Assembly: GCA_021789695.1 (NCBI GenBank)
Contig: JAJYJH010000001.1
Span: forward strand, 325,346 to 389,345
Length of the DNA stretch: 64,000 nt
From: a bacterium
Lineage (GTDB): Bacteria; Elusimicrobiota; Elusimicrobia; Elusimicrobiales; UBA9959
Reading direction: 5' to 3'
Shown one piece after another: positions 1 to 64,000 of the stretch. Under the pieces are notes generated by a model that saw nothing but the letters and a program-made list of their open reading frames with translations, was not told where the DNA came from and did no database searches. Position 1 is the stretch's first letter. Every line of letters starts with the position of its first letter. The position numbers were made by a program, and so were the translations under genes.

Positions 1-312
1 GGCGCGCTAGCCGGCAAGGTAGGCGCGGCGATGTCGAGTTCCGCCACACAGCACGGCGGGCAGGAATCGACCATACTTTCCACCCATGTCACGCTGCTGC
101 ATCACGGCATGGTGATAGCCGGGCTTCCCTACACCTTCCAGGGACAGATGGGGGTCACGGAGCTAACCGGCTGCTCGCCGTACGGGGCCTCCACCATAGC
201 CGGCGGGCAGGGCGAGCGCATGCCGAGCGCCAACGAACTGGCAGGGGCGCGCTACCAGGGCCGCTACGCCGCGCTGCTGGCCGAGAGACTGGCCGGACTT
301 AAACTGTCCTGA
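1..312 (+). CDS. wrbA: NAD(P)H:quinone oxidoreductase WrbA (flavodoxin-like), C-terminal part; 5' end outside the window
   Basis: Frame 1 is open from base 1 to TGA 310-312. The translation [29 protein letters not shown]...[31 protein letters not shown] follows the conserved WrbA C-terminal block. Confidence 0.85.
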
Positions 313-330
313 ACGCCTCCCGCGCCATGA

Positions 331-358
331 GAAAGCCCCCGGCCGGCCGGGGGCTTTC
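331..358. terminator. Bidirectional hairpin between convergent wrbA and the M3B peptidase gene
   Basis: Perfect 28-nt palindrome GAAAGCCCCCGGCC/GGCCGGGGGCTTTC, with an A-run and T-run built into the arms. Confidence 0.7.
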
Positions 359-379
359 CATTTGCGGCCGGGCTTCGGA

Positions 380-2200
380 TCAGGCCGCGGTTTTTAGTTC
401 CTCCAGCAGTTTCCTGTACCTGGCCAGCGGCTCGGCCAGTCCCTTGATAGCCGTCTCCCAGAACTCCGGTCGCCCGATGTTCTCCCCGAGGCTGCGGCGG
501 GCGACGCCCTCCGCCGTGTCCGAGCCCGAGAGGCGCAGGAAGGCTTCGTATTTCGGCAGGAAAGCCGGCCCCTCCGCCTTGAACTTGCGGAACAGCGTGG
601 CCGCCAGCAGGAAGCCGAAGGTGTACGGGTAGTTGTAGAACGAGACGTCGGCCATATAGAAGTGGAGTTTCGAGACCCAGAACAGCGGGTCCTCCCCTCC
701 GGGCTCCAGCGTGTCCCCGAAGATCCGCTTCTGCGACTGGGCCATCAGTTCCCGGAGCCGGGCGGCGGCGACCTCCCCCTTCTGTCGCTCCTCGTAGAAG
801 GCTTTTTCGAACTCGAAGCGGACCGTGATGTCCAGTATCGTCACGGCCGCGCCGGTCAGGTACTCGTCGAGCATAATCAGCTTCTGCGCCTCGGGGACCG
901 CGGGGTCGCCCTGTATACCCTCGGCCAGCAGGTGCTCGCCGAAGATCGAGGCGGTCTCGGCCAGCGTCATCGGGTACTCGGCGGACCAGGGACGCATCTC
1001 GCGCATCAGCTCTCCGTGCCAGGCGTGGCCCATCTCGTGGGCCAGCGTGGCAACGTCCCCCAGAGTGCCGTTGAAGGTCATGTAGACCCGGCCCTCGCCT
1101 ATCAGGTGGGAGCCTGTGCAGAAGGCGCCGGGGCGCTTGCCGCCGCGGGCCTCGCTCTCGAGACGCCCCTTAGCCGCGAAATCGCGGTAGAAGGCGCCGA
1201 GCGCCGGGTAGACGCGCCCGAAGGCCTCGGCCACTTTGGTCGAGCCCTCCTCCCAAGTATAGGTCCTGTTGTCCTTCAGCGGCAGCGGGGCTTCGCGCTC
1301 GAAGAAAGCTATCCCCTTGCGTCCCATCGCGGAAGCCTTGGTGCGCAGGATGTCGCGTGCCGGCTCCAGATTGCGGTTGACGGCCTCGTACATCGCGTCC
1401 AGAGTGGAGCGGTTTATACCGGCCGCGAAGAGCGACTGGTCCAGGAAATGCCTGACGCCGCGGCGCCTGTTTAGAGTCAGACGCGTGCCGGCCAGCGCGT
1501 TCAACGCGGCGGCGCAGGAGTCCTCTATGGTCGCCCAGGCCCTGTTGCCGCCCTCGAAAGCGGCGCGGCCGACAACGCGGTCGGGGTCCGACATCAGCGC
1601 GCGCCAGCGCGAGATAGGCAGCGTCTCGACGCGGCCGTCGGGCCATTTCATCTCGAAAGTCAGCTTGCTGGAGAGCTTGCTGTAGAGGCGGTCCCAGGAT
1701 TGGAAGCCGTCCACCGCCAGGTCCGCGGCCAGCTTCTCCTCCGCCGGGCTCATCGTGCGGCGGGCCTGCTCGCGCGTGCGCTTGAGAGCATAGGCTATGT
1801 CCTTGAGCCTGTCGCGCTTTAAGAAAGCGGCGAAGACCGTCTCCGGGACGTTCTTGAAGGCCCGCAGCAGGTCCACCGAGAACTTGGAATACTCGGCGGC
1901 CAGCAGCGAGAGCCTGGCCTCCTCGGCCGGGTACGCCTCGCTGTCGGCGTGCGCGGCGGAAAGGCAGCCGACGTAGGAGAAGACGTGGCCAAGGCGCATC
2001 CCGGCGTTCTCTGCGGCCAGTATCAGTTTCTCCCATTGGCCGGCGGTCTTAGCGGAAAGCGGCGCCAGCCCGGCGGCCTTCTTCTGCAGCGAAGAGATGT
2101 CGGCAGCCAGCTTCTTTTTGAAGGCGGCCATCTCCGGCCCGTTGAAGGCCGGGAAATAGCTCGTAAGGTCCCACTGCACTCCCTGATTTTTTTCGCTCAT
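380..2200 (-). CDS. pepF: M3B family oligoendopeptidase F-like zinc metallopeptidase
   Basis: 606-aa ORF with the HEMGH zinc motif (..LAHEMGHAWHGE..) and M3-type length. ATG at 2200-2198 is preceded by GGAGGA. Confidence 0.85.
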   Translation of the reverse strand: MSEKNQGVQWDLTSYFPAFNGPEMAAFKKKLAADISSLQKKAAGLAPLSAKTAGQWEKLILAAENAGMRLGHVFSYVGCLSAAHADSEAYPAEEARLSLLAAEYSKFSVDLLRAFKNVPETVFAAFLKRDRLKDIAYALKRTREQARRTMSPAEEKLAADLAVDGFQSWDRLYSKLSSKLTFEMKWPDGRVETLPISRWRALMSDPDRVVGRAAFEGGNRAWATIEDSCAAALNALAGTRLTLNRRRGVRHFLDQSLFAAGINRSTLDAMYEAVNRNLEPARDILRTKASAMGRKGIAFFEREAPLPLKDNRTYTWEEGSTKVAEAFGRVYPALGAFYRDFAAKGRLESEARGGKRPGAFCTGSHLIGEGRVYMTFNGTLGDVATLAHEMGHAWHGELMREMRPWSAEYPMTLAETASIFGEHLLAEGIQGDPAVPEAQKLIMLDEYLTGAAVTILDITVRFEFEKAFYEERQKGEVAAARLRELMAQSQKRIFGDTLEPGGEDPLFWVSKLHFYMADVSFYNYPYTFGFLLAATLFRKFKAEGPAFLPKYEAFLRLSGSDTAEGVARRSLGENIGRPEFWETAIKGLAEPLARYRKLLEELKTAA

Positions 2201-2302
2201 ATTTCCTCCTTATCCAGATTATACAAAGGAGGCCGGCGTCATTTCCCGGACGGTTCCCGGGTCATTTTTTTTGGTAAAATCATTGGACCGGAAGGAGGGA
2301 AT

Positions 2303-2965
2303 ATGTCTGAAGAGCTCATAGCTTTCACCAGCAATTACGCGGACAACAGCACCGAGGCTGGGTTCCAGTTCACGTTTTTCTGCGACACCTGTCGCGAAGG
2401 GTACAAAAGCCGGTTTGCGCCAGCCAGCACCTACAACAAGGGACGCTTCTTCAAGGGGCTGGGGGACGTGCTGAACGTGGTCTCGCAAGTCACCGGCGCC
2501 AACCTGGGCGGTCTGCAGAGCGGAGCGGAAGCCGTACACCAGCGCTTCGCCGGTATGTCCCCGGAATGGCACGCCGAACACGACAAGGCCTTCGAGACGG
2601 CCCAGGCCGAGGCCAAGGGCCATTTCAGGCGCTGCCCCAGGTGCAACAAGTGGCACTGCCCTTCGTGCTGGAACGAGCAGTCCGGTCTGTGCACCACCGA
2701 CGCCCCCAGGGAGAACGTGGAGGTAGCCGCTGCCCGTTCGCAGAAGATGGTGCAGGACATAGCGGCGGCTGCCGCCGGGACCGAGGTTTTCAAGGGAAAG
2801 ATAGATGAGCGGCAGACCCTCTGCCCTCAATGCGGCAAGCCCGCCGGCTCCGGCAAGTTCTGCCCGGCCTGCGGCGCCCCGCAGACCATGCCAAAGTGCC
2901 CGGCCTGCGGCGAGCAGAACCAGGCCGGTTCCAGGTTCTGTTCGGGGTGCGGCGGCAAGCTCTGA
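2303..2965 (+). CDS. Multi-zinc-ribbon protein of unknown function
   Basis: I trimmed the 1949 ORF to ATG 2303, which is preceded by GGAAGGAGGG. Cys pairs occur at FFCDTCREG, RRCPRCNKWHCPSCW and a C-terminal double zinc ribbon CPQCG..FCPACG..CPACG..FCSGCG. Confidence 0.7.
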   Translation: MSEELIAFTSNYADNSTEAGFQFTFFCDTCREGYKSRFAPASTYNKGRFFKGLGDVLNVVSQVTGANLGGLQSGAEAVHQRFAGMSPEWHAEHDKAFETAQAEAKGHFRRCPRCNKWHCPSCWNEQSGLCTTDAPRENVEVAAARSQKMVQDIAAAAAGTEVFKGKIDERQTLCPQCGKPAGSGKFCPACGAPQTMPKCPACGEQNQAGSRFCSGCGGKL

Positions 2966-3486
2966 TGGGCTGGTACGCAGCGCTGGCACAGGCCCATCCT
3001 ATAACTTCGGCGATGGCGCAGTTCGCCGTGCTCGGGACGCTGGGCGAGGCGGCCGCCAAGTGGATCCGGGCGCGCCGGCTGTACGCGCCATTCGGCCTTA
3101 GAACGGCGGCGCTCAAGGCGCTGGCCTGGATGGCGCTGGCCGTCTGCATCAAATACGCTTTCACCGGGTTCGTCGCCTTCGTGGAGGGGCTGAGCGCGCA
3201 CGGTCTCCTGCCGCGGCTGGGGCCCTTCGGCGAAGCCTTCGCCGTTTCACTGGCCACCAACCTGCAGTTCGGCCCGTTCCTGGTGATCACCCACCGTCTT
3301 ATGGATAACGCCATTGAGGGCAGGTCCAGCTGGGGCGGCCTGGACAAGGCGCTCCTCTCGCTGCTCTGGTTCTGGGTGCCGGCGCACACGGTCACGTTCA
3401 TGCTGCCGGCTGACTTCCGCGTGGGCCTGGCGGCCGTCTGGTCGCTGGCGCTGGGGCTCATACTGGGCTTCTTCAACAGGAGATAG
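2965..3486 (+). CDS. Small polytopic membrane protein, possibly Mpv17/PMP22-like
   Basis: ATG 2965 overlaps the upstream TGA (TGATG). The protein is hydrophobic with about 4 predicted helices. The tail WFWVPAHTVTFMLPADFRVGLAAVWSLALG resembles the Mpv17/PMP22 signature by eye only. Confidence 0.55.
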   Translation: MGWYAALAQAHPITSAMAQFAVLGTLGEAAAKWIRARRLYAPFGLRTAALKALAWMALAVCIKYAFTGFVAFVEGLSAHGLLPRLGPFGEAFAVSLATNLQFGPFLVITHRLMDNAIEGRSSWGGLDKALLSLLWFWVPAHTVTFMLPADFRVGLAAVWSLALGLILGFFNRR

Positions 3487-3545
3487 CGCGGCCCGCGCCG
3501 CGCCTGGGGCCGCCTCGTTCCGGGCGGCTTTTTGCTTTCGGAAGG

Positions 3546-5111
3546 TCACTCTGCCAGGTGCAGTTCGGCCTGGGTCTTTATGTGTCGGCTGCCCTTGAAG
3601 AGGGCTATAAGCGGAATGACGACCAGCGCCGCGTAGCCCAGCCACCTGAAGCAGTCTAGAAACGAGAGCATCGTGGACTGGACCAGGATTCCCCTGTAGG
3701 CAAGACCGAAAGTGGCCGCCGGATTATGGAACAGCGTCCCTATCCGCTCCGCCCAGAACTGGAACTGCTGGCCGTAGGGATTGATGTGCGAGACCAGCAC
3801 GTTCTGGTGCACCTGAGCCATGCGGGCCTGCATCGTGAACATCAGCGAGATGCCGACGCTGGCGCCGATGTTGCGCAGCAGGCTGAAGATCCCGCTGGCC
3901 TGCTGTATGTCCGACTGCGGGATGTTGGCCATAGTCAGCGTGGTCAGAGGCACGAACGTGAAACCCATGACCAAGCCGTTGAAGAAGAGCGGCCAGGTGA
4001 TGTTGGTCTCGGCTATATTCAGGTTATAACCCGCGAAGATGAACATGGTCACGCCCAGTCCCAGGAAGCCAAAAAGTATCATCAGACGGTTGCCGAACTT
4101 GGAGACCATCCTGCTGATGATGATCATAGAAAGCATGGAGCCTATACCGCGCGGCATCATGGCCATGCCGCTCTGGAAGGCCGGGTAGCCGAGCAGCGTC
4201 TGCATGAAGATGGGCATCATCGCCGTGGACCCCATCATGACGGCGCCTTGCATCGCCATCAGTGCGGTTCCGGTGGAAAGGTTGCGGTGCTTGAGCAGGC
4301 GCAGGTTCATGAACGGATGCTTGTGGGTCAGCTCCCACCAGGCAAAGAGCGGGAAGCCCAACGAGAAGATGATGGTCCCGATGCGGATCCAGTTATCGGC
4401 GAACCAGTCCACGTCCTGCCCTTTGTCTATGACCAGCTGGAAGGCCGCAAGACTTACGGCCATCAGCGCCAGGCCTATATAGTCGATCCTGGAGACGTGC
4501 TGGCGCTTGAGGTAAGGCGGGTCCTCCAGGAACATCTCCTGCATCAGCAGGCCGAATATGCCGATGGGGACGTTGATATAGAAGATCCAGCGCCAGGAAT
4601 AGTTGTCGGTTATCCAGCCCCCCAATATCGGGCCGATGATCGGAGCGACGATGATGCCCATGCCGTAGAAGGCCATGGACTGGCTGCGCTTCTCCTGCGG
4701 GAAGCTCTCCAGCAGCACCGCCTGCGCCAGCGGCTGCAGGCCGCCGCCGCCTATGCCCTGCAGAATGCGGGCCATAATCAGCTGCGGCAGGCTCTGCGCC
4801 ATGCCGCACAGCGCGGAGGAGACGGTGAACAGAGCCACGGAAATGGCCAGGTAGCGCTTGCGGCCTACCACAGAACTGATCCAGCTGGAGGCGGCCAGCA
4901 CTATCGCGCTGGCGACGATGTAGCTGGTGAGTACCCAGGAGACCTCGTGCGTGGAGGCCGAGAGTCCGCCGGCGATATGCGGCAGCGAAACGTTGGCCAC
5001 CGAGGTGTCTAGCACCTGCATGAAGGTGGCCAGCAGCACTGAGAAGCTGACCAGCCACGGGGAGTGGCTGGGCTTCCAGTACTCCTGTTGCGCCGCGCCC
5101 GCCGCGCTCAT
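3546..5111 (-). CDS. emrB: MFS drug efflux transporter, DHA2 (EmrB/QacA) family
   Basis: 521-aa polytopic ORF with an EmrB-like N-terminus (LATFMQVLDTSVANVSLPHIAGGL). The ATGA start overlaps the upstream HlyD gene. Confidence 0.9.
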   Translation of the reverse strand: MSAAGAAQQEYWKPSHSPWLVSFSVLLATFMQVLDTSVANVSLPHIAGGLSASTHEVSWVLTSYIVASAIVLAASSWISSVVGRKRYLAISVALFTVSSALCGMAQSLPQLIMARILQGIGGGGLQPLAQAVLLESFPQEKRSQSMAFYGMGIIVAPIIGPILGGWITDNYSWRWIFYINVPIGIFGLLMQEMFLEDPPYLKRQHVSRIDYIGLALMAVSLAAFQLVIDKGQDVDWFADNWIRIGTIIFSLGFPLFAWWELTHKHPFMNLRLLKHRNLSTGTALMAMQGAVMMGSTAMMPIFMQTLLGYPAFQSGMAMMPRGIGSMLSMIIISRMVSKFGNRLMILFGFLGLGVTMFIFAGYNLNIAETNITWPLFFNGLVMGFTFVPLTTLTMANIPQSDIQQASGIFSLLRNIGASVGISLMFTMQARMAQVHQNVLVSHINPYGQQFQFWAERIGTLFHNPAATFGLAYRGILVQSTMLSFLDCFRWLGYAALVVIPLIALFKGSRHIKTQAELHLAE

Positions 5112-5983
5112 TTGAGGTACACGGTGGGCTCTGCCGACATTCCGGGCGCCAGCATGTACTTCGCTATCGGCTCGTCGAAGACTATCTTGACCGGCACGCG
5201 CTGCACGACCTTGACGAAGTTGCCGGTGGCGTTCTCGGGCGGCAGCAGGCTGAAGCGGGCGCCGGTGCCGGACTGGATGCTGTCCACGTGGGCCTTGAAC
5301 TCGTGGCCCGGGAAGGCGTCCACCTCCACCGTAACCTTCTGGCCGGGGCGCATACGGGTCAGCTGCGTCTCCTTGAAGTTGGCCACCACCCAGACGTCGT
5401 CGGTGACTATCGCCATCAGCGGCTGGCCTACCTGCACATAAGCGCGCAGCTCGGCGCTCTTCTTCGTGACCTTGCCCGCCTCGGGCGCCCGGATGTCCGT
5501 GTAGGACAGGTCCAGCTCCGCCGCGTCCACCTGCTTTTTCGCCAGTTCGGCGCGAGCCTTCATAACGTCGGCGTCGGCCACGGACTTGTCATAGACCTGC
5601 TTGGAGATGTTGTCCTTGTCGAAAAGCTGCTTGGCGCGCGCAGCGTCGGCCGAGGCGCGCTCGGATTCGGCCCTGGCGGCGTCTAGTTCGGCCCTGGCCT
5701 GGTCCAGTCTCACCTGGTAGTCGCGCGGGTCTATGCGGGCCAGCAACTGGCCCTTCTGCGCGTGCTGGTTATCGTCGACGTCCACCTCCAGGATCTGGCC
5801 GGCGACCCGCGAGCTGACCGGCAGTATGTGGGACTCTATCTCCGCGTCGTCGGTGCTCTCGCGGGAGGAGGAGAGCGTCCAGTAATAGGCGCCCGCGGCC
5901 AGAATCACCGCGGCCGCCGCGGCTATCAGGCCCCAATGTGGCGCCTTCCGGCGGGCTTTCTGAACGGGAATGTTTTCGGTCAT
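5108..5983 (-). CDS. emrA: HlyD/EmrA-type membrane fusion (periplasmic adaptor) protein
   Basis: Single N-terminal TM segment, then STDDAEIESHILPVSSRVAGQILEVDVDDNQHAQKGQLLARIDPRDYQ, the typical EmrA lipoyl/coiled-coil start. Confidence 0.85.
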   Translation of the reverse strand: MTENIPVQKARRKAPHWGLIAAAAAVILAAGAYYWTLSSSRESTDDAEIESHILPVSSRVAGQILEVDVDDNQHAQKGQLLARIDPRDYQVRLDQARAELDAARAESERASADAARAKQLFDKDNISKQVYDKSVADADVMKARAELAKKQVDAAELDLSYTDIRAPEAGKVTKKSAELRAYVQVGQPLMAIVTDDVWVVANFKETQLTRMRPGQKVTVEVDAFPGHEFKAHVDSIQSGTGARFSLLPPENATGNFVKVVQRVPVKIVFDEPIAKYMLAPGMSAEPTVYLK

Positions 5984-6013
5984 GTTTTTATCCTCGCAAG
6001 TCGGCTGCCATCG

Positions 6014-7321
6014 TCAGAACTTCAGCTGCTGCATACGGCCAAGGGCGAGAGTGAGCCTTATATTCGCCTCCTTGGCGCGCGAAAGCGCGTCCACCAGGTT
6101 GTCCCTGGCGGTGGAGAGAGAGGTCTGCGCCGCCACCAGCTCTATGTTGTCCCCCGCCCCGGCCGCGAAGCGGTTGCGAGCCATCTCCAGCTCCTGCTCG
6201 GCCATCGTGACCGTCATCGAGGCGGTGGTCACGTCGTCAGCAGAGGCTTCCAGGCGGCGGAGCGCCGAAAGAGTGTCCTGCTGCACCTGCACGGAAGCGT
6301 CGTTGAGCAGGCTCTGAGCGCGGCTCTCGGCGGCCATGGAGGCGTCCACCCCCGCGGAGACCCTGCCTCCCTCGAACAGAGGCACCCTCAGGCCCACGCC
6401 CAGGTCGCCGACCAGCCTGTCATAGCTTTTAGGAGTGCTGCCGCTGAAAGCGGCGCTGCCGGAGAGGTCCAGGGAAGGCAGCCGGCCGTACCTGGCGCCC
6501 TTGAGCGCGTGCTCTGAGGCGGAAAAGGAGGCGCGGGCGATGCGGATTTCCAGTCTGGAGGACATCGCGTCCCTGACGGCGCTCTCCCTGGAAGGAAGAT
6601 CGGACGGGACGTAGGCCAGTTTCTCGGTAAGCTCCAGGTTCCCGGAGAGGGGCAGGCCCAGCAGGTGCCTGAGCCGCAGCGAGGCATCCTCCACTTCCGT
6701 TTTGGCGCGACTGACGCGCAGGGTCTCCTCCGCCTCGAAGGTGCGGGCGCGCAGCACGTCCAGGCCGGTGGCCGTGCCGGCGGCCAGCTTATCCTCGGCC
6801 AGACGCCGGAGGCTGGCGGCCAAATCTCGCCCGGAAACGGCGGAGCTGACGGCCGCGCTGGAGCGCAGGACGTCCAGGTAGGCCAGGGCCGCCGCGGCGG
6901 ACACCTGCTGGGCGGCCAGCTCCTCCTGAAGGGAGGCGGCCAGCTCCTCGTCCGTCTTGGAGCGCGCCAGCTGGGCGGCGGGCAGGTTAAGCAGGGCCTG
7001 CACCAGGCTCAGGCGCGCGTCGAAGGTGCTGAACGGGCCCGTCATGTACGCGCCGCCGCCCGGAGCCTCGCCGAAGCCCATGGCCGTGGCGTTCTCGTTG
7101 AAGGTGCGGGTCTGTGAAATGGAGAAGACCACCTGCGGCAGCAGGCTGGAGGCTGACGCCAGCGCCGCGGCCTTGCCGGCCTCGCTGCCGGAGCGGGCCA
7201 GTTTCATGTAGAGATTGTTTTGCAACGCCAGGCTGACGGCACGCGTTATGCTCAGGCTATCCGCGGCGGAGGCCGCGGCCGGCAGCAGGCAGAGAGTTAT
7301 CAGGAGTTTCAAGGTTTTCAT
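6014..7321 (-). CDS. TolC-family outer membrane efflux channel
   Basis: Signal peptide, two OEP-type repeats and coiled-coil Ala/Leu-rich sequence. It lies between marR and emrA. Confidence 0.85.
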   Translation of the reverse strand: MKTLKLLITLCLLPAAASAADSLSITRAVSLALQNNLYMKLARSGSEAGKAAALASASSLLPQVVFSISQTRTFNENATAMGFGEAPGGGAYMTGPFSTFDARLSLVQALLNLPAAQLARSKTDEELAASLQEELAAQQVSAAAALAYLDVLRSSAAVSSAVSGRDLAASLRRLAEDKLAAGTATGLDVLRARTFEAEETLRVSRAKTEVEDASLRLRHLLGLPLSGNLELTEKLAYVPSDLPSRESAVRDAMSSRLEIRIARASFSASEHALKGARYGRLPSLDLSGSAAFSGSTPKSYDRLVGDLGVGLRVPLFEGGRVSAGVDASMAAESRAQSLLNDASVQVQQDTLSALRRLEASADDVTTASMTVTMAEQELEMARNRFAAGAGDNIELVAAQTSLSTARDNLVDALSRAKEANIRLTLALGRMQQLKF

Positions 7322-7325
7322 ATCT

Positions 7326-7859
7326 TTATGTTTTCTTAAAGGCCGGGAGGTTGGCGCCGAGCCGGCCCAGCATGGCCGCGAACCGGGTTTTCTCCCCGGA
7401 GGAGAAGCCGGACATCAGTCTGGACACAGCGCGCAGCCTGTCCGGGGCTATGGAGTCAATCAGACGCTTTCCCCTGGAGGTGAGCGCCACCATAATGGAG
7501 CGCCGGTCGGAGGGGCAGGGAAGCCGCCTCGCCAGCCCGTCCTTCTCCACCCCGTCGACGAGGCCTGTGATGGTGGCCCGCTCCACGCCGAGCGCCTCGG
7601 CCAGGTCCATCGGATGCAGCCCGCCGGCGCCGGCCCGCCTCAGGTGCAGCAGCAGGCGGAAGCGGGCCTGCGTCACCCCCCTGCGGGCCAGGGCGGCGTT
7701 AACCGCGGTCACGATTTCGGAGGCCAGACCCAGCAGGGCGCCGTAGACCTCCATCGCCGGCACGTCCGCCTCGGGATAGAGCGCGGCCAGCGCGGCGAGG
7801 TTGCTGCCGCGTGGCAGGTTCTTCAGGAGAAGCTTCTTGTTTACGGCCTCGCACTTCAT
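7326..7859 (-). CDS. MarR family transcriptional regulator
   Basis: 177 aa with winged-helix core GVTQARFRLLLHLRRAG..GLHPMDLAEALGVERATITGLVDGVEKDGLARR. It is the first gene of the efflux operon. Confidence 0.85.
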   Translation of the reverse strand: MKCEAVNKKLLLKNLPRGSNLAALAALYPEADVPAMEVYGALLGLASEIVTAVNAALARRGVTQARFRLLLHLRRAGAGGLHPMDLAEALGVERATITGLVDGVEKDGLARRLPCPSDRRSIMVALTSRGKRLIDSIAPDRLRAVSRLMSGFSSGEKTRFAAMLGRLGANLPAFKKT

Positions 7860-7864
7860 AATTA

Positions 7865-7893
7865 GTTAGGTACCATATTATATGTTTTCTAAC
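7865..7893. promoter_or_regulatory. Nested palindrome overlapping the marR -10 box (candidate MarR operator)
   Basis: GTTAG(7865-69)...CTAAC(7889-93) encloses CATAT-T-ATATG (7874-7884). The minus-strand TATAAT (7882-7877) lies 17 nt upstream of marR ATG 7859. Confidence 0.5.
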
Positions 7894-8047
7894 CAGCCGG
7901 GTCAAGGGCCGCGGCGGTTGCAAAAGCTCTCAGGCTTTTTTAAAATATCTCGACAGAACAGGCGGCCTTAGCGGGCGCGGCCGGGCTCTATGAGCAGCGG
8001 GAGACCGCAGGACTATCCCCCCGGAAGGGGACGACAGCGGAGATACC

Positions 8048-10615
8048 ATGCCCGACCTAGACGACCTGCTCGCCGGCGCAGCCGGCTTATCCTCCGAGGA
8101 GGCCTCGCGGCGCCTTGCCAGGCAAGGTCCCAACGAGCTTCCCTCCCAGAAAAAACAAACGGTGCTGCAGATAGCGGCCGGGGTGTTGAAGGAGCCTATG
8201 CTGCTGCTCTTGCTCGGCGCGGGCGGCGTCTACCTCTTCCTGGGCGGCGTCAAGGACGCGCTGATGCTGCTGACGTTCGTGCTGGCCGTCATCGCCCTCA
8301 CCTTCTACCAGGAGCGCAAGACCGAGAACGCGCTGGCGGCCCTGCGCGGACTGGCCAGTCCGAGAGCCCTGGTCATACGCGACGGCGCCCGCAGGCGGAT
8401 AGCCGGCCGGGACGTCGCGCGCGGTGATCTGATCCTGCTCGCCGAAGGGGACCGCGTGCCCGCGGACTCGGTGGTGCTGGCCGAGACTAACCTGCGGGCG
8501 GACGAATCGCTGCTGACCGGGGAATCGGCCCCTGTCTCCAAATCCGCCTGGGATGGGAGTTCCCCGCAGGCGCGCCCCGGCGGAGACGGGCAGCCCTTCG
8601 TCTACTCCGGTTCGCTGGTCGTCCAGGGACGCGCCCTTGTGCGGGCGGAGGCCACTGGCCCCCGCTCGGAGATGGGCAGGATAGGCAAGGCCCTGGCCGA
8701 GATAACCAGGGAGGACTCGCCCCTGGAGACGGAAATCTCAAGGGCGGTCCGAAGGCTTACGCTGTTCGGGGCTGCCTTCTGCGCCTCGCTGGTGCTGATC
8801 TACGGGCTGGCGCGCGGGGGTTGGCTGAAGGGCGTGCTCTCCGGCCTTACGCTGGGGATGGCCCTGCTGCCGGAGGAATTCCCGGTCATCATGGTAGTCT
8901 TCTTTACCATAGGCGCCTGGCGCATCTCGCGCAAGAACGTGTTGACGCGCCGTCCGCGCGCGATAGAGGCGATGGGCTCCGTGACGGTGCTCTGCTCCGA
9001 CAAAACCGGCACCATAACGCTCAACTCGATGACGCTGCGGGAACTTTGGACCCGGTCCGCGGGAGCCTGCGTACTGGAGGGCACCGAGCCCGGCCTGCCG
9101 GAGGAGTTCCACTCCCTGGCCGAATACGCCATACTTGCCAGCCAGCAGGACCCCTTCGACCCCATAGAGAAAGCCCTTAAGAAGGCCGGGGCCTCCTGCC
9201 TGCAGGGGACCGAGCATCTGCATTCCGACTGGAAAATCGTGCGCGAATATCCGCTCTCCAAGAAGCTCCTTTCGCTGGCCCACGCCTGGGAGTCCCCGGA
9301 CCAGACGCGCTACCTGGTGGCCGCCAAGGGCGCCCCGGAGGCGATAATAGACCTGTGCCACATATCCGACGCCGGCGCGCAAGAGGTCATGCGCGCCGTT
9401 TCGGATATGTCCGCGCGCGGCCTAAGGGTGCTCGCTGCGGCCAGGGCCTACTCCGCCAAGGACGGGCTGCCGGAAGAGCAACACGCCCTGGATTTTGAGT
9501 TCGCCGGCTTGGTAGCCTTCCTGGACCCGGTCAGGCCCGGGGTGCCGGACTCGGTAAGGGAGGCGCGCGCTGCCGGCATACGAGTGGTAATGATAACGGG
9601 GGATTACCCCGGCACGGCCTCCTGCATAGCCGGGGAGATAGGCCTCGAGAATCCCGGCGACGTGATAACCGGCCCCGAGCTGGCCGCGATGACGGCGGAG
9701 CAGTTGCGTGAGCGCATCGGCGGGGTCAGCGTCTTTGCAAGGGTGGCGCCGGAGCAGAAGCTGGCCATAGTCACGGCCCTGAAGGCTAACGGCGAGATAG
9801 TGGCCATGACCGGGGACGGCGTCAACGACGCCCCGGCGCTGAAGGCGGCGCACATAGGCATAGCGATGGGCGAGCGCGGTACCGATGTGGCGCGCGAAGC
9901 GTCCGCGCTGGTGCTGATGGACGACGATTTCTCGAGCATCGTCCACGCGATACGCCTGGGACGCAGGATCTTCGACAACCTTAAGAAGGCGGTGGCCTAT
10001 ATTCTCTCGGTACACGTGCCGATAGCCGGTATGTCGCTGCTCCCGGCGCTCTTCGGCCTTCCGGCGGTGCTGCTGCCGGCCCATATAGCCTTCCTGGAGC
10101 TTATAATAGACCCGGCCTGCTCGGTGGTCTTCGAGGCCGGGCGGGAGGAAAAGGATATAATGCAGCGCCCACCGCGCGATCCTGTGGCCCCGCTCTTCTC
10201 CAGGCCGCTTGTCGGGCTGAGCCTGCTGCAGGGGGGCAGCGTGCTGGCTGTGGTCTTCGCGATCTTTATGCTCTCGCTGAGACTCGGACAGACCGAGGCG
10301 GAAGCCCGGGCGCTTTCCTTCACCGCGCTGGTGTTCGCCAACCTGATGCTGATAATAACCAATCTTTCCTGGAAGGACGGCTTCCTCGGCGTGCTGCGCG
10401 GCTCAAGCTCCACACTATGGTGGGTCTGCGGCGGCGCGCTGGGGGTGCTGGCCGCGGTTCTGTACGTACCGTTCTTCAGGGAGCTCTTCCACTTCGGCGT
10501 GATGCACGGGGACGACCTGGTCTACGCTCTGGCCGGAGGGGTGGTGAGCCTGGCCTGGTTCGAGGCGCTGAAAGCCCTCAAAAGATACCGGGCGGCTCCG
10601 GCCGCCATATCCTGA
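8048..10615 (+). CDS. Cation-translocating P-type ATPase (P2-type, Ca2+/Mg2+-like)
   Basis: 855 aa with the Cation_ATPase_N-like start (LSSEEASRRLARQGPNEL), CSDKTGTITLN phosphorylation site, MITGDYPGTA and TGDGVNDAPALK. Confidence 0.95.
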   Translation: MPDLDDLLAGAAGLSSEEASRRLARQGPNELPSQKKQTVLQIAAGVLKEPMLLLLLGAGGVYLFLGGVKDALMLLTFVLAVIALTFYQERKTENALAALRGLASPRALVIRDGARRRIAGRDVARGDLILLAEGDRVPADSVVLAETNLRADESLLTGESAPVSKSAWDGSSPQARPGGDGQPFVYSGSLVVQGRALVRAEATGPRSEMGRIGKALAEITREDSPLETEISRAVRRLTLFGAAFCASLVLIYGLARGGWLKGVLSGLTLGMALLPEEFPVIMVVFFTIGAWRISRKNVLTRRPRAIEAMGSVTVLCSDKTGTITLNSMTLRELWTRSAGACVLEGTEPGLPEEFHSLAEYAILASQQDPFDPIEKALKKAGASCLQGTEHLHSDWKIVREYPLSKKLLSLAHAWESPDQTRYLVAAKGAPEAIIDLCHISDAGAQEVMRAVSDMSARGLRVLAAARAYSAKDGLPEEQHALDFEFAGLVAFLDPVRPGVPDSVREARAAGIRVVMITGDYPGTASCIAGEIGLENPGDVITGPELAAMTAEQLRERIGGVSVFARVAPEQKLAIVTALKANGEIVAMTGDGVNDAPALKAAHIGIAMGERGTDVAREASALVLMDDDFSSIVHAIRLGRRIFDNLKKAVAYILSVHVPIAGMSLLPALFGLPAVLLPAHIAFLELIIDPACSVVFEAGREEKDIMQRPPRDPVAPLFSRPLVGLSLLQGGSVLAVVFAIFMLSLRLGQTEAEARALSFTALVFANLMLIITNLSWKDGFLGVLRGSSSTLWWVCGGALGVLAAVLYVPFFRELFHFGVMHGDDLVYALAGGVVSLAWFEALKALKRYRAAPAAIS

Positions 10616-10656
10616 GCTCTGGTCCGTTCCGTGTTCGAGGGGCCCTCGCACATTGG

Positions 10657-10662
10657 TATAAT
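10657..10662 (+). promoter_or_regulatory. -10 hexamer TATAAT (TGgTATAAT), 6 nt upstream of ATG 10669
   Basis: Sequence cattgGTATAATttgtccATG, with no SD in the spacer. Confidence 0.45.
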
Positions 10663-10668
10663 TTGTCC

Positions 10669-11187
10669 ATGAGGACGACCATGGTCCTGCTGCTCTGCCT
10701 TTCCGCCGCCGCGCGCGCGGCGGCCGGGGACAGGGTTTCCAGTCTGGAGAGACGCGTCGGCACCGTGGAAGTACGGGTGGGCGCTCTGGAAAAGCGCGTA
10801 ACCAGGCTGGAGGAAAGCCGGGCTGTATCCGCCCTGCGCGCTTCAGGCCCGGCCGCCCGGGCGCAGACGGCAGAGCCCATAGCCGTGACTTTACTTAAGA
10901 AGGAAGAGCTTATCGGACAGGAAAGGGCCGGGATAAGGCTTCAACTGGAATTCAGGAACCTGGCCAGCCGCGATCTGGTCGCCTTCAGCGGGATACTCGT
11001 CTTCAGGAACGAGAAAGGCGCCGTCATCTGGACCAAGCCTTTCGCCTACAGCGAGCCCTTCGCCGCCGGGCACAGGCTTCAGGCCGCGGTCGGCCTGCTT
11101 ACCAACGAGCCCAAGACCTACCTGAAGTTCGTCAAAGCCAAGACCGTGACGGCGACCTTCGTCAAGCAGGAAGTTTACGAGCAATAG
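10669..11187 (+). CDS. Secreted hypothetical protein with N-terminal coiled coil
   Basis: I trimmed the 10417 ORF to ATG 10669. It has a signal peptide MRTTMVLLLCLSAAARAAAG and heptad-like SSLERRVGTVEVRVGALEKRVTRLEE. I recognise no family. Confidence 0.6.
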   Translation: MRTTMVLLLCLSAAARAAAGDRVSSLERRVGTVEVRVGALEKRVTRLEESRAVSALRASGPAARAQTAEPIAVTLLKKEELIGQERAGIRLQLEFRNLASRDLVAFSGILVFRNEKGAVIWTKPFAYSEPFAAGHRLQAAVGLLTNEPKTYLKFVKAKTVTATFVKQEVYEQ

Positions 11188-11192
11188 CCGCG

Positions 11193-11666
11193 CTAGCGGG
11201 GAAACCTGAGGCCGGGGAATTTCTTCAGCACGGCCGGGGTGATCCTGAGGCGGTACCAGTGGGCGGTGGCCGGGGTGCACTTCTTTTCGTTATCACAGAC
11301 CATCCTGAAGCCGAACCTGACGTGGCAGCAGGCGGTGACCAGGTTGCCGTCCTCGCAGGTGTACCACACTTCCCTTGCCCCGCGGGAGAGGGCGTAGTGT
11401 ATGCGGGCCTCGGTCAGGGCCTTGGCTATGCCGCGCTCCCGAAATTCCGGTTTGACCCTCAGCCCGTCCATCACCCAGCGCCCGTCCTCTAAATAGATCA
11501 CGCTGTGCCCGGCAATCTCGTCCCCGGAGTAGGCCGCGAAGTAGGCGTGGTCGAGGCCGGCTACGTTCTTGACCTCGCAACCGGAATAGAAGGCGCTGAA
11601 ACGCGTCTTCCATTCTCCGCTTTCTTTCAGGACCCTGCGTATGGATATGCCTGGCGGAACCTTCAT
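11193..11666 (-). CDS. GNAT family N-acetyltransferase
   Basis: 157 aa with motif A-like RVKPEFRERGIAKALTEARIHYALSRGA. Confidence 0.75.
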   Translation of the reverse strand: MKVPPGISIRRVLKESGEWKTRFSAFYSGCEVKNVAGLDHAYFAAYSGDEIAGHSVIYLEDGRWVMDGLRVKPEFRERGIAKALTEARIHYALSRGAREVWYTCEDGNLVTACCHVRFGFRMVCDNEKKCTPATAHWYRLRITPAVLKKFPGLRFPR

Positions 11667-11785
11667 ATCAGGAAGATTATACAGAAATAGCCTTCCCCCG
11701 CCATCGGCCTAAAGGCCCGGTCAGACAAGGGTCTAAAGGCCGTGAAGAAGGCCGCCCTGGCGGCCTTCAGAAGCGCGTAGCGGGT

Positions 11786-13054
11786 TCAGCGGCGCCTGCG
11801 GCCACCGCCGCCTGAGGGGCGGCGCGAGGCGCGCTGGTTCCAGCCGCGGTTGGTCGCCGCGTGGTTGTAGCCCCAGAGGGTCTCGGCAGGCACGTCGGGA
11901 TGCGTGACCTGGGTCATCGGTATGGCGGTGAGGGTCTCTATGCTGCGGACGTCGCCGCCCTGCTCTGGCATCGCGAAGGTCACCGCGCGGCCGGGCTGGC
12001 CGGCGCGGCCGGTGCGGCCTATGCGGTGCACGTAGGCGTCGTCCTCGGAGGGCATTTCGTAGTTGACCACGAGTTCTATGCCAGTGACGTCTATGCCGCG
12101 GGCTGCGATGTCGGTGGCCACCATGATGCGGTATTTACCGTTCTTGAAGCCCTCCATAGCCTCCTTGCGCTGGCCCATACTGCGGTCGGAGTGCAACTCC
12201 GCCACCGGGTAGCCGGCGTAACTGAGGAAGCCCGCCACTTTCATCGCGTCGTAACGGGTCTCGACGAAGACCAGCACGGTGCCGGTATACTTCTCCAACA
12301 GCTTCATCAGCAGCATCGGCTTGGAGCCGGAGCGCACAACATAGAGCTCCTGCACCACGTTCTGCGCCGCCGTGCCGGACCGGGCGACCTCTATTCGGAT
12401 GGGCAGTTTCATGTGCTGGCTGGCGAGTTTCATGACCTCGTCGGGGATAGTGGCCGAGAACAGCATGGTCTGGCGCTGCGTGGGCAGCTGGCGGATTATG
12501 CGGTTGATCTGCGGCGCGAAGCCCATATCGAACATACGGTCGGCCTCGTCGAGCACCAGGATGCGCGCGTCGTGGACCTTCAGCGCGCCGCGCTCCATGT
12601 GGTCGTAGACGCGGCCGGGGGTGCCGATGATGATGCGCGCCTTGCGATGCAGGTCGCGCAGCTGGCCCTCCTTGCCCTCGCCGCCTATCAGGCACGCGAC
12701 GCCCATTCCGAAGGCGGGCGCGAAGTCGCGGCAGACCTCCGCGACCTGCATCGCGAGCTCGCGGGTGGGCAGCAGCACGACGGCCTTGCCTGGCCCCTGG
12801 GCCAGGCGCTGGATCATCGGAATCGAGAACGCGATGGTCTTGCCGGTGCCGGTCTGGGCAATGCCGACCATGTCCTTGCCTTCGGTGGCCATCGGTATCG
12901 ACTTGGCCTGTATCGGGGTGGGCTGCACGAAGCCCTTCTTGTCCAGTATGTCCATGAGTTTCGGGGCGATGCCGAGCCCGTAAAAGCCGGACTTCTTCTT
13001 TAGGCCGAGGACGTGCATAGCCTTGGTCCCTATTTTCGTGAGCAGTCGTTTCAT
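11786..13054 (-). CDS. rhlE: DEAD-box ATP-dependent RNA helicase (RhlE-like)
   Basis: Q motif GFVQPTPIQ, AQTGTGKT, VLDEAD, SAT, HRIGRTGRAG and an Arg/Gly-rich tail SGGGGRRRR. Confidence 0.93.
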   Translation of the reverse strand: MKRLLTKIGTKAMHVLGLKKKSGFYGLGIAPKLMDILDKKGFVQPTPIQAKSIPMATEGKDMVGIAQTGTGKTIAFSIPMIQRLAQGPGKAVVLLPTRELAMQVAEVCRDFAPAFGMGVACLIGGEGKEGQLRDLHRKARIIIGTPGRVYDHMERGALKVHDARILVLDEADRMFDMGFAPQINRIIRQLPTQRQTMLFSATIPDEVMKLASQHMKLPIRIEVARSGTAAQNVVQELYVVRSGSKPMLLMKLLEKYTGTVLVFVETRYDAMKVAGFLSYAGYPVAELHSDRSMGQRKEAMEGFKNGKYRIMVATDIAARGIDVTGIELVVNYEMPSEDDAYVHRIGRTGRAGQPGRAVTFAMPEQGGDVRSIETLTAIPMTQVTHPDVPAETLWGYNHAATNRGWNQRASRRPSGGGGRRRR

Positions 13055-13065
13055 ATGTTCTCTAT

Positions 13066-13071
13066 ATTATA
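13066..13071 (-). promoter_or_regulatory. -10 hexamer TATAAT (minus strand), 11 nt upstream of rhlE ATG 13054
   Basis: Minus strand reads gacTATAATatagagaacatATG. There is no clear SD. Confidence 0.4.
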
Positions 13072-13134
13072 GTCATTTTCTCCCGTCTTGCCGAAGGGGC
13101 TCTCCCTCCGGCCGGACGCAGCGGAAGGATATTT

Positions 13135-14538
13135 TCAGTTAAGATTGAAGGTGTCCCCGAGCAAAGGGCACTTGACGCCGCGGACGCCGGCCGCCGCGAG
13201 GGCGGCGGAGAGGGAACTGCGGGCCTCAGGATCGCCGTGCACCAGAAAAACGCCGCGCGCGGGCTTGACGGCCCCGATAAAAGAGACCAGGTCGTTCCTG
13301 TCGGCGTGCGACGAGAAACTGTGCAGTGTCTCCACCCGCGCCCAGACCTCGTGCTCAATGCCGAAGATCCTCACCTTCTTCTGGCCATCCTGCAAGCGGC
13401 GCCCAAGGGTACCCTGCGCCTGGTAGCCCACGAGGAGTATAGTGGTGTTCTCCCTGTCTATCGAGTTGCGCAGGTGGTGCAGGATGCGCCCGCCTTCGCA
13501 CATACCCGAGGCCGAAATGATCACCATCGGACCTTTCCTGCCGTTGAGGGCCTGAGATTCCTCTTTGCTTCGCACGTAGCGGATGAAGTCAAAACCGAAC
13601 GGGTCCCCGTCGGCGCGGGCGTAATCTCGGAAATTATGGTTGAAACAGAGGCCGTCCCTGTGCCTGTTAAAGATCTCGGTAAGGCTGACGGCCATAGGGC
13701 TATCCACGTAGACCGGCACCTCCGGCAGGGCCCCTTCGTGGCGCAACTTGTCCAGAATCAGCACTATCTCCTGTGTGCGCTCCAGCGCGAAACTAGGGAT
13801 GATGACCCGGCCCTCCTCCCTGACCGCCCGGAGTATCACCTCGGCCAGCCTGCCGGAGGCGTCGGCGAGGGGCTCGTGCAGGCGGTCGCCATAGGTGCTC
13901 TCTATGACCAGGTAATCCACCCCGGCGGGCGCGGCCGGCGTCTCGAGCAGCAGCGTCTCCTCCCGGCCGAGGTCTCCGGTGTAGAGAATCCGGCGTGGCC
14001 CGCCCTCGGTGCGGACGTCCAGCCGCACCATCGAAGAGCCTAGGACGTGGCCGGCGTTGAGGAAAGAGGCGGAAACCCCGGGCAGCGGCGCGAAGGTCTC
14101 GCCGTACCCGGCCTGCCTGAAATGTGTTCCGGCCAGCGCGGCGTCCCGCTCGTCGTAGAGCGGTTCGATGGCCAGGTTCTCCGCGGCATGGACCTTATTG
14201 TAGAACCTGGCGTCCCCCTCCTGCAGACGGGCCGAATCCGCCATCATGATGGCGGCTATCTCCGCCGTGGCCGGCGTTGCGTAGAGCGGGGCCGCGCACC
14301 CTTTCCTGTAGAGCAGCGGCATAAGCCCGCAGTGGTCCACGTGGGCGTGGGTCAGCAGGGCCGCGCCCACCGAGGCCGGTTCGAAGCTGAACGTGCGGTT
14401 CTTGGAGTCCGCGTCCGTGCGATGGCCCTGGAACAGGCCGCAGTCCAGCAGCAAAGTTCCGAAGGGAGTAGCCAGCAGGTGCCTGGAGCCGGTCACCTCC
14501 CCCGCCGCGCCGTAAAACGAGATCTTAAAGTCGCCCAT
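13135..14538 (-). CDS. Metallo-beta-lactamase/beta-CASP family ribonuclease
   Basis: THAHVDHCG (HxHxDH), SGMCEGGRILHHL and FSSHADRNDL are beta-CASP motifs. I chose start ATG 14538, preceded by AGGAAAG; the track start at 14583 is less likely. Confidence 0.85.
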   Translation of the reverse strand: MGDFKISFYGAAGEVTGSRHLLATPFGTLLLDCGLFQGHRTDADSKNRTFSFEPASVGAALLTHAHVDHCGLMPLLYRKGCAAPLYATPATAEIAAIMMADSARLQEGDARFYNKVHAAENLAIEPLYDERDAALAGTHFRQAGYGETFAPLPGVSASFLNAGHVLGSSMVRLDVRTEGGPRRILYTGDLGREETLLLETPAAPAGVDYLVIESTYGDRLHEPLADASGRLAEVILRAVREEGRVIIPSFALERTQEIVLILDKLRHEGALPEVPVYVDSPMAVSLTEIFNRHRDGLCFNHNFRDYARADGDPFGFDFIRYVRSKEESQALNGRKGPMVIISASGMCEGGRILHHLRNSIDRENTTILLVGYQAQGTLGRRLQDGQKKVRIFGIEHEVWARVETLHSFSSHADRNDLVSFIGAVKPARGVFLVHGDPEARSSLSAALAAAGVRGVKCPLLGDTFNLN

Positions 14539-15061
14539 GCTTTCCTTCCTTTCGGCGGGCCGCGTATCCGGACAGCGGCCCACTGGTCTTGCGCAGCAGC
14601 AGTTCGCCGGCGCCTTTGATGATAAAATCTCCGAGAAGACCGGCCTTCTCGTAGCCGTGCCGCGAGTAAAAACGCCTGGCCTCCCGGTTGAACGAGGAAA
14701 CGCAGAGGAAGACGTTAGGAGAAGAACGGAAGATGCGGTCTTCGGCGAAACGCAAGAGCCCTTCCCCGATTCCGCGGCCGCGGAAGCCGTCCGGCACGAA
14801 CAACGTCTGGATGTACCCGCCCAGCGGCCACGCCATGTTCAAGGTGACGTGGCCAGCGTAGCCGCCCCGCAGGCGCGCAACGTAGGTCTCGCGGTACGGA
14901 GCATCAAGCCCGGCGCGGCAGGCCCTGAAACCAAGCCCAAGCCTGCGCCAAGGATCGGAGGCCGCCATCATGGCGGCGGCCTCGCGGCGCCCCGCCTCAG
15001 AGACCAGCTTGCGTATCTGCATGCCGCCATAATCATACAAAATTCGTTCCGCCGGAGGCAT
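14525..15061 (-). CDS. GNAT family N-acetyltransferase
   Basis: Motif A FVPDGFRGRGIGEGLLRFAE. The start is uncertain (ATG 15061 or ATG 15022). The track's longer 15229 start would run antisense into the kinase gene. Confidence 0.7.
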   Translation of the reverse strand: MPPAERILYDYGGMQIRKLVSEAGRREAAAMMAASDPWRRLGLGFRACRAGLDAPYRETYVARLRGGYAGHVTLNMAWPLGGYIQTLFVPDGFRGRGIGEGLLRFAEDRIFRSSPNVFLCVSSFNREARRFYSRHGYEKAGLLGDFIIKGAGELLLRKTSGPLSGYAARRKEGKHGRL

Positions 15062-15080
15062 ATTTGCTAGACTCCAGCTT

Positions 15081-16388
15081 ATGGCAGAGGCCAAGCGCCG
15101 CCGGAAGAGCATACTCCCCCCCGAACAGGCGATGCACGCGCTGCACCCGAAGGTGCCGCGCATCGAGGTCATCCACGCCTTGCGCGAACGCGTCAAGGAG
15201 CTCACCGCCCTGCACTCCACCGTCTGCATACTGCAGAACGACGAACTTCCGGCGCGCGAGGTGCTGGACCGGGTCGTCCGGCTGATTCCGCCAGCCTGGC
15301 AGTACCCGGAGATAACCGCGGCCAGGATAACTTTCGGAAAGATTGAGAGCCGAACCCCCCGGTTCCGCCGCAGCCCGTGGCTCCAGGCCTGCTCGTTCAG
15401 TGTCAGCCCGGCCGAAGCCGGCCGTATAGAGATTTACTACCTCAGGAAGATGCCGAAGGAAGCGGAGGGTCCGTTCCTCGCCGAGGAACGCAACCTGATA
15501 AACTCGCTGGCCGACATGCTGCGCGTCTACTTCGAGCGCCGCCTGGCCTCGAAGGCCCTGCTGGACGCCCACAACGACCTGGAGCGCCGCGTGAAGGAGC
15601 GCACCGCCGAACTGGAAAAACTCAACGCCGCGCTCAAGGCCGAGGTGCGCGAGCGCGAACTGCGCCAGAAGGAGATTCTCTCCTACCAGGAGAAACTTCG
15701 CGGTCTCTCCGCCGAGCTGATACTGACAGAGGAGCGGGAGCGCCGCGAGATAGCCACCGACCTGCACGACGTGATAGGCCAGACGCTGGCCCTGGCCAAG
15801 ATGCGGGCGGGCGCGCTGCGCGCGCACTACGGCGCGCCGGGGATGGCCGCCGAGCTCAAGGACCTCTACGGTTTCATTGATGAGGCCATCACGGCCACCC
15901 GCAGCCTCACCTTCCAGCTGGCCTCGCCGATACTCTATGAGTTCGGTCTGGAGAGCGCCCTCGAACGGCTGGCCGAGGACATACACCGGAGGCACGGTCT
16001 GAGGGTCTCGTTCCGCAGCGACGGCAAGGTCAAGCCGCTGCCGACCGAGACCAGCGTAATGATCTTCAAAGCGGTACGCGAGCTCCTGATAAACGCGGTA
16101 AAGCATTCCGGGGCCGGCAAGGTGACCGTAGGTGTGCGGCGCACCCTGGACCGAGTCGTGGTGACCGTCCGCGACGATGGACGCGGCTTTGACGCCGGCT
16201 CCGCCTCTGCCTACGACGGGCGCCATGGCGGCTTCGGGCTGTTCTCCATCAGGGAGAAGGTCTCGCACCTCGGCGGCGCGTTCCGCCTGAGTTCGCGGCG
16301 CGGCGGCGGGACGCTGGCCGTGGTCACCGCCCCCCTCGGCAAGGACGATAAGAATGGAAAAAAAGATACTTATCTGCGACGACCATAA
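15081..16388 (+). CDS. Soluble sensor histidine kinase (HisKA_3/NarX-type) with an uncharacterised N-terminal sensor module
   Basis: H-box ATDLHDVIGQTL, N-box LLINAVKHSGA, DDGRGF and GGFGL. No TM segment is visible. The N-terminus carries KELTALH...PPAWQYPEITAARI...EGPFLAEERNLINSLAD. Confidence 0.9.
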   Translation: MAEAKRRRKSILPPEQAMHALHPKVPRIEVIHALRERVKELTALHSTVCILQNDELPAREVLDRVVRLIPPAWQYPEITAARITFGKIESRTPRFRRSPWLQACSFSVSPAEAGRIEIYYLRKMPKEAEGPFLAEERNLINSLADMLRVYFERRLASKALLDAHNDLERRVKERTAELEKLNAALKAEVRERELRQKEILSYQEKLRGLSAELILTEERERREIATDLHDVIGQTLALAKMRAGALRAHYGAPGMAAELKDLYGFIDEAITATRSLTFQLASPILYEFGLESALERLAEDIHRRHGLRVSFRSDGKVKPLPTETSVMIFKAVRELLINAVKHSGAGKVTVGVRRTLDRVVVTVRDDGRGFDAGSASAYDGRHGGFGLFSIREKVSHLGGAFRLSSRRGGGTLAVVTAPLGKDDKNGKKDTYLRRP

Positions 16389-16998
16389 GCTCTTCCGCGA
16401 GGGCCTGCGCGCGCTGCTAGCCGGACAGCCCGGCGTGAAGGTGGTGGGCGGGGCCCGCGACGGAGAGGAGGCAGTCCGCCTGGCGCGCGAGCTCTCTCCC
16501 GACATCGTTATCATGGACATCACGATGCCGGGCCTCAACGGCCTAGAGGCCGCTCGCAAGCTGGCGAAAGTAAAAAAATCGGCCAGGGTGATAGCCCTTT
16601 CGATGCATAACGACCGGAAGTACGTCACCGAGATATTCAAAGCCGGAGCGCGCGCCTACCTGCTGAAGGATTCCGCCTTCGAAGAACTGATGGACGCCAT
16701 AAAGACCGTTAGTTGCGGCCGCTACTTCCTGAGCGCCGGAATCGCTGATCTGGTGCTGGGAGACTTCATCAAGGCCCCCCAGCGCGAGAAGAGCGCGTTC
16801 ACGCTGCTCTCCTCGCGCGAACGCGAGGTGCTGCAGCTGCTCGCCGAGGGCCTGCGCACCAAGGAAATCTCGCAAAAACTCTCGCTCAGCGTTAAGACCA
16901 TAGAAACCCACCGCAAGCGGATCATGGAAAAGCTCGGCATCCAGAGCATCGCGGGCCTTACCCGCTACGCGGTCAAGGAAGGCATAGTCGGCCTCTAG
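16354..16998 (+). CDS. NarL/LuxR-family response regulator
   Basis: Receiver domain (ILICDDHKLFREGL, DIVIMDITMPGLNG) plus a LuxR HTH (LSSREREVLQLLAEGLRTKEISQKLSLSVKTIETHRKRIMEKLG). It overlaps the kinase stop by 35 nt. Confidence 0.95.
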   Translation: MEKKILICDDHKLFREGLRALLAGQPGVKVVGGARDGEEAVRLARELSPDIVIMDITMPGLNGLEAARKLAKVKKSARVIALSMHNDRKYVTEIFKAGARAYLLKDSAFEELMDAIKTVSCGRYFLSAGIADLVLGDFIKAPQREKSAFTLLSSREREVLQLLAEGLRTKEISQKLSLSVKTIETHRKRIMEKLGIQSIAGLTRYAVKEGIVGL

Positions 16999-17055
16999 GG
17001 TTTTTCCCCCTCGCGCCTAAGGGATTCCCCGATACAGCGCTCCTCCGTCAAACTC

Positions 17056-17096
17056 TATAATGGATAGAAAGCGCTGCGTCAACGCGCTCTATTCCA
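17056..17096 (+). promoter_or_regulatory. amtB promoter region: -10 TATAAT plus imperfect inverted repeat
   Basis: TATAAT lies at 17056-17061. TGGATAGAAAGCGC (17061-74) and CGCGCTCTATTCCA (17083-96) are imperfect inverted partners. SD GGAGGA precedes ATG 17109. Confidence 0.4.
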
Positions 17097-17108
17097 CGGA
17101 GGACAACT

Positions 17109-18320
17109 ATGTTTGATACCGGTAATACCGGGTTCATGCTCGTGTCGACAAGTCTCGTCATGCTCATGACCCCGGGCCTCGCGTTCTTCTACGGCGGTCT
17201 CGTCGGCCGCAAGAACGTCCTGGCGATAATGATACAGAGCTTCGTCTCGATGGGCGTCACCACCGTGCTATGGTACGCTTTCGGCTACTCACTGTGCTTC
17301 TCCGGCGGGCAGGGCGGCGTGATAGGCGACCTGCGCATGGCCTTCCTGCACGGAGTCAACGTGACGACGGCATTCTCGGGCTCGACCAGCATACCGCTGC
17401 TGGTCTTCTTCGCCTACCAGATGATGTTCGCCCAGATCACACCGGCGCTCATCACCGGCGCGTTCACGAACCGCATCAACTTCAAGGCCTACCTGATCTT
17501 CCTGGTGGGCTGGCTGATCTTCGTGTACTTTCCCCTCTGCCACATGGTCTGGGGCGGCGGGCTGTTCGCCGCGCACGGAGTACTGGACTTCGCCGGCGGT
17601 ATAGTGGTGCACGCCACCGCGGGCTTCGCGGCCCTCGCTTCCGTCTTTTTCGTCGGTAAGCGCAAGGTGGCGGATTCCGGCGCGCACAGCATCCCGCTGG
17701 TGGCGCTCGGCACCGGTCTGCTCTGGTTCGGCTGGTATGGATTCAATGCCGGCTCCGAGCTGCAGGTGAACGCGGTAACCTCGCTGGCGTTCGTCAACAC
17801 CGACGTGGCGGCCTCCTTCGCCGCGATAACCTGGCTGTTCATAGCCTGGTCGCTCGAGAAAAAACCCAAGTTCCTGGGCCTGCTGACCGGGTCTATAGCC
17901 GGCCTGGCGACGATAACCCCCGCGGCCGGCTACGTCACCACCAAAGCCGCGGTCGCAATCGGCATCCTGTCCAGCGTGGTCTGCTACATGGCCGTCAACA
18001 TGAAGAACAAGCTGGGATGGGATGACGCGCTGGACGTCTGGGGCGTACACGGCGTCGGCGGCGTGACGGGCGTGATACTGCTGGGTGTGTTCGCCACTAC
18101 GGCCGTCAACGCCAACGGCGCAAACGGCCTCTGGCACGGCAACGCGATGTTTTTCGCCAAGGAAGTGCTGGCGGTGGCCGCGACGGCCGCCTACGCCTTC
18201 CTGTTTTCGTACGGTATGCTCTTTGTCATCAACCTTTTCACCCCGGTCAAGACCGGAGAGAAGGAGGAGCAGCTCGGCCTCGACGAGGCCATCCACGGCG
18301 AGACAGCCTACCTGCACTAA
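17109..18320 (+). CDS. amtB: Ammonium transporter (Amt family)
   Basis: 403 aa, polytopic. It has MTPGLAFFYGGL, DFAGGIVVHATAGFAALA and WGVHGVGGVTG signatures. Confidence 0.95.
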   Translation: MFDTGNTGFMLVSTSLVMLMTPGLAFFYGGLVGRKNVLAIMIQSFVSMGVTTVLWYAFGYSLCFSGGQGGVIGDLRMAFLHGVNVTTAFSGSTSIPLLVFFAYQMMFAQITPALITGAFTNRINFKAYLIFLVGWLIFVYFPLCHMVWGGGLFAAHGVLDFAGGIVVHATAGFAALASVFFVGKRKVADSGAHSIPLVALGTGLLWFGWYGFNAGSELQVNAVTSLAFVNTDVAASFAAITWLFIAWSLEKKPKFLGLLTGSIAGLATITPAAGYVTTKAAVAIGILSSVVCYMAVNMKNKLGWDDALDVWGVHGVGGVTGVILLGVFATTAVNANGANGLWHGNAMFFAKEVLAVAATAAYAFLFSYGMLFVINLFTPVKTGEKEEQLGLDEAIHGETAYLH

Positions 18321-18331
18321 ACCTGCCATCG

Positions 18332-18366
18332 GCCCGCCCGGCGGTTTTCCGGGCGGGCTTTAATTT
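18332..18366 (+). terminator. Rho-independent terminator after amtB
   Basis: GCCCGCCCGG (18332-41), a 7-nt loop, CCGGGCGGGC (18349-58), then TTTAATTT. Confidence 0.8.
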
Positions 18367-18514
18367 GTATGGGCTATCAGGTTAAACTCTGGCTGTCGGC
18401 GCGTTCCGCGCCGGCGCGGATGCTCCGCCCGCCGCCCCTCCGAAACCGGACAGGGTCGCGCTCTATTCCAGGCGCTGCGGGAACGGCAGGACGTAAGGAC
18501 GAAAGTCACCGCGC

Positions 18515-19363
18515 CTAGTGGCGGGAAGGAGAGGTCCCGGACAGGGGCCACCGGCATTTCCCCCGCAGTGAGGAGTTCACCGTCAGCTCCGCTTTCGGAT
18601 AAGTGACGTGCGAGGGCGACCCGCCTTCGCGCAGAGCGGAGACCACCATGGCGGCCACTATGCCGGCCCCGGCCAAGTCCGGCGCGTAGGCGGCGGTGGC
18701 GCCGCGCTCGAGCAGTGCGCGCGTGGGCGCGTAGAACGGGATAGAGTTGTCGCAGGAAAAAGCCCCCAGCACCATAAGGCTGGTGTTGGTTATCAGAGCC
18801 GGGTCCGGCATCAGCCAGAAAGCGTCCATCCGCCCCATGAGGTGCCTCAGGCGCTTCGGGAAGGAATCCGGAGAGCTTAGCCGGGCGGAGATTATTACAA
18901 TGCCGAGTTTCCTACCGGCCCCCCGCAGTTCCTCCAGATAATATTCGCCTGGATAGACGTTCCAGAAGACCGCCAGCCGCTTAAGCCCCGGCTGCAGCGC
19001 CTTGAAGGCAGACAGCGCCTTGTCCGGGGAGGGCAGCAGTGAGATTTCGTACCACATCTGGCCGCGCAGGACCACGGGGGCCAGCGCGTATACGACGCGG
19101 GTTTCCGGGGGATAGCGCAGCGCGGCGGCCCTGGCCCCGAAAGTCGCGACATAGCGCAGGTCGTAAGGCACCGAAAAGGAAGGACTGGAGGCGTCGTAGA
19201 TATCCGGTGTGCCGTTGAGAGCCCCGGCGAAAGCGGAACACGCCTCGGAATAGGGGGCGTAATCGGACGAGACCACCGCCGCCAGCTCGGCCGCGCAAGC
19301 GCCTGCGGCCAGCCAAAGCTGTAGCGCGGCAAAAAGCAAAAGTTTTGAACGGCCGTTGTTCAT
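18515..19363 (-). CDS. Periplasmic substrate-binding-like protein (ABC_sub_bind-like by eye)
   Basis: Signal peptide MNNGRSKLLLFAALQLWLAAGACAA. The blocks LQPGLKRLAVFWN and MDAFWLMPDPALIT..IPFYAP..ERGATAAYAPD resemble the ABC_sub_bind family. It lies 7 nt downstream of the TonB-dependent receptor gene. Confidence 0.55.
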   Translation of the reverse strand: MNNGRSKLLLFAALQLWLAAGACAAELAAVVSSDYAPYSEACSAFAGALNGTPDIYDASSPSFSVPYDLRYVATFGARAAALRYPPETRVVYALAPVVLRGQMWYEISLLPSPDKALSAFKALQPGLKRLAVFWNVYPGEYYLEELRGAGRKLGIVIISARLSSPDSFPKRLRHLMGRMDAFWLMPDPALITNTSLMVLGAFSCDNSIPFYAPTRALLERGATAAYAPDLAGAGIVAAMVVSALREGGSPSHVTYPKAELTVNSSLRGKCRWPLSGTSPSRH

Positions 19364-19370
19364 CCCGGTC

Positions 19371-21551
19371 CTAGAAACTGTAAGAAGCTCCGCACGACAT
19401 GCCGAACGGGTCCTGCGGGGCGCCGGCCAGGTGGTCCGCCCCGCCGCCGTAGGCGGCGTTATAGTAGCGGCGGTCCAGCAGGTTGCTGATCTTCAGCCAG
19501 GCCGAGAAGCCGTTCCCCGCGGCGGACCGCACGGAGTACTTTAAATATAGGTCCGCCACCGCGAACGACGGCACCGGGGCCCCGTTCTGGTCCAGGCAGC
19601 GGGAGCGGTAAAGGGCTTTCGGCGTTATGGACCAGCGGCCGCGTATCAGCGACATACCGCCTTCGAGCGTTACACGGGAATTGAAAGGGATCGTGTCTCC
19701 GCGCAAGCGGCCGTCGGAATAGGTATAGGCCGCCCAGGGTTCTATACCCCACCGCCCGGAGCGGAAGGAGGCGTCGGCCTTCAGCGTAGCTCCGTACGTT
19801 TCCATGGTCCCGCGGTTTAGCGCCGTCTCTATGCTGGCCACCTCCACCCTATGGAAAGTGCCGGGACCAATCACCACGTCTTGGATAAGGTTCCTCACCT
19901 TGTTGTAGTACGGGTTAAGCGAGACGCGCAGGTCGTCGCCAAAGTCGTGCGCGACGGAAGCCTCTGCCGAACGCATCTGCTCCGGCTTCAGGTCCTCGTT
20001 GGGGACGTGGAAGAAATAGCTGTAATAGCCGGAAGGCGCGGTCGGCGAAGAGACGAAAGAGCCGAAGACCTTCTCCGAGTCGAACGGGGACGGGGCCAGG
20101 TAGGCCTCGCCGTAAAGCAGTTTTACCGTAGTCGCCTCGGAGCCGTCCGGATGCCACACCGCCCCCGCCCGCGGGTTCCAGGTTTCCCCGTAATTGGTAC
20201 TGTAGTCATAGCGCAGACCGATGGAGAAGACCGCGTCTCCGAGGCGGCGCTGCGCCCTGACGAAAGCGCCGGTATTGGCGTAACGGAGGGAATAGAAATC
20301 GACCGGGATGGTAGAGCCGGTATACACGAAACCCTGAGAATTGGGGCTTTCCTCCGTATTGAACTCGTGGTTCAAATCGGCGGTGTACGGCAAATCGGAA
20401 TTATACTGGTAACTCAACCCCAGCAGCACGGGTGTCTCTTCTGCGGCGTCGAAAGAGAAGGTTTCCTGCAGCGAGGCAGTCTGGGCAGAGGCGTACTTGT
20501 AGGCGTCCTGGTAGCCGGAGAAACTATTCACGAACCTGGAGTCGGGATCTATCTCGTAGTTATAAAAGGAGAACAGGCTTGTCAGCCGCCAGTCCTCCGC
20601 CGGAGAGGTGTAGACGTGGCGCCCGTAAAAGGTCCAGTAATCCGTGCCGAAGCGCGCGTCCTTGTCGTAAAGGGTCAATTCCGGCTTCACCCCGATAGAG
20701 GAGGAATGGGATTCCCCGCCTTTTATGACCCCAAGTTCCAGGTCCTCCAGGTCGGCCCGCGCGTAGAGGAAAGAGGAATCAGTGGCAGCGTCGTACGCCC
20801 TTACCGGGACGGACACAGTCGCCGGATTCCCGGGAGCCGTCTGCGCCAGGCCGCTCTGGTACTGGTCGTTGTACCAGGCGTAGTCGGAGCGGTAGAGCGA
20901 AGGGAGCTTGGGGTTGTCCGACGCCCGGGTGTCGAAAGTCACCGCGGCCGAGATCCCTCCCGGAGCGCGCTCCTCGCGCGCGGCCATGGCGGAAACGGAG
21001 ACGGAACGGGAAGCGAAGCTGCCGTAGGAGGCCGAGACGGCGGAGCGCCCGTAGCGGCGAGTGACGACATTGACCACCCCGCTGAAAGCGTCGGCCCCAT
21101 AAACGGCCGACATGGGCCCGAGCACTACCTCAACGCGCTCGGCGTCCTTCAGGGAGAACTGGCCGGCAAGGGACATCAGGTCCCCGGTCGGCGGGGACAC
21201 CCTCACTCCGTTATAGAGTATCACCAGGCGCTCGTTGCCGGAGATGCCGCGGACCGTCAACAAGTTGAGGCCTCGCACGTCGGAGTTGCGTTGCACCTGG
21301 AACTGCGGCATATCGTCGAGCAGATCCACGAGCGTCCCGTAGCCGCGCTTCTTGATAGTGTCCGCGGTCACAACGTAGGCCGTGGCCGCTGTGTCCGAGG
21401 GCTTCTCTTCCGTATAGGAAGCGGCGAGGAGCGGAGTGTCCATTATCTCCTGCAGCGAAGAACGGAAAAAATCTACTCCGCCGTCGTCGTTCTGCGCCGC
21501 TACAGGCGCCGGGGCCAGGAAAAGCCCTGCGGCCAGCAATATAAGTTTCAT
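19371..21551 (-). CDS. TonB-dependent outer membrane receptor
   Basis: 726 aa with a signal peptide, a plug region (VVTADTIKKRGYGTLVDLLDDMPQFQV), a long Tyr/Gly/Asp-rich barrel and a terminal ..GASYSF. Confidence 0.9.
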   Translation of the reverse strand: MKLILLAAGLFLAPAPVAAQNDDGGVDFFRSSLQEIMDTPLLAASYTEEKPSDTAATAYVVTADTIKKRGYGTLVDLLDDMPQFQVQRNSDVRGLNLLTVRGISGNERLVILYNGVRVSPPTGDLMSLAGQFSLKDAERVEVVLGPMSAVYGADAFSGVVNVVTRRYGRSAVSASYGSFASRSVSVSAMAAREERAPGGISAAVTFDTRASDNPKLPSLYRSDYAWYNDQYQSGLAQTAPGNPATVSVPVRAYDAATDSSFLYARADLEDLELGVIKGGESHSSSIGVKPELTLYDKDARFGTDYWTFYGRHVYTSPAEDWRLTSLFSFYNYEIDPDSRFVNSFSGYQDAYKYASAQTASLQETFSFDAAEETPVLLGLSYQYNSDLPYTADLNHEFNTEESPNSQGFVYTGSTIPVDFYSLRYANTGAFVRAQRRLGDAVFSIGLRYDYSTNYGETWNPRAGAVWHPDGSEATTVKLLYGEAYLAPSPFDSEKVFGSFVSSPTAPSGYYSYFFHVPNEDLKPEQMRSAEASVAHDFGDDLRVSLNPYYNKVRNLIQDVVIGPGTFHRVEVASIETALNRGTMETYGATLKADASFRSGRWGIEPWAAYTYSDGRLRGDTIPFNSRVTLEGGMSLIRGRWSITPKALYRSRCLDQNGAPVPSFAVADLYLKYSVRSAAGNGFSAWLKISNLLDRRYYNAAYGGGADHLAGAPQDPFGMSCGASYSF

Positions 21552-21684
21552 CCCCCCTCCGGAGATAGGCGCCCGTGCCGGGCGCTCAACAATGGCGCCA
21601 GTAGCACGGCGCGTATGACTGACTATAGCAAACCGGAGGCTTGCCGCGCCACCACAGCGAGCCGTGCGCAGCCAAGACGGAAAA

Positions 21685-21695
21685 TTTTGTATAAT
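21685..21695 (+). promoter_or_regulatory. Promoter core TTTTGTATAAT upstream of tRNA-Asn
   Basis: TATAAT at 21690-21695 lies 13 nt before the tRNA 5' end. The identical 11-mer recurs at 29401-29411. Confidence 0.5.
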
Positions 21696-21708
21696 AAGTT
21701 CACACCAT

Positions 21709-21780
21709 TCGCCGGTAGCTCAATGGTGGAGCATTCGGCTGTTAACCGAAGGGTTGCTGGTTCGAGTCCAGCCCGGCGAG
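21709..21780 (+). tRNA. tRNA-Asn (anticodon GTT)
   Basis: Hand-folded cloverleaf: acceptor TCGCCGG/CCGGCGA, D stem GCTC/GAGC, anticodon stem TTCGG/CCGAA with loop CTGTTAA, T arm GCTGG-TTCGAGT-CCAGC. CCA is not encoded. Confidence 0.9.
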
Positions 21781-21787
21781 CAGATTT

Positions 21788-21813
21788 AAAAAGGCCCACG
21801 AGCGGGCCTTTTT
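21788..21813. terminator. Hairpin terminator after tRNA-Asn
   Basis: AAAAAGGCCC-acgagc-GGGCCTTTTT. Confidence 0.8.
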
Positions 21814-21879
21814 AAATTTGGTCCCGTACCCGGCCGCCTCGAAGCAACATGACCGGTTATTGCCTTCCTTAATTTTTTG

Positions 21880-21885
21880 TAGAAT
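21880..21885 (+). promoter_or_regulatory. -10-like TAGAAT, 6 nt upstream of ATG 21892
   Basis: Sequence ttttgTAGAATatccccATG, with no SD. Confidence 0.45.
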
Positions 21886-21891
21886 ATCCCC

Positions 21892-22263
21892 ATGGAAAAC
21901 GACGTTCAGCAATACTACCAGTGCATACTGGATAATCTCACGGGCGGCCTTATCAGCGTCGACCTTGAGGGCACGGTCGTATATACGAATCCGATGGCGG
22001 GCAAGATCCTCCACCTGCCGGCGGAGGCTTCCCTCCGCGACCTGCACTATGAGAGCGCTTTCGAGGATTTTCCCGCCCTCAGAAACGTCATCCGCGAGGC
22101 GCTGGGGACCGGCAAATGCGTGCGCCGAGCGGAGATCTCCGTGATGCACGCCAATACGCCCCTGATAATAGGCTACAGCACGATGCCGGTCAAGAGCCAT
22201 GACGGGAAACAGCTCGGGGTCACCGTTATTTTTCAGGATATCTCTTTCGTCGGCAAAAAATAA
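21892..22263 (+). CDS. Stand-alone PAS domain protein
   Basis: 123 aa. YYQCILDNLTGGLISVDLEGTVVYTNPMAGKIL...IIGYSTMPVKSHDGKQLGVTVIFQDIS follows the PAS fold pattern. There is no output domain. Confidence 0.75.
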   Translation: MENDVQQYYQCILDNLTGGLISVDLEGTVVYTNPMAGKILHLPAEASLRDLHYESAFEDFPALRNVIREALGTGKCVRRAEISVMHANTPLIIGYSTMPVKSHDGKQLGVTVIFQDISFVGKK

Positions 22264-22264
22264 T

Positions 22265-22519
22265 ATGGCCAAGAAACACCGAAACGACAAGGAAGAAGCC
22301 AAGGCGCAGCCGTTCCAGCCTCCCCCGCCGCCCCCGGCGCGGGAAGAGGAGGACGTCCCCGCCTCCAGGATATGGGTTTTTTGGGGCGCCGTGGCGCTGA
22401 CCGTGATAACCGCCCGGGTCCTGGACCATTTCCTGGTCAACGTGCACGAAAGCATCATCGAGCGCTGGATCATGGTCGCCTTCGCGCTTTTCCTGGTCGT
22501 CTTCCTGAAGTTCCTCTGA
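22265..22519 (+). CDS. Small Pro-rich membrane protein (84 aa), hypothetical
   Basis: ATG 22265 comes 1 nt after the PAS stop (TAAtATG). A basic and Pro-rich head ([15 protein letters not shown]) is followed by two hydrophobic segments. The stop lies 2 nt before the cbpA ATG. Confidence 0.45.
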
Positions 22520-22521
22520 AA

Positions 22522-23460
22522 ATGCCGGACTACATAGACTACTACTCCACACTTGGAGTACCGAAGAACGCCGGAGAAGGCGAGATCAAGTCGGCCTACC
22601 GCAAGTTGGCGCTCAAGCATCACCCCGACCGCAACCAGGGCAACAAGGCGGCCGAGGCAAAGTTCAAGGAAATAAACGAGGCCTACGAAGTTCTCTCCGA
22701 CCCCAAGAAGCGCAACCTATATGACCAGTACGGCAAGGATTGGCAGGCCGGCCAGGGAGGCTACCAGCCGCCGCCCGGGGGCTTCAGGCAGCAGCGCCAG
22801 CCCCCCCCGGGCGGCTTCCAGTACGGCTACCAGAGCGGTCCTGGCGGCGGTTTCGAGCAGTTCGGGGATTTCAGCGATTTCTTCAAGTCCATGTTCGGCG
22901 GCGCACAGGGCTTCGGAGGCAGGCAGGAGGAAGCCGGGCGTTCCAGCCTGGACATGGAGGCCGAGTTGCAACTGACCCTCGACGACCTGCTGCGCGGCGG
23001 ACACAAGCACCTTACCTTCAGCTACAGGGCCGGCCGCAGGACGGAGACCCGGGACATCAATGTCAAACTGCCGCGCGGCCTGCGCGACGGCGCCACCATA
23101 CGCCTGCGCGGCCAGGGCCGGGAATCAGTCGGGCGCGCAGGGGACCTCTATCTCAAGATACGTCTGCTTCCGGACCCCAGGTTCGAGACGGACGGGGACG
23201 ACCTCAGGATCAAAATGGACGTTTACCCGTGGGACGCCGCTCTCGGTTCCGAGATAGAAGTCCCTTCCCCGGAAGGCTCGGTGAAAGTCCGCCTGCCTGC
23301 CGGATCCGGTACTGGCCGTAGACTACGCATAGCCGGCCGGGGCCTTCCCCGAAAGGACGGCTCCCGCGGAGATCTCTACGCCGAGATAGCCCTTTCCCTC
23401 CCCTCCAAGCTCTCCCCCCAGCAGCAAGACCTCTTCCGCAAGCTCAAAGAAATAGAGTAA
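22522..23460 (+). CDS. cbpA: Curved-DNA-binding protein CbpA-type J-domain co-chaperone (no zinc finger)
   Basis: I trimmed the 22372 ORF to ATG 22522. It has a J domain [33 protein letters not shown], a G/F/P-rich linker, and DnaJ C-terminal domains without the CxxCxGxG repeats. Confidence 0.85.
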
Positions 23461-23511
23461 AGCCGTATCCAGGACACGGCGCGCTACCTTCATGGGTCGC
23501 ATAATAACGAC

Positions 23512-23542
23512 CCCCCGGCGCCCTTGTTACGGGTGCCGGGGG
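23512..23542. terminator. GC-rich hairpin between convergent cbpA and the paralog pair
   Basis: CCCCCGGCGCCC-ttgttac-GGGTGCCGGGGG (12 bp including one G-U). A T-rich tail is present only on the minus strand (TCGTTATTAT). Confidence 0.5.
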
Positions 23543-23581
23543 TAAGGAGGAGTTCTCTTTATCCGCGGGCGCGGAGACAGC

Positions 23582-24484
23582 TTAGTTGAAGGACGCGGTG
23601 CTGATAGCCGTCGTTACGGCGTCCAGCTGGGCGCTGGTCTGCGCTTCCTTGGCGTTCTTGAACGGCGTGCCCATCTCCTGGATCAGGCCGTCGCCCTGCA
23701 CGTAGTAAATCGCCTTGGAGGTGATGTCCTTCAGCGCGGTGTGCACGGTCCAGGCGAGCTGTACCTGCATCGCGGCTACCGGGTCGGCGCTGGTGCCCAC
23801 GTTGGCTATCGTGGAATCCGGGACCATGGAAGTCAGGTTGACCTTGTAGCCCCAGGCTGTGGTAACGCTGAGCGGCTCTATGGTCACGCCGGTCAGGAAC
23901 TTGCCCTTGCCGTTGAGGTTGCCGCCGTAGGTATAGTCCACCTGGTAGATCACCTTGACCACCTCGGAGCCGAACCCGTTCTTCATGGAGAAGGCATAGC
24001 GCTTGGTGGCGGGCTGGTGCCAGCCCTGCAGCTGGGTCCAGTGCGTGGTGCCGTAGGGGACCGCGTTGGCGTAGTTGGTGTTGATGTTGACCACCGGCTG
24101 GTTCTGCTGGATGATGTTCCAGATCTTCTGCGCCAGGTTGACGATGTGGTCTACCGTGTCCACCGTACCGTTGATGTCGTGGATGACGTTGTCGAAGCTC
24201 GGCTGCGGGGCCGAGGGGGCCGGAGCGACGCCGGGGCCGGACGAAGGTGGCGGCGGGGCGGGCGGCAGCGGCGGGTTGATGACCGGGCCGGAGGTAGGCT
24301 TGGGCATCGCCCCCGGTATAGTGCCGTCGCCGGGGCGCCCGATGTCCCTGGACGTGACCTCCTGGATCATTATGGAGCCAGGGTCCACCGTGAAATACTT
24401 CTGCTGGTCCACATTGTCCGCTGCTACTACCTGGCCCGCGAAGAGGGCGCTTATGGCTGCGGCTGTTGCAAGCAGTTTCGTCAT
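23582..24484 (-). CDS. Secreted hypothetical protein, paralog A (Pro-rich linker)
   Basis: Signal peptide MTKLLATAAAISALFAGQVVAA and SD GGGAGGA. It has a linker NPPLPPAPPPPSSGPGVAPAPSAPQP and a core of about 170 aa that is about half identical to the upstream ORF. Confidence 0.7.
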   Translation of the reverse strand: MTKLLATAAAISALFAGQVVAADNVDQQKYFTVDPGSIMIQEVTSRDIGRPGDGTIPGAMPKPTSGPVINPPLPPAPPPPSSGPGVAPAPSAPQPSFDNVIHDINGTVDTVDHIVNLAQKIWNIIQQNQPVVNINTNYANAVPYGTTHWTQLQGWHQPATKRYAFSMKNGFGSEVVKVIYQVDYTYGGNLNGKGKFLTGVTIEPLSVTTAWGYKVNLTSMVPDSTIANVGTSADPVAAMQVQLAWTVHTALKDITSKAIYYVQGDGLIQEMGTPFKNAKEAQTSAQLDAVTTAISTASFN

Positions 24485-24510
24485 TTTTAGTTTCCTCCCT
24501 AATCAGTTCC

Positions 24511-32302: not shown

Positions 32303-34216
32303 ATGTCGTTCCAGCGCAAGATTCTCACAGCGGCCGTACTCCTTCTGGCCTCCGGAACGGCCTCTGCCCTCCTCAGCCCGGGCGCCGAACTCAGACGTCT
32401 GGACCTGATCCAGCGAGCCGCCGGCCTGCACGCCTGGCGGGACCCCTACTGGCAGAAACTGCTCTATTACCACAACACCCTTTACTCAGGCCTGCGCAGC
32501 TCGTCGCTGAACCCGGCCTTCTATCTCTCGAAATGGGGGAACATAAACCCGAGACTGGAGATGGAGGCCGAGATAGACGGTCTTTTCTTCCAGGGGGAGG
32601 ACAACGACAGCCCCGAGTGCCTCTTCCCGGAGCGCTACCGCTGGCTGCGCAGGGAACTGGGGATTACCGAGACGGACTTCCCCCCGCGAAAATGCACCAA
32701 GTTCGAATCCTGGAAAGCCGGGCTGGACCCGGAATCTGTAAGTCTGATCTTCGCCGCAGGCTACCTCAACAATCCCTCCACCCTCTACGGGCATACCTTC
32801 CTGCGCCTGCACAAGCGGGGCGGGGACGGCGCGGACCTGCTGGACTACACGATGAACTACGCAGCGAACACCGGCGACCAGAAAGGCCTGCTGTTCGCGC
32901 TTAAGGGCCTGGTCGGGGCCTATCCGGGGCAGTTCTCCACCGTGCCGTACTACCTGAAGATACAGGAATACCACAACATGGAGAACAGGGACCTGTGGGA
33001 TTTTCCGCTTGACCTGACACAGGAGCAGATAGACCGCCTCCTGCGCCACGCCTGGGAGCTGGGCAAGGCTTCCTTTCCTTACCGCTTCTTCACGCGCAAC
33101 TGTTCCTGGCAGCTGCTGCCGCTGCTGGACATAGTAAAGCCCGGGCTGGACCTGGAGGGCAGGTTCCATCTATGGGTGATACCTTCCGACACGGTCAAGG
33201 CGATAGTGACCTCTTCCGAGGCGGCGCGAGCGGTCTGGCGGCCTTCGCTCTGGGATACCGTGAACTGGAAGCGCGCGCAGCTGGGGGCCGCGGAACGCGT
33301 GGTGGCGCTGCAACTGGCGCTCGGAGACCAGGAGGGAGCCATGTCCGCCCTGGCTCTGCTGCCGCCCCAGCGGCAGGCGGCGATACTGGAGACGGCAGCC
33401 GACTATCTGAGCTGGCGTTTTTACGCGGGACGCATAGGCAAGGCGCAGCTCGACTTGCGGACTGACCCGCTGCTGGCCGCGCGGGCCGCGCTGGGACAGC
33501 GGACGCCGTTTACCGGAACCCCGGCGCGCCCGTCCTCCGTGATCGACGCCCACGACAGCATGCGCCTGGGCGCCGGCCTGGTCTCGCTGAAGAACGGCCC
33601 GGCCTACGAGCTGCAGGCGCGCTTCGCGTTGCAGGACCTGCTTGACGACCCGACCGGCTACCTGCCCGACGCCGCCCTGGAGATGGGCTCGCTGCGCTTG
33701 CGCTACGAGCCGCGCTACGACCGTTATTACCTTGAGGAGGGCGTGCTGGCGCACGTCCTGAGCCTAAATCCCTGGGACGACTGGGTGCGCCGCCCGTCGT
33801 GGGAACTCTTCGCGGGCTTCCAGCAGGCCCCGGAAACAGGGGCGCAGAGCGGCAAGGCCGACATCTGGGCGATGAACGCGGCCTCGGGCCTTTCCGTGAA
33901 GTTCGACGGGGCGGTCCGCCAGGTCTGGTTCGCCATGGCTCAGGCCGACGGCGGCTTAGGGCCTTCGCTGAACTCCGGTTGGAGGGCCGGCGCCGGCCTC
34001 AAGGCCGGGGTTCTGGCCTCGCGCGGCCCGGTGCGCGCGCTGCTGCAGGCCAGGTATATAAGTTACGCTTTCGGCGACACCAGGCCTCTCTGGGCGGGTT
34101 CCGCCGCCGCTTCGGTGCGCCTGGCGAAGGACAGCGAGGCCAGGCTGGAGTACGCCTGGCGCGGCGGGGAGCGGGAGACGGGCCTGTACTTCAACCAGTT
34201 CTTCTTCGCCCCATAG
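32303..34216 (+). CDS. DUF4105 (Lnb N-terminal periplasmic domain)-like protein with a beta-rich C-terminal region
   Basis: I trimmed the 31865 ORF to ATG 32303. It has a signal peptide and the motifs YWQKLLYYH, NNPSTLYGHTFLRL and FFTRNCSWQLLPLL. The C-terminal 150 aa show alternating beta-strand patterns and end FNQFFFAP. Confidence 0.7.
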   Translation: MSFQRKILTAAVLLLASGTASALLSPGAELRRLDLIQRAAGLHAWRDPYWQKLLYYHNTLYSGLRSSSLNPAFYLSKWGNINPRLEMEAEIDGLFFQGEDNDSPECLFPERYRWLRRELGITETDFPPRKCTKFESWKAGLDPESVSLIFAAGYLNNPSTLYGHTFLRLHKRGGDGADLLDYTMNYAANTGDQKGLLFALKGLVGAYPGQFSTVPYYLKIQEYHNMENRDLWDFPLDLTQEQIDRLLRHAWELGKASFPYRFFTRNCSWQLLPLLDIVKPGLDLEGRFHLWVIPSDTVKAIVTSSEAARAVWRPSLWDTVNWKRAQLGAAERVVALQLALGDQEGAMSALALLPPQRQAAILETAADYLSWRFYAGRIGKAQLDLRTDPLLAARAALGQRTPFTGTPARPSSVIDAHDSMRLGAGLVSLKNGPAYELQARFALQDLLDDPTGYLPDAALEMGSLRLRYEPRYDRYYLEEGVLAHVLSLNPWDDWVRRPSWELFAGFQQAPETGAQSGKADIWAMNAASGLSVKFDGAVRQVWFAMAQADGGLGPSLNSGWRAGAGLKAGVLASRGPVRALLQARYISYAFGDTRPLWAGSAAASVRLAKDSEARLEYAWRGGERETGLYFNQFFFAP

Positions 34217-34224
34217 GTGACGGC

Positions 34225-35052
34225 GTGAAAAGACTTATACGCGGACTTCTGCCGCTGGCCCTGTTCTCGGCCTGCGGCTGCACCTACTTATTCTTCAAGC
34301 CCAGCAGGGCTCTCTTCTCCGATCCGGCTGCCGCCGGCTACAACTGCGAGGCCGTAAAGTTCAGTGCAGCCGACGGCGCGCAGTTGACAGGGCTCTATTT
34401 CCCCCCGGCCGGCCCGCCGAAGGCGATCGTAGTCCATTTCCACGGCAACGGCCAGAACATGACGGCCCATTACCATTACTCCGCATGGCTGGCGGCCCAT
34501 GGCTACGGAGTGCTGGTCTTCGACTACCGCGGCTACGGCGCCTCGGGAGGAAAGCCCTCGCTTGACGGGGCCTTGCTGGACGGAGAGGCGGCTCTTCGCG
34601 AGGCGCTCAAGCTGCCCGGGGCGGAACCGGACAAGGTGGTTATCTTCGGCCAGAGTCTGGGCGCGGCGATAGCGGTGGCGGCGGTCGGCGAGTCCGGCTT
34701 CAAACCGGCGGCCATGGTGCTGGAGGGAGGCTTTGATTCCTATCGCGGCGTCGCGGCGGCGGTTCTGCGCCGGGACGTTCTGGGCTGGCCTATCTCCTGG
34801 CTGCCCTGGATGGTCGTCAGCGGAAGGCATTCGCCGGCCGCCTACATCGGCCGGATAGACTGTCCCAAGCTGTTCATCAGTTCTCCCAGGGACCCTGTGG
34901 TCCCCTTTCAGCAGGGCAAGGAACTTTACGAGGCGGCAAAGCCGCCCAAAGAGTTCTGGCGGCCGTCCTCCGGCCACATAGAAGCTTTCGGAAGCTTCAG
35001 GGCCCTATACGGTCCGCGCCTGCTGGCCTTCCTTCAGACCGCGCTGCGCTGA
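34225..35052 (+). CDS. Alpha/beta hydrolase lipoprotein
   Basis: GTG 34225 start. Lipobox LALFSAC, HFHGNGQNM and nucleophile elbow GQSLGA. Confidence 0.75.
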   Translation: MKRLIRGLLPLALFSACGCTYLFFKPSRALFSDPAAAGYNCEAVKFSAADGAQLTGLYFPPAGPPKAIVVHFHGNGQNMTAHYHYSAWLAAHGYGVLVFDYRGYGASGGKPSLDGALLDGEAALREALKLPGAEPDKVVIFGQSLGAAIAVAAVGESGFKPAAMVLEGGFDSYRGVAAAVLRRDVLGWPISWLPWMVVSGRHSPAAYIGRIDCPKLFISSPRDPVVPFQQGKELYEAAKPPKEFWRPSSGHIEAFGSFRALYGPRLLAFLQTALR

Positions 35053-35080
35053 CTGCGCAGGCCGTATTTACCGGCCAGTT

Positions 35081-35788
35081 TCAGCGGCCCGGCGGACCGT
35101 GCGGCGCAGGGGCCAGCCTGACTTTTATCCACAGATGCAGCGGGCTCGTTTCGTCGTCGCCCGCGCCGCCGCCCTCCGCCCCGCCTCGGGGCCGGCCGCC
35201 CCGGTCATCCGCGAAGGACGCGTTGACGGCCAGGTGTTTTGTTCCCGGCGGGGCCTGCAGCCCCACGCCGATCTCTTCCGGCAGCGCGGCGCCAAAGCAG
35301 ACGAGCGGGATTCTGGCCTCCAATATCCCCCTATCGTCGAAGGAGCCGGATCTTATCTCCGGGGCCGCGGCGCCGGAGGAAAGCGCCACTTCGGGGCAGG
35401 CCCCGGACACGGAAAGGTCCCGGTCATCGTAGCCGGGGCCGCCATCCGGAGGGGCAAGCGTTATGCGCAACCCGCCTTTCCACGGTTTGCCGGTGGAGAG
35501 TATTATCGTGAAATCGCCGCCGCGAGCCCCAGAGAGCTGCTCCTTGGCCTCCCTGGTGTGCGGGTAGAGCATTAGGTAGAGCCAATCGGCGTCGTTGACG
35601 AAGGCATACTCCATGCCCGAAAAGTCGTCCTGTTCCCGGGGACGCCACTTCCCCAGATCTCCGTCCATGACGACCGGAGCGGTGCTCCAGGAACTCTCCC
35701 CCTTGGGACTCCACCAGAAGGCTCCAGCCGGAGCCGCGCAGAGCAGCGCCGCGGCCAGCAGGACGGGGAATGGAAGCGCCAGTCTCAT
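35081..35788 (-). CDS. Secreted hypothetical protein
   Basis: Signal peptide MRLALPFPVLLAAALLCAAPAGA and SD GGAGGCGG. I recognise no family. Its start overlaps the tail of the decayed RND gene. Confidence 0.5.
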   Translation of the reverse strand: MRLALPFPVLLAAALLCAAPAGAFWWSPKGESSWSTAPVVMDGDLGKWRPREQDDFSGMEYAFVNDADWLYLMLYPHTREAKEQLSGARGGDFTIILSTGKPWKGGLRITLAPPDGGPGYDDRDLSVSGACPEVALSSGAAAPEIRSGSFDDRGILEARIPLVCFGAALPEEIGVGLQAPPGTKHLAVNASFADDRGGRPRGGAEGGGAGDDETSPLHLWIKVRLAPAPHGPPGR

Positions 35789-36258
35789 TTTCCACCGCCT
35801 CCCCCCGGCTTAAGTTCCCCCAGTTCTACCAGCGCCTCTTTTAGTTCCTTTTCGCGCTTCGTGCTCTCCAGCGGCGCCAGCGGGCTGTAGGCGCAGGGCA
35901 CCACCAGCGCCATCGGCACGCGGGTCTCGGCGCCCGGACCTATGCCCAGCGCGGGCGGAATGGCCGCGGCTACCGTGGCGAACGAGGTCATCAGAATCGG
36001 GCGCAGCCTTATAGGGCAGGCCTCCAGCAGCGCGTCGCGCACGTTCAAGCCCTTCCCGCGCCGGCGCACGTTGGTGAAGTCCACCAGCAGTACCGAATTC
36101 TTCTTGACGATACCCATCAGCAGGATCATGCCGATCATGCTGTGGATGTTCAGCGACTGATGACCGATAAGAAGCGCGATAACGGCGCCAGTTATACTGA
36201 ACGGCAGCGCCGTGAACGGGTGCAGGAAGCTGTTGAATTGGGACGCCAGCATCATGTA
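35785..36258 (-). pseudogene. RND (AcrB-type) efflux pump, C-terminal remnant
   Basis: YMMLASQFNSFLHPFT...LLMGIVKKNSVLLVDF...RLRPILMTSFATVAAAIPPALG is the last TM bundle of AcrB-type pumps. The sequence diverges after ..RVPMALVV, which suggests a further frameshift. Confidence 0.8.
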
Positions 36259-36932
36259 GGTGTATGTCTTTTGACCTCTTCGTAGACTTCGTCCTAAAAC
36301 CATTAAACACTTTCCCGGCCGCCTCCGCCTAATCTAGCACTTTTCCTGACTTCCTTCCACTCTTAGGTTTATCGCTTTTCTTCTGGCCAGGGTCCGGACC
36401 TTCTTTTCCGCCCTTAGCCGCAATACGTCCTCCTTTTTGCAGGAATAAACGTCGTTCGGGCTTACGTTCTTCAGCCCCTCGTGCGGCGTGGCGTTATACC
36501 GCTCTATCCCATCCTGCATGGCCGCCTTCAACTCGCCCGGGCTGCAGTATACCAGCAGGCACACGCCCTCTTTGATCCGCCGGTTGAACCGTTCCAGCTT
36601 GCCCTGCGTCTGCGGATGGTACGGCTTGCCGAAGATGTGCCGTATCCCGTGATATCCCAGATACTTCGCCAGCACCTCCGACACAAAACCCGCGCCATTG
36701 TCAGACAACAGCGTCGGGCGCCAGTTCCCAGCCCACAATCTTCCTGGAATAGTCGTCCAGCACCGGCAGCAGTTTATAGTAGCCCCAGTCGACCACAAAG
36801 AAGTCGGTGCCGTCTATCTGCCACAACTCGTTGGACCGGCTGGTCTTATGCCGCCACTCTTTCGCCGCAGGCAGCTCCGCCATCGGCCGCGGGGCTATCG
36901 GCCCTTTGGCCTTCAGCAGGCCGTACACCTCT
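36259..36932 (-). mobile_element. Degenerate IS remnant (DDE/rve transposase pseudogene) replacing the RND gene body
   Basis: Two frames (36928-36701 and 36798-36334) carry ..NELWQIDGTDFFV.. and ..LSDNGAGFVSE..YHPQTQGKLERFN..YNATPHEGL. The HTH N-terminus is missing, and there is an internal deletion plus a frameshift between the first and second catalytic Asp. Confidence 0.8.
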
Positions 36933-37120
36933 GACCTGCGTCTCCATCACATCCGGCGCCGCGTTCTCAAGCGTCACGTTGACGGTAACCACGGGGTAGT
37001 CCACGTCCGGCATCTGGCTGATGCCCATCCTCGTTAAACCGATCCAGGCGAAAACTATCAACCCAGTATCAGCATCCAGGCGGAAACCGGGTTCCTGATG
37101 GAGTGGTCGGAAAGGGTCAT
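36933..37120 (-). pseudogene. RND (AcrB-type) efflux pump, N-terminal remnant with frameshift
   Basis: ATG 37120 follows the TolC stop (TAAtATG). MTLSDHSIRNPVSAWMLILG hits TGA at 37060-37058. A shifted frame continues LIVFAWIGLTRMGISQMPDVDYPVVTVNV..APDVMETQV. Confidence 0.8.
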
Positions 37121-37121
37121 A

Positions 37122-38387
37122 TTATTTAGACTCCAGGCCGGCGGAGATCTCCAACTTGATCAACGCGAGAGCTGCACTGTCGTGCGCCTGGGCCAGCGAG
37201 AGGCGGACCTGTTCCACAGTGACCAACGCGCTCAGCACGTCCAGGTTCGTGACCAGGCCCAGCTTGTAGTCCTCCTGCTGTAGACGCGCGTTCTCCTTGG
37301 CCAGCTGGATAGCGTCCACCAGACTGTCGGTCTGCAGCGAGAGGAAGTGGAAATCGTCGTAGGCGGAACGCACGTCGCTGAGCGCTTGACGTTCTACCAG
37401 GCGCGCGCCCAGGGCGGCAGAACGTTTGGCCGCGGCGGCGGAGTCGCGCTGGGCGGCCGCAGAGCCTCCGGTGTAGAGCGGCAGCGAGAGCGTCAGCGTC
37501 CCGTCCCAGCGGTCCGCGGGTTTCGGGGCCGGATCGCGCAGGACGTAATAGTCACCGGAGGCGGTCACCGACGGCCACAGGTTGTGGTCCTGGACGTCTG
37601 CCTGGTAGGAGGCAGCTTCGTAAGCCTTGCGCTGCGCCTCGATGTCCGGCCGCAGCAGGGCCGCCCTGAGGTAGGTCTCCCGACCAGTCTGCGAGCGGCG
37701 GGGCAGTTTCCTCGGGGCCAGGTCCTCGTCCAGGCCCGTCAGGAACCGGAGCACCTGCTGCGCCAGCCCCTCGGAGGCGGCCGCGTTCAGGTAAGCAGCC
37801 CTGTCCTGGGCCAGCTGGGTCTGCGCGGTGACGACCTCGCTGACGCGCGAGCGCCCGATATCGACCCTGGCCTGCAGCTCGGCTATGCGCCGCGCGTCCA
37901 CGTCGATCTGTCCGCGGCGTATCACCAGCTCGCGCTGCGCCTCGTGCAGCGTTAGATAGGCCTGAGCGACGGTGAGGTAGAAAAGCTGCGTGGCGCGGGC
38001 CAGGCCCAGCTTCGCGGAGCCGGTCCTGGCAGCCGCGGCCTTGGCGTTTAGGTAGTCGCGCATGCCGGAGAAGACGGAATAGGCCGCGGTCAGGTAACCT
38101 TTATTCTGGGCGTCGGCGTTCTGCTGCTTGTAGGCGGAGCCCGTAAGAGCGAGGACGGGTCTGAAGGCCGCGCCAGCCAGCCGTTCCGCATCCTCAAGCT
38201 GCGTCACGCCTTCGCCCTGCTGCGCGAGGACTTCGCTCTTGGCCAGAGCCAGTTGGTAAGCCTCGGGCAGCGTAATCGGCCGCATGGTATCGGTGGAGAT
38301 CTCCTCGACCGGGGAGGTGGAGTTGTTCTGCGCCGCCAGGGCGCAGGGCATCAGCGAGAGCAGCGAGACTATAAAGATGCGTCTCAT
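37122..38387 (-). CDS. TolC-family outer membrane efflux protein
   Basis: 421 aa with a signal peptide and paired OEP repeats. It overlaps the tetR stop. Confidence 0.85.
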   Translation of the reverse strand: MRRIFIVSLLSLMPCALAAQNNSTSPVEEISTDTMRPITLPEAYQLALAKSEVLAQQGEGVTQLEDAERLAGAAFRPVLALTGSAYKQQNADAQNKGYLTAAYSVFSGMRDYLNAKAAAARTGSAKLGLARATQLFYLTVAQAYLTLHEAQRELVIRRGQIDVDARRIAELQARVDIGRSRVSEVVTAQTQLAQDRAAYLNAAASEGLAQQVLRFLTGLDEDLAPRKLPRRSQTGRETYLRAALLRPDIEAQRKAYEAASYQADVQDHNLWPSVTASGDYYVLRDPAPKPADRWDGTLTLSLPLYTGGSAAAQRDSAAAAKRSAALGARLVERQALSDVRSAYDDFHFLSLQTDSLVDAIQLAKENARLQQEDYKLGLVTNLDVLSALVTVEQVRLSLAQAHDSAALALIKLEISAGLESK

Positions 38388-38986
38388 ATTTTTCTCCTCG
38401 TTCCGCTGAGAAAGATATTCAGCACGCGCTCCGCGCGCGCCTCCACGGACAGCCGGTGCCCCGCCGCCCGCGCGTAGGTGTTGGAGCCCCGGCAGAGGCC
38501 GAACAGAGCTGAGGCGGCGAAAAGCGGGTCTTCCAGACGCAGCAGGCCCCCGGAGACGCAGAACTCCAGGATCGACGCGATAAGCTGCATATTGGCGGCG
38601 AAGCGTTCCCTGAGCGTCTCGCGCCTGGCCCCGGAGAGGGGCATCCCCCCGGAATACCCGGTGATGTCCCTGCGCCTGTCGAACTGGTTAAGCAGCGCCA
38701 GGACCAGCTCCTCCAGCAGCTTCCCCGGAGGCAGGCCGGAGGACGCCAGTTTGAGCAGGCGGGCGTGCAAGTCCTCCACCATCGCGGCGAAGACGGCCAG
38801 CAGCAGGTCCTCCTTCTTCTTGTAGTAGAGAAAAAGCGTGCCTTTGGCCAGGCCGGCCTCTTTGGCGACCTCGTCCATCGTCATCTCTGCGAAACCGCGG
38901 GCAGCCATGACGCGCGTAGCCGCCAGAGTTATAGCCCGCTCCCGCTCTTGTTTTTCGGAATCAGTTAAGGATCTCATAATGACCAA
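38384..38986 (-). CDS. TetR/AcrR family transcriptional regulator
   Basis: N-terminal HTH GFAEMTMDEVAKEAGLAKGTLFLYYKKKEDLL. Confidence 0.85.
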   Translation of the reverse strand: MVIMRSLTDSEKQERERAITLAATRVMAARGFAEMTMDEVAKEAGLAKGTLFLYYKKKEDLLLAVFAAMVEDLHARLLKLASSGLPPGKLLEELVLALLNQFDRRRDITGYSGGMPLSGARRETLRERFAANMQLIASILEFCVSGGLLRLEDPLFAASALFGLCRGSNTYARAAGHRLSVEARAERVLNIFLSGTRRKI

Positions 38987-39026
38987 TAAGTCATTATGAT
39001 AGCAAAAAACAGGGAGGCCACCGCTC

Positions 39027-40115
39027 CTATGGCCTTTTGATGAACTGCCAGACCAGTTCCGCTGTTCTGGCCATATCTTCCAGAAGGATATATTCGCCCG
39101 CCGACCCCGGTTGCATCACACCGGTACCAAGGGCCAGGGCCGGTACGCCGCGGGCGTTGATGGCGTTAGCCTCCCCGCCTGGAGCGGAGCCAGCGGGCAC
39201 CGGCACCAGGCCGGCCCCCCTGATGGCCAGTTCCGCTTGGCGGCACAGGTCCGCCCCTTCCGCGTGAGCGTACGGGGCGTATTCCCAGGACCATTTGAAG
39301 GCCGCTCCGCCTCCGGCGGCGGAGGCGGCCCTCTCAAATTCGCCCTTTATCCGTTCCAGCAGCGGGAGGGCCTTGCCCTCCTCCATCGCCCTTACCTGGC
39401 CGCGGGCCAGGGCGGCGGGCGGGACGATGGCAGTGCCGGCGCCGCCGGCGATGGTCCCGATGTTGGACGTCGTGTCGGGATCGTGCCTGCCCCACGGGAA
39501 GGCGGCGATGGCCCTGGCGGCGATACTTATGGCGCAAACCCCCTGCTCGGGAGCGGCGGCATCGGCGGCCCTGCCGAGCACGTCCGCCGAAAAAAGCGCG
39601 ATGCCCGGAGACGAGACAGTGTAGGACCCTACGGGCAGGCCCGGGGCAAGGACAAAGGCGCTGCGCACTCCCGGCGGCAGTTCCAGGTGTTTCGCCCCGG
39701 CAGTATTGCCGCAACCGCGGGTGGTGAAAGCCAGCGTAAAGGGCCGCAGCGGCTGGTTGACGCTGACCGCGCGCTCCAGCGCGTAGAGCACGGCGGCCAG
39801 AGACGCCCGCCCGTCTGCTCCGGGAGCGCCGCCTTCTCCGGTTATGCGGTCGGAGGAGAGCACTTGCTTCACGCGCGAGGTGTGACGCAGCGTGTCCATG
39901 TGCGCCAGCAACGCGAAGGTGCCGCCGCCCCCGACGTGGCAGACCACGTTGCTGGTGTTGGAAAGCGCCGCGGCAGCGGAGCCGTCGGCCCGCGCCTGAA
40001 AGCCGAGGTTCTTCAGAAAGGAAAGCAGACGGCTGGCCACCTGGGCCTCCTTGCCCGGCAAGCCGTCCAGTTTGGCCAGCTCTAGGAACAGGTCCGTCAG
40101 ACGTCTGTTCGCCAT
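39027..40115 (-). CDS. M20-family metallopeptidase (peptidase T-like paralog)
   Basis: 362 aa with LLAHMDTL and a dimerisation-domain-like middle. It lies directly downstream of pepT. The assignment is by eye. Confidence 0.65.
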   Translation of the reverse strand: MANRRLTDLFLELAKLDGLPGKEAQVASRLLSFLKNLGFQARADGSAAAALSNTSNVVCHVGGGGTFALLAHMDTLRHTSRVKQVLSSDRITGEGGAPGADGRASLAAVLYALERAVSVNQPLRPFTLAFTTRGCGNTAGAKHLELPPGVRSAFVLAPGLPVGSYTVSSPGIALFSADVLGRAADAAAPEQGVCAISIAARAIAAFPWGRHDPDTTSNIGTIAGGAGTAIVPPAALARGQVRAMEEGKALPLLERIKGEFERAASAAGGGAAFKWSWEYAPYAHAEGADLCRQAELAIRGAGLVPVPAGSAPGGEANAINARGVPALALGTGVMQPGSAGEYILLEDMARTAELVWQFIKRP

Positions 40116-40125
40116 CGCGCCCCCG

Positions 40126-41358
40126 CTATTCTGCCCATTTGCGGGCCAGGTTTATCAGGACTTCCAGGGACTTGCTCATGCCGTCCAGCGAAACCCACTC
40201 GTAACGGCCGTGATAGTTATAGCCGCCGGTGAAGACGTTGGGTGTCGGCAGTCCCATGAAGGAGAGCCTGGAGCCGTCCGTGCCGCCTCGGACCGGTTTT
40301 ATCTCCGGGGTGAGGCCGGCCGCGCGCACCGCCGCCAGCAGGTTGGACATGATCTCGGGGCGCCTGGCGATAACCGCCCTCATGTTACGGTACTGTTCCT
40401 TGAACGAGAGCTCTATCTTCGCCAGCGGGTACTTTAGCCGCGCGGCGGCCACGATGGCCTCCAGCTGCCGCTCCATGACCTTCAGCTTCTTCAGGTCGTG
40501 GTCCCGGACTATGCCGGAGACCTCTGCCTTCTCGGTCTCTGCCGCCACATCGGTGAACATCACGAAGCCCTCGCGCCCTTCGGTGGTCTCGGGCAGCAGG
40601 TTCTCCGGCCAGGAGGACACAATGTCCGCGGCGACGCGCGCGGCGTTGGCCATGGCGTTCTTGGCCGAGCCGGGATGCACGCTCTTGCCGGCCACCTTCA
40701 ATGTCAGCCCGTCGGCGTTAAAGGTCTCCTCCTCCACTGCCCCGGTCACGTCGCCGTCGACTGTATAGGCCGCGGCGGCCCCGAAGGCCTTCACGGAGAA
40801 ATGCTCCACGCCCCGGCCCACTTCCTCGTCGGGAGTGAAGCCGACCTTCAGAGTCCCGTGCGGAACCTCGGGATGTTTCAAAAGGTACTCGGTCGCCGTC
40901 ATGATTATCGCTAGGCCGGCTTTATCGTCGGCCCCCAGCAATGTGTCGCCGGAGGCGGTTACGATGTCCTCGCCCTTGTGCGCGGCCAGTTCCGGACAGT
41001 TGCGGACGTTCAGCACCACGCCAAGCCGGCGGCTGATGACGATATCCCCGCCTTTCCAGGCGCGGTGAAGCCGCGGCTTTACGCCCTTGCCGGGAGCGGC
41101 AGGGGAGGTGTCCATATGAGCCAGCAGCCCGATGACCGGCTTGCGCCCTTTCACGGTCGCCGGAATCTCGGCGGTGACGTAGCCGTATCGGTCGAGCCGC
41201 ACCTTCTTCGCGCCTATCGCCCTGAGTTCGGCGGCCAGCATCCTGGCCAGGACCAGCTGCTTGGGCGTGGACGGGAAGGTCCCGGACCTCTCGTCGCTCT
41301 GGGTATCCACCTTCACGTACCTTTCAAGCCGCCGGTAAAGTTCAGTCTTGAGCTGCAT
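40126..41358 (-). CDS. pepT: Peptidase T (tripeptide aminopeptidase)
   Basis: 410 aa. YVKVDTQSDE, GLLAHMDTSP and GADDKAGLAIIM are typical PepT/M20B blocks. Confidence 0.9.
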   Translation of the reverse strand: MQLKTELYRRLERYVKVDTQSDERSGTFPSTPKQLVLARMLAAELRAIGAKKVRLDRYGYVTAEIPATVKGRKPVIGLLAHMDTSPAAPGKGVKPRLHRAWKGGDIVISRRLGVVLNVRNCPELAAHKGEDIVTASGDTLLGADDKAGLAIIMTATEYLLKHPEVPHGTLKVGFTPDEEVGRGVEHFSVKAFGAAAAYTVDGDVTGAVEEETFNADGLTLKVAGKSVHPGSAKNAMANAARVAADIVSSWPENLLPETTEGREGFVMFTDVAAETEKAEVSGIVRDHDLKKLKVMERQLEAIVAAARLKYPLAKIELSFKEQYRNMRAVIARRPEIMSNLLAAVRAAGLTPEIKPVRGGTDGSRLSFMGLPTPNVFTGGYNYHGRYEWVSLDGMSKSLEVLINLARKWAE

Positions 41359-41434
41359 GCTTCCTCCGTGGTGCCTTTTGGGGACCCGCGCAAAAAGGAT
41401 ATAATTTAAGCATCCCGTTTTTCAAGGAGAGGCT

Positions 41435-42061
41435 ATGGCGTTCAACTTGCTGCCGAAAGAGGGCAAATTCTTCGAGTTTCTGAGCATGCAGGCCGAGAAC
41501 ATCGTCAAGGCCGCGGCCGCCTTCAAGGAGGCTATCAAGGCCGGACCTTTCAGCGAGGAGACCGTCCGGAAGATAAAGGATTTCGAGCACGAGGGCGATA
41601 CCCTGGCCCACGAGATAGCGGATATGCTCAACCGCACGTTCATCACGCCGATAGACCGCGAGGATATCTATTCACTCTCCAACAACCTCGACGACGTCCT
41701 GGATATGGTCAACTCGATGGCCAACCGGATCTACCTCTACAGACTGAACCCCTCCAACGACGGCATGATAGCCTTCGCCGACAACATCGGCCAGGCCGCC
41801 CACGCGCTGGCCAACGCGGTCAAGCATATGCACGACACCAAGCGCGCGCGCCGGGTGCTGGACTACTGCATAGAGGTCAACAGGCTGGAGAACATGGGAG
41901 ACCAGTTGCGCGACAAAACGATCAGCGGCCTCTTCGAACACGAGAAGGACCCGATAATGGTCATCAAATGGAAGGAGATTTACGAAGGCGCGGAAGCCAC
42001 GCTGGACACCTGCGAGCACGTGGCCAAGGTGATAGAGGCCATATTGGTCAAGCATGGATAG
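41435..42061 (+). CDS. DUF47/PhoU-like phosphate transport regulator
   Basis: 208 aa. FFEFLSMQAENIVKAA...HEGDTLAHEI...FITPIDREDI is the DUF47 pattern. SD AAGGAGAG, and the gene is paired with PiT. Confidence 0.85.
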   Translation: MAFNLLPKEGKFFEFLSMQAENIVKAAAAFKEAIKAGPFSEETVRKIKDFEHEGDTLAHEIADMLNRTFITPIDREDIYSLSNNLDDVLDMVNSMANRIYLYRLNPSNDGMIAFADNIGQAAHALANAVKHMHDTKRARRVLDYCIEVNRLENMGDQLRDKTISGLFEHEKDPIMVIKWKEIYEGAEATLDTCEHVAKVIEAILVKHG

Positions 42062-43076
42062 CGCCATAGCCTTCAACGGCACTTTCTTTTCCGTGGCCGG
42101 GCTAGTGCTGCTGGCACTGGTGTTCGACTTCCTGAACGGCTTTCACGACGCGGCGAACTCCATCGCCACGATAGTCAGCACGAGAGTCCTGACCCCGCGC
42201 CAGGCCGTCGTCTGGGCCGCCTTCTTCAACTTCGTCGCCTTCTTTTTCTTCAGCCACGCCGTAGCAGCGACGATGGGCAAGGGACTGGTCGATATTTCGG
42301 CGATAGACTTCCGCGTCATCTTCGCCACGCTGGTCGGGGCCTGCGCGTGGGACATCCTCACCTGGTACTACGGCATGCCCACCAGCTCCTCGCACGCGCT
42401 GATAGGGGCGCTCGCCGGAGCGGCCGTGGTGAAGGCAGGCACCCTCCAGGTGCTGATTATGCCCACCCTGCTCAAGATTATAGCCTTCATGCTGCTCTCT
42501 CCGCTGCTGGGCCTGGCCCTCGGGCTCGCCTTCGGCGTGCTGACCTACCGCCTGCTCGCCAGGACGCCGCCGAGCAAGGTGAACCAGTGGTTTCAGAAAG
42601 GCCAGTTCGTCTCCGCCGCGGCCCTCAGTCTCGGCCACGGCGGCAACGACTCACAGAAAACGATGGGCATCATCACCGGGCTCCTGTTCAGCGCGGGCTA
42701 TCTGCATGGCGGCTTTTACGTGCCGGACTGGGTGGCGATACTGTGCTATACGGCGATGGGCCTTGGCACGCTGTTCGGCGGCTGGCGCATCGTCAAAACG
42801 CTGGGCCACAAGATCTCAAAGCTCAAGCCGGTGGACGGTTTCTGCACCGAGGCCGGAGCTGCGGTCACGCTCTATATCTCCTCGGCCATGGGCGTGCCCG
42901 TCAGCACTACGCACATCATCACCGGCTCAATAATGGGCGTCGGCACGATGAAGCGCTTCAGCGCCGTGCGCTGGGGGGTGGCAGGGGAGATAGTCTGGGC
43001 CTGGATCCTGACGATACCCGGCGCGGCGCTGATCGCGGCGCTGACCTACGAGTTCTCAAGAATATTGGTCCGCTGA
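42054..43076 (+). CDS. pitA: Inorganic phosphate transporter, PiT family
   Basis: GFHDAANSIAT and GHGGNDSQKTMG signature repeats. Polytopic. Confidence 0.93.
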   Translation: MDSAIAFNGTFFSVAGLVLLALVFDFLNGFHDAANSIATIVSTRVLTPRQAVVWAAFFNFVAFFFFSHAVAATMGKGLVDISAIDFRVIFATLVGACAWDILTWYYGMPTSSSHALIGALAGAAVVKAGTLQVLIMPTLLKIIAFMLLSPLLGLALGLAFGVLTYRLLARTPPSKVNQWFQKGQFVSAAALSLGHGGNDSQKTMGIITGLLFSAGYLHGGFYVPDWVAILCYTAMGLGTLFGGWRIVKTLGHKISKLKPVDGFCTEAGAAVTLYISSAMGVPVSTTHIITGSIMGVGTMKRFSAVRWGVAGEIVWAWILTIPGAALIAALTYEFSRILVR

Positions 43077-43151
43077 CCCCGAGTCCCCTTCCTTAGAGCT
43101 CCGAGGCGGCCTGAAGCGGGTCCGCAGCGGGGGCGAGGCCCTTCGGGAAAG

Positions 43152-44423
43152 CTATTTCCGTGCGGCGGCGCGGCCGGCCAGGATGCCGGAGGTCCACGCC
43201 AGATGCAGGTTGAAGCCGCCGGAATCGCCATCGGCATCAAGCAGTTCTCCGGTCACAAAAAGCCCCTCCACCCTCCTGGAAGCGAACGTTGCGGGGTCCA
43301 CCTCGGAAACCGGGCAGCCGCCAGCGGCTACCATCGCGTCTTCGAAGCCAAGCGTACCGGCCAGTTCCATGGGAAAAGCCTTGAGCAGAAGGCCCAGCTC
43401 TTCCATTTTCGCTTCGCCGGCCCGAAAAACTGGGGCCTGCCAGTCGATTCCGCAGCGGGCGGCGCAGGCCTTCAGCACCTTCCAGTTATGCAGACCACAG
43501 GCGAAATGCGAGAAAGGCCTCTGAGCAAAAGCCTCGGCCCTTCCGTGCAGCAGAGAGTACAGTTCCCGCGCTCCGTAGTCCGGGAACAGATCCGCCTCTA
43601 GCGCCGCCGGCCCTTTTTTCAGGGCCGCCAGGGCCGCCCGGCTCAGGTCCAGCGCTACCGGCCCGGAGACGCCGTAAGCCGTAAAAAGCAGTTCTCCCTC
43701 CGACCGGGCCAGCTTGCGGCCTTCGGCCAAAAGGGTCACGGCCGCCTGCAGGCGAATCCCGTCCAGTTCTTTCAGGTACTCGCAGCGCGCCTTGAGCGGC
43801 GCGAGCGACGGGGAAAGCGGGGTGACTGTATGGCCCAGCCGGCGCAGCAGTTCGTAGCCGCCGGACGTACCCCCGATCTGCGGATAGCAGGGGCCGCCGG
43901 CGGCGAGAACCACTCTGGTCGCGCGAAAGGCCTCCCTCTCTCCGCGCCGCCCCTTCTTCTCCCACTGCGGCGGCACGCGCTGGGCCTCCACCACGAATCC
44001 GCCAGCCGCCCGCTCCACGGACACAGCCTCGGTCAGCGTTCGCAGCGGGACGGCCAGCGAAGAGAGCTCGTTCAGCAGCACGTTAACCACGTCCTGCGCC
44101 TTCATGGAACGCGGGAACAGCTTGCCGGCCTCCCCTTCGGTCCAGAGCAGGCCTATCCCCTCGAAGAAAGACAGGATTTGCTCCGGCGGCAGCGCGGCGA
44201 AGACCTTCCTCAGGAAGGCGGCCGACGCGCCGTGATAGGCCGCCGGCGTCACCCTGGTATTGCTTAAATTGCATTTGCCTGCCCCGGTGGAAAGTATCTT
44301 GCGGCCCGGCACATGGTTTTTCTCCAGCACCAGCACGGAGGCGCCCGCCCTGGAGGCCTCCACGGCCGCCGCCAGCCCCGAGGCTCCCGCTCCTACCACA
44401 ATTACGTCGAAATTGTCGGTCAT
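43152..44423 (-). CDS. HI0933/YhiN-family NAD(P)/FAD-dependent oxidoreductase
   Basis: DVIVVGAGASGLAAAVEASRAGASVLVLEKN followed by GRKILSTGAGKCNLSN. Confidence 0.85.
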   Translation of the reverse strand: MTDNFDVIVVGAGASGLAAAVEASRAGASVLVLEKNHVPGRKILSTGAGKCNLSNTRVTPAAYHGASAAFLRKVFAALPPEQILSFFEGIGLLWTEGEAGKLFPRSMKAQDVVNVLLNELSSLAVPLRTLTEAVSVERAAGGFVVEAQRVPPQWEKKGRRGEREAFRATRVVLAAGGPCYPQIGGTSGGYELLRRLGHTVTPLSPSLAPLKARCEYLKELDGIRLQAAVTLLAEGRKLARSEGELLFTAYGVSGPVALDLSRAALAALKKGPAALEADLFPDYGARELYSLLHGRAEAFAQRPFSHFACGLHNWKVLKACAARCGIDWQAPVFRAGEAKMEELGLLLKAFPMELAGTLGFEDAMVAAGGCPVSEVDPATFASRRVEGLFVTGELLDADGDSGGFNLHLAWTSGILAGRAAARK

Positions 44424-44462
44424 TTTGGTGGACGCTCCTCCGCAACGGCGGAGCGTAATGTC

Positions 44463-44492
44463 ACAAAAAAGACGCCCGGCCTGGACCGGGCG
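44463..44492 (-). terminator. Rho-independent terminator after fba
   Basis: Minus strand reads CGCCCGG-tccagg-CCGGGCG followed by TCTTTTTTGT. Confidence 0.7.
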
Positions 44493-44513
44493 CCTTCCTT
44501 AAGCCTGCGGCGC

Positions 44514-45491
44514 TCAAACGCGGCCGGCGGAGCCCAGAACGTTCTGGTTCTTGTCCATGTACATCTTGATCAGTTCATCGCGGGCGGGCCCAAGGTACTT
44601 GCGAGGGTCGAACTCGGCCGGCTTCTCGCCGAAGACCTTGCGCACCATCGCGGTCATCACAAGACGGCCGTCCGAGTCGATGTTGATCTTGCAGACCGCG
44701 GATTTGGACGCCTTCCTGAGCTGCTCGGCCGGCACGCCTACGGCGTTCTCCATACTGCCGCCGTACTTATTTATCATGTCTACGTATTCTGTCAGTACCG
44801 AGGAAGCCCCGTGCAGCACGATCGGGAAGCCGGGGATGCGTTTCTCGCACTGCTCGAGGATATCGAACCTCAGCGGAGGCACGCTCTCTCCCGGTTTGAC
44901 CTTGAACTTGTAGGCGCCGTGGCTGGTCCCTATCGATATGGCCAGAGAGTCCACGCCGGTCTTCTTTACGAAATCCTCGACCTGCGCCGGGTCGGTGTAG
45001 TGAGAATGCTCGCTCTGCACCTCGTCCTCTATGCCGGCCAGCACGCCGAGCTCGCCTTCTACGGTGACGTCGTGGGCGTGCGCGTACTCCACCACCTGCC
45101 TCGTAAGTTTCACGTTGTCCTCATAGGACTTGCTGGAGCCGTCTATCATGACCGACGAGAAGCCGGAATCTATGCAGCTTTTGCACAGTTCGAAAGTGTC
45201 GCCGTGGTCCAGGTGGAGCGCCACCGGCACGGGACCCTCCTTCATCTCCCTGATCATCTCCATCGCGCCGCGGCCCATCCACCTGAGCAGGGTTGCGTTG
45301 GCGTAGTCGCGGGCGCCCTTGGAAATCTGCAGGATTACCGGGGAGCGGCTGCGGACGCAGGCGGTGAGTATCGCCTGCAGCTGTTCCATGTTGTTGAAAT
45401 TGTAGGCCGGGACGGCGTAGCCGCCCTTCATCGCGTTCTTGAACATCTCGCGCGTGTTCACGAAACCGAGTTCTTTGTACGATACCGTCAT
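44514..45491 (-). CDS. fba: Class II fructose-1,6-bisphosphate aldolase
   Basis: GGYAVPAYNFNNMEQ, VALHLDHG and IVLHGASS. I chose start ATG 45491, preceded by GGAGG; the track start at 45524 is less likely. Confidence 0.95.
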   Translation of the reverse strand: MTVSYKELGFVNTREMFKNAMKGGYAVPAYNFNNMEQLQAILTACVRSRSPVILQISKGARDYANATLLRWMGRGAMEMIREMKEGPVPVALHLDHGDTFELCKSCIDSGFSSVMIDGSSKSYEDNVKLTRQVVEYAHAHDVTVEGELGVLAGIEDEVQSEHSHYTDPAQVEDFVKKTGVDSLAISIGTSHGAYKFKVKPGESVPPLRFDILEQCEKRIPGFPIVLHGASSVLTEYVDMINKYGGSMENAVGVPAEQLRKASKSAVCKINIDSDGRLVMTAMVRKVFGEKPAEFDPRKYLGPARDELIKMYMDKNQNVLGSAGRV

Positions 45492-45684
45492 AACACCTCC
45501 GTTCGGTTTTCCTTTCTTAGCCAATTATATGAATTCCCGGCTCCCAGTCAAAGCTGCCGTCCGGGAGCTCCAATTTGCCCTCGGAATTTGATAAAATATC
45601 CGTTACGCTCCGGGAAGGAGAAAGCGGGGAGGCCCGACGGGCCGCGGATCCAGCGGATCCAAAACGGGGACAACGGAGGGATAA

Positions 45685-46134
45685 ATGCAACAGCAGGAAA
45701 AACCGTATCTTACAGGCAGGACCTTTCTGTTCAGCATACACAAGGGGGAGGACTTGCTGCAGTCGATTCAGTATTTCTGTCACCACCACCAGGTGCGCTG
45801 CGGCCTGATAAACGCCATAGGCGCGGTGGAGCGCGCCACCGTCACCATCTACGACCAGAAGGCCAAGAAGTACAACAAGATCAATCTCGAGAAGGAACTG
45901 GAGATTGTCTCCCTCTGTGGCAACGTCAGTCTCTTCGACGACAAACCGATGGTTCACGCCCACGTTGTCTTTTCCGACGCCGAAGGCAAGGCCTTCGGCG
46001 GACATCTGGTGGCCGGCACGCGCGTCTTCAGCTGCGAAGTCTTCGTCCAGGAGCTCACCGGTGACGTAAAGGTGCGCAAGCTGGAGAAGGCCACCCAGCT
46101 TCCCCTCTGGAGCAACCCGGTCTGTCTTAAGTGA
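45685..46134 (+). CDS. PPC (DUF296) domain protein
   Basis: 149 aa. GEDLLQSIQYFCHHHQV..G..NAIGAV..ATV...EIVSLCGNVS...HAHVVFSDAEGKAFGGHL matches the PPC/DUF296 pattern. Confidence 0.75.
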   Translation: MQQQEKPYLTGRTFLFSIHKGEDLLQSIQYFCHHHQVRCGLINAIGAVERATVTIYDQKAKKYNKINLEKELEIVSLCGNVSLFDDKPMVHAHVVFSDAEGKAFGGHLVAGTRVFSCEVFVQELTGDVKVRKLEKATQLPLWSNPVCLK

Positions 46135-47087
46135 CGATGGCCACGGAAGCGCTCAAACCGGGCGCGGATGGAGGCGGCTTAACGCCTCCATCCGCTTTCC
46201 GGGCGGGGTTCGTCCCTATCACCGGGCTGCCCAACGCCGGGAAATCCACGCTGATGAACGCCCTCTGCGGCGCCAGGCTCTCCATAATCTCGGAAAAGCC
46301 CCAGACTACCAGGAACAATATCCTGGGCATACTCAACGAGCCAGGTCTTCAGGCGGTCTTCGTGGACACACCTGGCTTCCTGCGGGGACGCAACCTGTTC
46401 GAGCGGAGCATGGCGGGAGCGATAAAGCGCGCGGCCTCGGAGGAGGGCGACCTCTGCATACTGATAACCGAGCCCGGGCTTCCGCCCGAAGACAAAGCCC
46501 CGCTCTTCGAACCGCTAAAAAGGCTTTCCTGCCCGCTCTACCTGGCCGTAAACAAGCTGGACAAGGAGAAGACCCAGGACGGGGCGAAGGCGGCCGCGGA
46601 TTATTTTTCGGCGCTGCTGCCCGTGAGCAGGGTATTCCTCATCTCGGCCCTTACCGGCGCCGGTCTGAAGGAACTGCGCGCGGCGATAAAGGCCGCCATG
46701 CCGGAGCACCCCCCGTATTATCCCCAGGATCAGCTCACCGACCGCTGGGAGCGGTTCTACGCCGCCGAGATAATAAGGGAACAGATCTTCAGGCTGTACA
46801 GCCAGGAGGTGCCGTATTCCTCGGCGGTGGAGATCGAGCTTTTCCAGGAAGCGCAGGGGCGCCCGGACCAGGTCATGGCCGTGGTGCATGTGGCGCGCGC
46901 CGGCCAGAAGCCGATAGTGATAGGCAAAGGAGGGGCGATGGTGAAGCGTCTCCGGGAGAGCGCTCAAAAAGCGCTGTCCGCTTTCCTTCACCGGCCCGTG
47001 GAGCTGCGGCTTACCGTTAAGGTGACGCCAGGCTGGCAGGACAACGCCGCCTTCCTTCGTGAAATCGGGTTCTACGAGAAGAAGTGA
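46131..47087 (+). CDS. era: GTPase Era
   Basis: G1 GLPNAGKST, G3 DTPG, G4 NKLD and a C-terminal KH domain. The start is either GTG 46131 (GTGA overlap) or ATG 46137. Confidence 0.95.
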   Translation: MTMATEALKPGADGGGLTPPSAFRAGFVPITGLPNAGKSTLMNALCGARLSIISEKPQTTRNNILGILNEPGLQAVFVDTPGFLRGRNLFERSMAGAIKRAASEEGDLCILITEPGLPPEDKAPLFEPLKRLSCPLYLAVNKLDKEKTQDGAKAAADYFSALLPVSRVFLISALTGAGLKELRAAIKAAMPEHPPYYPQDQLTDRWERFYAAEIIREQIFRLYSQEVPYSSAVEIELFQEAQGRPDQVMAVVHVARAGQKPIVIGKGGAMVKRLRESAQKALSAFLHRPVELRLTVKVTPGWQDNAAFLREIGFYEKK

Positions 47088-47100
47088 GAGACCACCCGCC

Positions 47101-47997
47101 CTACCTGCCCTGCAGGCTAGGCTTTGGCGCCACGACCTTCAGCGCCGAGGGAAGCGCCGTAAACTTCAGTTTGCCGTCGCAGGAATAGAAATCCTCGCCG
47201 TCCAAGTGGTACCAGACTCCGCCGCCGCAGTCCAGCTCTATGACACGGCCCTTAAAAGCCGAGTAGATGTCCGGGCGGCGGTCCAGCGTACCGCGAAACA
47301 GCGCCGGCAAGGCGGAGAGGAGCCGCGGCAGGGAGGCCTTCTTTATGGAGACCAGGTCCAACAGCCCGTCGTCGAGGTACGCGCCCGGCGCCATTCTGGC
47401 CCCCCCGCCGTACTGCACCCCGTTAAGAACGGCGTTGACGAGCGCCGTAAGCTCCAGGCGCCGGCCATCCACCGAAGCGATCACCTTCGCCGGCCGGAAG
47501 GAAAGCACGCGCCTGGCGGCGTGCAGGACATAGGGCAGGATGCCGCGTCTCCCGCTCAGGGAATTGAAATCGTGCGCGACTTCGGCGTCCAGCCCCACGC
47601 CGGCGGCGCAGAAGAAGGGGCGGCCGTTGGCCAGCCCGGAGTCCACACGGCGTTCCCCCCACTTGAGCAGTCCGTCGAGGGCCGCGTCGAAGGAGAGCGG
47701 GATATAAAGGTTCCGCGCCAGTCCGTTGCCGGAACCGCATGGCAGTATTCCCAGGGCGGTCTCCTTGCCTATCAGCGGAATAGCGGCCTCCCGGATGGTG
47801 CCGTCCCCGCCTGCCGCCACGACGCGAGAGAACCCGTGCAGCGCGGCCTTGGCGGCCAGCTCCGAGGCGTGCTCCCTCGCGCGGGTGAACTCGATCTCGA
47901 AGCGCAGGTTCCTGCCGGCCAAGAAACGCTCTATACGCTCTCCGACGTTCCCGTATTTGAGTCCGGCCTTGGGGTTTACGATGAAGAAATAGGACAT
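47101..47997 (-). CDS. Diacylglycerol kinase-family lipid kinase (YegS/BmrU-like)
   Basis: YFFIVNPKAG, AAGGDGTIREA and LGILPCGSGNGLAR. Confidence 0.85.
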   Translation of the reverse strand: MSYFFIVNPKAGLKYGNVGERIERFLAGRNLRFEIEFTRAREHASELAAKAALHGFSRVVAAGGDGTIREAAIPLIGKETALGILPCGSGNGLARNLYIPLSFDAALDGLLKWGERRVDSGLANGRPFFCAAGVGLDAEVAHDFNSLSGRRGILPYVLHAARRVLSFRPAKVIASVDGRRLELTALVNAVLNGVQYGGGARMAPGAYLDDGLLDLVSIKKASLPRLLSALPALFRGTLDRRPDIYSAFKGRVIELDCGGGVWYHLDGEDFYSCDGKLKFTALPSALKVVAPKPSLQGR

Positions 47998-47998
47998 A

Positions 47999-48781
47999 CT
48001 ACTCTACGGCGCTCATGCCCGTGGCCCAGTCGGCTTTCTGCCCCGTGGGTTTTATCGAGATAAGTTTGTTGTCCGAGTCGGTCAGTCCGCTGGAGCAGGA
48101 GAACAGGACGTCGTATATGTAGCCTATGCGCAAATCTGGCGCGGCGCCGAGCACTCCGTCGGTGTCGTCCAGGTAAATGTAGTCGAGAGTCTTCTTCGGC
48201 CCAGCGTATACGAGGTTCAGCCGCCAGCCGGAAACCGTTTTGCTGGCCGTTATCATCTGCAGGTCCATTTGCAGTTCGCGGCCCTGGAAAGAAGCAGGGT
48301 TCCGGAAAAACGCCTCTTCCTGCCCGCGCTCCGGCGTCGCCGGAACGCGTTCGGGCTCAATTATTATAGGCGCTCCCGCGGCCGCCGAAGAGAGCCAGGA
48401 GGAAGAATAGCCGGCCGGCGCAGACGTCCCCTGCTGAACCGCGGAGTCCCCGGAGCCAGCGGCCGCTGGAGCCGCGGCCTTGACGGACTCGGAGTCCTCT
48501 GGCGCCGTAGCGGACGAGTCTCCCTCCTCCTGAGAGGTCTCGCCCGGCCCGAGCTCGTCTTGCTCCGGAGCCGCATCCGGCGAGCCTCCGGCAGCGGCTT
48601 CCGCAGCCAGCCCCCCCGCTGACCGGCCCTTCGGATTGGCCGAGGTATAGGCGGACTGATAGGCGGGGGCGTTCTGGAGGTCGGCGGCCGGGTAGAACTT
48701 CTCCTTGAGCATGAACCCTATCGTGATGCCCACGCCGAAGAGAAGCATCGTGTTGACGAAACGCATCCGAAAGAAATTCAT
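47999..48781 (-). CDS. Membrane-anchored hypothetical protein with a disordered acidic/Ala-Ser linker
   Basis: One N-terminal TM segment (VNTMLLFGVGITIGFML), low-complexity residues 60-150 and a folded-looking C-terminus. I recognise no family. Confidence 0.5.
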   Translation of the reverse strand: MNFFRMRFVNTMLLFGVGITIGFMLKEKFYPAADLQNAPAYQSAYTSANPKGRSAGGLAAEAAAGGSPDAAPEQDELGPGETSQEEGDSSATAPEDSESVKAAAPAAAGSGDSAVQQGTSAPAGYSSSWLSSAAAGAPIIIEPERVPATPERGQEEAFFRNPASFQGRELQMDLQMITASKTVSGWRLNLVYAGPKKTLDYIYLDDTDGVLGAAPDLRIGYIYDVLFSCSSGLTDSDNKLISIKPTGQKADWATGMSAVE

Positions 48782-48839
48782 ACCACGAATTTTATAATAT
48801 TTGGGTTGTATTGTATATTTGAAGCCGGGGGAGGCGTAT

Positions 48840-49571
48840 ATGCTGAAAATACTGCTGGCCGCGCTGTTCTTGGCGGCGCCAGGCGCGAGAGCCGCGGAGA
48901 CGGGCTGCGTTTACGGTATGCACGGTGAAGTGCGGATACAGAGCTCTGCAGGGGGGCCATGGGCAGAGGCGTACAGGGGGACCCCCTTCAGCGAAGGCGA
49001 CGCGATCAGGACCGGCGAAAGCTCCTGGTGCGAACTGCTGCTGCGGGACGGAAGTTTCATCCGGCTGGACGCGGACGCGCAGGTCTCCGCGGAGGAGCTC
49101 AGGGTGCACGAAGGGGACAGGTTCTTCCTCTTCTCTTTTCTGAGAGGCAAGGCCCTCTGGCTGGCCGCTAAACTCAAGCCGGCCGGCGGCGGCAAGTTCG
49201 AAGTGCGCACACCTTCCGCTGTCTGCGCCGTGCGCGGCACAGATTTCGCGATATCGGTCTCCACGGAAGGCCGTACGGACGTCGGGCTTTTCGACGGCGC
49301 CGTTCTTCTTTCCACCGGTTCAAGTCACGAAGCGCTCCTGCCAGGCGGAGAAGCCGAGGCGGAGCGGGGAAGACTTGCGGTGCAGGCACGGCTTTCCAGG
49401 CTCATGCTGGCGGAGGAACGCCGCTGGAAGAAGCTCAAGTCCCGCGTGGAACGCCTGAGGGAACGTCTGCGGGAGCGGCAGGATTTCATAGACCGCTACG
49501 TGGCGGAGCGGCGGAAGGCGCTGTCCAAGTTCAAGGACCGCCAGCGGGAAAAGGTCGAGCGCCGCAACTGA
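48840..49571 (+). CDS. FecR-domain secreted protein with a basic coiled-coil tail
   Basis: I trimmed the 48801 ORF to ATG 48840 (SD GGGGGAGG). It has a signal peptide and a FecR-like core (GDAIRTGESSWCELLLRDGSFIRLDADAQV..VRTPSAVCAVRGTDF). Confidence 0.7.
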   Translation: MLKILLAALFLAAPGARAAETGCVYGMHGEVRIQSSAGGPWAEAYRGTPFSEGDAIRTGESSWCELLLRDGSFIRLDADAQVSAEELRVHEGDRFFLFSFLRGKALWLAAKLKPAGGGKFEVRTPSAVCAVRGTDFAISVSTEGRTDVGLFDGAVLLSTGSSHEALLPGGEAEAERGRLAVQARLSRLMLAEERRWKKLKSRVERLRERLRERQDFIDRYVAERRKALSKFKDRQREKVERRN

Positions 49572-49573
49572 CG

Positions 49574-49617
49574 GGCGCGAAAAAGGCCGGGAGAACTCCC
49601 CCGGCCTTTTTCGCGCC
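49574..49617. terminator. Bidirectional terminator between the FecR gene and the outer-membrane operon
   Basis: 18-bp arms GGCGCGAAAAAGGCCGGG / CCCGGCCTTTTTCGCGCC with an 8-nt loop. Confidence 0.85.
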
Positions 49618-49627
49618 GCCGACGGCC

Positions 49628-50686
49628 TTAGGGAAGTTCCGCGTCCAGGTCGTAGGACGAAGTGCGGTTGACCTTCACCTGCATCCTCTTGTCGGCCATC
49701 AGAAGCTGGGAAAGGTCGGCCGCGCCGCCCATGTGCATGGCCACGTCCAGCACCGCCGTGGTGCCGTCGTACGACCGGAGCCAGGAAGAACGGACGGCCG
49801 GAATGTTGCGAAGCAGTTTGGTAAAATCGCTCAGGGCGTTCATGTCCTTCACGTTCTCAAGCGTCAGGCGCACAACCGACCGCTCACGCAGCGCCTTCAG
49901 GATCTTGTCCGTAAGGTCCCCGGAGGCGCGCTTGGCCGCGTTTATCAGCGAAGCCCGGGCCGCAGCCTGGTCGTTAAGGTCTATGCCGCCAGCGGAGTCC
50001 TGCACAGAGGCCAGAGTTTCCTGGGAGCCCTGCTTGACCGCGGACAGAGAAACGCCGGCTCTATAGGAAACGAACCCGCCCAACCCTTCCCTGGTGTTGA
50101 AGGAGGTCTGAGCCTCGCCTTTTACCAGTATGTCGGCCTTGTCCTTCTCGCCCGTCAGGAACCCCGCCGAGATGAACCTGTCCTTCAACTCCAGCGCGGA
50201 GTATTCAGTCTTCTGCGGAACGCCGTCCACGGACTCGCTTATATCGAATCCTATAACCGGGTTGCCCAGCTTCTGCGGCTCCGGCTCCAGGTTGCGCAGT
50301 TTGGCGGCCAGGTCTTCCTTGCGCACATGCGCGCGGATGCGCACCTTATAGAAGCCGCCGTCCTGCCATTCCTTGAGCGTTTCGTACTTCTCTATATAAC
50401 CTTCGCTCTGGGAAGTGATGGAGTCGTCTATCAGCACGGCCTTGGAGACCATCGCGTCCTGGGAGACGTAAACCCCGACCACCAGCCCGAGCGCGTTCCT
50501 CATGGCGTCGGACATGGCGCTCTTGCGGGCGGCGGCGATGTCGCCGGCGACCACTGGGGCCATGCCGTCGGCCTCAACGACTTCCGTCTGGTAAGCGGGG
50601 TTGAGCGAGCTGCGGTGAACGCCGGCGCAGCCGGCGGCGGCCAGGAAGACCGCCGCCAGCAGGACGCGGGAAAGGCCGGAACGCAT
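49628..50686 (-). CDS. Lipoprotein with LPP20/FlgT_N-like N-terminal module
   Basis: Lipobox LAAAGC. AAARKSAMSDAMRNALGLVVGVYVSQDAMV...GYIEKYETLKE..FYKVRIRAHV resembles LPP20/FlgT_N folds by eye. Confidence 0.6.
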   Translation of the reverse strand: MRSGLSRVLLAAVFLAAAGCAGVHRSSLNPAYQTEVVEADGMAPVVAGDIAAARKSAMSDAMRNALGLVVGVYVSQDAMVSKAVLIDDSITSQSEGYIEKYETLKEWQDGGFYKVRIRAHVRKEDLAAKLRNLEPEPQKLGNPVIGFDISESVDGVPQKTEYSALELKDRFISAGFLTGEKDKADILVKGEAQTSFNTREGLGGFVSYRAGVSLSAVKQGSQETLASVQDSAGGIDLNDQAAARASLINAAKRASGDLTDKILKALRERSVVRLTLENVKDMNALSDFTKLLRNIPAVRSSWLRSYDGTTAVLDVAMHMGGAADLSQLLMADKRMQVKVNRTSSYDLDAELP

Positions 50687-50695
50687 GCCCTGCCG

Positions 50696-51145
50696 TTACT
50701 CGGCCAGCTTCAGGCCGGCATCAGTAAGGGCCTGCTTGGGCAGGCGAAGAGTCACCACGCAGCCGTCGTCGGAGGTCCACTCGGTGCGCACTATCTGCGC
50801 GCCCTTGATAACGGCATTGATCTTGGTGGCCAGCACAGAGTCCGTTTCCAGGGCCTTCTCCACGGTCACGCCGCCCTCCAGCGTTACGCCCTTAACAAGG
50901 GAAAGCAGGTTGTATTGGGCGTTGACTATGGCCGCGTTGCGGGAAGTGGCCATGCGCTGGGTCTTATTGTCCATCGTCTGGTCCGCCGCGCCGAGGCCCC
51001 GGGCGAAGATATAGTGCTTGGTCACGCCCTGTTCCACCCACTCGCGCTCTATTTCGCCGGTCTTGGAAACGGTACCCTTGTCCGGAGAAGAAGAGCAGGC
51101 CGCGGCCAGCAGGGCGACCGCGATTATGAGAAATGCTTTTTTCAT
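50696..51145 (-). CDS. LPP20/FlgP-family lipoprotein
   Basis: I chose start ATG 51145 (SD AAGGAGG). Lipobox LLAAAC. RMATSRNAAIVNAQYNLLSLVKGVTLEGGVTVE...IKGAQIV follows the LPP20 pattern. Confidence 0.7.
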   Translation of the reverse strand: MKKAFLIIAVALLAAACSSSPDKGTVSKTGEIEREWVEQGVTKHYIFARGLGAADQTMDNKTQRMATSRNAAIVNAQYNLLSLVKGVTLEGGVTVEKALETDSVLATKINAVIKGAQIVRTEWTSDDGCVVTLRLPKQALTDAGLKLAE

Positions 51146-51255
51146 GGCAAAAGCCTCCTTGGAACCCTCGTTTGGAACCCGAAGCCCTATTCTATAAACA
51201 AAACCCGGCGGTGTCAATTTAACGCCGCCCCCCGCCTCAGCGCGTGGCCTAGAGT

Positions 51256-52419
51256 TTAGTATATCCAGAAGAAATCGGAGTCTTTCTTCGGGGCCTGCTT
51301 GGGCGCGGAGCCAGAGGAGGGCCCGCTCTGCCGGGCCTTCGGTTCCGGGGCCAGCCAGACCCGCTGCTTCTTCTTTGCTTCCGCCATGTGCCAGCCCGCG
51401 AACTGGTAGGAGAAAGCCATCTGGGAGGTGTTGAATACCTGCCCAGATACCAGCATGCCGAAGTCCAGAGAGAAATTCTGGTAATTTACGCCCATGCCGA
51501 AGGCCATGCCCTTGTTGTCGTCCAGACCCTTGTACCCCAGACGCAGGGCGAAGATGTCCTGGAAACGGTACTCGATGCCTGCCCGCAGGCTCGTCAGCTT
51601 TTCCTGCAGGTACATGTCGCCGTCCACGGTGAACAGCAGCGACTGCGACATCACGGTAGGCGGTTGGAACGCCGCTCCGACGCGGAGTATGGACGGCAGC
51701 GGGGTGTTCTGCTCGTAGTACTTGAGGCCGGACCCCAGGTTGGCCGCGGAGACTCCGAGGGAAATGCCCGAATTAAGGTCGCGCACCAGCCAGCCTGCGT
51801 CCATGGCCAGGGCCGAGGCGGAATAGGTGTCCAGCAGCCTGGAGTTCACGTACTTGGCCGAGACGCCCAGATACTGTTCTATATTGGCCTTGTAACCTTC
51901 CAGGTTGGTTTCGCCCGCGTAGACCTTCTCGGCGTAACTCAGAGTAACGACCTTGGTGGTTTCGGCGTTCATGCTGATAGCCGGGACCGTGCCGTCGGGC
52001 TGTATGGGCCGGTAGACAAAATCGCCGCTGTTGGTGAACAGCGCGGATATCCCGACTCCGGGTTTGTCGTAGCCGGCCACCCCCTGCACCGGCAGCGGCA
52101 TGGCGAAAGCGAAGTAGTTCAGTCTGGAGTCGTCGAAGCCCGAGTAGTACATTGCCGAAGCCTGCGGCAGATAGAGCTGCCCCAGGCCGGCGGGATTGTA
52201 GTTCATGGCATACACGTCGTCGGCGACGGCGGCGAAGCTTCCGGCCATGCCGGCCGCGCGCGGGCTGATGTCGGACTTAAGGATCTGCACGCCGGACGAG
52301 CCGGCCCCCCCCGCGCGGGCTGGGACGGAATAGAAAAGCAGGCCGGCCGCGGCAAAAAGCACCGGCAGGCGGAAGACACGCCAGCAGGCTCCGGTTGAGG
52401 CCGTTGTCGCAGAGTTCAT
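51256..52419 (-). CDS. PorV/PorQ-family outer membrane beta-barrel
   Basis: Signal peptide, then ILKSDISPRAAGMAGSFAAVADDVYAMNYNPAGLG (the family signature). Alternating beta strands follow, and the protein ends with an aromatic-rich tail (..DFFWIY). Confidence 0.75.
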   Translation of the reverse strand: MNSATTASTGACWRVFRLPVLFAAAGLLFYSVPARAGGAGSSGVQILKSDISPRAAGMAGSFAAVADDVYAMNYNPAGLGQLYLPQASAMYYSGFDDSRLNYFAFAMPLPVQGVAGYDKPGVGISALFTNSGDFVYRPIQPDGTVPAISMNAETTKVVTLSYAEKVYAGETNLEGYKANIEQYLGVSAKYVNSRLLDTYSASALAMDAGWLVRDLNSGISLGVSAANLGSGLKYYEQNTPLPSILRVGAAFQPPTVMSQSLLFTVDGDMYLQEKLTSLRAGIEYRFQDIFALRLGYKGLDDNKGMAFGMGVNYQNFSLDFGMLVSGQVFNTSQMAFSYQFAGWHMAEAKKKQRVWLAPEPKARQSGPSSGSAPKQAPKKDSDFFWIY

Positions 52420-52437
52420 AAATCTGGCCGCCGCCCG

Positions 52438-55400
52438 CTACCGGATGACGGCGATCTTCACCACCTTGTCCAGGCCAGCGCCCTTGGCCTTCACGAAATA
52501 GATGCCGCTGACGACTTCGGAGCTGTCGGAGTTGGTCCCATCCCAGTCCACGGAACCCCTGCCCGCGGGTACGCCGCCGTCCAGCAGGGTCTTGACCAGC
52601 GCACCGGCCTGCGTGTAAACCTTTATAGAGAGCCCCCCCGGAGAAAGGACGTTGTACTGCACTATGGCGTGGCTGCCGTCCTTTATAATGTTATTGAACG
52701 CGGTGAGGTCGGTCCTATCGGCCGTGAGGTTGATGGCGTTGGAAACACCCAGGGAAATTACGTGGCCCAGATGGTCCCTGCCGAAGATCTCCAGGTATAC
52801 AGTGCCGACCCCCGGATAGCGGGCGGCGAAGCCCGGCTGCAGGCGCACGCGGCCCGAGATCTGGGGACGGCCAAGCGGGTCCGTATTCGAGACCGATTGA
52901 TCCGGGCCCTCCGAAAGGGCCAGATATGACCCGCTGAGGTCCGTCCTGGCCAGATCGACCGGCACATAGTCGTGGTCCCGCAGCTGGGCGTACTGAAAAA
53001 CCGTCTCCGCCCCGGTCAGCGTGGAGGAAGAAATCGCGCCCAAGGCGGCGAAATTAGAGTAGGGCACGTTGAACGAGATCTCGTCCCTGTCGTATAGCGC
53101 GGCGTAGATGCCGGCCGTGGCCGTCCCCTGCGTGTTGCGGCTTAGCGTCAGGGTGTACGGCAGGGGCGAGTTGGCCTCTGAATTGCCATAGTACTGGTTG
53201 GGCGAGGCGGAGACCACCAGGTAATAGCGTCCTCCGCCGTATGGCACCGTGTAGTTCAGTGTGACGGAATTATCCAGCGTGTAGCACTGGCCGGTGGGAT
53301 CGCAGGCGTTGCCGCCGGTGCCGTAGACGTTAGGGTTGGCCTCGGTGACATAGTTGCGGTCGGCGTCGAACAGGAACAGCGAATAGGCGTAGTAGATCCC
53401 GTTGTCGCTGCTCATGGGCAGGGTGAGAGCGGCGGTAAACTGGCCGGCCGCCAGCGGCAGCGAGTAATAATCCACGTCGCCAAGCGGGTAGATGGTAGCT
53501 GAAATTACGGTAAAGGTGCTGGCGTCCGTGGCGCATTCCGGGCCGTTGTTGTTGGCGCAGAGGGGCGACGAGGGCGAGGTCTCCAGCGAATCCACCCCGG
53601 CGCTGCTGCCGATGTTGTGGTCGGAGAAGGCCGCCTGTATGGCGTTCTGCACGGTGGAGCCGCACTGGCCCGGCCACATGGTGTTGAACTGCGTGCAGGC
53701 GTCCTGCATCGCGTCCTCGAAGTTCGCAAAATCGTCCGGGAAGTAAAAAAGCGCCGCGAAGGCCAGGATCTCCGCCTTGGTCTTGCCGGCGAAAGTGCCG
53801 GCGGAGAACTTGCCCTGATAACGCGAGCCGTTGGGATTGGACAGCTCGTAAAGGGTCTGGGAAAGGAAGAGGCTGTCGTCGTGCACCTCGCCGGCCCAGC
53901 AGGTGCTGCTGCCGCCGGAACCGTCGGTATTGCAGGCGGGCGGAATTGAGGAACTAAACCTGCGGAAGTACGTGGGCTTGCCGCTGCCGGAAATATCGCG
54001 GGCCGCGCCCTCCCCCTCGCCCACGAAATTGCCCAGCGTGATCTGGTTGGGATAGGAGGTGCCGTCATAACCCTCGTCCCAGAAGGAGGAGAGCGAGAAG
54101 AAGTCCGCCATCGCCTCGCTGATGGCGCCAAATTCCCCGAAATTGACTATCGGGTAGATATGGTCCACCACCAGGTGCGTATACTCGTGGCGCACGATGG
54201 TGCCGTCCAGCGCGAAAGAGCGGAACTGGCCGGTATTGTCCTTCACGCCGTCGCCCAGCAGAATCTGCTTTTTCTGCAGGTCGTAGAAGGCGTTCAACAT
54301 ACCGCTGCAGTTGCTGACGCCGGAAGTGTAGCAGGAATAGAGCGCGTCCGGGTCGCCGGTGGCGTGCGCCATTACCGGGACCTGCCCGGAGATATCCGCC
54401 GGCGGAGTGTTCGGGTGAGAGGGATCTATGTCTATGCCCTCGAAGAAGCGATGCACGGCGTTCAGATGGTAGAACGCGCTGATCTCGGAGAGTCCCTCAA
54501 ACGGGCCGAGGCTGTTGTCCATGTAGATCGTGGGCGCGGCGGTGGACCAGACCACGGAGCCGGTGGTGTTGCTGGTGGTGCCGGTGCTGACCGTCAGCAC
54601 CATGTAACTGGAGTAGTCTATCGTGAAGCCGTCGCTGGTGCCGGAGGCGTCCGCGTCCAGCGTGACCGTATAAGAAGGATTTTCCACGGCCGCGCCGAAG
54701 AACGGGGTGCTGCGCGAGCCCAGATAGGAACCGTAGACCGTGGAACCGCTCCTGACCTGCACGGTATCCTCGTCGTTGACGGAGCCGTAGCCGTCCATAG
54801 AACCGGCGCTGAAGGAGGCGAAGTGCGGCATCACCTTGGCGAAGGCGCCTCCCGGATAGGTTGACAGCCAGTCGGAGGCGTTTATTGCAATCGGATAGGA
54901 ATAGGAGGTGCTGTCGGAATATGGATGCGGCGTGGAGACCGAAGTCGTCTTGCTCAGCCACTTTCCCCCGCCGTTGTCGAAAGAGGCGCTGGCCCCAAGG
55001 AAATTGGTGACCGCGAAGTACGGGCCCTGCAGAGACGAGAAGACCTTTCCCTGCTGCTGGGTGCAGTAATCCCCGTAAGCGTTAGTGACAACGGGATAGG
55101 TCGAGCCGGCCACCCAGACGTGCTGGTCCGGCAACGAGGCCTGCACGGGCTGTCCCCAGCTTTCACTCAGGTTGTTAGGTATGTCGTAGGTAGGCAGCGG
55201 CGAAACGGCGTAGACGGTCCCGGAGGAAGTACCGTAGGTCGGGTAGGACACGCCGTTGCAGAAGGTCTGGAGCTGATCGTACCTGAAGAGCACCGAGCCG
55301 TTAGCCGCGTCCACATAGTAGACCCACAGGCCATTGCCCCGGCCGGTCACCTTCCAGGCCAGTTTCAGGACCCCGTCGGCCTCGTCCGGATAGATCACCA

Positions 55401-55986
55401 GCTCCGTGGCGGAAATGACCAGGGAGCTCCCGGCGTCGGCGTCGGCAGCGGCGACGGCCGCCTGCGCGGTTATGGCCGGAGAGGTATTTAGCGTAAGGGC
55501 AGGCTCGTACCTGCCCTGGTAGCCGGCGATGCGGCCGTCCTTCAGGACGTGCACCCTGGCGTAGGAAAACTCGACCGGGATGCCGTCCTTGTACTGGCGG
55601 TACTCCAGATGGGTCACGCCCATGAACTCTTTCTTAAGGACCAGGCGCAGCGAGGAGGGATCCACGTTAAGGAGCCCTTTATTATCGTTAAAGAACGCCA
55701 TCGCCGCCTGCTCCGGCGTGCCAGGGTAACTGACGGTGCGGCCGCCAGTTATCGCCGCCGGCAGGGCGGTGCGCGGATTATAGCGTATCTTCCAGCCCCT
55801 GCCGCCCTGCTTGGCGACGAAGTCCCGGAAGGCCGCGCGCGCGGCCAGCGATGGGGACTTGCGCACGGCGAAAAGCGAATCCGAAAGCGGGGACGGACGG
55901 CGCCCGGCAGGGGCGGCGTGAACAACGGAGGCCCCGGCCAGGAACAGGAGCAGGAAAGCGAGAAGCGCGGCCTTTCTGTTCGGCAT
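52438..55986 (-). CDS. Secreted thermolysin-type (M4/M36-like) zinc metalloprotease with PPC-like domain and T9SS/FlgD-type C-terminal domain
   Basis: Signal peptide, FTP/PepSY-like propeptide and zinc site VRHEYTHLV...GAISEAMADFF. It also has a PPC-like GDVDYYSLPL. The last ~85 aa (SIKVYTQAGALVKTLL..VDWDGTN..SGIYFVKAKG..KIAVIR) follow the Por_Secre_tail/FlgD_ig pattern. Confidence 0.85.
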   Translation of the reverse strand: MPNRKAALLAFLLLFLAGASVVHAAPAGRRPSPLSDSLFAVRKSPSLAARAAFRDFVAKQGGRGWKIRYNPRTALPAAITGGRTVSYPGTPEQAAMAFFNDNKGLLNVDPSSLRLVLKKEFMGVTHLEYRQYKDGIPVEFSYARVHVLKDGRIAGYQGRYEPALTLNTSPAITAQAAVAAADADAGSSLVISATELVIYPDEADGVLKLAWKVTGRGNGLWVYYVDAANGSVLFRYDQLQTFCNGVSYPTYGTSSGTVYAVSPLPTYDIPNNLSESWGQPVQASLPDQHVWVAGSTYPVVTNAYGDYCTQQQGKVFSSLQGPYFAVTNFLGASASFDNGGGKWLSKTTSVSTPHPYSDSTSYSYPIAINASDWLSTYPGGAFAKVMPHFASFSAGSMDGYGSVNDEDTVQVRSGSTVYGSYLGSRSTPFFGAAVENPSYTVTLDADASGTSDGFTIDYSSYMVLTVSTGTTSNTTGSVVWSTAAPTIYMDNSLGPFEGLSEISAFYHLNAVHRFFEGIDIDPSHPNTPPADISGQVPVMAHATGDPDALYSCYTSGVSNCSGMLNAFYDLQKKQILLGDGVKDNTGQFRSFALDGTIVRHEYTHLVVDHIYPIVNFGEFGAISEAMADFFSLSSFWDEGYDGTSYPNQITLGNFVGEGEGAARDISGSGKPTYFRRFSSSIPPACNTDGSGGSSTCWAGEVHDDSLFLSQTLYELSNPNGSRYQGKFSAGTFAGKTKAEILAFAALFYFPDDFANFEDAMQDACTQFNTMWPGQCGSTVQNAIQAAFSDHNIGSSAGVDSLETSPSSPLCANNNGPECATDASTFTVISATIYPLGDVDYYSLPLAAGQFTAALTLPMSSDNGIYYAYSLFLFDADRNYVTEANPNVYGTGGNACDPTGQCYTLDNSVTLNYTVPYGGGRYYLVVSASPNQYYGNSEANSPLPYTLTLSRNTQGTATAGIYAALYDRDEISFNVPYSNFAALGAISSSTLTGAETVFQYAQLRDHDYVPVDLARTDLSGSYLALSEGPDQSVSNTDPLGRPQISGRVRLQPGFAARYPGVGTVYLEIFGRDHLGHVISLGVSNAINLTADRTDLTAFNNIIKDGSHAIVQYNVLSPGGLSIKVYTQAGALVKTLLDGGVPAGRGSVDWDGTNSDSSEVVSGIYFVKAKGAGLDKVVKIAVIR

Positions 55987-55987
55987 A

Positions 55988-57112
55988 TCAGCTCCGTCCG
56001 GCGAGACGCAGCACGCGCAGCGCCGCGGCCAGCTTGACCTTGGTATCGGGATCGTCCAGCCCCTGGGCGAAGATAGGGAGAGCCTCGTCCTCGGGGAAGG
56101 AGGCGGCCACGTCCAGCGCGGCCAGTCTTATGTCCGGACTGGCGGCGGTCATGGCGTCGCGCACTACGGAGACGTCCGGCTGCGCGCCGCAGAGCATCAG
56201 GGCTTTCTGCGCCGCTATGCGGACCCTTATATCCTTGCTGTCCTGGGAGATCTGGAAGAGCTTGGTCTTGACCTTGGCGTCCCGTATCCCGCCTAAAGCC
56301 GCTATGGCCTTGTAGCGGATGGTCGGGTTGTTGTCGTCGGCCAGTTTCAGCAGAACGTCCTCGGCGTCCCTCTTGGCTGGCGAACAGGCCAGCGCGTCGA
56401 GGGCGGCCATGCGTACCCGCACTGAATCGTCCCCGGCCGCCAGTTTGGCCAGCGGACCGGCACCCGCGGGATGGCAGATCTTGGAAAGCACCGTGGCCGC
56501 TTCAAAGCGCACGGCCTCGTCCTGGTCGGAGAGGGCGTTTATGAAGGTGGAAAGTTCGTCGTCATGCCCGAGCCGGGCCAGCTCGCGGGCCGCGGTGTCG
56601 CGGATGGGGCCGTAAGCGTCGTTCTTCAGTTTGTAGAGCAGGTCCGCGCCCTTCTCCCCCCGCATCCAGGCGTAGGCTTCTATGGCTTTTTCCCGTATGC
56701 TGTTCTGCGAGATTATCCTGAGCTGGACCAGCGGATCGTTGGTGACAGGGATGGGGCCCTGGGCCGGGACGTCGTCGATGATGGCCCGGACCGTCTTCAT
56801 GCCGGCCGGGCTGCCCAGTTCCCACAGCGCTCGCGCGGCCGCGATGCGCACGTATTTGTCTCTGTCGTTCAGCATATCGCGCAGCATGCCTTCAGCGGCC
56901 TTGTTACCGGCCTCGCCCAGTACCAGCACGGCCTGCTCCCGCACGTCGGAATCGGAGCTTTTCACATCCGAAACGACAATCTTGAGCGCTTTGGGCCCGA
57001 GTTCCTTCTCGGACGCGGACTGGGCGGCCAGCCCGGGCCGGGCAAAAAAAGCGAGCAGCAAAGGCAGCAGTAAGGCGGCCATGCTAAGATTATAGGTCTT
57101 TGTTCTTTGCAT
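55988..57112 (-). CDS. Secreted HEAT-repeat (PBS-lyase-like) protein
   Basis: Signal peptide, then repeated D..VR..AA.ALG.. units. The stop lies 1 nt before the protease ATG (TGAtATG). ATG 57082 is an alternative start. Confidence 0.75.
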   Translation of the reverse strand: MQRTKTYNLSMAALLLPLLLAFFARPGLAAQSASEKELGPKALKIVVSDVKSSDSDVREQAVLVLGEAGNKAAEGMLRDMLNDRDKYVRIAAARALWELGSPAGMKTVRAIIDDVPAQGPIPVTNDPLVQLRIISQNSIREKAIEAYAWMRGEKGADLLYKLKNDAYGPIRDTAARELARLGHDDELSTFINALSDQDEAVRFEAATVLSKICHPAGAGPLAKLAAGDDSVRVRMAALDALACSPAKRDAEDVLLKLADDNNPTIRYKAIAALGGIRDAKVKTKLFQISQDSKDIRVRIAAQKALMLCGAQPDVSVVRDAMTAASPDIRLAALDVAASFPEDEALPIFAQGLDDPDTKVKLAAALRVLRLAGRS

Positions 57113-57163
57113 CGTGATTAACTTTCGATTACAAAAAAATTACAGCCGATCCCGGTAAAATCG

Positions 57164-57237
57164 TGCCCCCTGCAGGACTCGAACCTGCAACCCACTGCTC
57201 CGAAGGCAGTTGCTCTATCCAGTTGAGCCAAGGGGGC
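57164..57237 (-). tRNA. tRNA-Arg (anticodon TCG)
   Basis: Hand-folded cloverleaf: acceptor GCCCCCT/AGGGGGC, D stem GCTC/GAGC, anticodon stem ACTGC/GCAGT with loop CTTCGGA, T arm GCAGG-TTCGAGT-CCTGC. CCA is not encoded. Confidence 0.9.
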
Positions 57238-57389
57238 CTCTATTTCCCGGCCCTGCAAGGTGCGCGGGCCGGGTGGTCCACGAATGGGAACCCATTGTGA
57301 AACCAGTCGCTTTATTATAGAATTATTCCGCGGCGCCATGAAAGCGGCCCGTTTTAAACGCGGACAATCCCTCTATCAAGGAGTTAACC

Positions 57390-58142
57390 ATGGGCGGACA
57401 TTCTCACTGGGCGGGCATCAAGCACAAGAAGGCGATCACGGACGCCAAAAGGGGCAAGGTCTGGACCAAGATCATTAAAGAGATCTCCATCGCCGCACGC
57501 ATAGGCGGCGGCAAGGTGGAGGACAACCCCCGCCTGCGCAAGGCCATAGAGGACGCCAAGGCCTCCAATATGCCGCTGGACAACGTCAAGCGCGCCATCA
57601 ACCGCGGCACCGGCCAGGAGCCCGGCGTCACCTACGAGGAGATTACCTACGAGGGCTACGGTCCGGGCGGCATAGCCGTCATCATCAATGTCACGACCGA
57701 CAGCAAGAACCGCGCCGCCAGCGAGATCAGAAAGATCCTCGACAACCACGGCGGGAATATGGGCTCGGCCGGCAGCGTGGCCTGGATGTTCGAGCAAAAA
57801 GGCTACATTTCCGTAAAGAAATCCGACGCCAGCGAGGACGAGTTGATGAACCTGGCGCTGGAAATCGGGGCAGAGGATTTCCGCTCGCCCGCGGGAGAGG
57901 AGTACGAGATCATCACCTCCCCACAGGACTTTGAAGCCGTAAAGGCGAAGCTGGAGGAGAAGAAGGTCCTCCTGCTCACAGCCGAGGTAACGATGCTGCC
58001 CAAGAACGAGGTCAACATCGGCGAGGACAAGGCGCAGCAGGTGCTTAGTCTGATGGAGGAGTTGGAAGACCACGACGACGTCAACAAGGTCTACTCCAAC
58101 TTCAACATTCCAGACGAGATAATCGCTAAGCTGGATAAGTGA
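57390..58142 (+). CDS. yebC: YebC/PmpR family DNA-binding transcriptional regulator
   Basis: MGGHSHWAGIKHKKA..DAKRGK.WTK is the invariant family N-terminus. SD AAGGAG. Confidence 0.95.
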   Translation: MGGHSHWAGIKHKKAITDAKRGKVWTKIIKEISIAARIGGGKVEDNPRLRKAIEDAKASNMPLDNVKRAINRGTGQEPGVTYEEITYEGYGPGGIAVIINVTTDSKNRAASEIRKILDNHGGNMGSAGSVAWMFEQKGYISVKKSDASEDELMNLALEIGAEDFRSPAGEEYEIITSPQDFEAVKAKLEEKKVLLLTAEVTMLPKNEVNIGEDKAQQVLSLMEELEDHDDVNKVYSNFNIPDEIIAKLDK

Positions 58143-58152
58143 TCCCTCCCAG

Positions 58153-58668
58153 ATGAGGATCCTAGGCATAGACCCGGGGCTGGACAGGACCGGCTGGGCC
58201 GTCCTTGACAAGGACGGGACCGCTCCGCCTGCGCTTGCCGCCGCAGGGCTCATCCACACTCCGAAGAACACCCCTCTCGAAGGCCGCCTTGTGGCCATCT
58301 ACGACGCCTTCGCCTCGTTGATAGGCGAGCACCGCCCGTCCGAGGCGGCCATAGAGGAAGTGTTTTTCTCCAAGCGCGCCGACACTCAGGCCAACACCAC
58401 GCACGCGCGCGGCGTGATACTGCTGGCCTGCGCCAAGGCCGGTCTACAGATTTCGGCGTACAACCCCAAGACCATAAAGAAGACGGTTTCGGGCAGCGGC
58501 ACCGCGGAGAAGCGCCAGATGCAGCGCGTCGTGCAGATAACGCTGAATCTGCCCTCGGCGCCGGAGCCGGACGACGTGGCCGACGCGATGGCCGCGGCCC
58601 TTTGCCACCTGCGGCTGGCCCCGTTCGCCAGGGCGATGGCCGCGGCCAGGGGAGGCTCGAGGTGTTAG
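58153..58668 (+). CDS. ruvC: Holliday junction resolvase RuvC
   Basis: MRILGIDPGL..TGWAVL and the canonical position before ruvAB. Confidence 0.93.
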   Translation: MRILGIDPGLDRTGWAVLDKDGTAPPALAAAGLIHTPKNTPLEGRLVAIYDAFASLIGEHRPSEAAIEEVFFSKRADTQANTTHARGVILLACAKAGLQISAYNPKTIKKTVSGSGTAEKRQMQRVVQITLNLPSAPEPDDVADAMAAALCHLRLAPFARAMAAARGGSRC

Positions 58669-59270
58669 CCTACCTGCGCGGCCGTGTGGTAACCCGCGGC
58701 GAGGAGAGTGCCGTTATAGAGGTCAACGGCCTCGGCTACGAGGTTTTCTTCTGTTCCCCCTCCCTAGAGGCTCTGGGACCGGAAGGGGCCACGGTGGAGG
58801 TTTTTCTCGCCGAGTCCATCAGTATGTACGGCGGCACCGCTCTCTACGGGTTCCGCACACGGGAAGAGAAACAGCTCTTCGACCTGCTGCGCGACGCAGT
58901 CCCCAACACCGGCGCCAAGAAGGCCATGGACTACCTAGGCAAGGCGGTCAAGTCGATGCCGGATTTCGCGGCGGCCGTAGCAGCCAAGGACCCCAAGCGG
59001 CTTACCGCCATCTTCGGCTTCACCGCAAAGACGGCGGACAAGTTGATAACGGCCTTAAAGGACAAGTTTAAGGACGCGGTGCCGCCGTACCCCGGCGCGG
59101 CGTCCGCAGCCTCCGGAGCCTACGCGCAGGCCATGAGCGCCCTCACCGCGCTGGGTTTCCGCCCAGGCGAGGCGCGCGCGGCGCTGGAGGAGGCCTCGGC
59201 GCAAGCGGGCCGCGATCCCTCCGCCGAGGCCATCATAAGACTGGCGCTCAAGCGCCTTTCCCCCAAGTGA
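58662..59270 (+). CDS. ruvA: Holliday junction branch migration complex subunit RuvA
   Basis: GTG 58662 start (VLAYLRGRVV..VIEVNGLGYEV) overlaps the ruvC stop by 7 nt. The track's 58602 start is an out-of-frame extension into ruvC. Confidence 0.88.
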   Translation: MLAYLRGRVVTRGEESAVIEVNGLGYEVFFCSPSLEALGPEGATVEVFLAESISMYGGTALYGFRTREEKQLFDLLRDAVPNTGAKKAMDYLGKAVKSMPDFAAAVAAKDPKRLTAIFGFTAKTADKLITALKDKFKDAVPPYPGAASAASGAYAQAMSALTALGFRPGEARAALEEASAQAGRDPSAEAIIRLALKRLSPK

Positions 59271-60298
59271 CCATGGAAAAAGAAGACGACATACTCTCCC
59301 CCCGCCCGGCGCAGGACGAGACCGCCCGGATGGAATCCGCCCTGCGCCCGGCCTCCCTGGACGAGTTCGTGGGACAAGAGCGCCTCAAGGAGAACCTGAA
59401 GGTCTTCATCCAGGCCGCCCGCGCGCGCAGGGAGCCGCTGGACCACTGTCTATTCTATTCCCCTCCCGGCCTGGGCAAAACGACGCTCTCCTACATCCTC
59501 GCCCGCGAGATGGGGGTCAACATCAAAGTCACCTCCGGCCCGGTACTTTCCAAGCCGGGTGACCTGGCGGCCATGCTTACCACCGAACTGGCCGAGGGCG
59601 ACATCCTTTTTATCGACGAGATACACCGTCTCAACGCCGCCGTGGAGGAAGCCCTCTATCCTGTGATGGAGGATTTTCTTTTCTTCATAAACACCGGCCA
59701 AGGGCCTGGCGCCACGACGCTCAAGCTGGCCGTCCCACGCTTCACGCTGGTAGGCGCCACCACCCGCAGCGGCCTGCTTACCGGCCCTCTGAGGGACCGG
59801 TTCGGGATAGTCTTCAACCTGGGCTTCTACGGGGAAACGGAGATAGCCAGAATACTGGCCCGCTCCGCGGCGATACTGGGCAGCAGGGCGGAGCGCCCGG
59901 CGCTGGAACTGATAGCGCGCCGCGCCCGCGGCACGCCGCGCATAGCCAACCGCCTGCTCAAGCGCGTCAGGGATTTCGCCGACGTGAAGTCCGGGGGAGT
60001 GATAACCCCGGAGGTCACCGAGGCCGCCATGGCCTCGCTGGAAATAGACTCCGAGGGGCTGGACAATCTGGACAGGCGTATCCTGGCCACAATAGCCGAG
60101 AAATTCGGTGGCGGACCGGTCGGCATCGAGACGCTGGCAGTGGCGGTCTCGGAGGAGCCGGACACGCTGACCGACGTCATAGAGCCTTTCCTGATGCAGG
60201 GCGGTTTCCTGAAGCGCACCACGCGCGGCCGCGTTATCACGTCCAAGGCGGCCTTGCATCTGGGACTGAAACTCCCGCGCCAGACGGAGCTGCTCTGA
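59267..60298 (+). CDS. ruvB: Holliday junction branch migration DNA helicase RuvB
   Basis: Walker A PPGLGKTT and DEIHRL. The start is either GTG 59267 (GTGA overlap) or ATG 59273. Confidence 0.96.
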   Translation: MTMEKEDDILSPRPAQDETARMESALRPASLDEFVGQERLKENLKVFIQAARARREPLDHCLFYSPPGLGKTTLSYILAREMGVNIKVTSGPVLSKPGDLAAMLTTELAEGDILFIDEIHRLNAAVEEALYPVMEDFLFFINTGQGPGATTLKLAVPRFTLVGATTRSGLLTGPLRDRFGIVFNLGFYGETEIARILARSAAILGSRAERPALELIARRARGTPRIANRLLKRVRDFADVKSGGVITPEVTEAAMASLEIDSEGLDNLDRRILATIAEKFGGGPVGIETLAVAVSEEPDTLTDVIEPFLMQGGFLKRTTRGRVITSKAALHLGLKLPRQTELL

Positions 60299-60309
60299 CC
60301 CGCCGGACG

Positions 60310-61440
60310 ATGATGCGCCTTCCCGCTTTGCTCCTCCTGCTCCTGCCCGCCTGGCCGCTCCGCGTTTCCGCAGCGGAGAAGGCCCCGGTCATACGCGTCG
60401 CCATTTCCCGCGGTTCCCCCTCCCTTAATATAAAAACTTCTCCGCGCCTTTATGTGCGCGAGGTTTCCACAGGCCAGAAGTACATGCTGCTGGAGAACTC
60501 CTCCTACGAACTGCGCCCGGCTAACGGAGGCTTAACGGTGGCGGGCCAGCAGCTTTCGTCGCCCATAGAACTTCTCCCGGGAGAAGGGGAGCGCCATGTG
60601 CGCCTGGGCAAGCACGTCTATAAAGGGAACATCTTCATCCTGGCCACGAAGGACCGCACGCTGGACGTGATAGAGAGCCTCTCGCTTGAGGACTACCTCT
60701 ACGGCGTCCTGCCGGCGGAAATGAGCCCGGATTGGCCGCTGGAGGCGCTGAAGGCGCAGGCGGTGGCCTCGCGCACCTACGCCCTGAAGCAGATGAACCC
60801 GCAGCAGGACTACGACGTCACCGACGGGGTGGAGACACAGGTCTACGGCGGCATCAACGGCGTAAATCCGAAGATAAAGAAGGCTGTGGACTCCACGCGC
60901 GGCGAGGTGCTGATCTACAGGGGCAGGCTCATAACCGCCTTCTTCCACTCCTGCTGCGGCGGACATACGGCCAGCGCCTCCTCCGCCTGGGGCGAGCCGG
61001 TAGTCAGGCCCCTAAAAGGCGTCCGCGACCCATACTGCAGGCATTCCAGCCACTACAGCTGGGAATATTTCGTGACCGACCCGGACCTGCTGCGGCTGGT
61101 GCAGTCCACCGGCTCCACCGCCCTTAAGGTCAGGGATATAAGGAGCTACCGCAAGGATGGTTCCGGACGCACGATCACCTTCAAGGTGAGAACGGACAAA
61201 GGGAGCTTCCTGTTAAAAGCTTCCGACGTGCGAAGGCGTTTCGGAACTTTCGATTTCAAGAGCACGCTTATCACGCGGATCAGGAAGATTAAGGGCGGCT
61301 ACGAGTTCTACGGCCGCGGCTGGGGACACGGCGTCGGGATGTGCCAGGACGGGGCCAAGGTCATGGCGCTGAGGGGCAAGAACTATAAGCGGATACTCCA
61401 CTTCTACTACCCCGGAGCGGGCATCAAGGACTATGAGTGA
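60310..61440 (+). CDS. SpoIID/LytB domain protein
   Basis: Signal peptide. LEDYLYGVLPAEMSPDWPLEALKAQAVASRTYA and FFHSCCGGHTAS are SpoIID hallmarks. Confidence 0.85.
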   Translation: MMRLPALLLLLLPAWPLRVSAAEKAPVIRVAISRGSPSLNIKTSPRLYVREVSTGQKYMLLENSSYELRPANGGLTVAGQQLSSPIELLPGEGERHVRLGKHVYKGNIFILATKDRTLDVIESLSLEDYLYGVLPAEMSPDWPLEALKAQAVASRTYALKQMNPQQDYDVTDGVETQVYGGINGVNPKIKKAVDSTRGEVLIYRGRLITAFFHSCCGGHTASASSAWGEPVVRPLKGVRDPYCRHSSHYSWEYFVTDPDLLRLVQSTGSTALKVRDIRSYRKDGSGRTITFKVRTDKGSFLLKASDVRRRFGTFDFKSTLITRIRKIKGGYEFYGRGWGHGVGMCQDGAKVMALRGKNYKRILHFYYPGAGIKDYE

Positions 61441-62476
61441 GGCCCTCTCGGAATTTTCCGGGCTCGATATAGAGCCCCTGATAGCCGACCGCCCGGCCGA
61501 GCCGCGCGACTCATCACGCCTCACCGTCGTCGATCGCGGCGAGGGCGCCGTCGCACACCGCTTTTTCCGCGACCTGCCCGCCCTGCTGGGTCCGTCGGAC
61601 CTGCTGGTGATGAACCGCAGCAAGGTATGGAAAGCGCGTCTGCCGGCCGCCAAGCCTACCGGCGGAAAGTCCGAGATCTTGCTGATGGCGCCCGGCTCTC
61701 CGGACGGTAGCGTCTGGACCGGGCTCTGCCGCAAGACGCAGCCCGGCCAGAGGCTGATATGCGCCGGGGGTGCGGAGGCGGAGTGCCTGCGCCGGAATGC
61801 GGATGGCAGCTATTCCTTCCGCTTCTCCGTACCTGTGGACGAGTCCTACCTGGCCGCCAACGGCGCGGTTCCGCTGCCGCAGTACATAGTTAACGCGCGC
61901 AAGCGCCGAGGGACCTCCGCGCCGGAGGACGAGGACTGCTACCAGACGGTCTATGCCGCGGAGGCGGGATCGATAGCCGCGCATACGGCGGGCTTCCACT
62001 TCACTCCCGGGCTGTTGGCCGCGCTGGAGAGGGCCGGCGTCAAAAAAGCCTTCGTCACGCTGCACATAGGCTGGGGCACCTTCAAGCCGGTGCGTTCCGA
62101 TGACCCGGCCGCACACGTAATGATGGAGGAGTCCTGCCAGGTCTCCCCGGAGGCGGCCGCGGCGATAAACGCCCATCGGGCGGCCGGCGGCCGCGTGATA
62201 GCGGTAGGCACTTCCTCCATGCGCACGCTGGAAACCTTCTCGGACGGGGACGGGACCGTGCGTCCCGGCTCAGGCAAGGCAGGCATCTTCATCCGTCCCG
62301 GCTACCGGTTCAAGGTGGCCGGCGCGTTCATCACCAACCTGCACGTGCCGGAGTCGGCGCCGCTTTACATGACCGCCGCCTTCGCCGGCCGCGAACTCCT
62401 TTTTAAAGCGTATACCGAAGCCGTAAAGGAAAAGTACCGTTTCTACTCCTACGGAGACTCGATGCTGATCTCTTAA
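61433..62476 (+). CDS. queA: tRNA preQ1(34) S-adenosylmethionine ribosyltransferase-isomerase
   Basis: PLIADRPAEPRDSSRL, PLPQYI, YQTVYA and GFHFT blocks. It lies upstream of tgt. Confidence 0.95.
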   Translation: MSEALSEFSGLDIEPLIADRPAEPRDSSRLTVVDRGEGAVAHRFFRDLPALLGPSDLLVMNRSKVWKARLPAAKPTGGKSEILLMAPGSPDGSVWTGLCRKTQPGQRLICAGGAEAECLRRNADGSYSFRFSVPVDESYLAANGAVPLPQYIVNARKRRGTSAPEDEDCYQTVYAAEAGSIAAHTAGFHFTPGLLAALERAGVKKAFVTLHIGWGTFKPVRSDDPAAHVMMEESCQVSPEAAAAINAHRAAGGRVIAVGTSSMRTLETFSDGDGTVRPGSGKAGIFIRPGYRFKVAGAFITNLHVPESAPLYMTAAFAGRELLFKAYTEAVKEKYRFYSYGDSMLIS

Positions 62477-62488
62477 CGGCACGGATAA

Positions 62489-63721
<1,233 letters not shown>

Positions 63722-63794
63722 TACCGGCCGCGGCCATTCCGCCTCTTTTATATAAAAATTTGTTAAAATAGTCCTGAATTCGCGCAACGGAGGA

Positions 63795-64000
63795 ATGATG
63801 AACCCGAACTCGGCTTTCATGCAGTTAGTCCCTTTCATAGCGGTGGCGGCTATATTCTATTTTCTGCTCATCCGCCCCCAGCAGAAGCAGATGAAAGAAA
63901 CAAAAAAGATGCTCGAAGCGCTCAAGGCCGGCGACAGGGTGCTGACGCGCGGCGGCCTGATAGGCGTGATTACCTCCGTGAGCGAAGAGGAAATAGAGGT
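63795..64000 (+). CDS. yajC: Preprotein translocase subunit YajC (3' end outside the window)
   Basis: This gene is not in the ORF track because no stop falls within the window. My own translation is MMNPNSAFMQLVPFIAVAAIFYFLLIRPQQKQMKETKKMLEALKAGDRVLTRGGLIGVI. It occupies the canonical tgt-yajC position. Confidence 0.85.
   Translation, partial: MMNPNSAFMQLVPFIAVAAIFYFLLIRPQQKQMKETKKMLEALKAGDRVLTRGGLIGVITSVSEEEIE

What the first reader, a model, noticed from the sequence alone, without database searches (positions are those of the whole stretch)
49628..57112. Self-contained operon: CTD-tagged giant metalloprotease, PorV/PorQ-like barrel, two LPP20/FlgP-FlgT-like lipoproteins and a secreted HEAT-repeat protein
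Seen in sequence: five co-directional minus-strand genes are separated by 1 nt (TGAtATG), 18 nt, 110 nt and 9 nt. They lie downstream of tRNA-Arg and end at an 18-bp-arm bidirectional terminator (49574-49617). The protease has a signal peptide, an FTP/PepSY-like propeptide, a HEYTH...SEAMADFF zinc site and a PPC-like module. Its last ~85 aa have the T9SS type-A sorting / FlgD-Ig pattern. The next gene carries the PorV/PorQ signature (RAAGMAG.FAAVADD..AMNYNPAGLG).

Established knowledge: in Bacteroidota, PorV binds CTD cargo and hands it to the attachment complex. LPP20/FlgP and FlgT lipoproteins build outer-membrane-associated rings around flagellar basal bodies.

Inference: one cargo, a dedicated shuttle-like barrel, ring-type lipoproteins and a periplasmic HEAT protein are encoded as a unit, and no porK/L/M/N, sov, porU or flagellar genes occur in 64 kb. 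I do not know of a described system with this composition. It could be a minimal surface-display or secretion module.
Basis: partly seen in the sequence, partly recalled or inferred. Interest (0 to 1): 0.75.

Follow-up and report, generated by a model that had tools for sequence, protein, structure and literature searches.

The report
Elusimicrobial protease with PorV-like anchor barrel
A thermolysin-type protease carrying a type-IX-secretion sorting tag sits beside its own PorV-like outer-membrane barrel and a periplasmic HEAT protein throughout the phylum Elusimicrobiota, where this secretion pathway has not been described; the two lipoproteins next to them are a separate unit.

Summary
In detail: all five minus-strand genes, their spacings, the tRNA-Arg and the hairpin terminator are as described, and most domain calls hold.

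The window comes from an Elusimicrobiota genome. The protease is M4/thermolysin-like and ends in a FlgD_ig/type-A-like C-terminal domain (CTD). The barrel passes NCBI's PorV/PorQ family model. The lipoproteins are FlgP-like and FlgT-like.

The "self-contained five-gene operon" reading is only partly right.
- Only the HEAT–protease–barrel trio is conserved in deeply diverging Elusimicrobiota, with overlapping stop and start codons.
- The lipoprotein pair has its own promoter, conserved in 11 of 12 loci. It is absent from the distant loci that could be checked.
- "CTD protein followed by a PorV-family barrel" recurs in most of about 60 other PorV-family loci from many phyla.
- One Elusimicrobia metagenome-assembled genome (MAG) encodes a Sov/SprA translocon homologue beside other such pairs. 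The module therefore probably depends on machinery encoded elsewhere.

Best reading: a type IX secretion system (T9SS)-style cargo and anchor module. The protease would be held on the barrel by its retained CTD. The HEAT protein may act as a periplasmic partner of the barrel's conserved C-terminal tail.

This is a new variant of a known kind and is not described in the searched literature. I could not test whether the window's own genome has a translocon.

The parts
57163..57237 (-). tRNA-Arg (anticodon TCG), 50 nt upstream of the HEAT gene. It is context and possibly shares a transcript with the trio.
   Evidence: ARAGORN.
55988..57112 (-). Secreted (Sec signal peptide) HEAT-repeat protein, 374 aa. 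It is the first gene of the conserved trio; its stop codon lies 1 nt before the protease ATG.
   Evidence: HEAT_2 E=1.9e-41 and HEAT E=6e-23. Orthologues precede the protease in 17 of the 18 non-duplicate trio loci that reach that far (all except L017; L012 starts inside the protease gene). A paralogous barrel, P0105, has HEAT repeats fused to its C-terminus through a Pro/Ala linker.
52438..55986 (-). M4/thermolysin-like zinc metalloprotease precursor, 1182 aa. Order of parts: signal peptide, FTP and PepSY propeptide, enlarged catalytic domain, PPC-like beta-sandwich, two further beta-sandwiches, CTD.
   Evidence: Pfam FTP and FlgD_ig above cut-off. Profile A3 against the PDB: thermolysin precursor 5A3Y E=3.8e-19, mature thermolysin 3e-6. 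AF2 model pLDDT 75.5. Foldseek: thermolysin, aureolysin and vibriolysin at TMt 0.55-0.59; ColG collagen-binding domain at TMt 0.72.
54115..54189 (-). Zinc site: HEYTH (aa 600-604) and the third ligand Glu624 in GAISEAMADFF.
   Evidence: Read from the translation. H600, E601, H604 and E624 are invariant in alignment A3. HEYxH is present in all 19 Elusimicrobiota orthologues.
52441..52689 (-). C-terminal sorting/anchor domain (aa ~1100-1182), FlgD_ig / T9SS type-A-like beta-sandwich.
   Evidence: FlgD_ig 31.5 bits (cut-off 27). Weak hits to the C-terminal ends of the PorZ and T9SS-dependent M6-like models. TIGR04183 15 bits (cut-off 23). jackhmmer from this domain finds C-terminal domains of genes next to PorV-family barrels in most loci. 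hhalign gives Prob 95% to the CTD of the FCB upstream family.
51256..52419 (-). PorV/PorQ-family outer-membrane beta-barrel, 387 aa. It is the last gene of the trio.
   Evidence: NCBIfam PorV_fam 111 bits (cut-off 90). The PorV and PorQ equivalog models are far below cut-off. Profile A1 matches PorV 6H3I_F at E=1.9e-6. About 90 orthologue clusters, nearly all from Elusimicrobia where a source names the organism.
51259..51399 (-). Barrel C-terminal extension (aa ~341-387): a Lys/Pro-rich linker ending in KKDSDFFWIY.
   Evidence: All trio-context barrels whose C-terminus is on the contig have a 40-70-aa tail, ending in an aromatic motif in most (DSDFFWIY, PGWIY, EMFLLY; two end in N). Most PorV-like barrels from other phyla (33 of about 50, including all those with the ~1,100-1,250-aa upstream protein) end at the last strand.
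51189..51217 (-). Sigma-70-type promoter TTGACA-17-TAGAAT in the 110-nt gap. It drives the lipoprotein pair.
   Evidence: 11 of 12 consensus matches. TTGACA-N17-TA[GC]AAT is conserved upstream of the FlgP-like gene in 11 of 12 loci, and some loci have a hairpin plus T-run after the barrel stop.
50696..51145 (-). FlgP/LPP20-like lipoprotein, 149 aa (lipobox LAAAC). It is the most conserved protein of the locus, at 74-82% identity.
   Evidence: Profile A4 matches the C. jejuni FlgP model 9HMF_C at E=4.8e-5 over aa 48-122. Pfam LPP20 reaches only 15.3 bits (cut-off 25.9).
49628..50686 (-). FlgT-like three-domain lipoprotein, 352 aa (lipobox AAGC).
   Evidence: FlgT_N 31.9 bits (cut-off 28.8). AF2 model pLDDT 68.5. 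Best Foldseek matches are FlgT 3W1E (356 aa, E=1.3e-8) and FlgT in the Vibrio LPHT ring 8Z5N, followed by LptE-like, CsgG and PelC lipoproteins.
49574..49617 (.). Bidirectional intrinsic terminator hairpin between the FlgT-like gene and the convergent FecR-domain gene.
   Evidence: Read directly; partly detected by the scan.

Best explanation
The region holds two adjacent units.

Unit 1 (HEAT, protease, barrel) is a T9SS-style cargo and anchor module that is core to Elusimicrobiota.
- The M4 protease is made as a zymogen with an FTP/PepSY propeptide and exported by Sec. This is shown by sequence.
- It crosses the outer membrane through a Sov/SprA-like translocon encoded elsewhere. This is inferred.
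- It stays on the cell because its uncleaved C-terminal beta-sandwich binds the cognate PorV/PorQ-family barrel, as PorU does on PorV, PorZ on PorQ, and type-B cargo on PorP/SprF. This is inferred by analogy and gene pairing.
- The co-translated periplasmic HEAT protein is proposed to dock on the barrel's conserved periplasmic tail (...DSDFFWIY). It could stabilise the barrel or chaperone the cargo. This is inferred from a barrel-HEAT fusion in a paralogue.

Unit 2 (FlgP-like and FlgT-like lipoproteins) has its own promoter. Both proteins carry the insertion that marks ring-forming members of the SHS2/FlgP family. It most likely builds an outer-membrane-associated periplasmic lipoprotein ring or scaffold. 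A physical link to Unit 1 is possible but unproven.
For: - Domain identities.
- The trio is conserved beside yebC-ruvC in both the close and the distant Elusimicrobiota loci, with 1-4-nt gaps or overlaps.
- The active site is invariant.
- The gene directly upstream of the PorV-family barrel ends in the same type of CTD in most of about 60 other PorV-family loci. These include Elusimicrobia paralogues that pass TIGR04183: L027 at 30.9 bits and L051 at 27.5 bits.
- L027 encodes a Sov/SprA homologue: TIGR04189, E=3.1e-39.
- The tail is found only on the trio barrels, and P0105 is a barrel-linker-HEAT fusion.
- The internal promoter is conserved.
- Published precedent for barrel-anchored CTD proteins and linked cargo/shuttle genes: PMC9143113 and PMC12618676.
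- Published link between ring formation and the SHS2 insertion: PMC12222027.
Against: - No translocon, PorK/L/M/N or PorU was found in the window or in any orthologous locus.
- TXSScan reports no T9SS, and no other known secretion system, in Elusimicrobium minutum (PMC4793230 Table S3).
- The SprA-like ORF is truncated, scores 134 bits against an equivalog cut-off of 200, and sits in a different MAG of unverified relationship to the window organism.
- TIGR04183 itself is not met by this CTD (15 bits against 23).
- No binding, localisation or processing data exist.
- L017 keeps the protease and barrel but lacks the HEAT gene, so HEAT is dispensable in at least one lineage.
- In two paralogues (P0110, P0112) the FlgD_ig domain follows the last barrel strand, on the periplasmic side. 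That fits a periplasmic interaction as well as a surface one.
Confidence: 0.45

Rival explanations
1. PorU analogue. The protease is not simply cargo. It is the processing or attachment enzyme of an Elusimicrobial CTD pathway, tethered to a PorV-like barrel as the C25 sortase PorU is tethered to PorV, and it removes the CTDs of other cargo.
For: - The gene order and sizes mirror porU-porV: a ~1,150-aa CTD-retaining peptidase followed by a ~390-aa barrel. The P. gingivalis PG0026/PG0027 pair is from my own knowledge.
- In every trio locus examined it lies in the same place in a housekeeping neighbourhood (beside yebC-ruvC), unlike variable nutritional proteases; copy number per genome was not checked.
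- Elusimicrobia have other CTD proteins that would need processing.
- No PorU (NF033707) hit was found in any locus scanned.
- PorU 6ZA2 is the top Foldseek hit of the full model, at E=5e-9.
Against: - The PorU match has TM 0.12 and rmsd 30 Å, so it reflects strings of beta-sandwich domains rather than a shared catalytic fold.
- The catalytic domain is M4, not C25.
- An FTP/PepSY zymogen is typical of ordinary secreted proteases.
- There is no evidence that Elusimicrobial CTDs are cleaved or that A-LPS-type attachment exists.
Confidence: 0.15
2. Periplasmic tethered protease. There is no outer-membrane translocation. The CTD binds the periplasmic face of the barrel, and with the HEAT protein this forms an outer-membrane-attached periplasmic protease complex for envelope protein turnover or quality control.
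For: - No translocon is seen locally, and TXSScan finds none in E. minutum.
- Paralogous barrels carry periplasmic C-terminal modules, including FlgD_ig (P0110, P0112), HEAT, TPR and OmpA-like domains.
- The core-genome position suggests a housekeeping role.
Against: - Known PorV-family barrels present CTD proteins at the cell surface (PMC9143113; PMC12618676).
- FTP/PepSY-M4 zymogens and PPC domains are typical of extracellular enzymes.
- A SprA homologue exists in the phylum.
Confidence: 0.15
3. One reading: all five genes form one self-sufficient minimal secretion or display machine, with the lipoproteins forming a ring around the barrel.
For: - The five genes are adjacent in at least 11 genomes.
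- FlgP, FlgT, PelC, LptE and CsgG-type lipoproteins typically form rings or plugs under or in outer-membrane barrels.
Against: - The lipoprotein pair has its own conserved promoter, and one genome has an inserted gene-sized gap in front of it.
- The pair is absent from the distant trio loci that could be checked.
- The pair evolves far more slowly (74-82% against 46-61% identity), which suggests different constraints.
- The whole ~20-gene neighbourhood is syntenic, so adjacency alone is weak evidence.
- A PorV-type barrel cannot pass a folded ~120-kDa protein.
Confidence: 0.1
4. Ordinary secreted nutritional protease. The neighbouring barrel is a general FadL/PorV-like channel with no specific relation to it.
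For: - The PorV family belongs to the FadL-like barrels.
- The Pfam UPF0164 hit is weak, and the PorV and PorQ equivalog models are not met.
Against: - The CTD-protein/barrel pairing recurs across phyla.
- The protease-barrel junction shows 4-nt overlaps in distant lineages.
- The pair persists at 31-33% barrel identity.
Confidence: 0.1

Closest known systems
T9SS attachment-complex pairs PorU-PorV and PorZ-PorQ (Porphyromonas gingivalis)
   Same: - A large peptidase or accessory protein with a retained type-A-like CTD is encoded directly upstream of a ~390-aa PorV/PorQ-family barrel.
- The barrel passes the PorV_fam model.
- The CTD shows weak hits to the C-terminal ends of the PorZ and T9SS-dependent M6-like models; the PorU sortase model was matched weakly only by the CTD of the L027 paralogue.
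   Different: - The catalytic domain is M4/thermolysin, not C25.
- The organism is Elusimicrobiota, outside the FCB superphylum.
- The barrel has a conserved C-terminal tail.
- A translationally coupled periplasmic HEAT protein is added.
- No PorK/L/M/N, PorU or A-LPS machinery was seen.
Type-B CTD cargo with cognate PorP/SprF shuttle and PorE lipoprotein (PorE-PorP-PG1035; SprB-SprF)
   Same: The cargo gene is genetically linked to its own dedicated barrel. A periplasmic partner is associated with the barrel. The anchoring is non-covalent (PMC9143113; PMC12618676).
   Different: - The CTD here is type-A/FlgD_ig-like, not type B.
- The barrel is of the PorV/PorQ family, not PorP/SprF.
- The partner is a soluble HEAT protein, not the TPR/OmpA lipoprotein PorE.
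- In Flavobacterium all type-A CTDs are said to use the single PorV.
T9SS-dependent M36/M6 metallopeptidases (NCBIfam NF038113, NF052323)
   Same: An FTP-type propeptide or metalloprotease core joined to a C-terminal T9SS sorting domain.
   Different: These models match only the CTD region, at 15.7 bits. The catalytic domain is closest to M4 and carries roughly 200 aa of extra beta-rich sequence.
FlgP basal disk and FlgT H-ring lipoproteins of Campylobacter and Vibrio flagellar motors
   Same: The SHS2-type fold, lipidation, the insertion between helix and second strand that correlates with ring formation, and a full-length FlgT-like three-domain layout of almost the same size (352 against 356 aa).
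   Different: - No flagellar genes are in the window or its flanks.
- TXSScan finds no flagellum in E. minutum.
- Pfam LPP20 is below cut-off.
- The pair sits beside a PorV-like barrel.
BamG-BamH of the Bacteroidota BAM complex
   Same: A FadL-like 14-strand barrel whose role is to hold an extracellular protein at the cell surface. It is conserved as core envelope machinery (PMC12611786).
   Different: BamH is a lipoprotein held by its N-terminal tail, not a CTD protein. No homology was tested here.

Membership tests
PorV/PorQ family (NCBIfam NF033709) | Score above the curated family cut-off | tested here: met
   111 bits against a cut-off of 90, covering model positions 2-323 of 326. Profile A1 matches PorV 6H3I_F at E=1.9e-6.
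PorV or PorQ proper (equivalogs NF033710, NF033711) | Score above the equivalog cut-offs (250 and 220 bits) | tested here: not met
   51.7 and 53.7 bits. This is a separate subfamily, orthologous essentially only within Elusimicrobiota.
PorV/PorQ family | Binds the CTD of cargo at the outer membrane | not testable with these tools
   Only gene pairing is available. No multimer modelling or experiment was possible.
T9SS type-A CTD (TIGR04183) / FlgD_ig (PF13860) | C-terminal ~80-aa beta-sandwich that scores with the models | tested here: inconclusive
   - FlgD_ig 31.5 bits (cut-off 27) is met; TIGR04183 15 bits (cut-off 23) is not.
- The AF2 CTD is an all-beta domain with pLDDT ~85-90.
- It is homologous to CTDs next to PorV-like barrels in other phyla.
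Canonical T9SS | Sov/SprA translocon in the same genome | not testable with these tools
   - None is in the window or the orthologous loci.
- A homologue is present in another Elusimicrobia MAG, L027: TIGR04189 134 bits against a cut-off of 200, on a truncated ORF.
Canonical T9SS | PorK/L/M/N (GldK-N) motor and ring, and the PorU sortase | tested here: not met
   - Absent from the 29 window proteins scanned and from the flanking genes annotated in L001-L005. The other fetched flanks were searched only with the window's own proteins.
- TXSScan found no T9SS in E. minutum.
- The rest of this genome was not available.
Peptidase family M4 (thermolysin) | HExxH with the third zinc ligand Glu 20 residues after the second His | tested here: met
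   H600-E-Y-T-H604 and E624 in GAISEAMADFF. These residues are invariant in 30 sequences.
Peptidase family M4 (thermolysin) | Sequence and fold similarity of the catalytic domain and propeptide | tested here: met
   - Profile against thermolysin precursor 5A3Y E=3.8e-19; mature thermolysin 3e-6.
- Foldseek TMt 0.55-0.59 to thermolysin, aureolysin and vibriolysin.
- With the single sequence, Pfam M4_C is below cut-off (17.7 against 24.4) and Peptidase_M4 is not detected. This is a divergent member.
PorU sortase (NF033707 / Peptidase_C25) | Gingipain-like C25 catalytic domain | tested here: not met
   No C25 or NF033707 hit beyond the CTD. The Foldseek hit to 6ZA2 has TM 0.12.
FlgP / LPP20 (PF02169) | Lipoprotein with an SHS2 fold that scores with the family model | tested here: inconclusive
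   Pfam 15.3 bits against a cut-off of 25.9, but the profile matches C. jejuni FlgP 9HMF_C at E=4.8e-5 across helix, insertion and strand. The lipobox is present.
FlgT (flagellar H-ring) | FlgT_N domain and three-domain FlgT architecture | tested here: met
   FlgT_N 31.9 bits (cut-off 28.8). The best structural matches are FlgT 3W1E and 8Z5N_0 over the full length at E~1e-8, although TM is only 0.30 because domain orientations differ and the model has pTM 0.41.
FlgP / FlgT as flagellar components | Encoded with, and assembled around, a flagellar basal body | tested here: not met
   No flagellar genes are among the scanned window genes or the annotated flanks of L001-L005. TXSScan finds no flagellum in E. 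minutum.

The most novel reading that the evidence does not exclude
Elusimicrobiota, outside the FCB superphylum, run a stripped-down CTD-sorting pathway made of a SprA-like pore and many cargo-specific PorV-like barrels. Within it, the phylum-wide M4 protease tethered to its barrel, with a HEAT partner gripping the barrel's tail, would be the pathway's processing or attachment enzyme. That would make it a metalloprotease replacement for the cysteine sortase PorU. The adjacent FlgP/FlgT-like lipoproteins would form a non-flagellar periplasmic ring that serves this machinery.
Probability: 0.12. Interest if true: 0.8.

Novelty: new variant of a known kind. Interest (0 to 1): 0.5.

Why it matters
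T9SS is repeatedly described as confined to Bacteroidota or the FCB superphylum (for example PMC11611037, PMC10515386, PMC12398890). TXSScan found no known secretion system at all in the cultured Elusimicrobium minutum.

A CTD-tagged protease with a dedicated PorV-family barrel is vertically inherited across Elusimicrobiota. Further CTD/barrel pairs and a Sov/SprA homologue occur in one MAG. Together these suggest that the cargo-recognition and anchoring half of the T9SS is older or more widely distributed than the motor half.

It also suggests that type-A-like CTDs can have private shuttle barrels, as type-B CTDs do. The locus gives a small, defined set of genes for testing CTD-barrel recognition, a possible HEAT-tail interaction, and what FlgP/FlgT-type ring lipoproteins do without a flagellum.

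Tried and rejected
- Exact-sequence look-ups of the window barrel and of its 100%-identical cluster representative found no indexed contig. The window's own genome could not be explored further.
- The ~1,100-1,250-aa CTD proteins upstream of FCB PorV-like barrels were tested as PorU or as homologues of this protease. They gave no significant NCBIfam or Pfam hit (only one sub-threshold CTD-type hit) and have no HExxH. hhalign similarity is confined to the 83-column CTD. Rejected.
- I recalled Bacteroidota BamP/BamM as a PorV-like/metalloprotease pair. Reading PMC12611786 showed this was wrong. Only BamG is FadL-like, and it holds BamH.
- The PorU 6ZA2 top Foldseek hit was not accepted as evidence of homology, because TM is 0.12.
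- A metagenome scan with the L027 SprA-like ORF returned nothing.
- tblastn of that ORF against the window and all loci hit only itself.
- Literature searches for T9SS or PorV in Elusimicrobia found nothing relevant.
- A search on flagella in Elusimicrobia was not informative.
- The single-sequence PDB search with the protease gave only a marginal propeptide hit. The profile search was needed.

Full report
**1. Observation**

- HEAT protein: 55988-57112.
- Protease: 52438-55986, 1 nt after the HEAT stop.
- Barrel: 51256-52419, after an 18-nt gap.
- Small lipoprotein: 50696-51145, after a 110-nt gap.
- 352-aa lipoprotein: 49628-50686, after a 9-nt gap.

The ORF lister extends the small lipoprotein to a TTG at 51217. 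That TTG is the -35 box of a promoter. The real start is the ATG at 51145, behind AAGGAGG, which gives 149 aa like all orthologues.

tRNA-Arg(TCG) is at 57163-57237. The 17-18-bp-arm hairpin with flanking A and T runs is at 49574-49617.

Base composition is even at about 60-67% GC. Third-position GC of 0.74-0.83 supports all five as real genes.

**2. What the proteins are**

*HEAT protein.* HEAT_2 scores E=1.9e-41, and there is an N-terminal signal peptide.

*Protease.*
- Pfam FTP (34.5 bits) and FlgD_ig (31.5 bits, cut-off 27) pass. PepSY, M4_C and TIGR04183 are below threshold.
- A 30-sequence profile matches the thermolysin precursor 5A3Y at E=3.8e-19 (propeptide) and mature thermolysin at 3e-6. 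It matches FlgD Ig domains at 1e-3.
- The AF2 model has pLDDT 75.5. By Foldseek it gives thermolysin, aureolysin and vibriolysin at TMt 0.55-0.59, M4/M36 propeptides, and the ColG collagen-binding (PPC-type) domain at TMt 0.72.
- HEYTH(600-604)...E624 has the thermolysin 20-residue spacing. It is invariant.
- I conclude it is a divergent but probably active M4-type zymogen with a C-terminal beta-sandwich.

*Barrel.*
- It passes NCBIfam PorV_fam (111 bits against a cut-off of 90). It is far below the PorV and PorQ equivalog cut-offs.
- Its profile matches the solved PorV 6H3I_F at E=1.9e-6.

*Lipoproteins.*
- Both profiles match the C. jejuni FlgP chain 9HMF_C, at 4.8e-5 and 1.1e-4.
- The 352-aa protein passes FlgT_N. 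Its AF2 model is best matched over its full length by FlgT (3W1E; 8Z5N_0), followed by LptE-like, CsgG and PelC lipoproteins.
- Both carry an insertion between the SHS2 helix and the second strand. PMC12222027 links this feature to ring formation.
- In the AF2 monomer this insertion (aa 71-95) has low confidence although its sequence is highly conserved.

**3. Organism and conservation**

- Barrel homologues of 41-100% identity form about 90 clusters, nearly all from Elusimicrobia where a source names the organism. NCBI already labels them "PorV/PorQ family protein".
- Protease orthologues are labelled "FlgD immunoglobulin-like domain containing protein" or "Zn-dependent metalloprotease".
- In at least 11 species-level genomes the five genes lie in the same order, inside a larger syntenic block. 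The block reads queA-spoIID-ruvBAC-yebC, then the five genes, then a convergent FecR-domain gene, an unknown 225-260-aa gene, and DAG kinase.
- The lipoproteins are the most conserved members: the FlgP-like protein at 74-82% identity and the FlgT-like protein at 64-76%. The protease is at 44-60%, the barrel at 46-61% and HEAT at 49-64%.

**4. Two units, not one**

- In deeply diverging Elusimicrobiota (L014, L015, L016, L018, L031; barrel 31-33% identical) HEAT-protease-barrel still sits beside yebC-ruvC.
- In L015 and L031 the barrel start overlaps the protease stop by 4 nt (in L031 the protease start also overlaps the HEAT stop), and an opposite-strand gene follows. Profile HMMs find no FlgP-like or FlgT-like gene in those loci.
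- In the window, the 110-nt gap before the FlgP-like gene holds TTGACA-17-TAGAAT, an 11 of 12 consensus match.
- The same TTGACA-N17-TA[GC]AAT is conserved in 11 of 12 loci. Some loci have a hairpin and T-run after the barrel stop, and L006 has a 730-nt insertion there.
- The trio is therefore the ancient operon. The lipoprotein pair is a neighbouring unit with its own promoter, although read-through in the window is not excluded.
- L017 keeps the protease, the barrel and divergent lipoproteins but lacks the HEAT gene.

**5. The pairing is general**

- I ran a jackhmmer search seeded with the last 95 aa of the protease over all fetched loci.
- In most of about 60 other PorV-family loci, the gene directly upstream of the barrel ends in the same kind of CTD. 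The loci come from Elusimicrobiota paralogues, FCPU426, Zixibacteria, Ignavibacteria, Bacteroidota, Calditrichia, Marinimicrobia, Gemmatimonadota and WOR-3.
- Elusimicrobia paralogue pairs include two M6 proteases and a beta-propeller protein. One M6 protease and the propeller protein have CTDs that pass TIGR04183, at 30.9 and 27.5 bits; the second M6 protease passes Pfam FlgD_ig at 33.3 bits.
- The FCB upstream proteins form their own unannotated family. They share only the CTD with this protease.

**6. Is the module self-contained?**

- No T9SS core gene is among the 29 window proteins scanned, the flanking genes identified by synteny, or the annotated flanks of the orthologous loci. tblastn with the SprA-like ORF of L027 hit nothing else in the window or any locus.
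- TXSScan reported no T9SS outside Bacteroidetes. Its table shows zeros for every system in E. minutum Pei191.
- However, locus L027 comes from a 209-kb contig of an "uncultured Elusimicrobia sp." MAG. It carries two PorV-like barrels, two M6-CTD proteases and, 2.5 kb further on beside lptFG, a 1761-aa ORF cut by the end of the fetched locus.
- That ORF matches TIGR04189 (Sov/SprA) at E=3.1e-39 and 134 bits, over five stretches. This is below the 200-bit equivalog cut-off, but the ORF is incomplete.
- At least some members of the phylum therefore have a SprA-like pore. A PorV-type barrel is itself a shuttle or anchor, not a pore.
- I could not determine whether the window's genome has such a gene.

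**7. Extra features**

- All trio barrels whose C-terminus is on the contig have a 40-70-aa charged, Pro-rich C-terminal extension. It ends in an aromatic motif in most (DSDFFWIY, PGWIY, EMFLLY; two end in N).
- Most PorV-like barrels of other phyla (33 of about 50) stop at the last strand.
- Other paralogues carry periplasmic C-terminal TPR, OmpA-like, fn3, FlgD_ig or HEAT modules.
- The P0105 barrel-linker-HEAT fusion suggests, by Rosetta-stone logic, that the separate HEAT protein here binds the barrel's tail. This is inference only.

**8. Mechanism and comparison**

- The best-supported model is a T9SS-style cargo and anchor module, at confidence of about 0.45.
- The steps are Sec export of the zymogen, passage through a pore encoded elsewhere, retention on the cognate barrel through an uncleaved CTD, and a HEAT partner on the periplasmic side.
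- The closest precedents are PorU-PorV and PorZ-PorQ, and the linked type-B cargo/PorP-SprF/PorE complexes (PMC9143113; PMC12618676).
- It differs in phylum, in catalytic class (M4, not C25), in the barrel tail and the HEAT partner, and in the absence of any visible motor or ring genes.

**9. Verdict**

- This is a new variant of a known kind. Databases already name the parts, but the searched literature does not describe the system.
- Interest is moderate, at 0.5.

Noticed in passing
L027:15596-20879 (+), uncultured Elusimicrobia sp. MAG contig CAZFYO010000006.1: A 1761-aa ORF that runs off the end of the fetched locus matches the T9SS translocon model TIGR04189 (Sov/SprA) at E=3.1e-39 and 134 bits (cut-off 200). 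It lies beside lptF/lptG and 2.5 kb from two M6-CTD proteases and two PorV-like barrels. This indicates a SprA-like pore outside the FCB superphylum.
   Followed up: partly
L032, L036-L038, L043, L045, L047, L048, L053, L054, L057-L059, L065-L069, L072, L074, L076, L079, L084 (ORF ending just before position ~10000 in most): A coherent family of ~1,070-1,280-aa CTD-bearing proteins, 31-53% identical to one another. It sits directly upstream of PorV-family barrels in Ignavibacteria, Bacteroidota, Calditrichia and Marinimicrobia. In the five members scanned it has no significant Pfam or NCBIfam match and is not PorU; none of the members has HExxH.
   Followed up: partly
P0105, P0110, P0112; L021, L023, L025, L034, L055, L064 barrels: Many PorV-family barrels carry periplasmic C-terminal add-ons after the last strand: HEAT repeats, FlgD_ig, TPR, an OmpA-like peptidoglycan-binding domain, or fn3. 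This suggests a general theme of periplasmic tethering for this barrel family.
   Followed up: partly
window 48801-49571 (+) and 47999-48781 (-): A convergent FecR-domain secreted protein (weakly similar to Leptospira LipL45/Lsa33) and a low-complexity 260-aa protein with no family match. Both are conserved next to the lipoprotein pair in most of the class-level Elusimicrobia loci that reach that far (each is missing from one or two).
   Followed up: partly
window 50696-51145 versus 49628-50686: The HMM of the FlgP-like lipoprotein weakly hits the N-terminal domain of the FlgT-like lipoprotein (E 6e-4 to 9e-3). The two adjacent genes therefore appear to be distant paralogues.
   Followed up: partly
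window 31865-34216 (+): A 783-aa protein with Lnb_N, DUF7840, DUF7842 and DUF7843 domains, of uncharacterised envelope function.
   Followed up: no
window 23582-24484 (-) and 24511-25386 (-): Two adjacent ~300-aa ORFs with strong coding signal (third-position GC 0.84-0.88) and no Pfam match.
   Followed up: no
window 3546-7321 (-) and 37122-38387 (-): An MFS transporter, a HlyD-type adaptor and a TolC-like OEP efflux operon, plus a second TolC-like gene. A TonB-dependent receptor plug protein lies at 19371-21551. These show a typical diderm envelope.
   Followed up: no
L017 (Elusimicrobiales MAG RUI522) 5041-13295: A reduced version of the locus. The HEAT, FecR and 260-aa genes are missing. 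The protease, the barrel (tail ...EMFLLY) and divergent lipoproteins (31-37% identity) are kept, and there is no recognisable internal promoter.
   Followed up: partly
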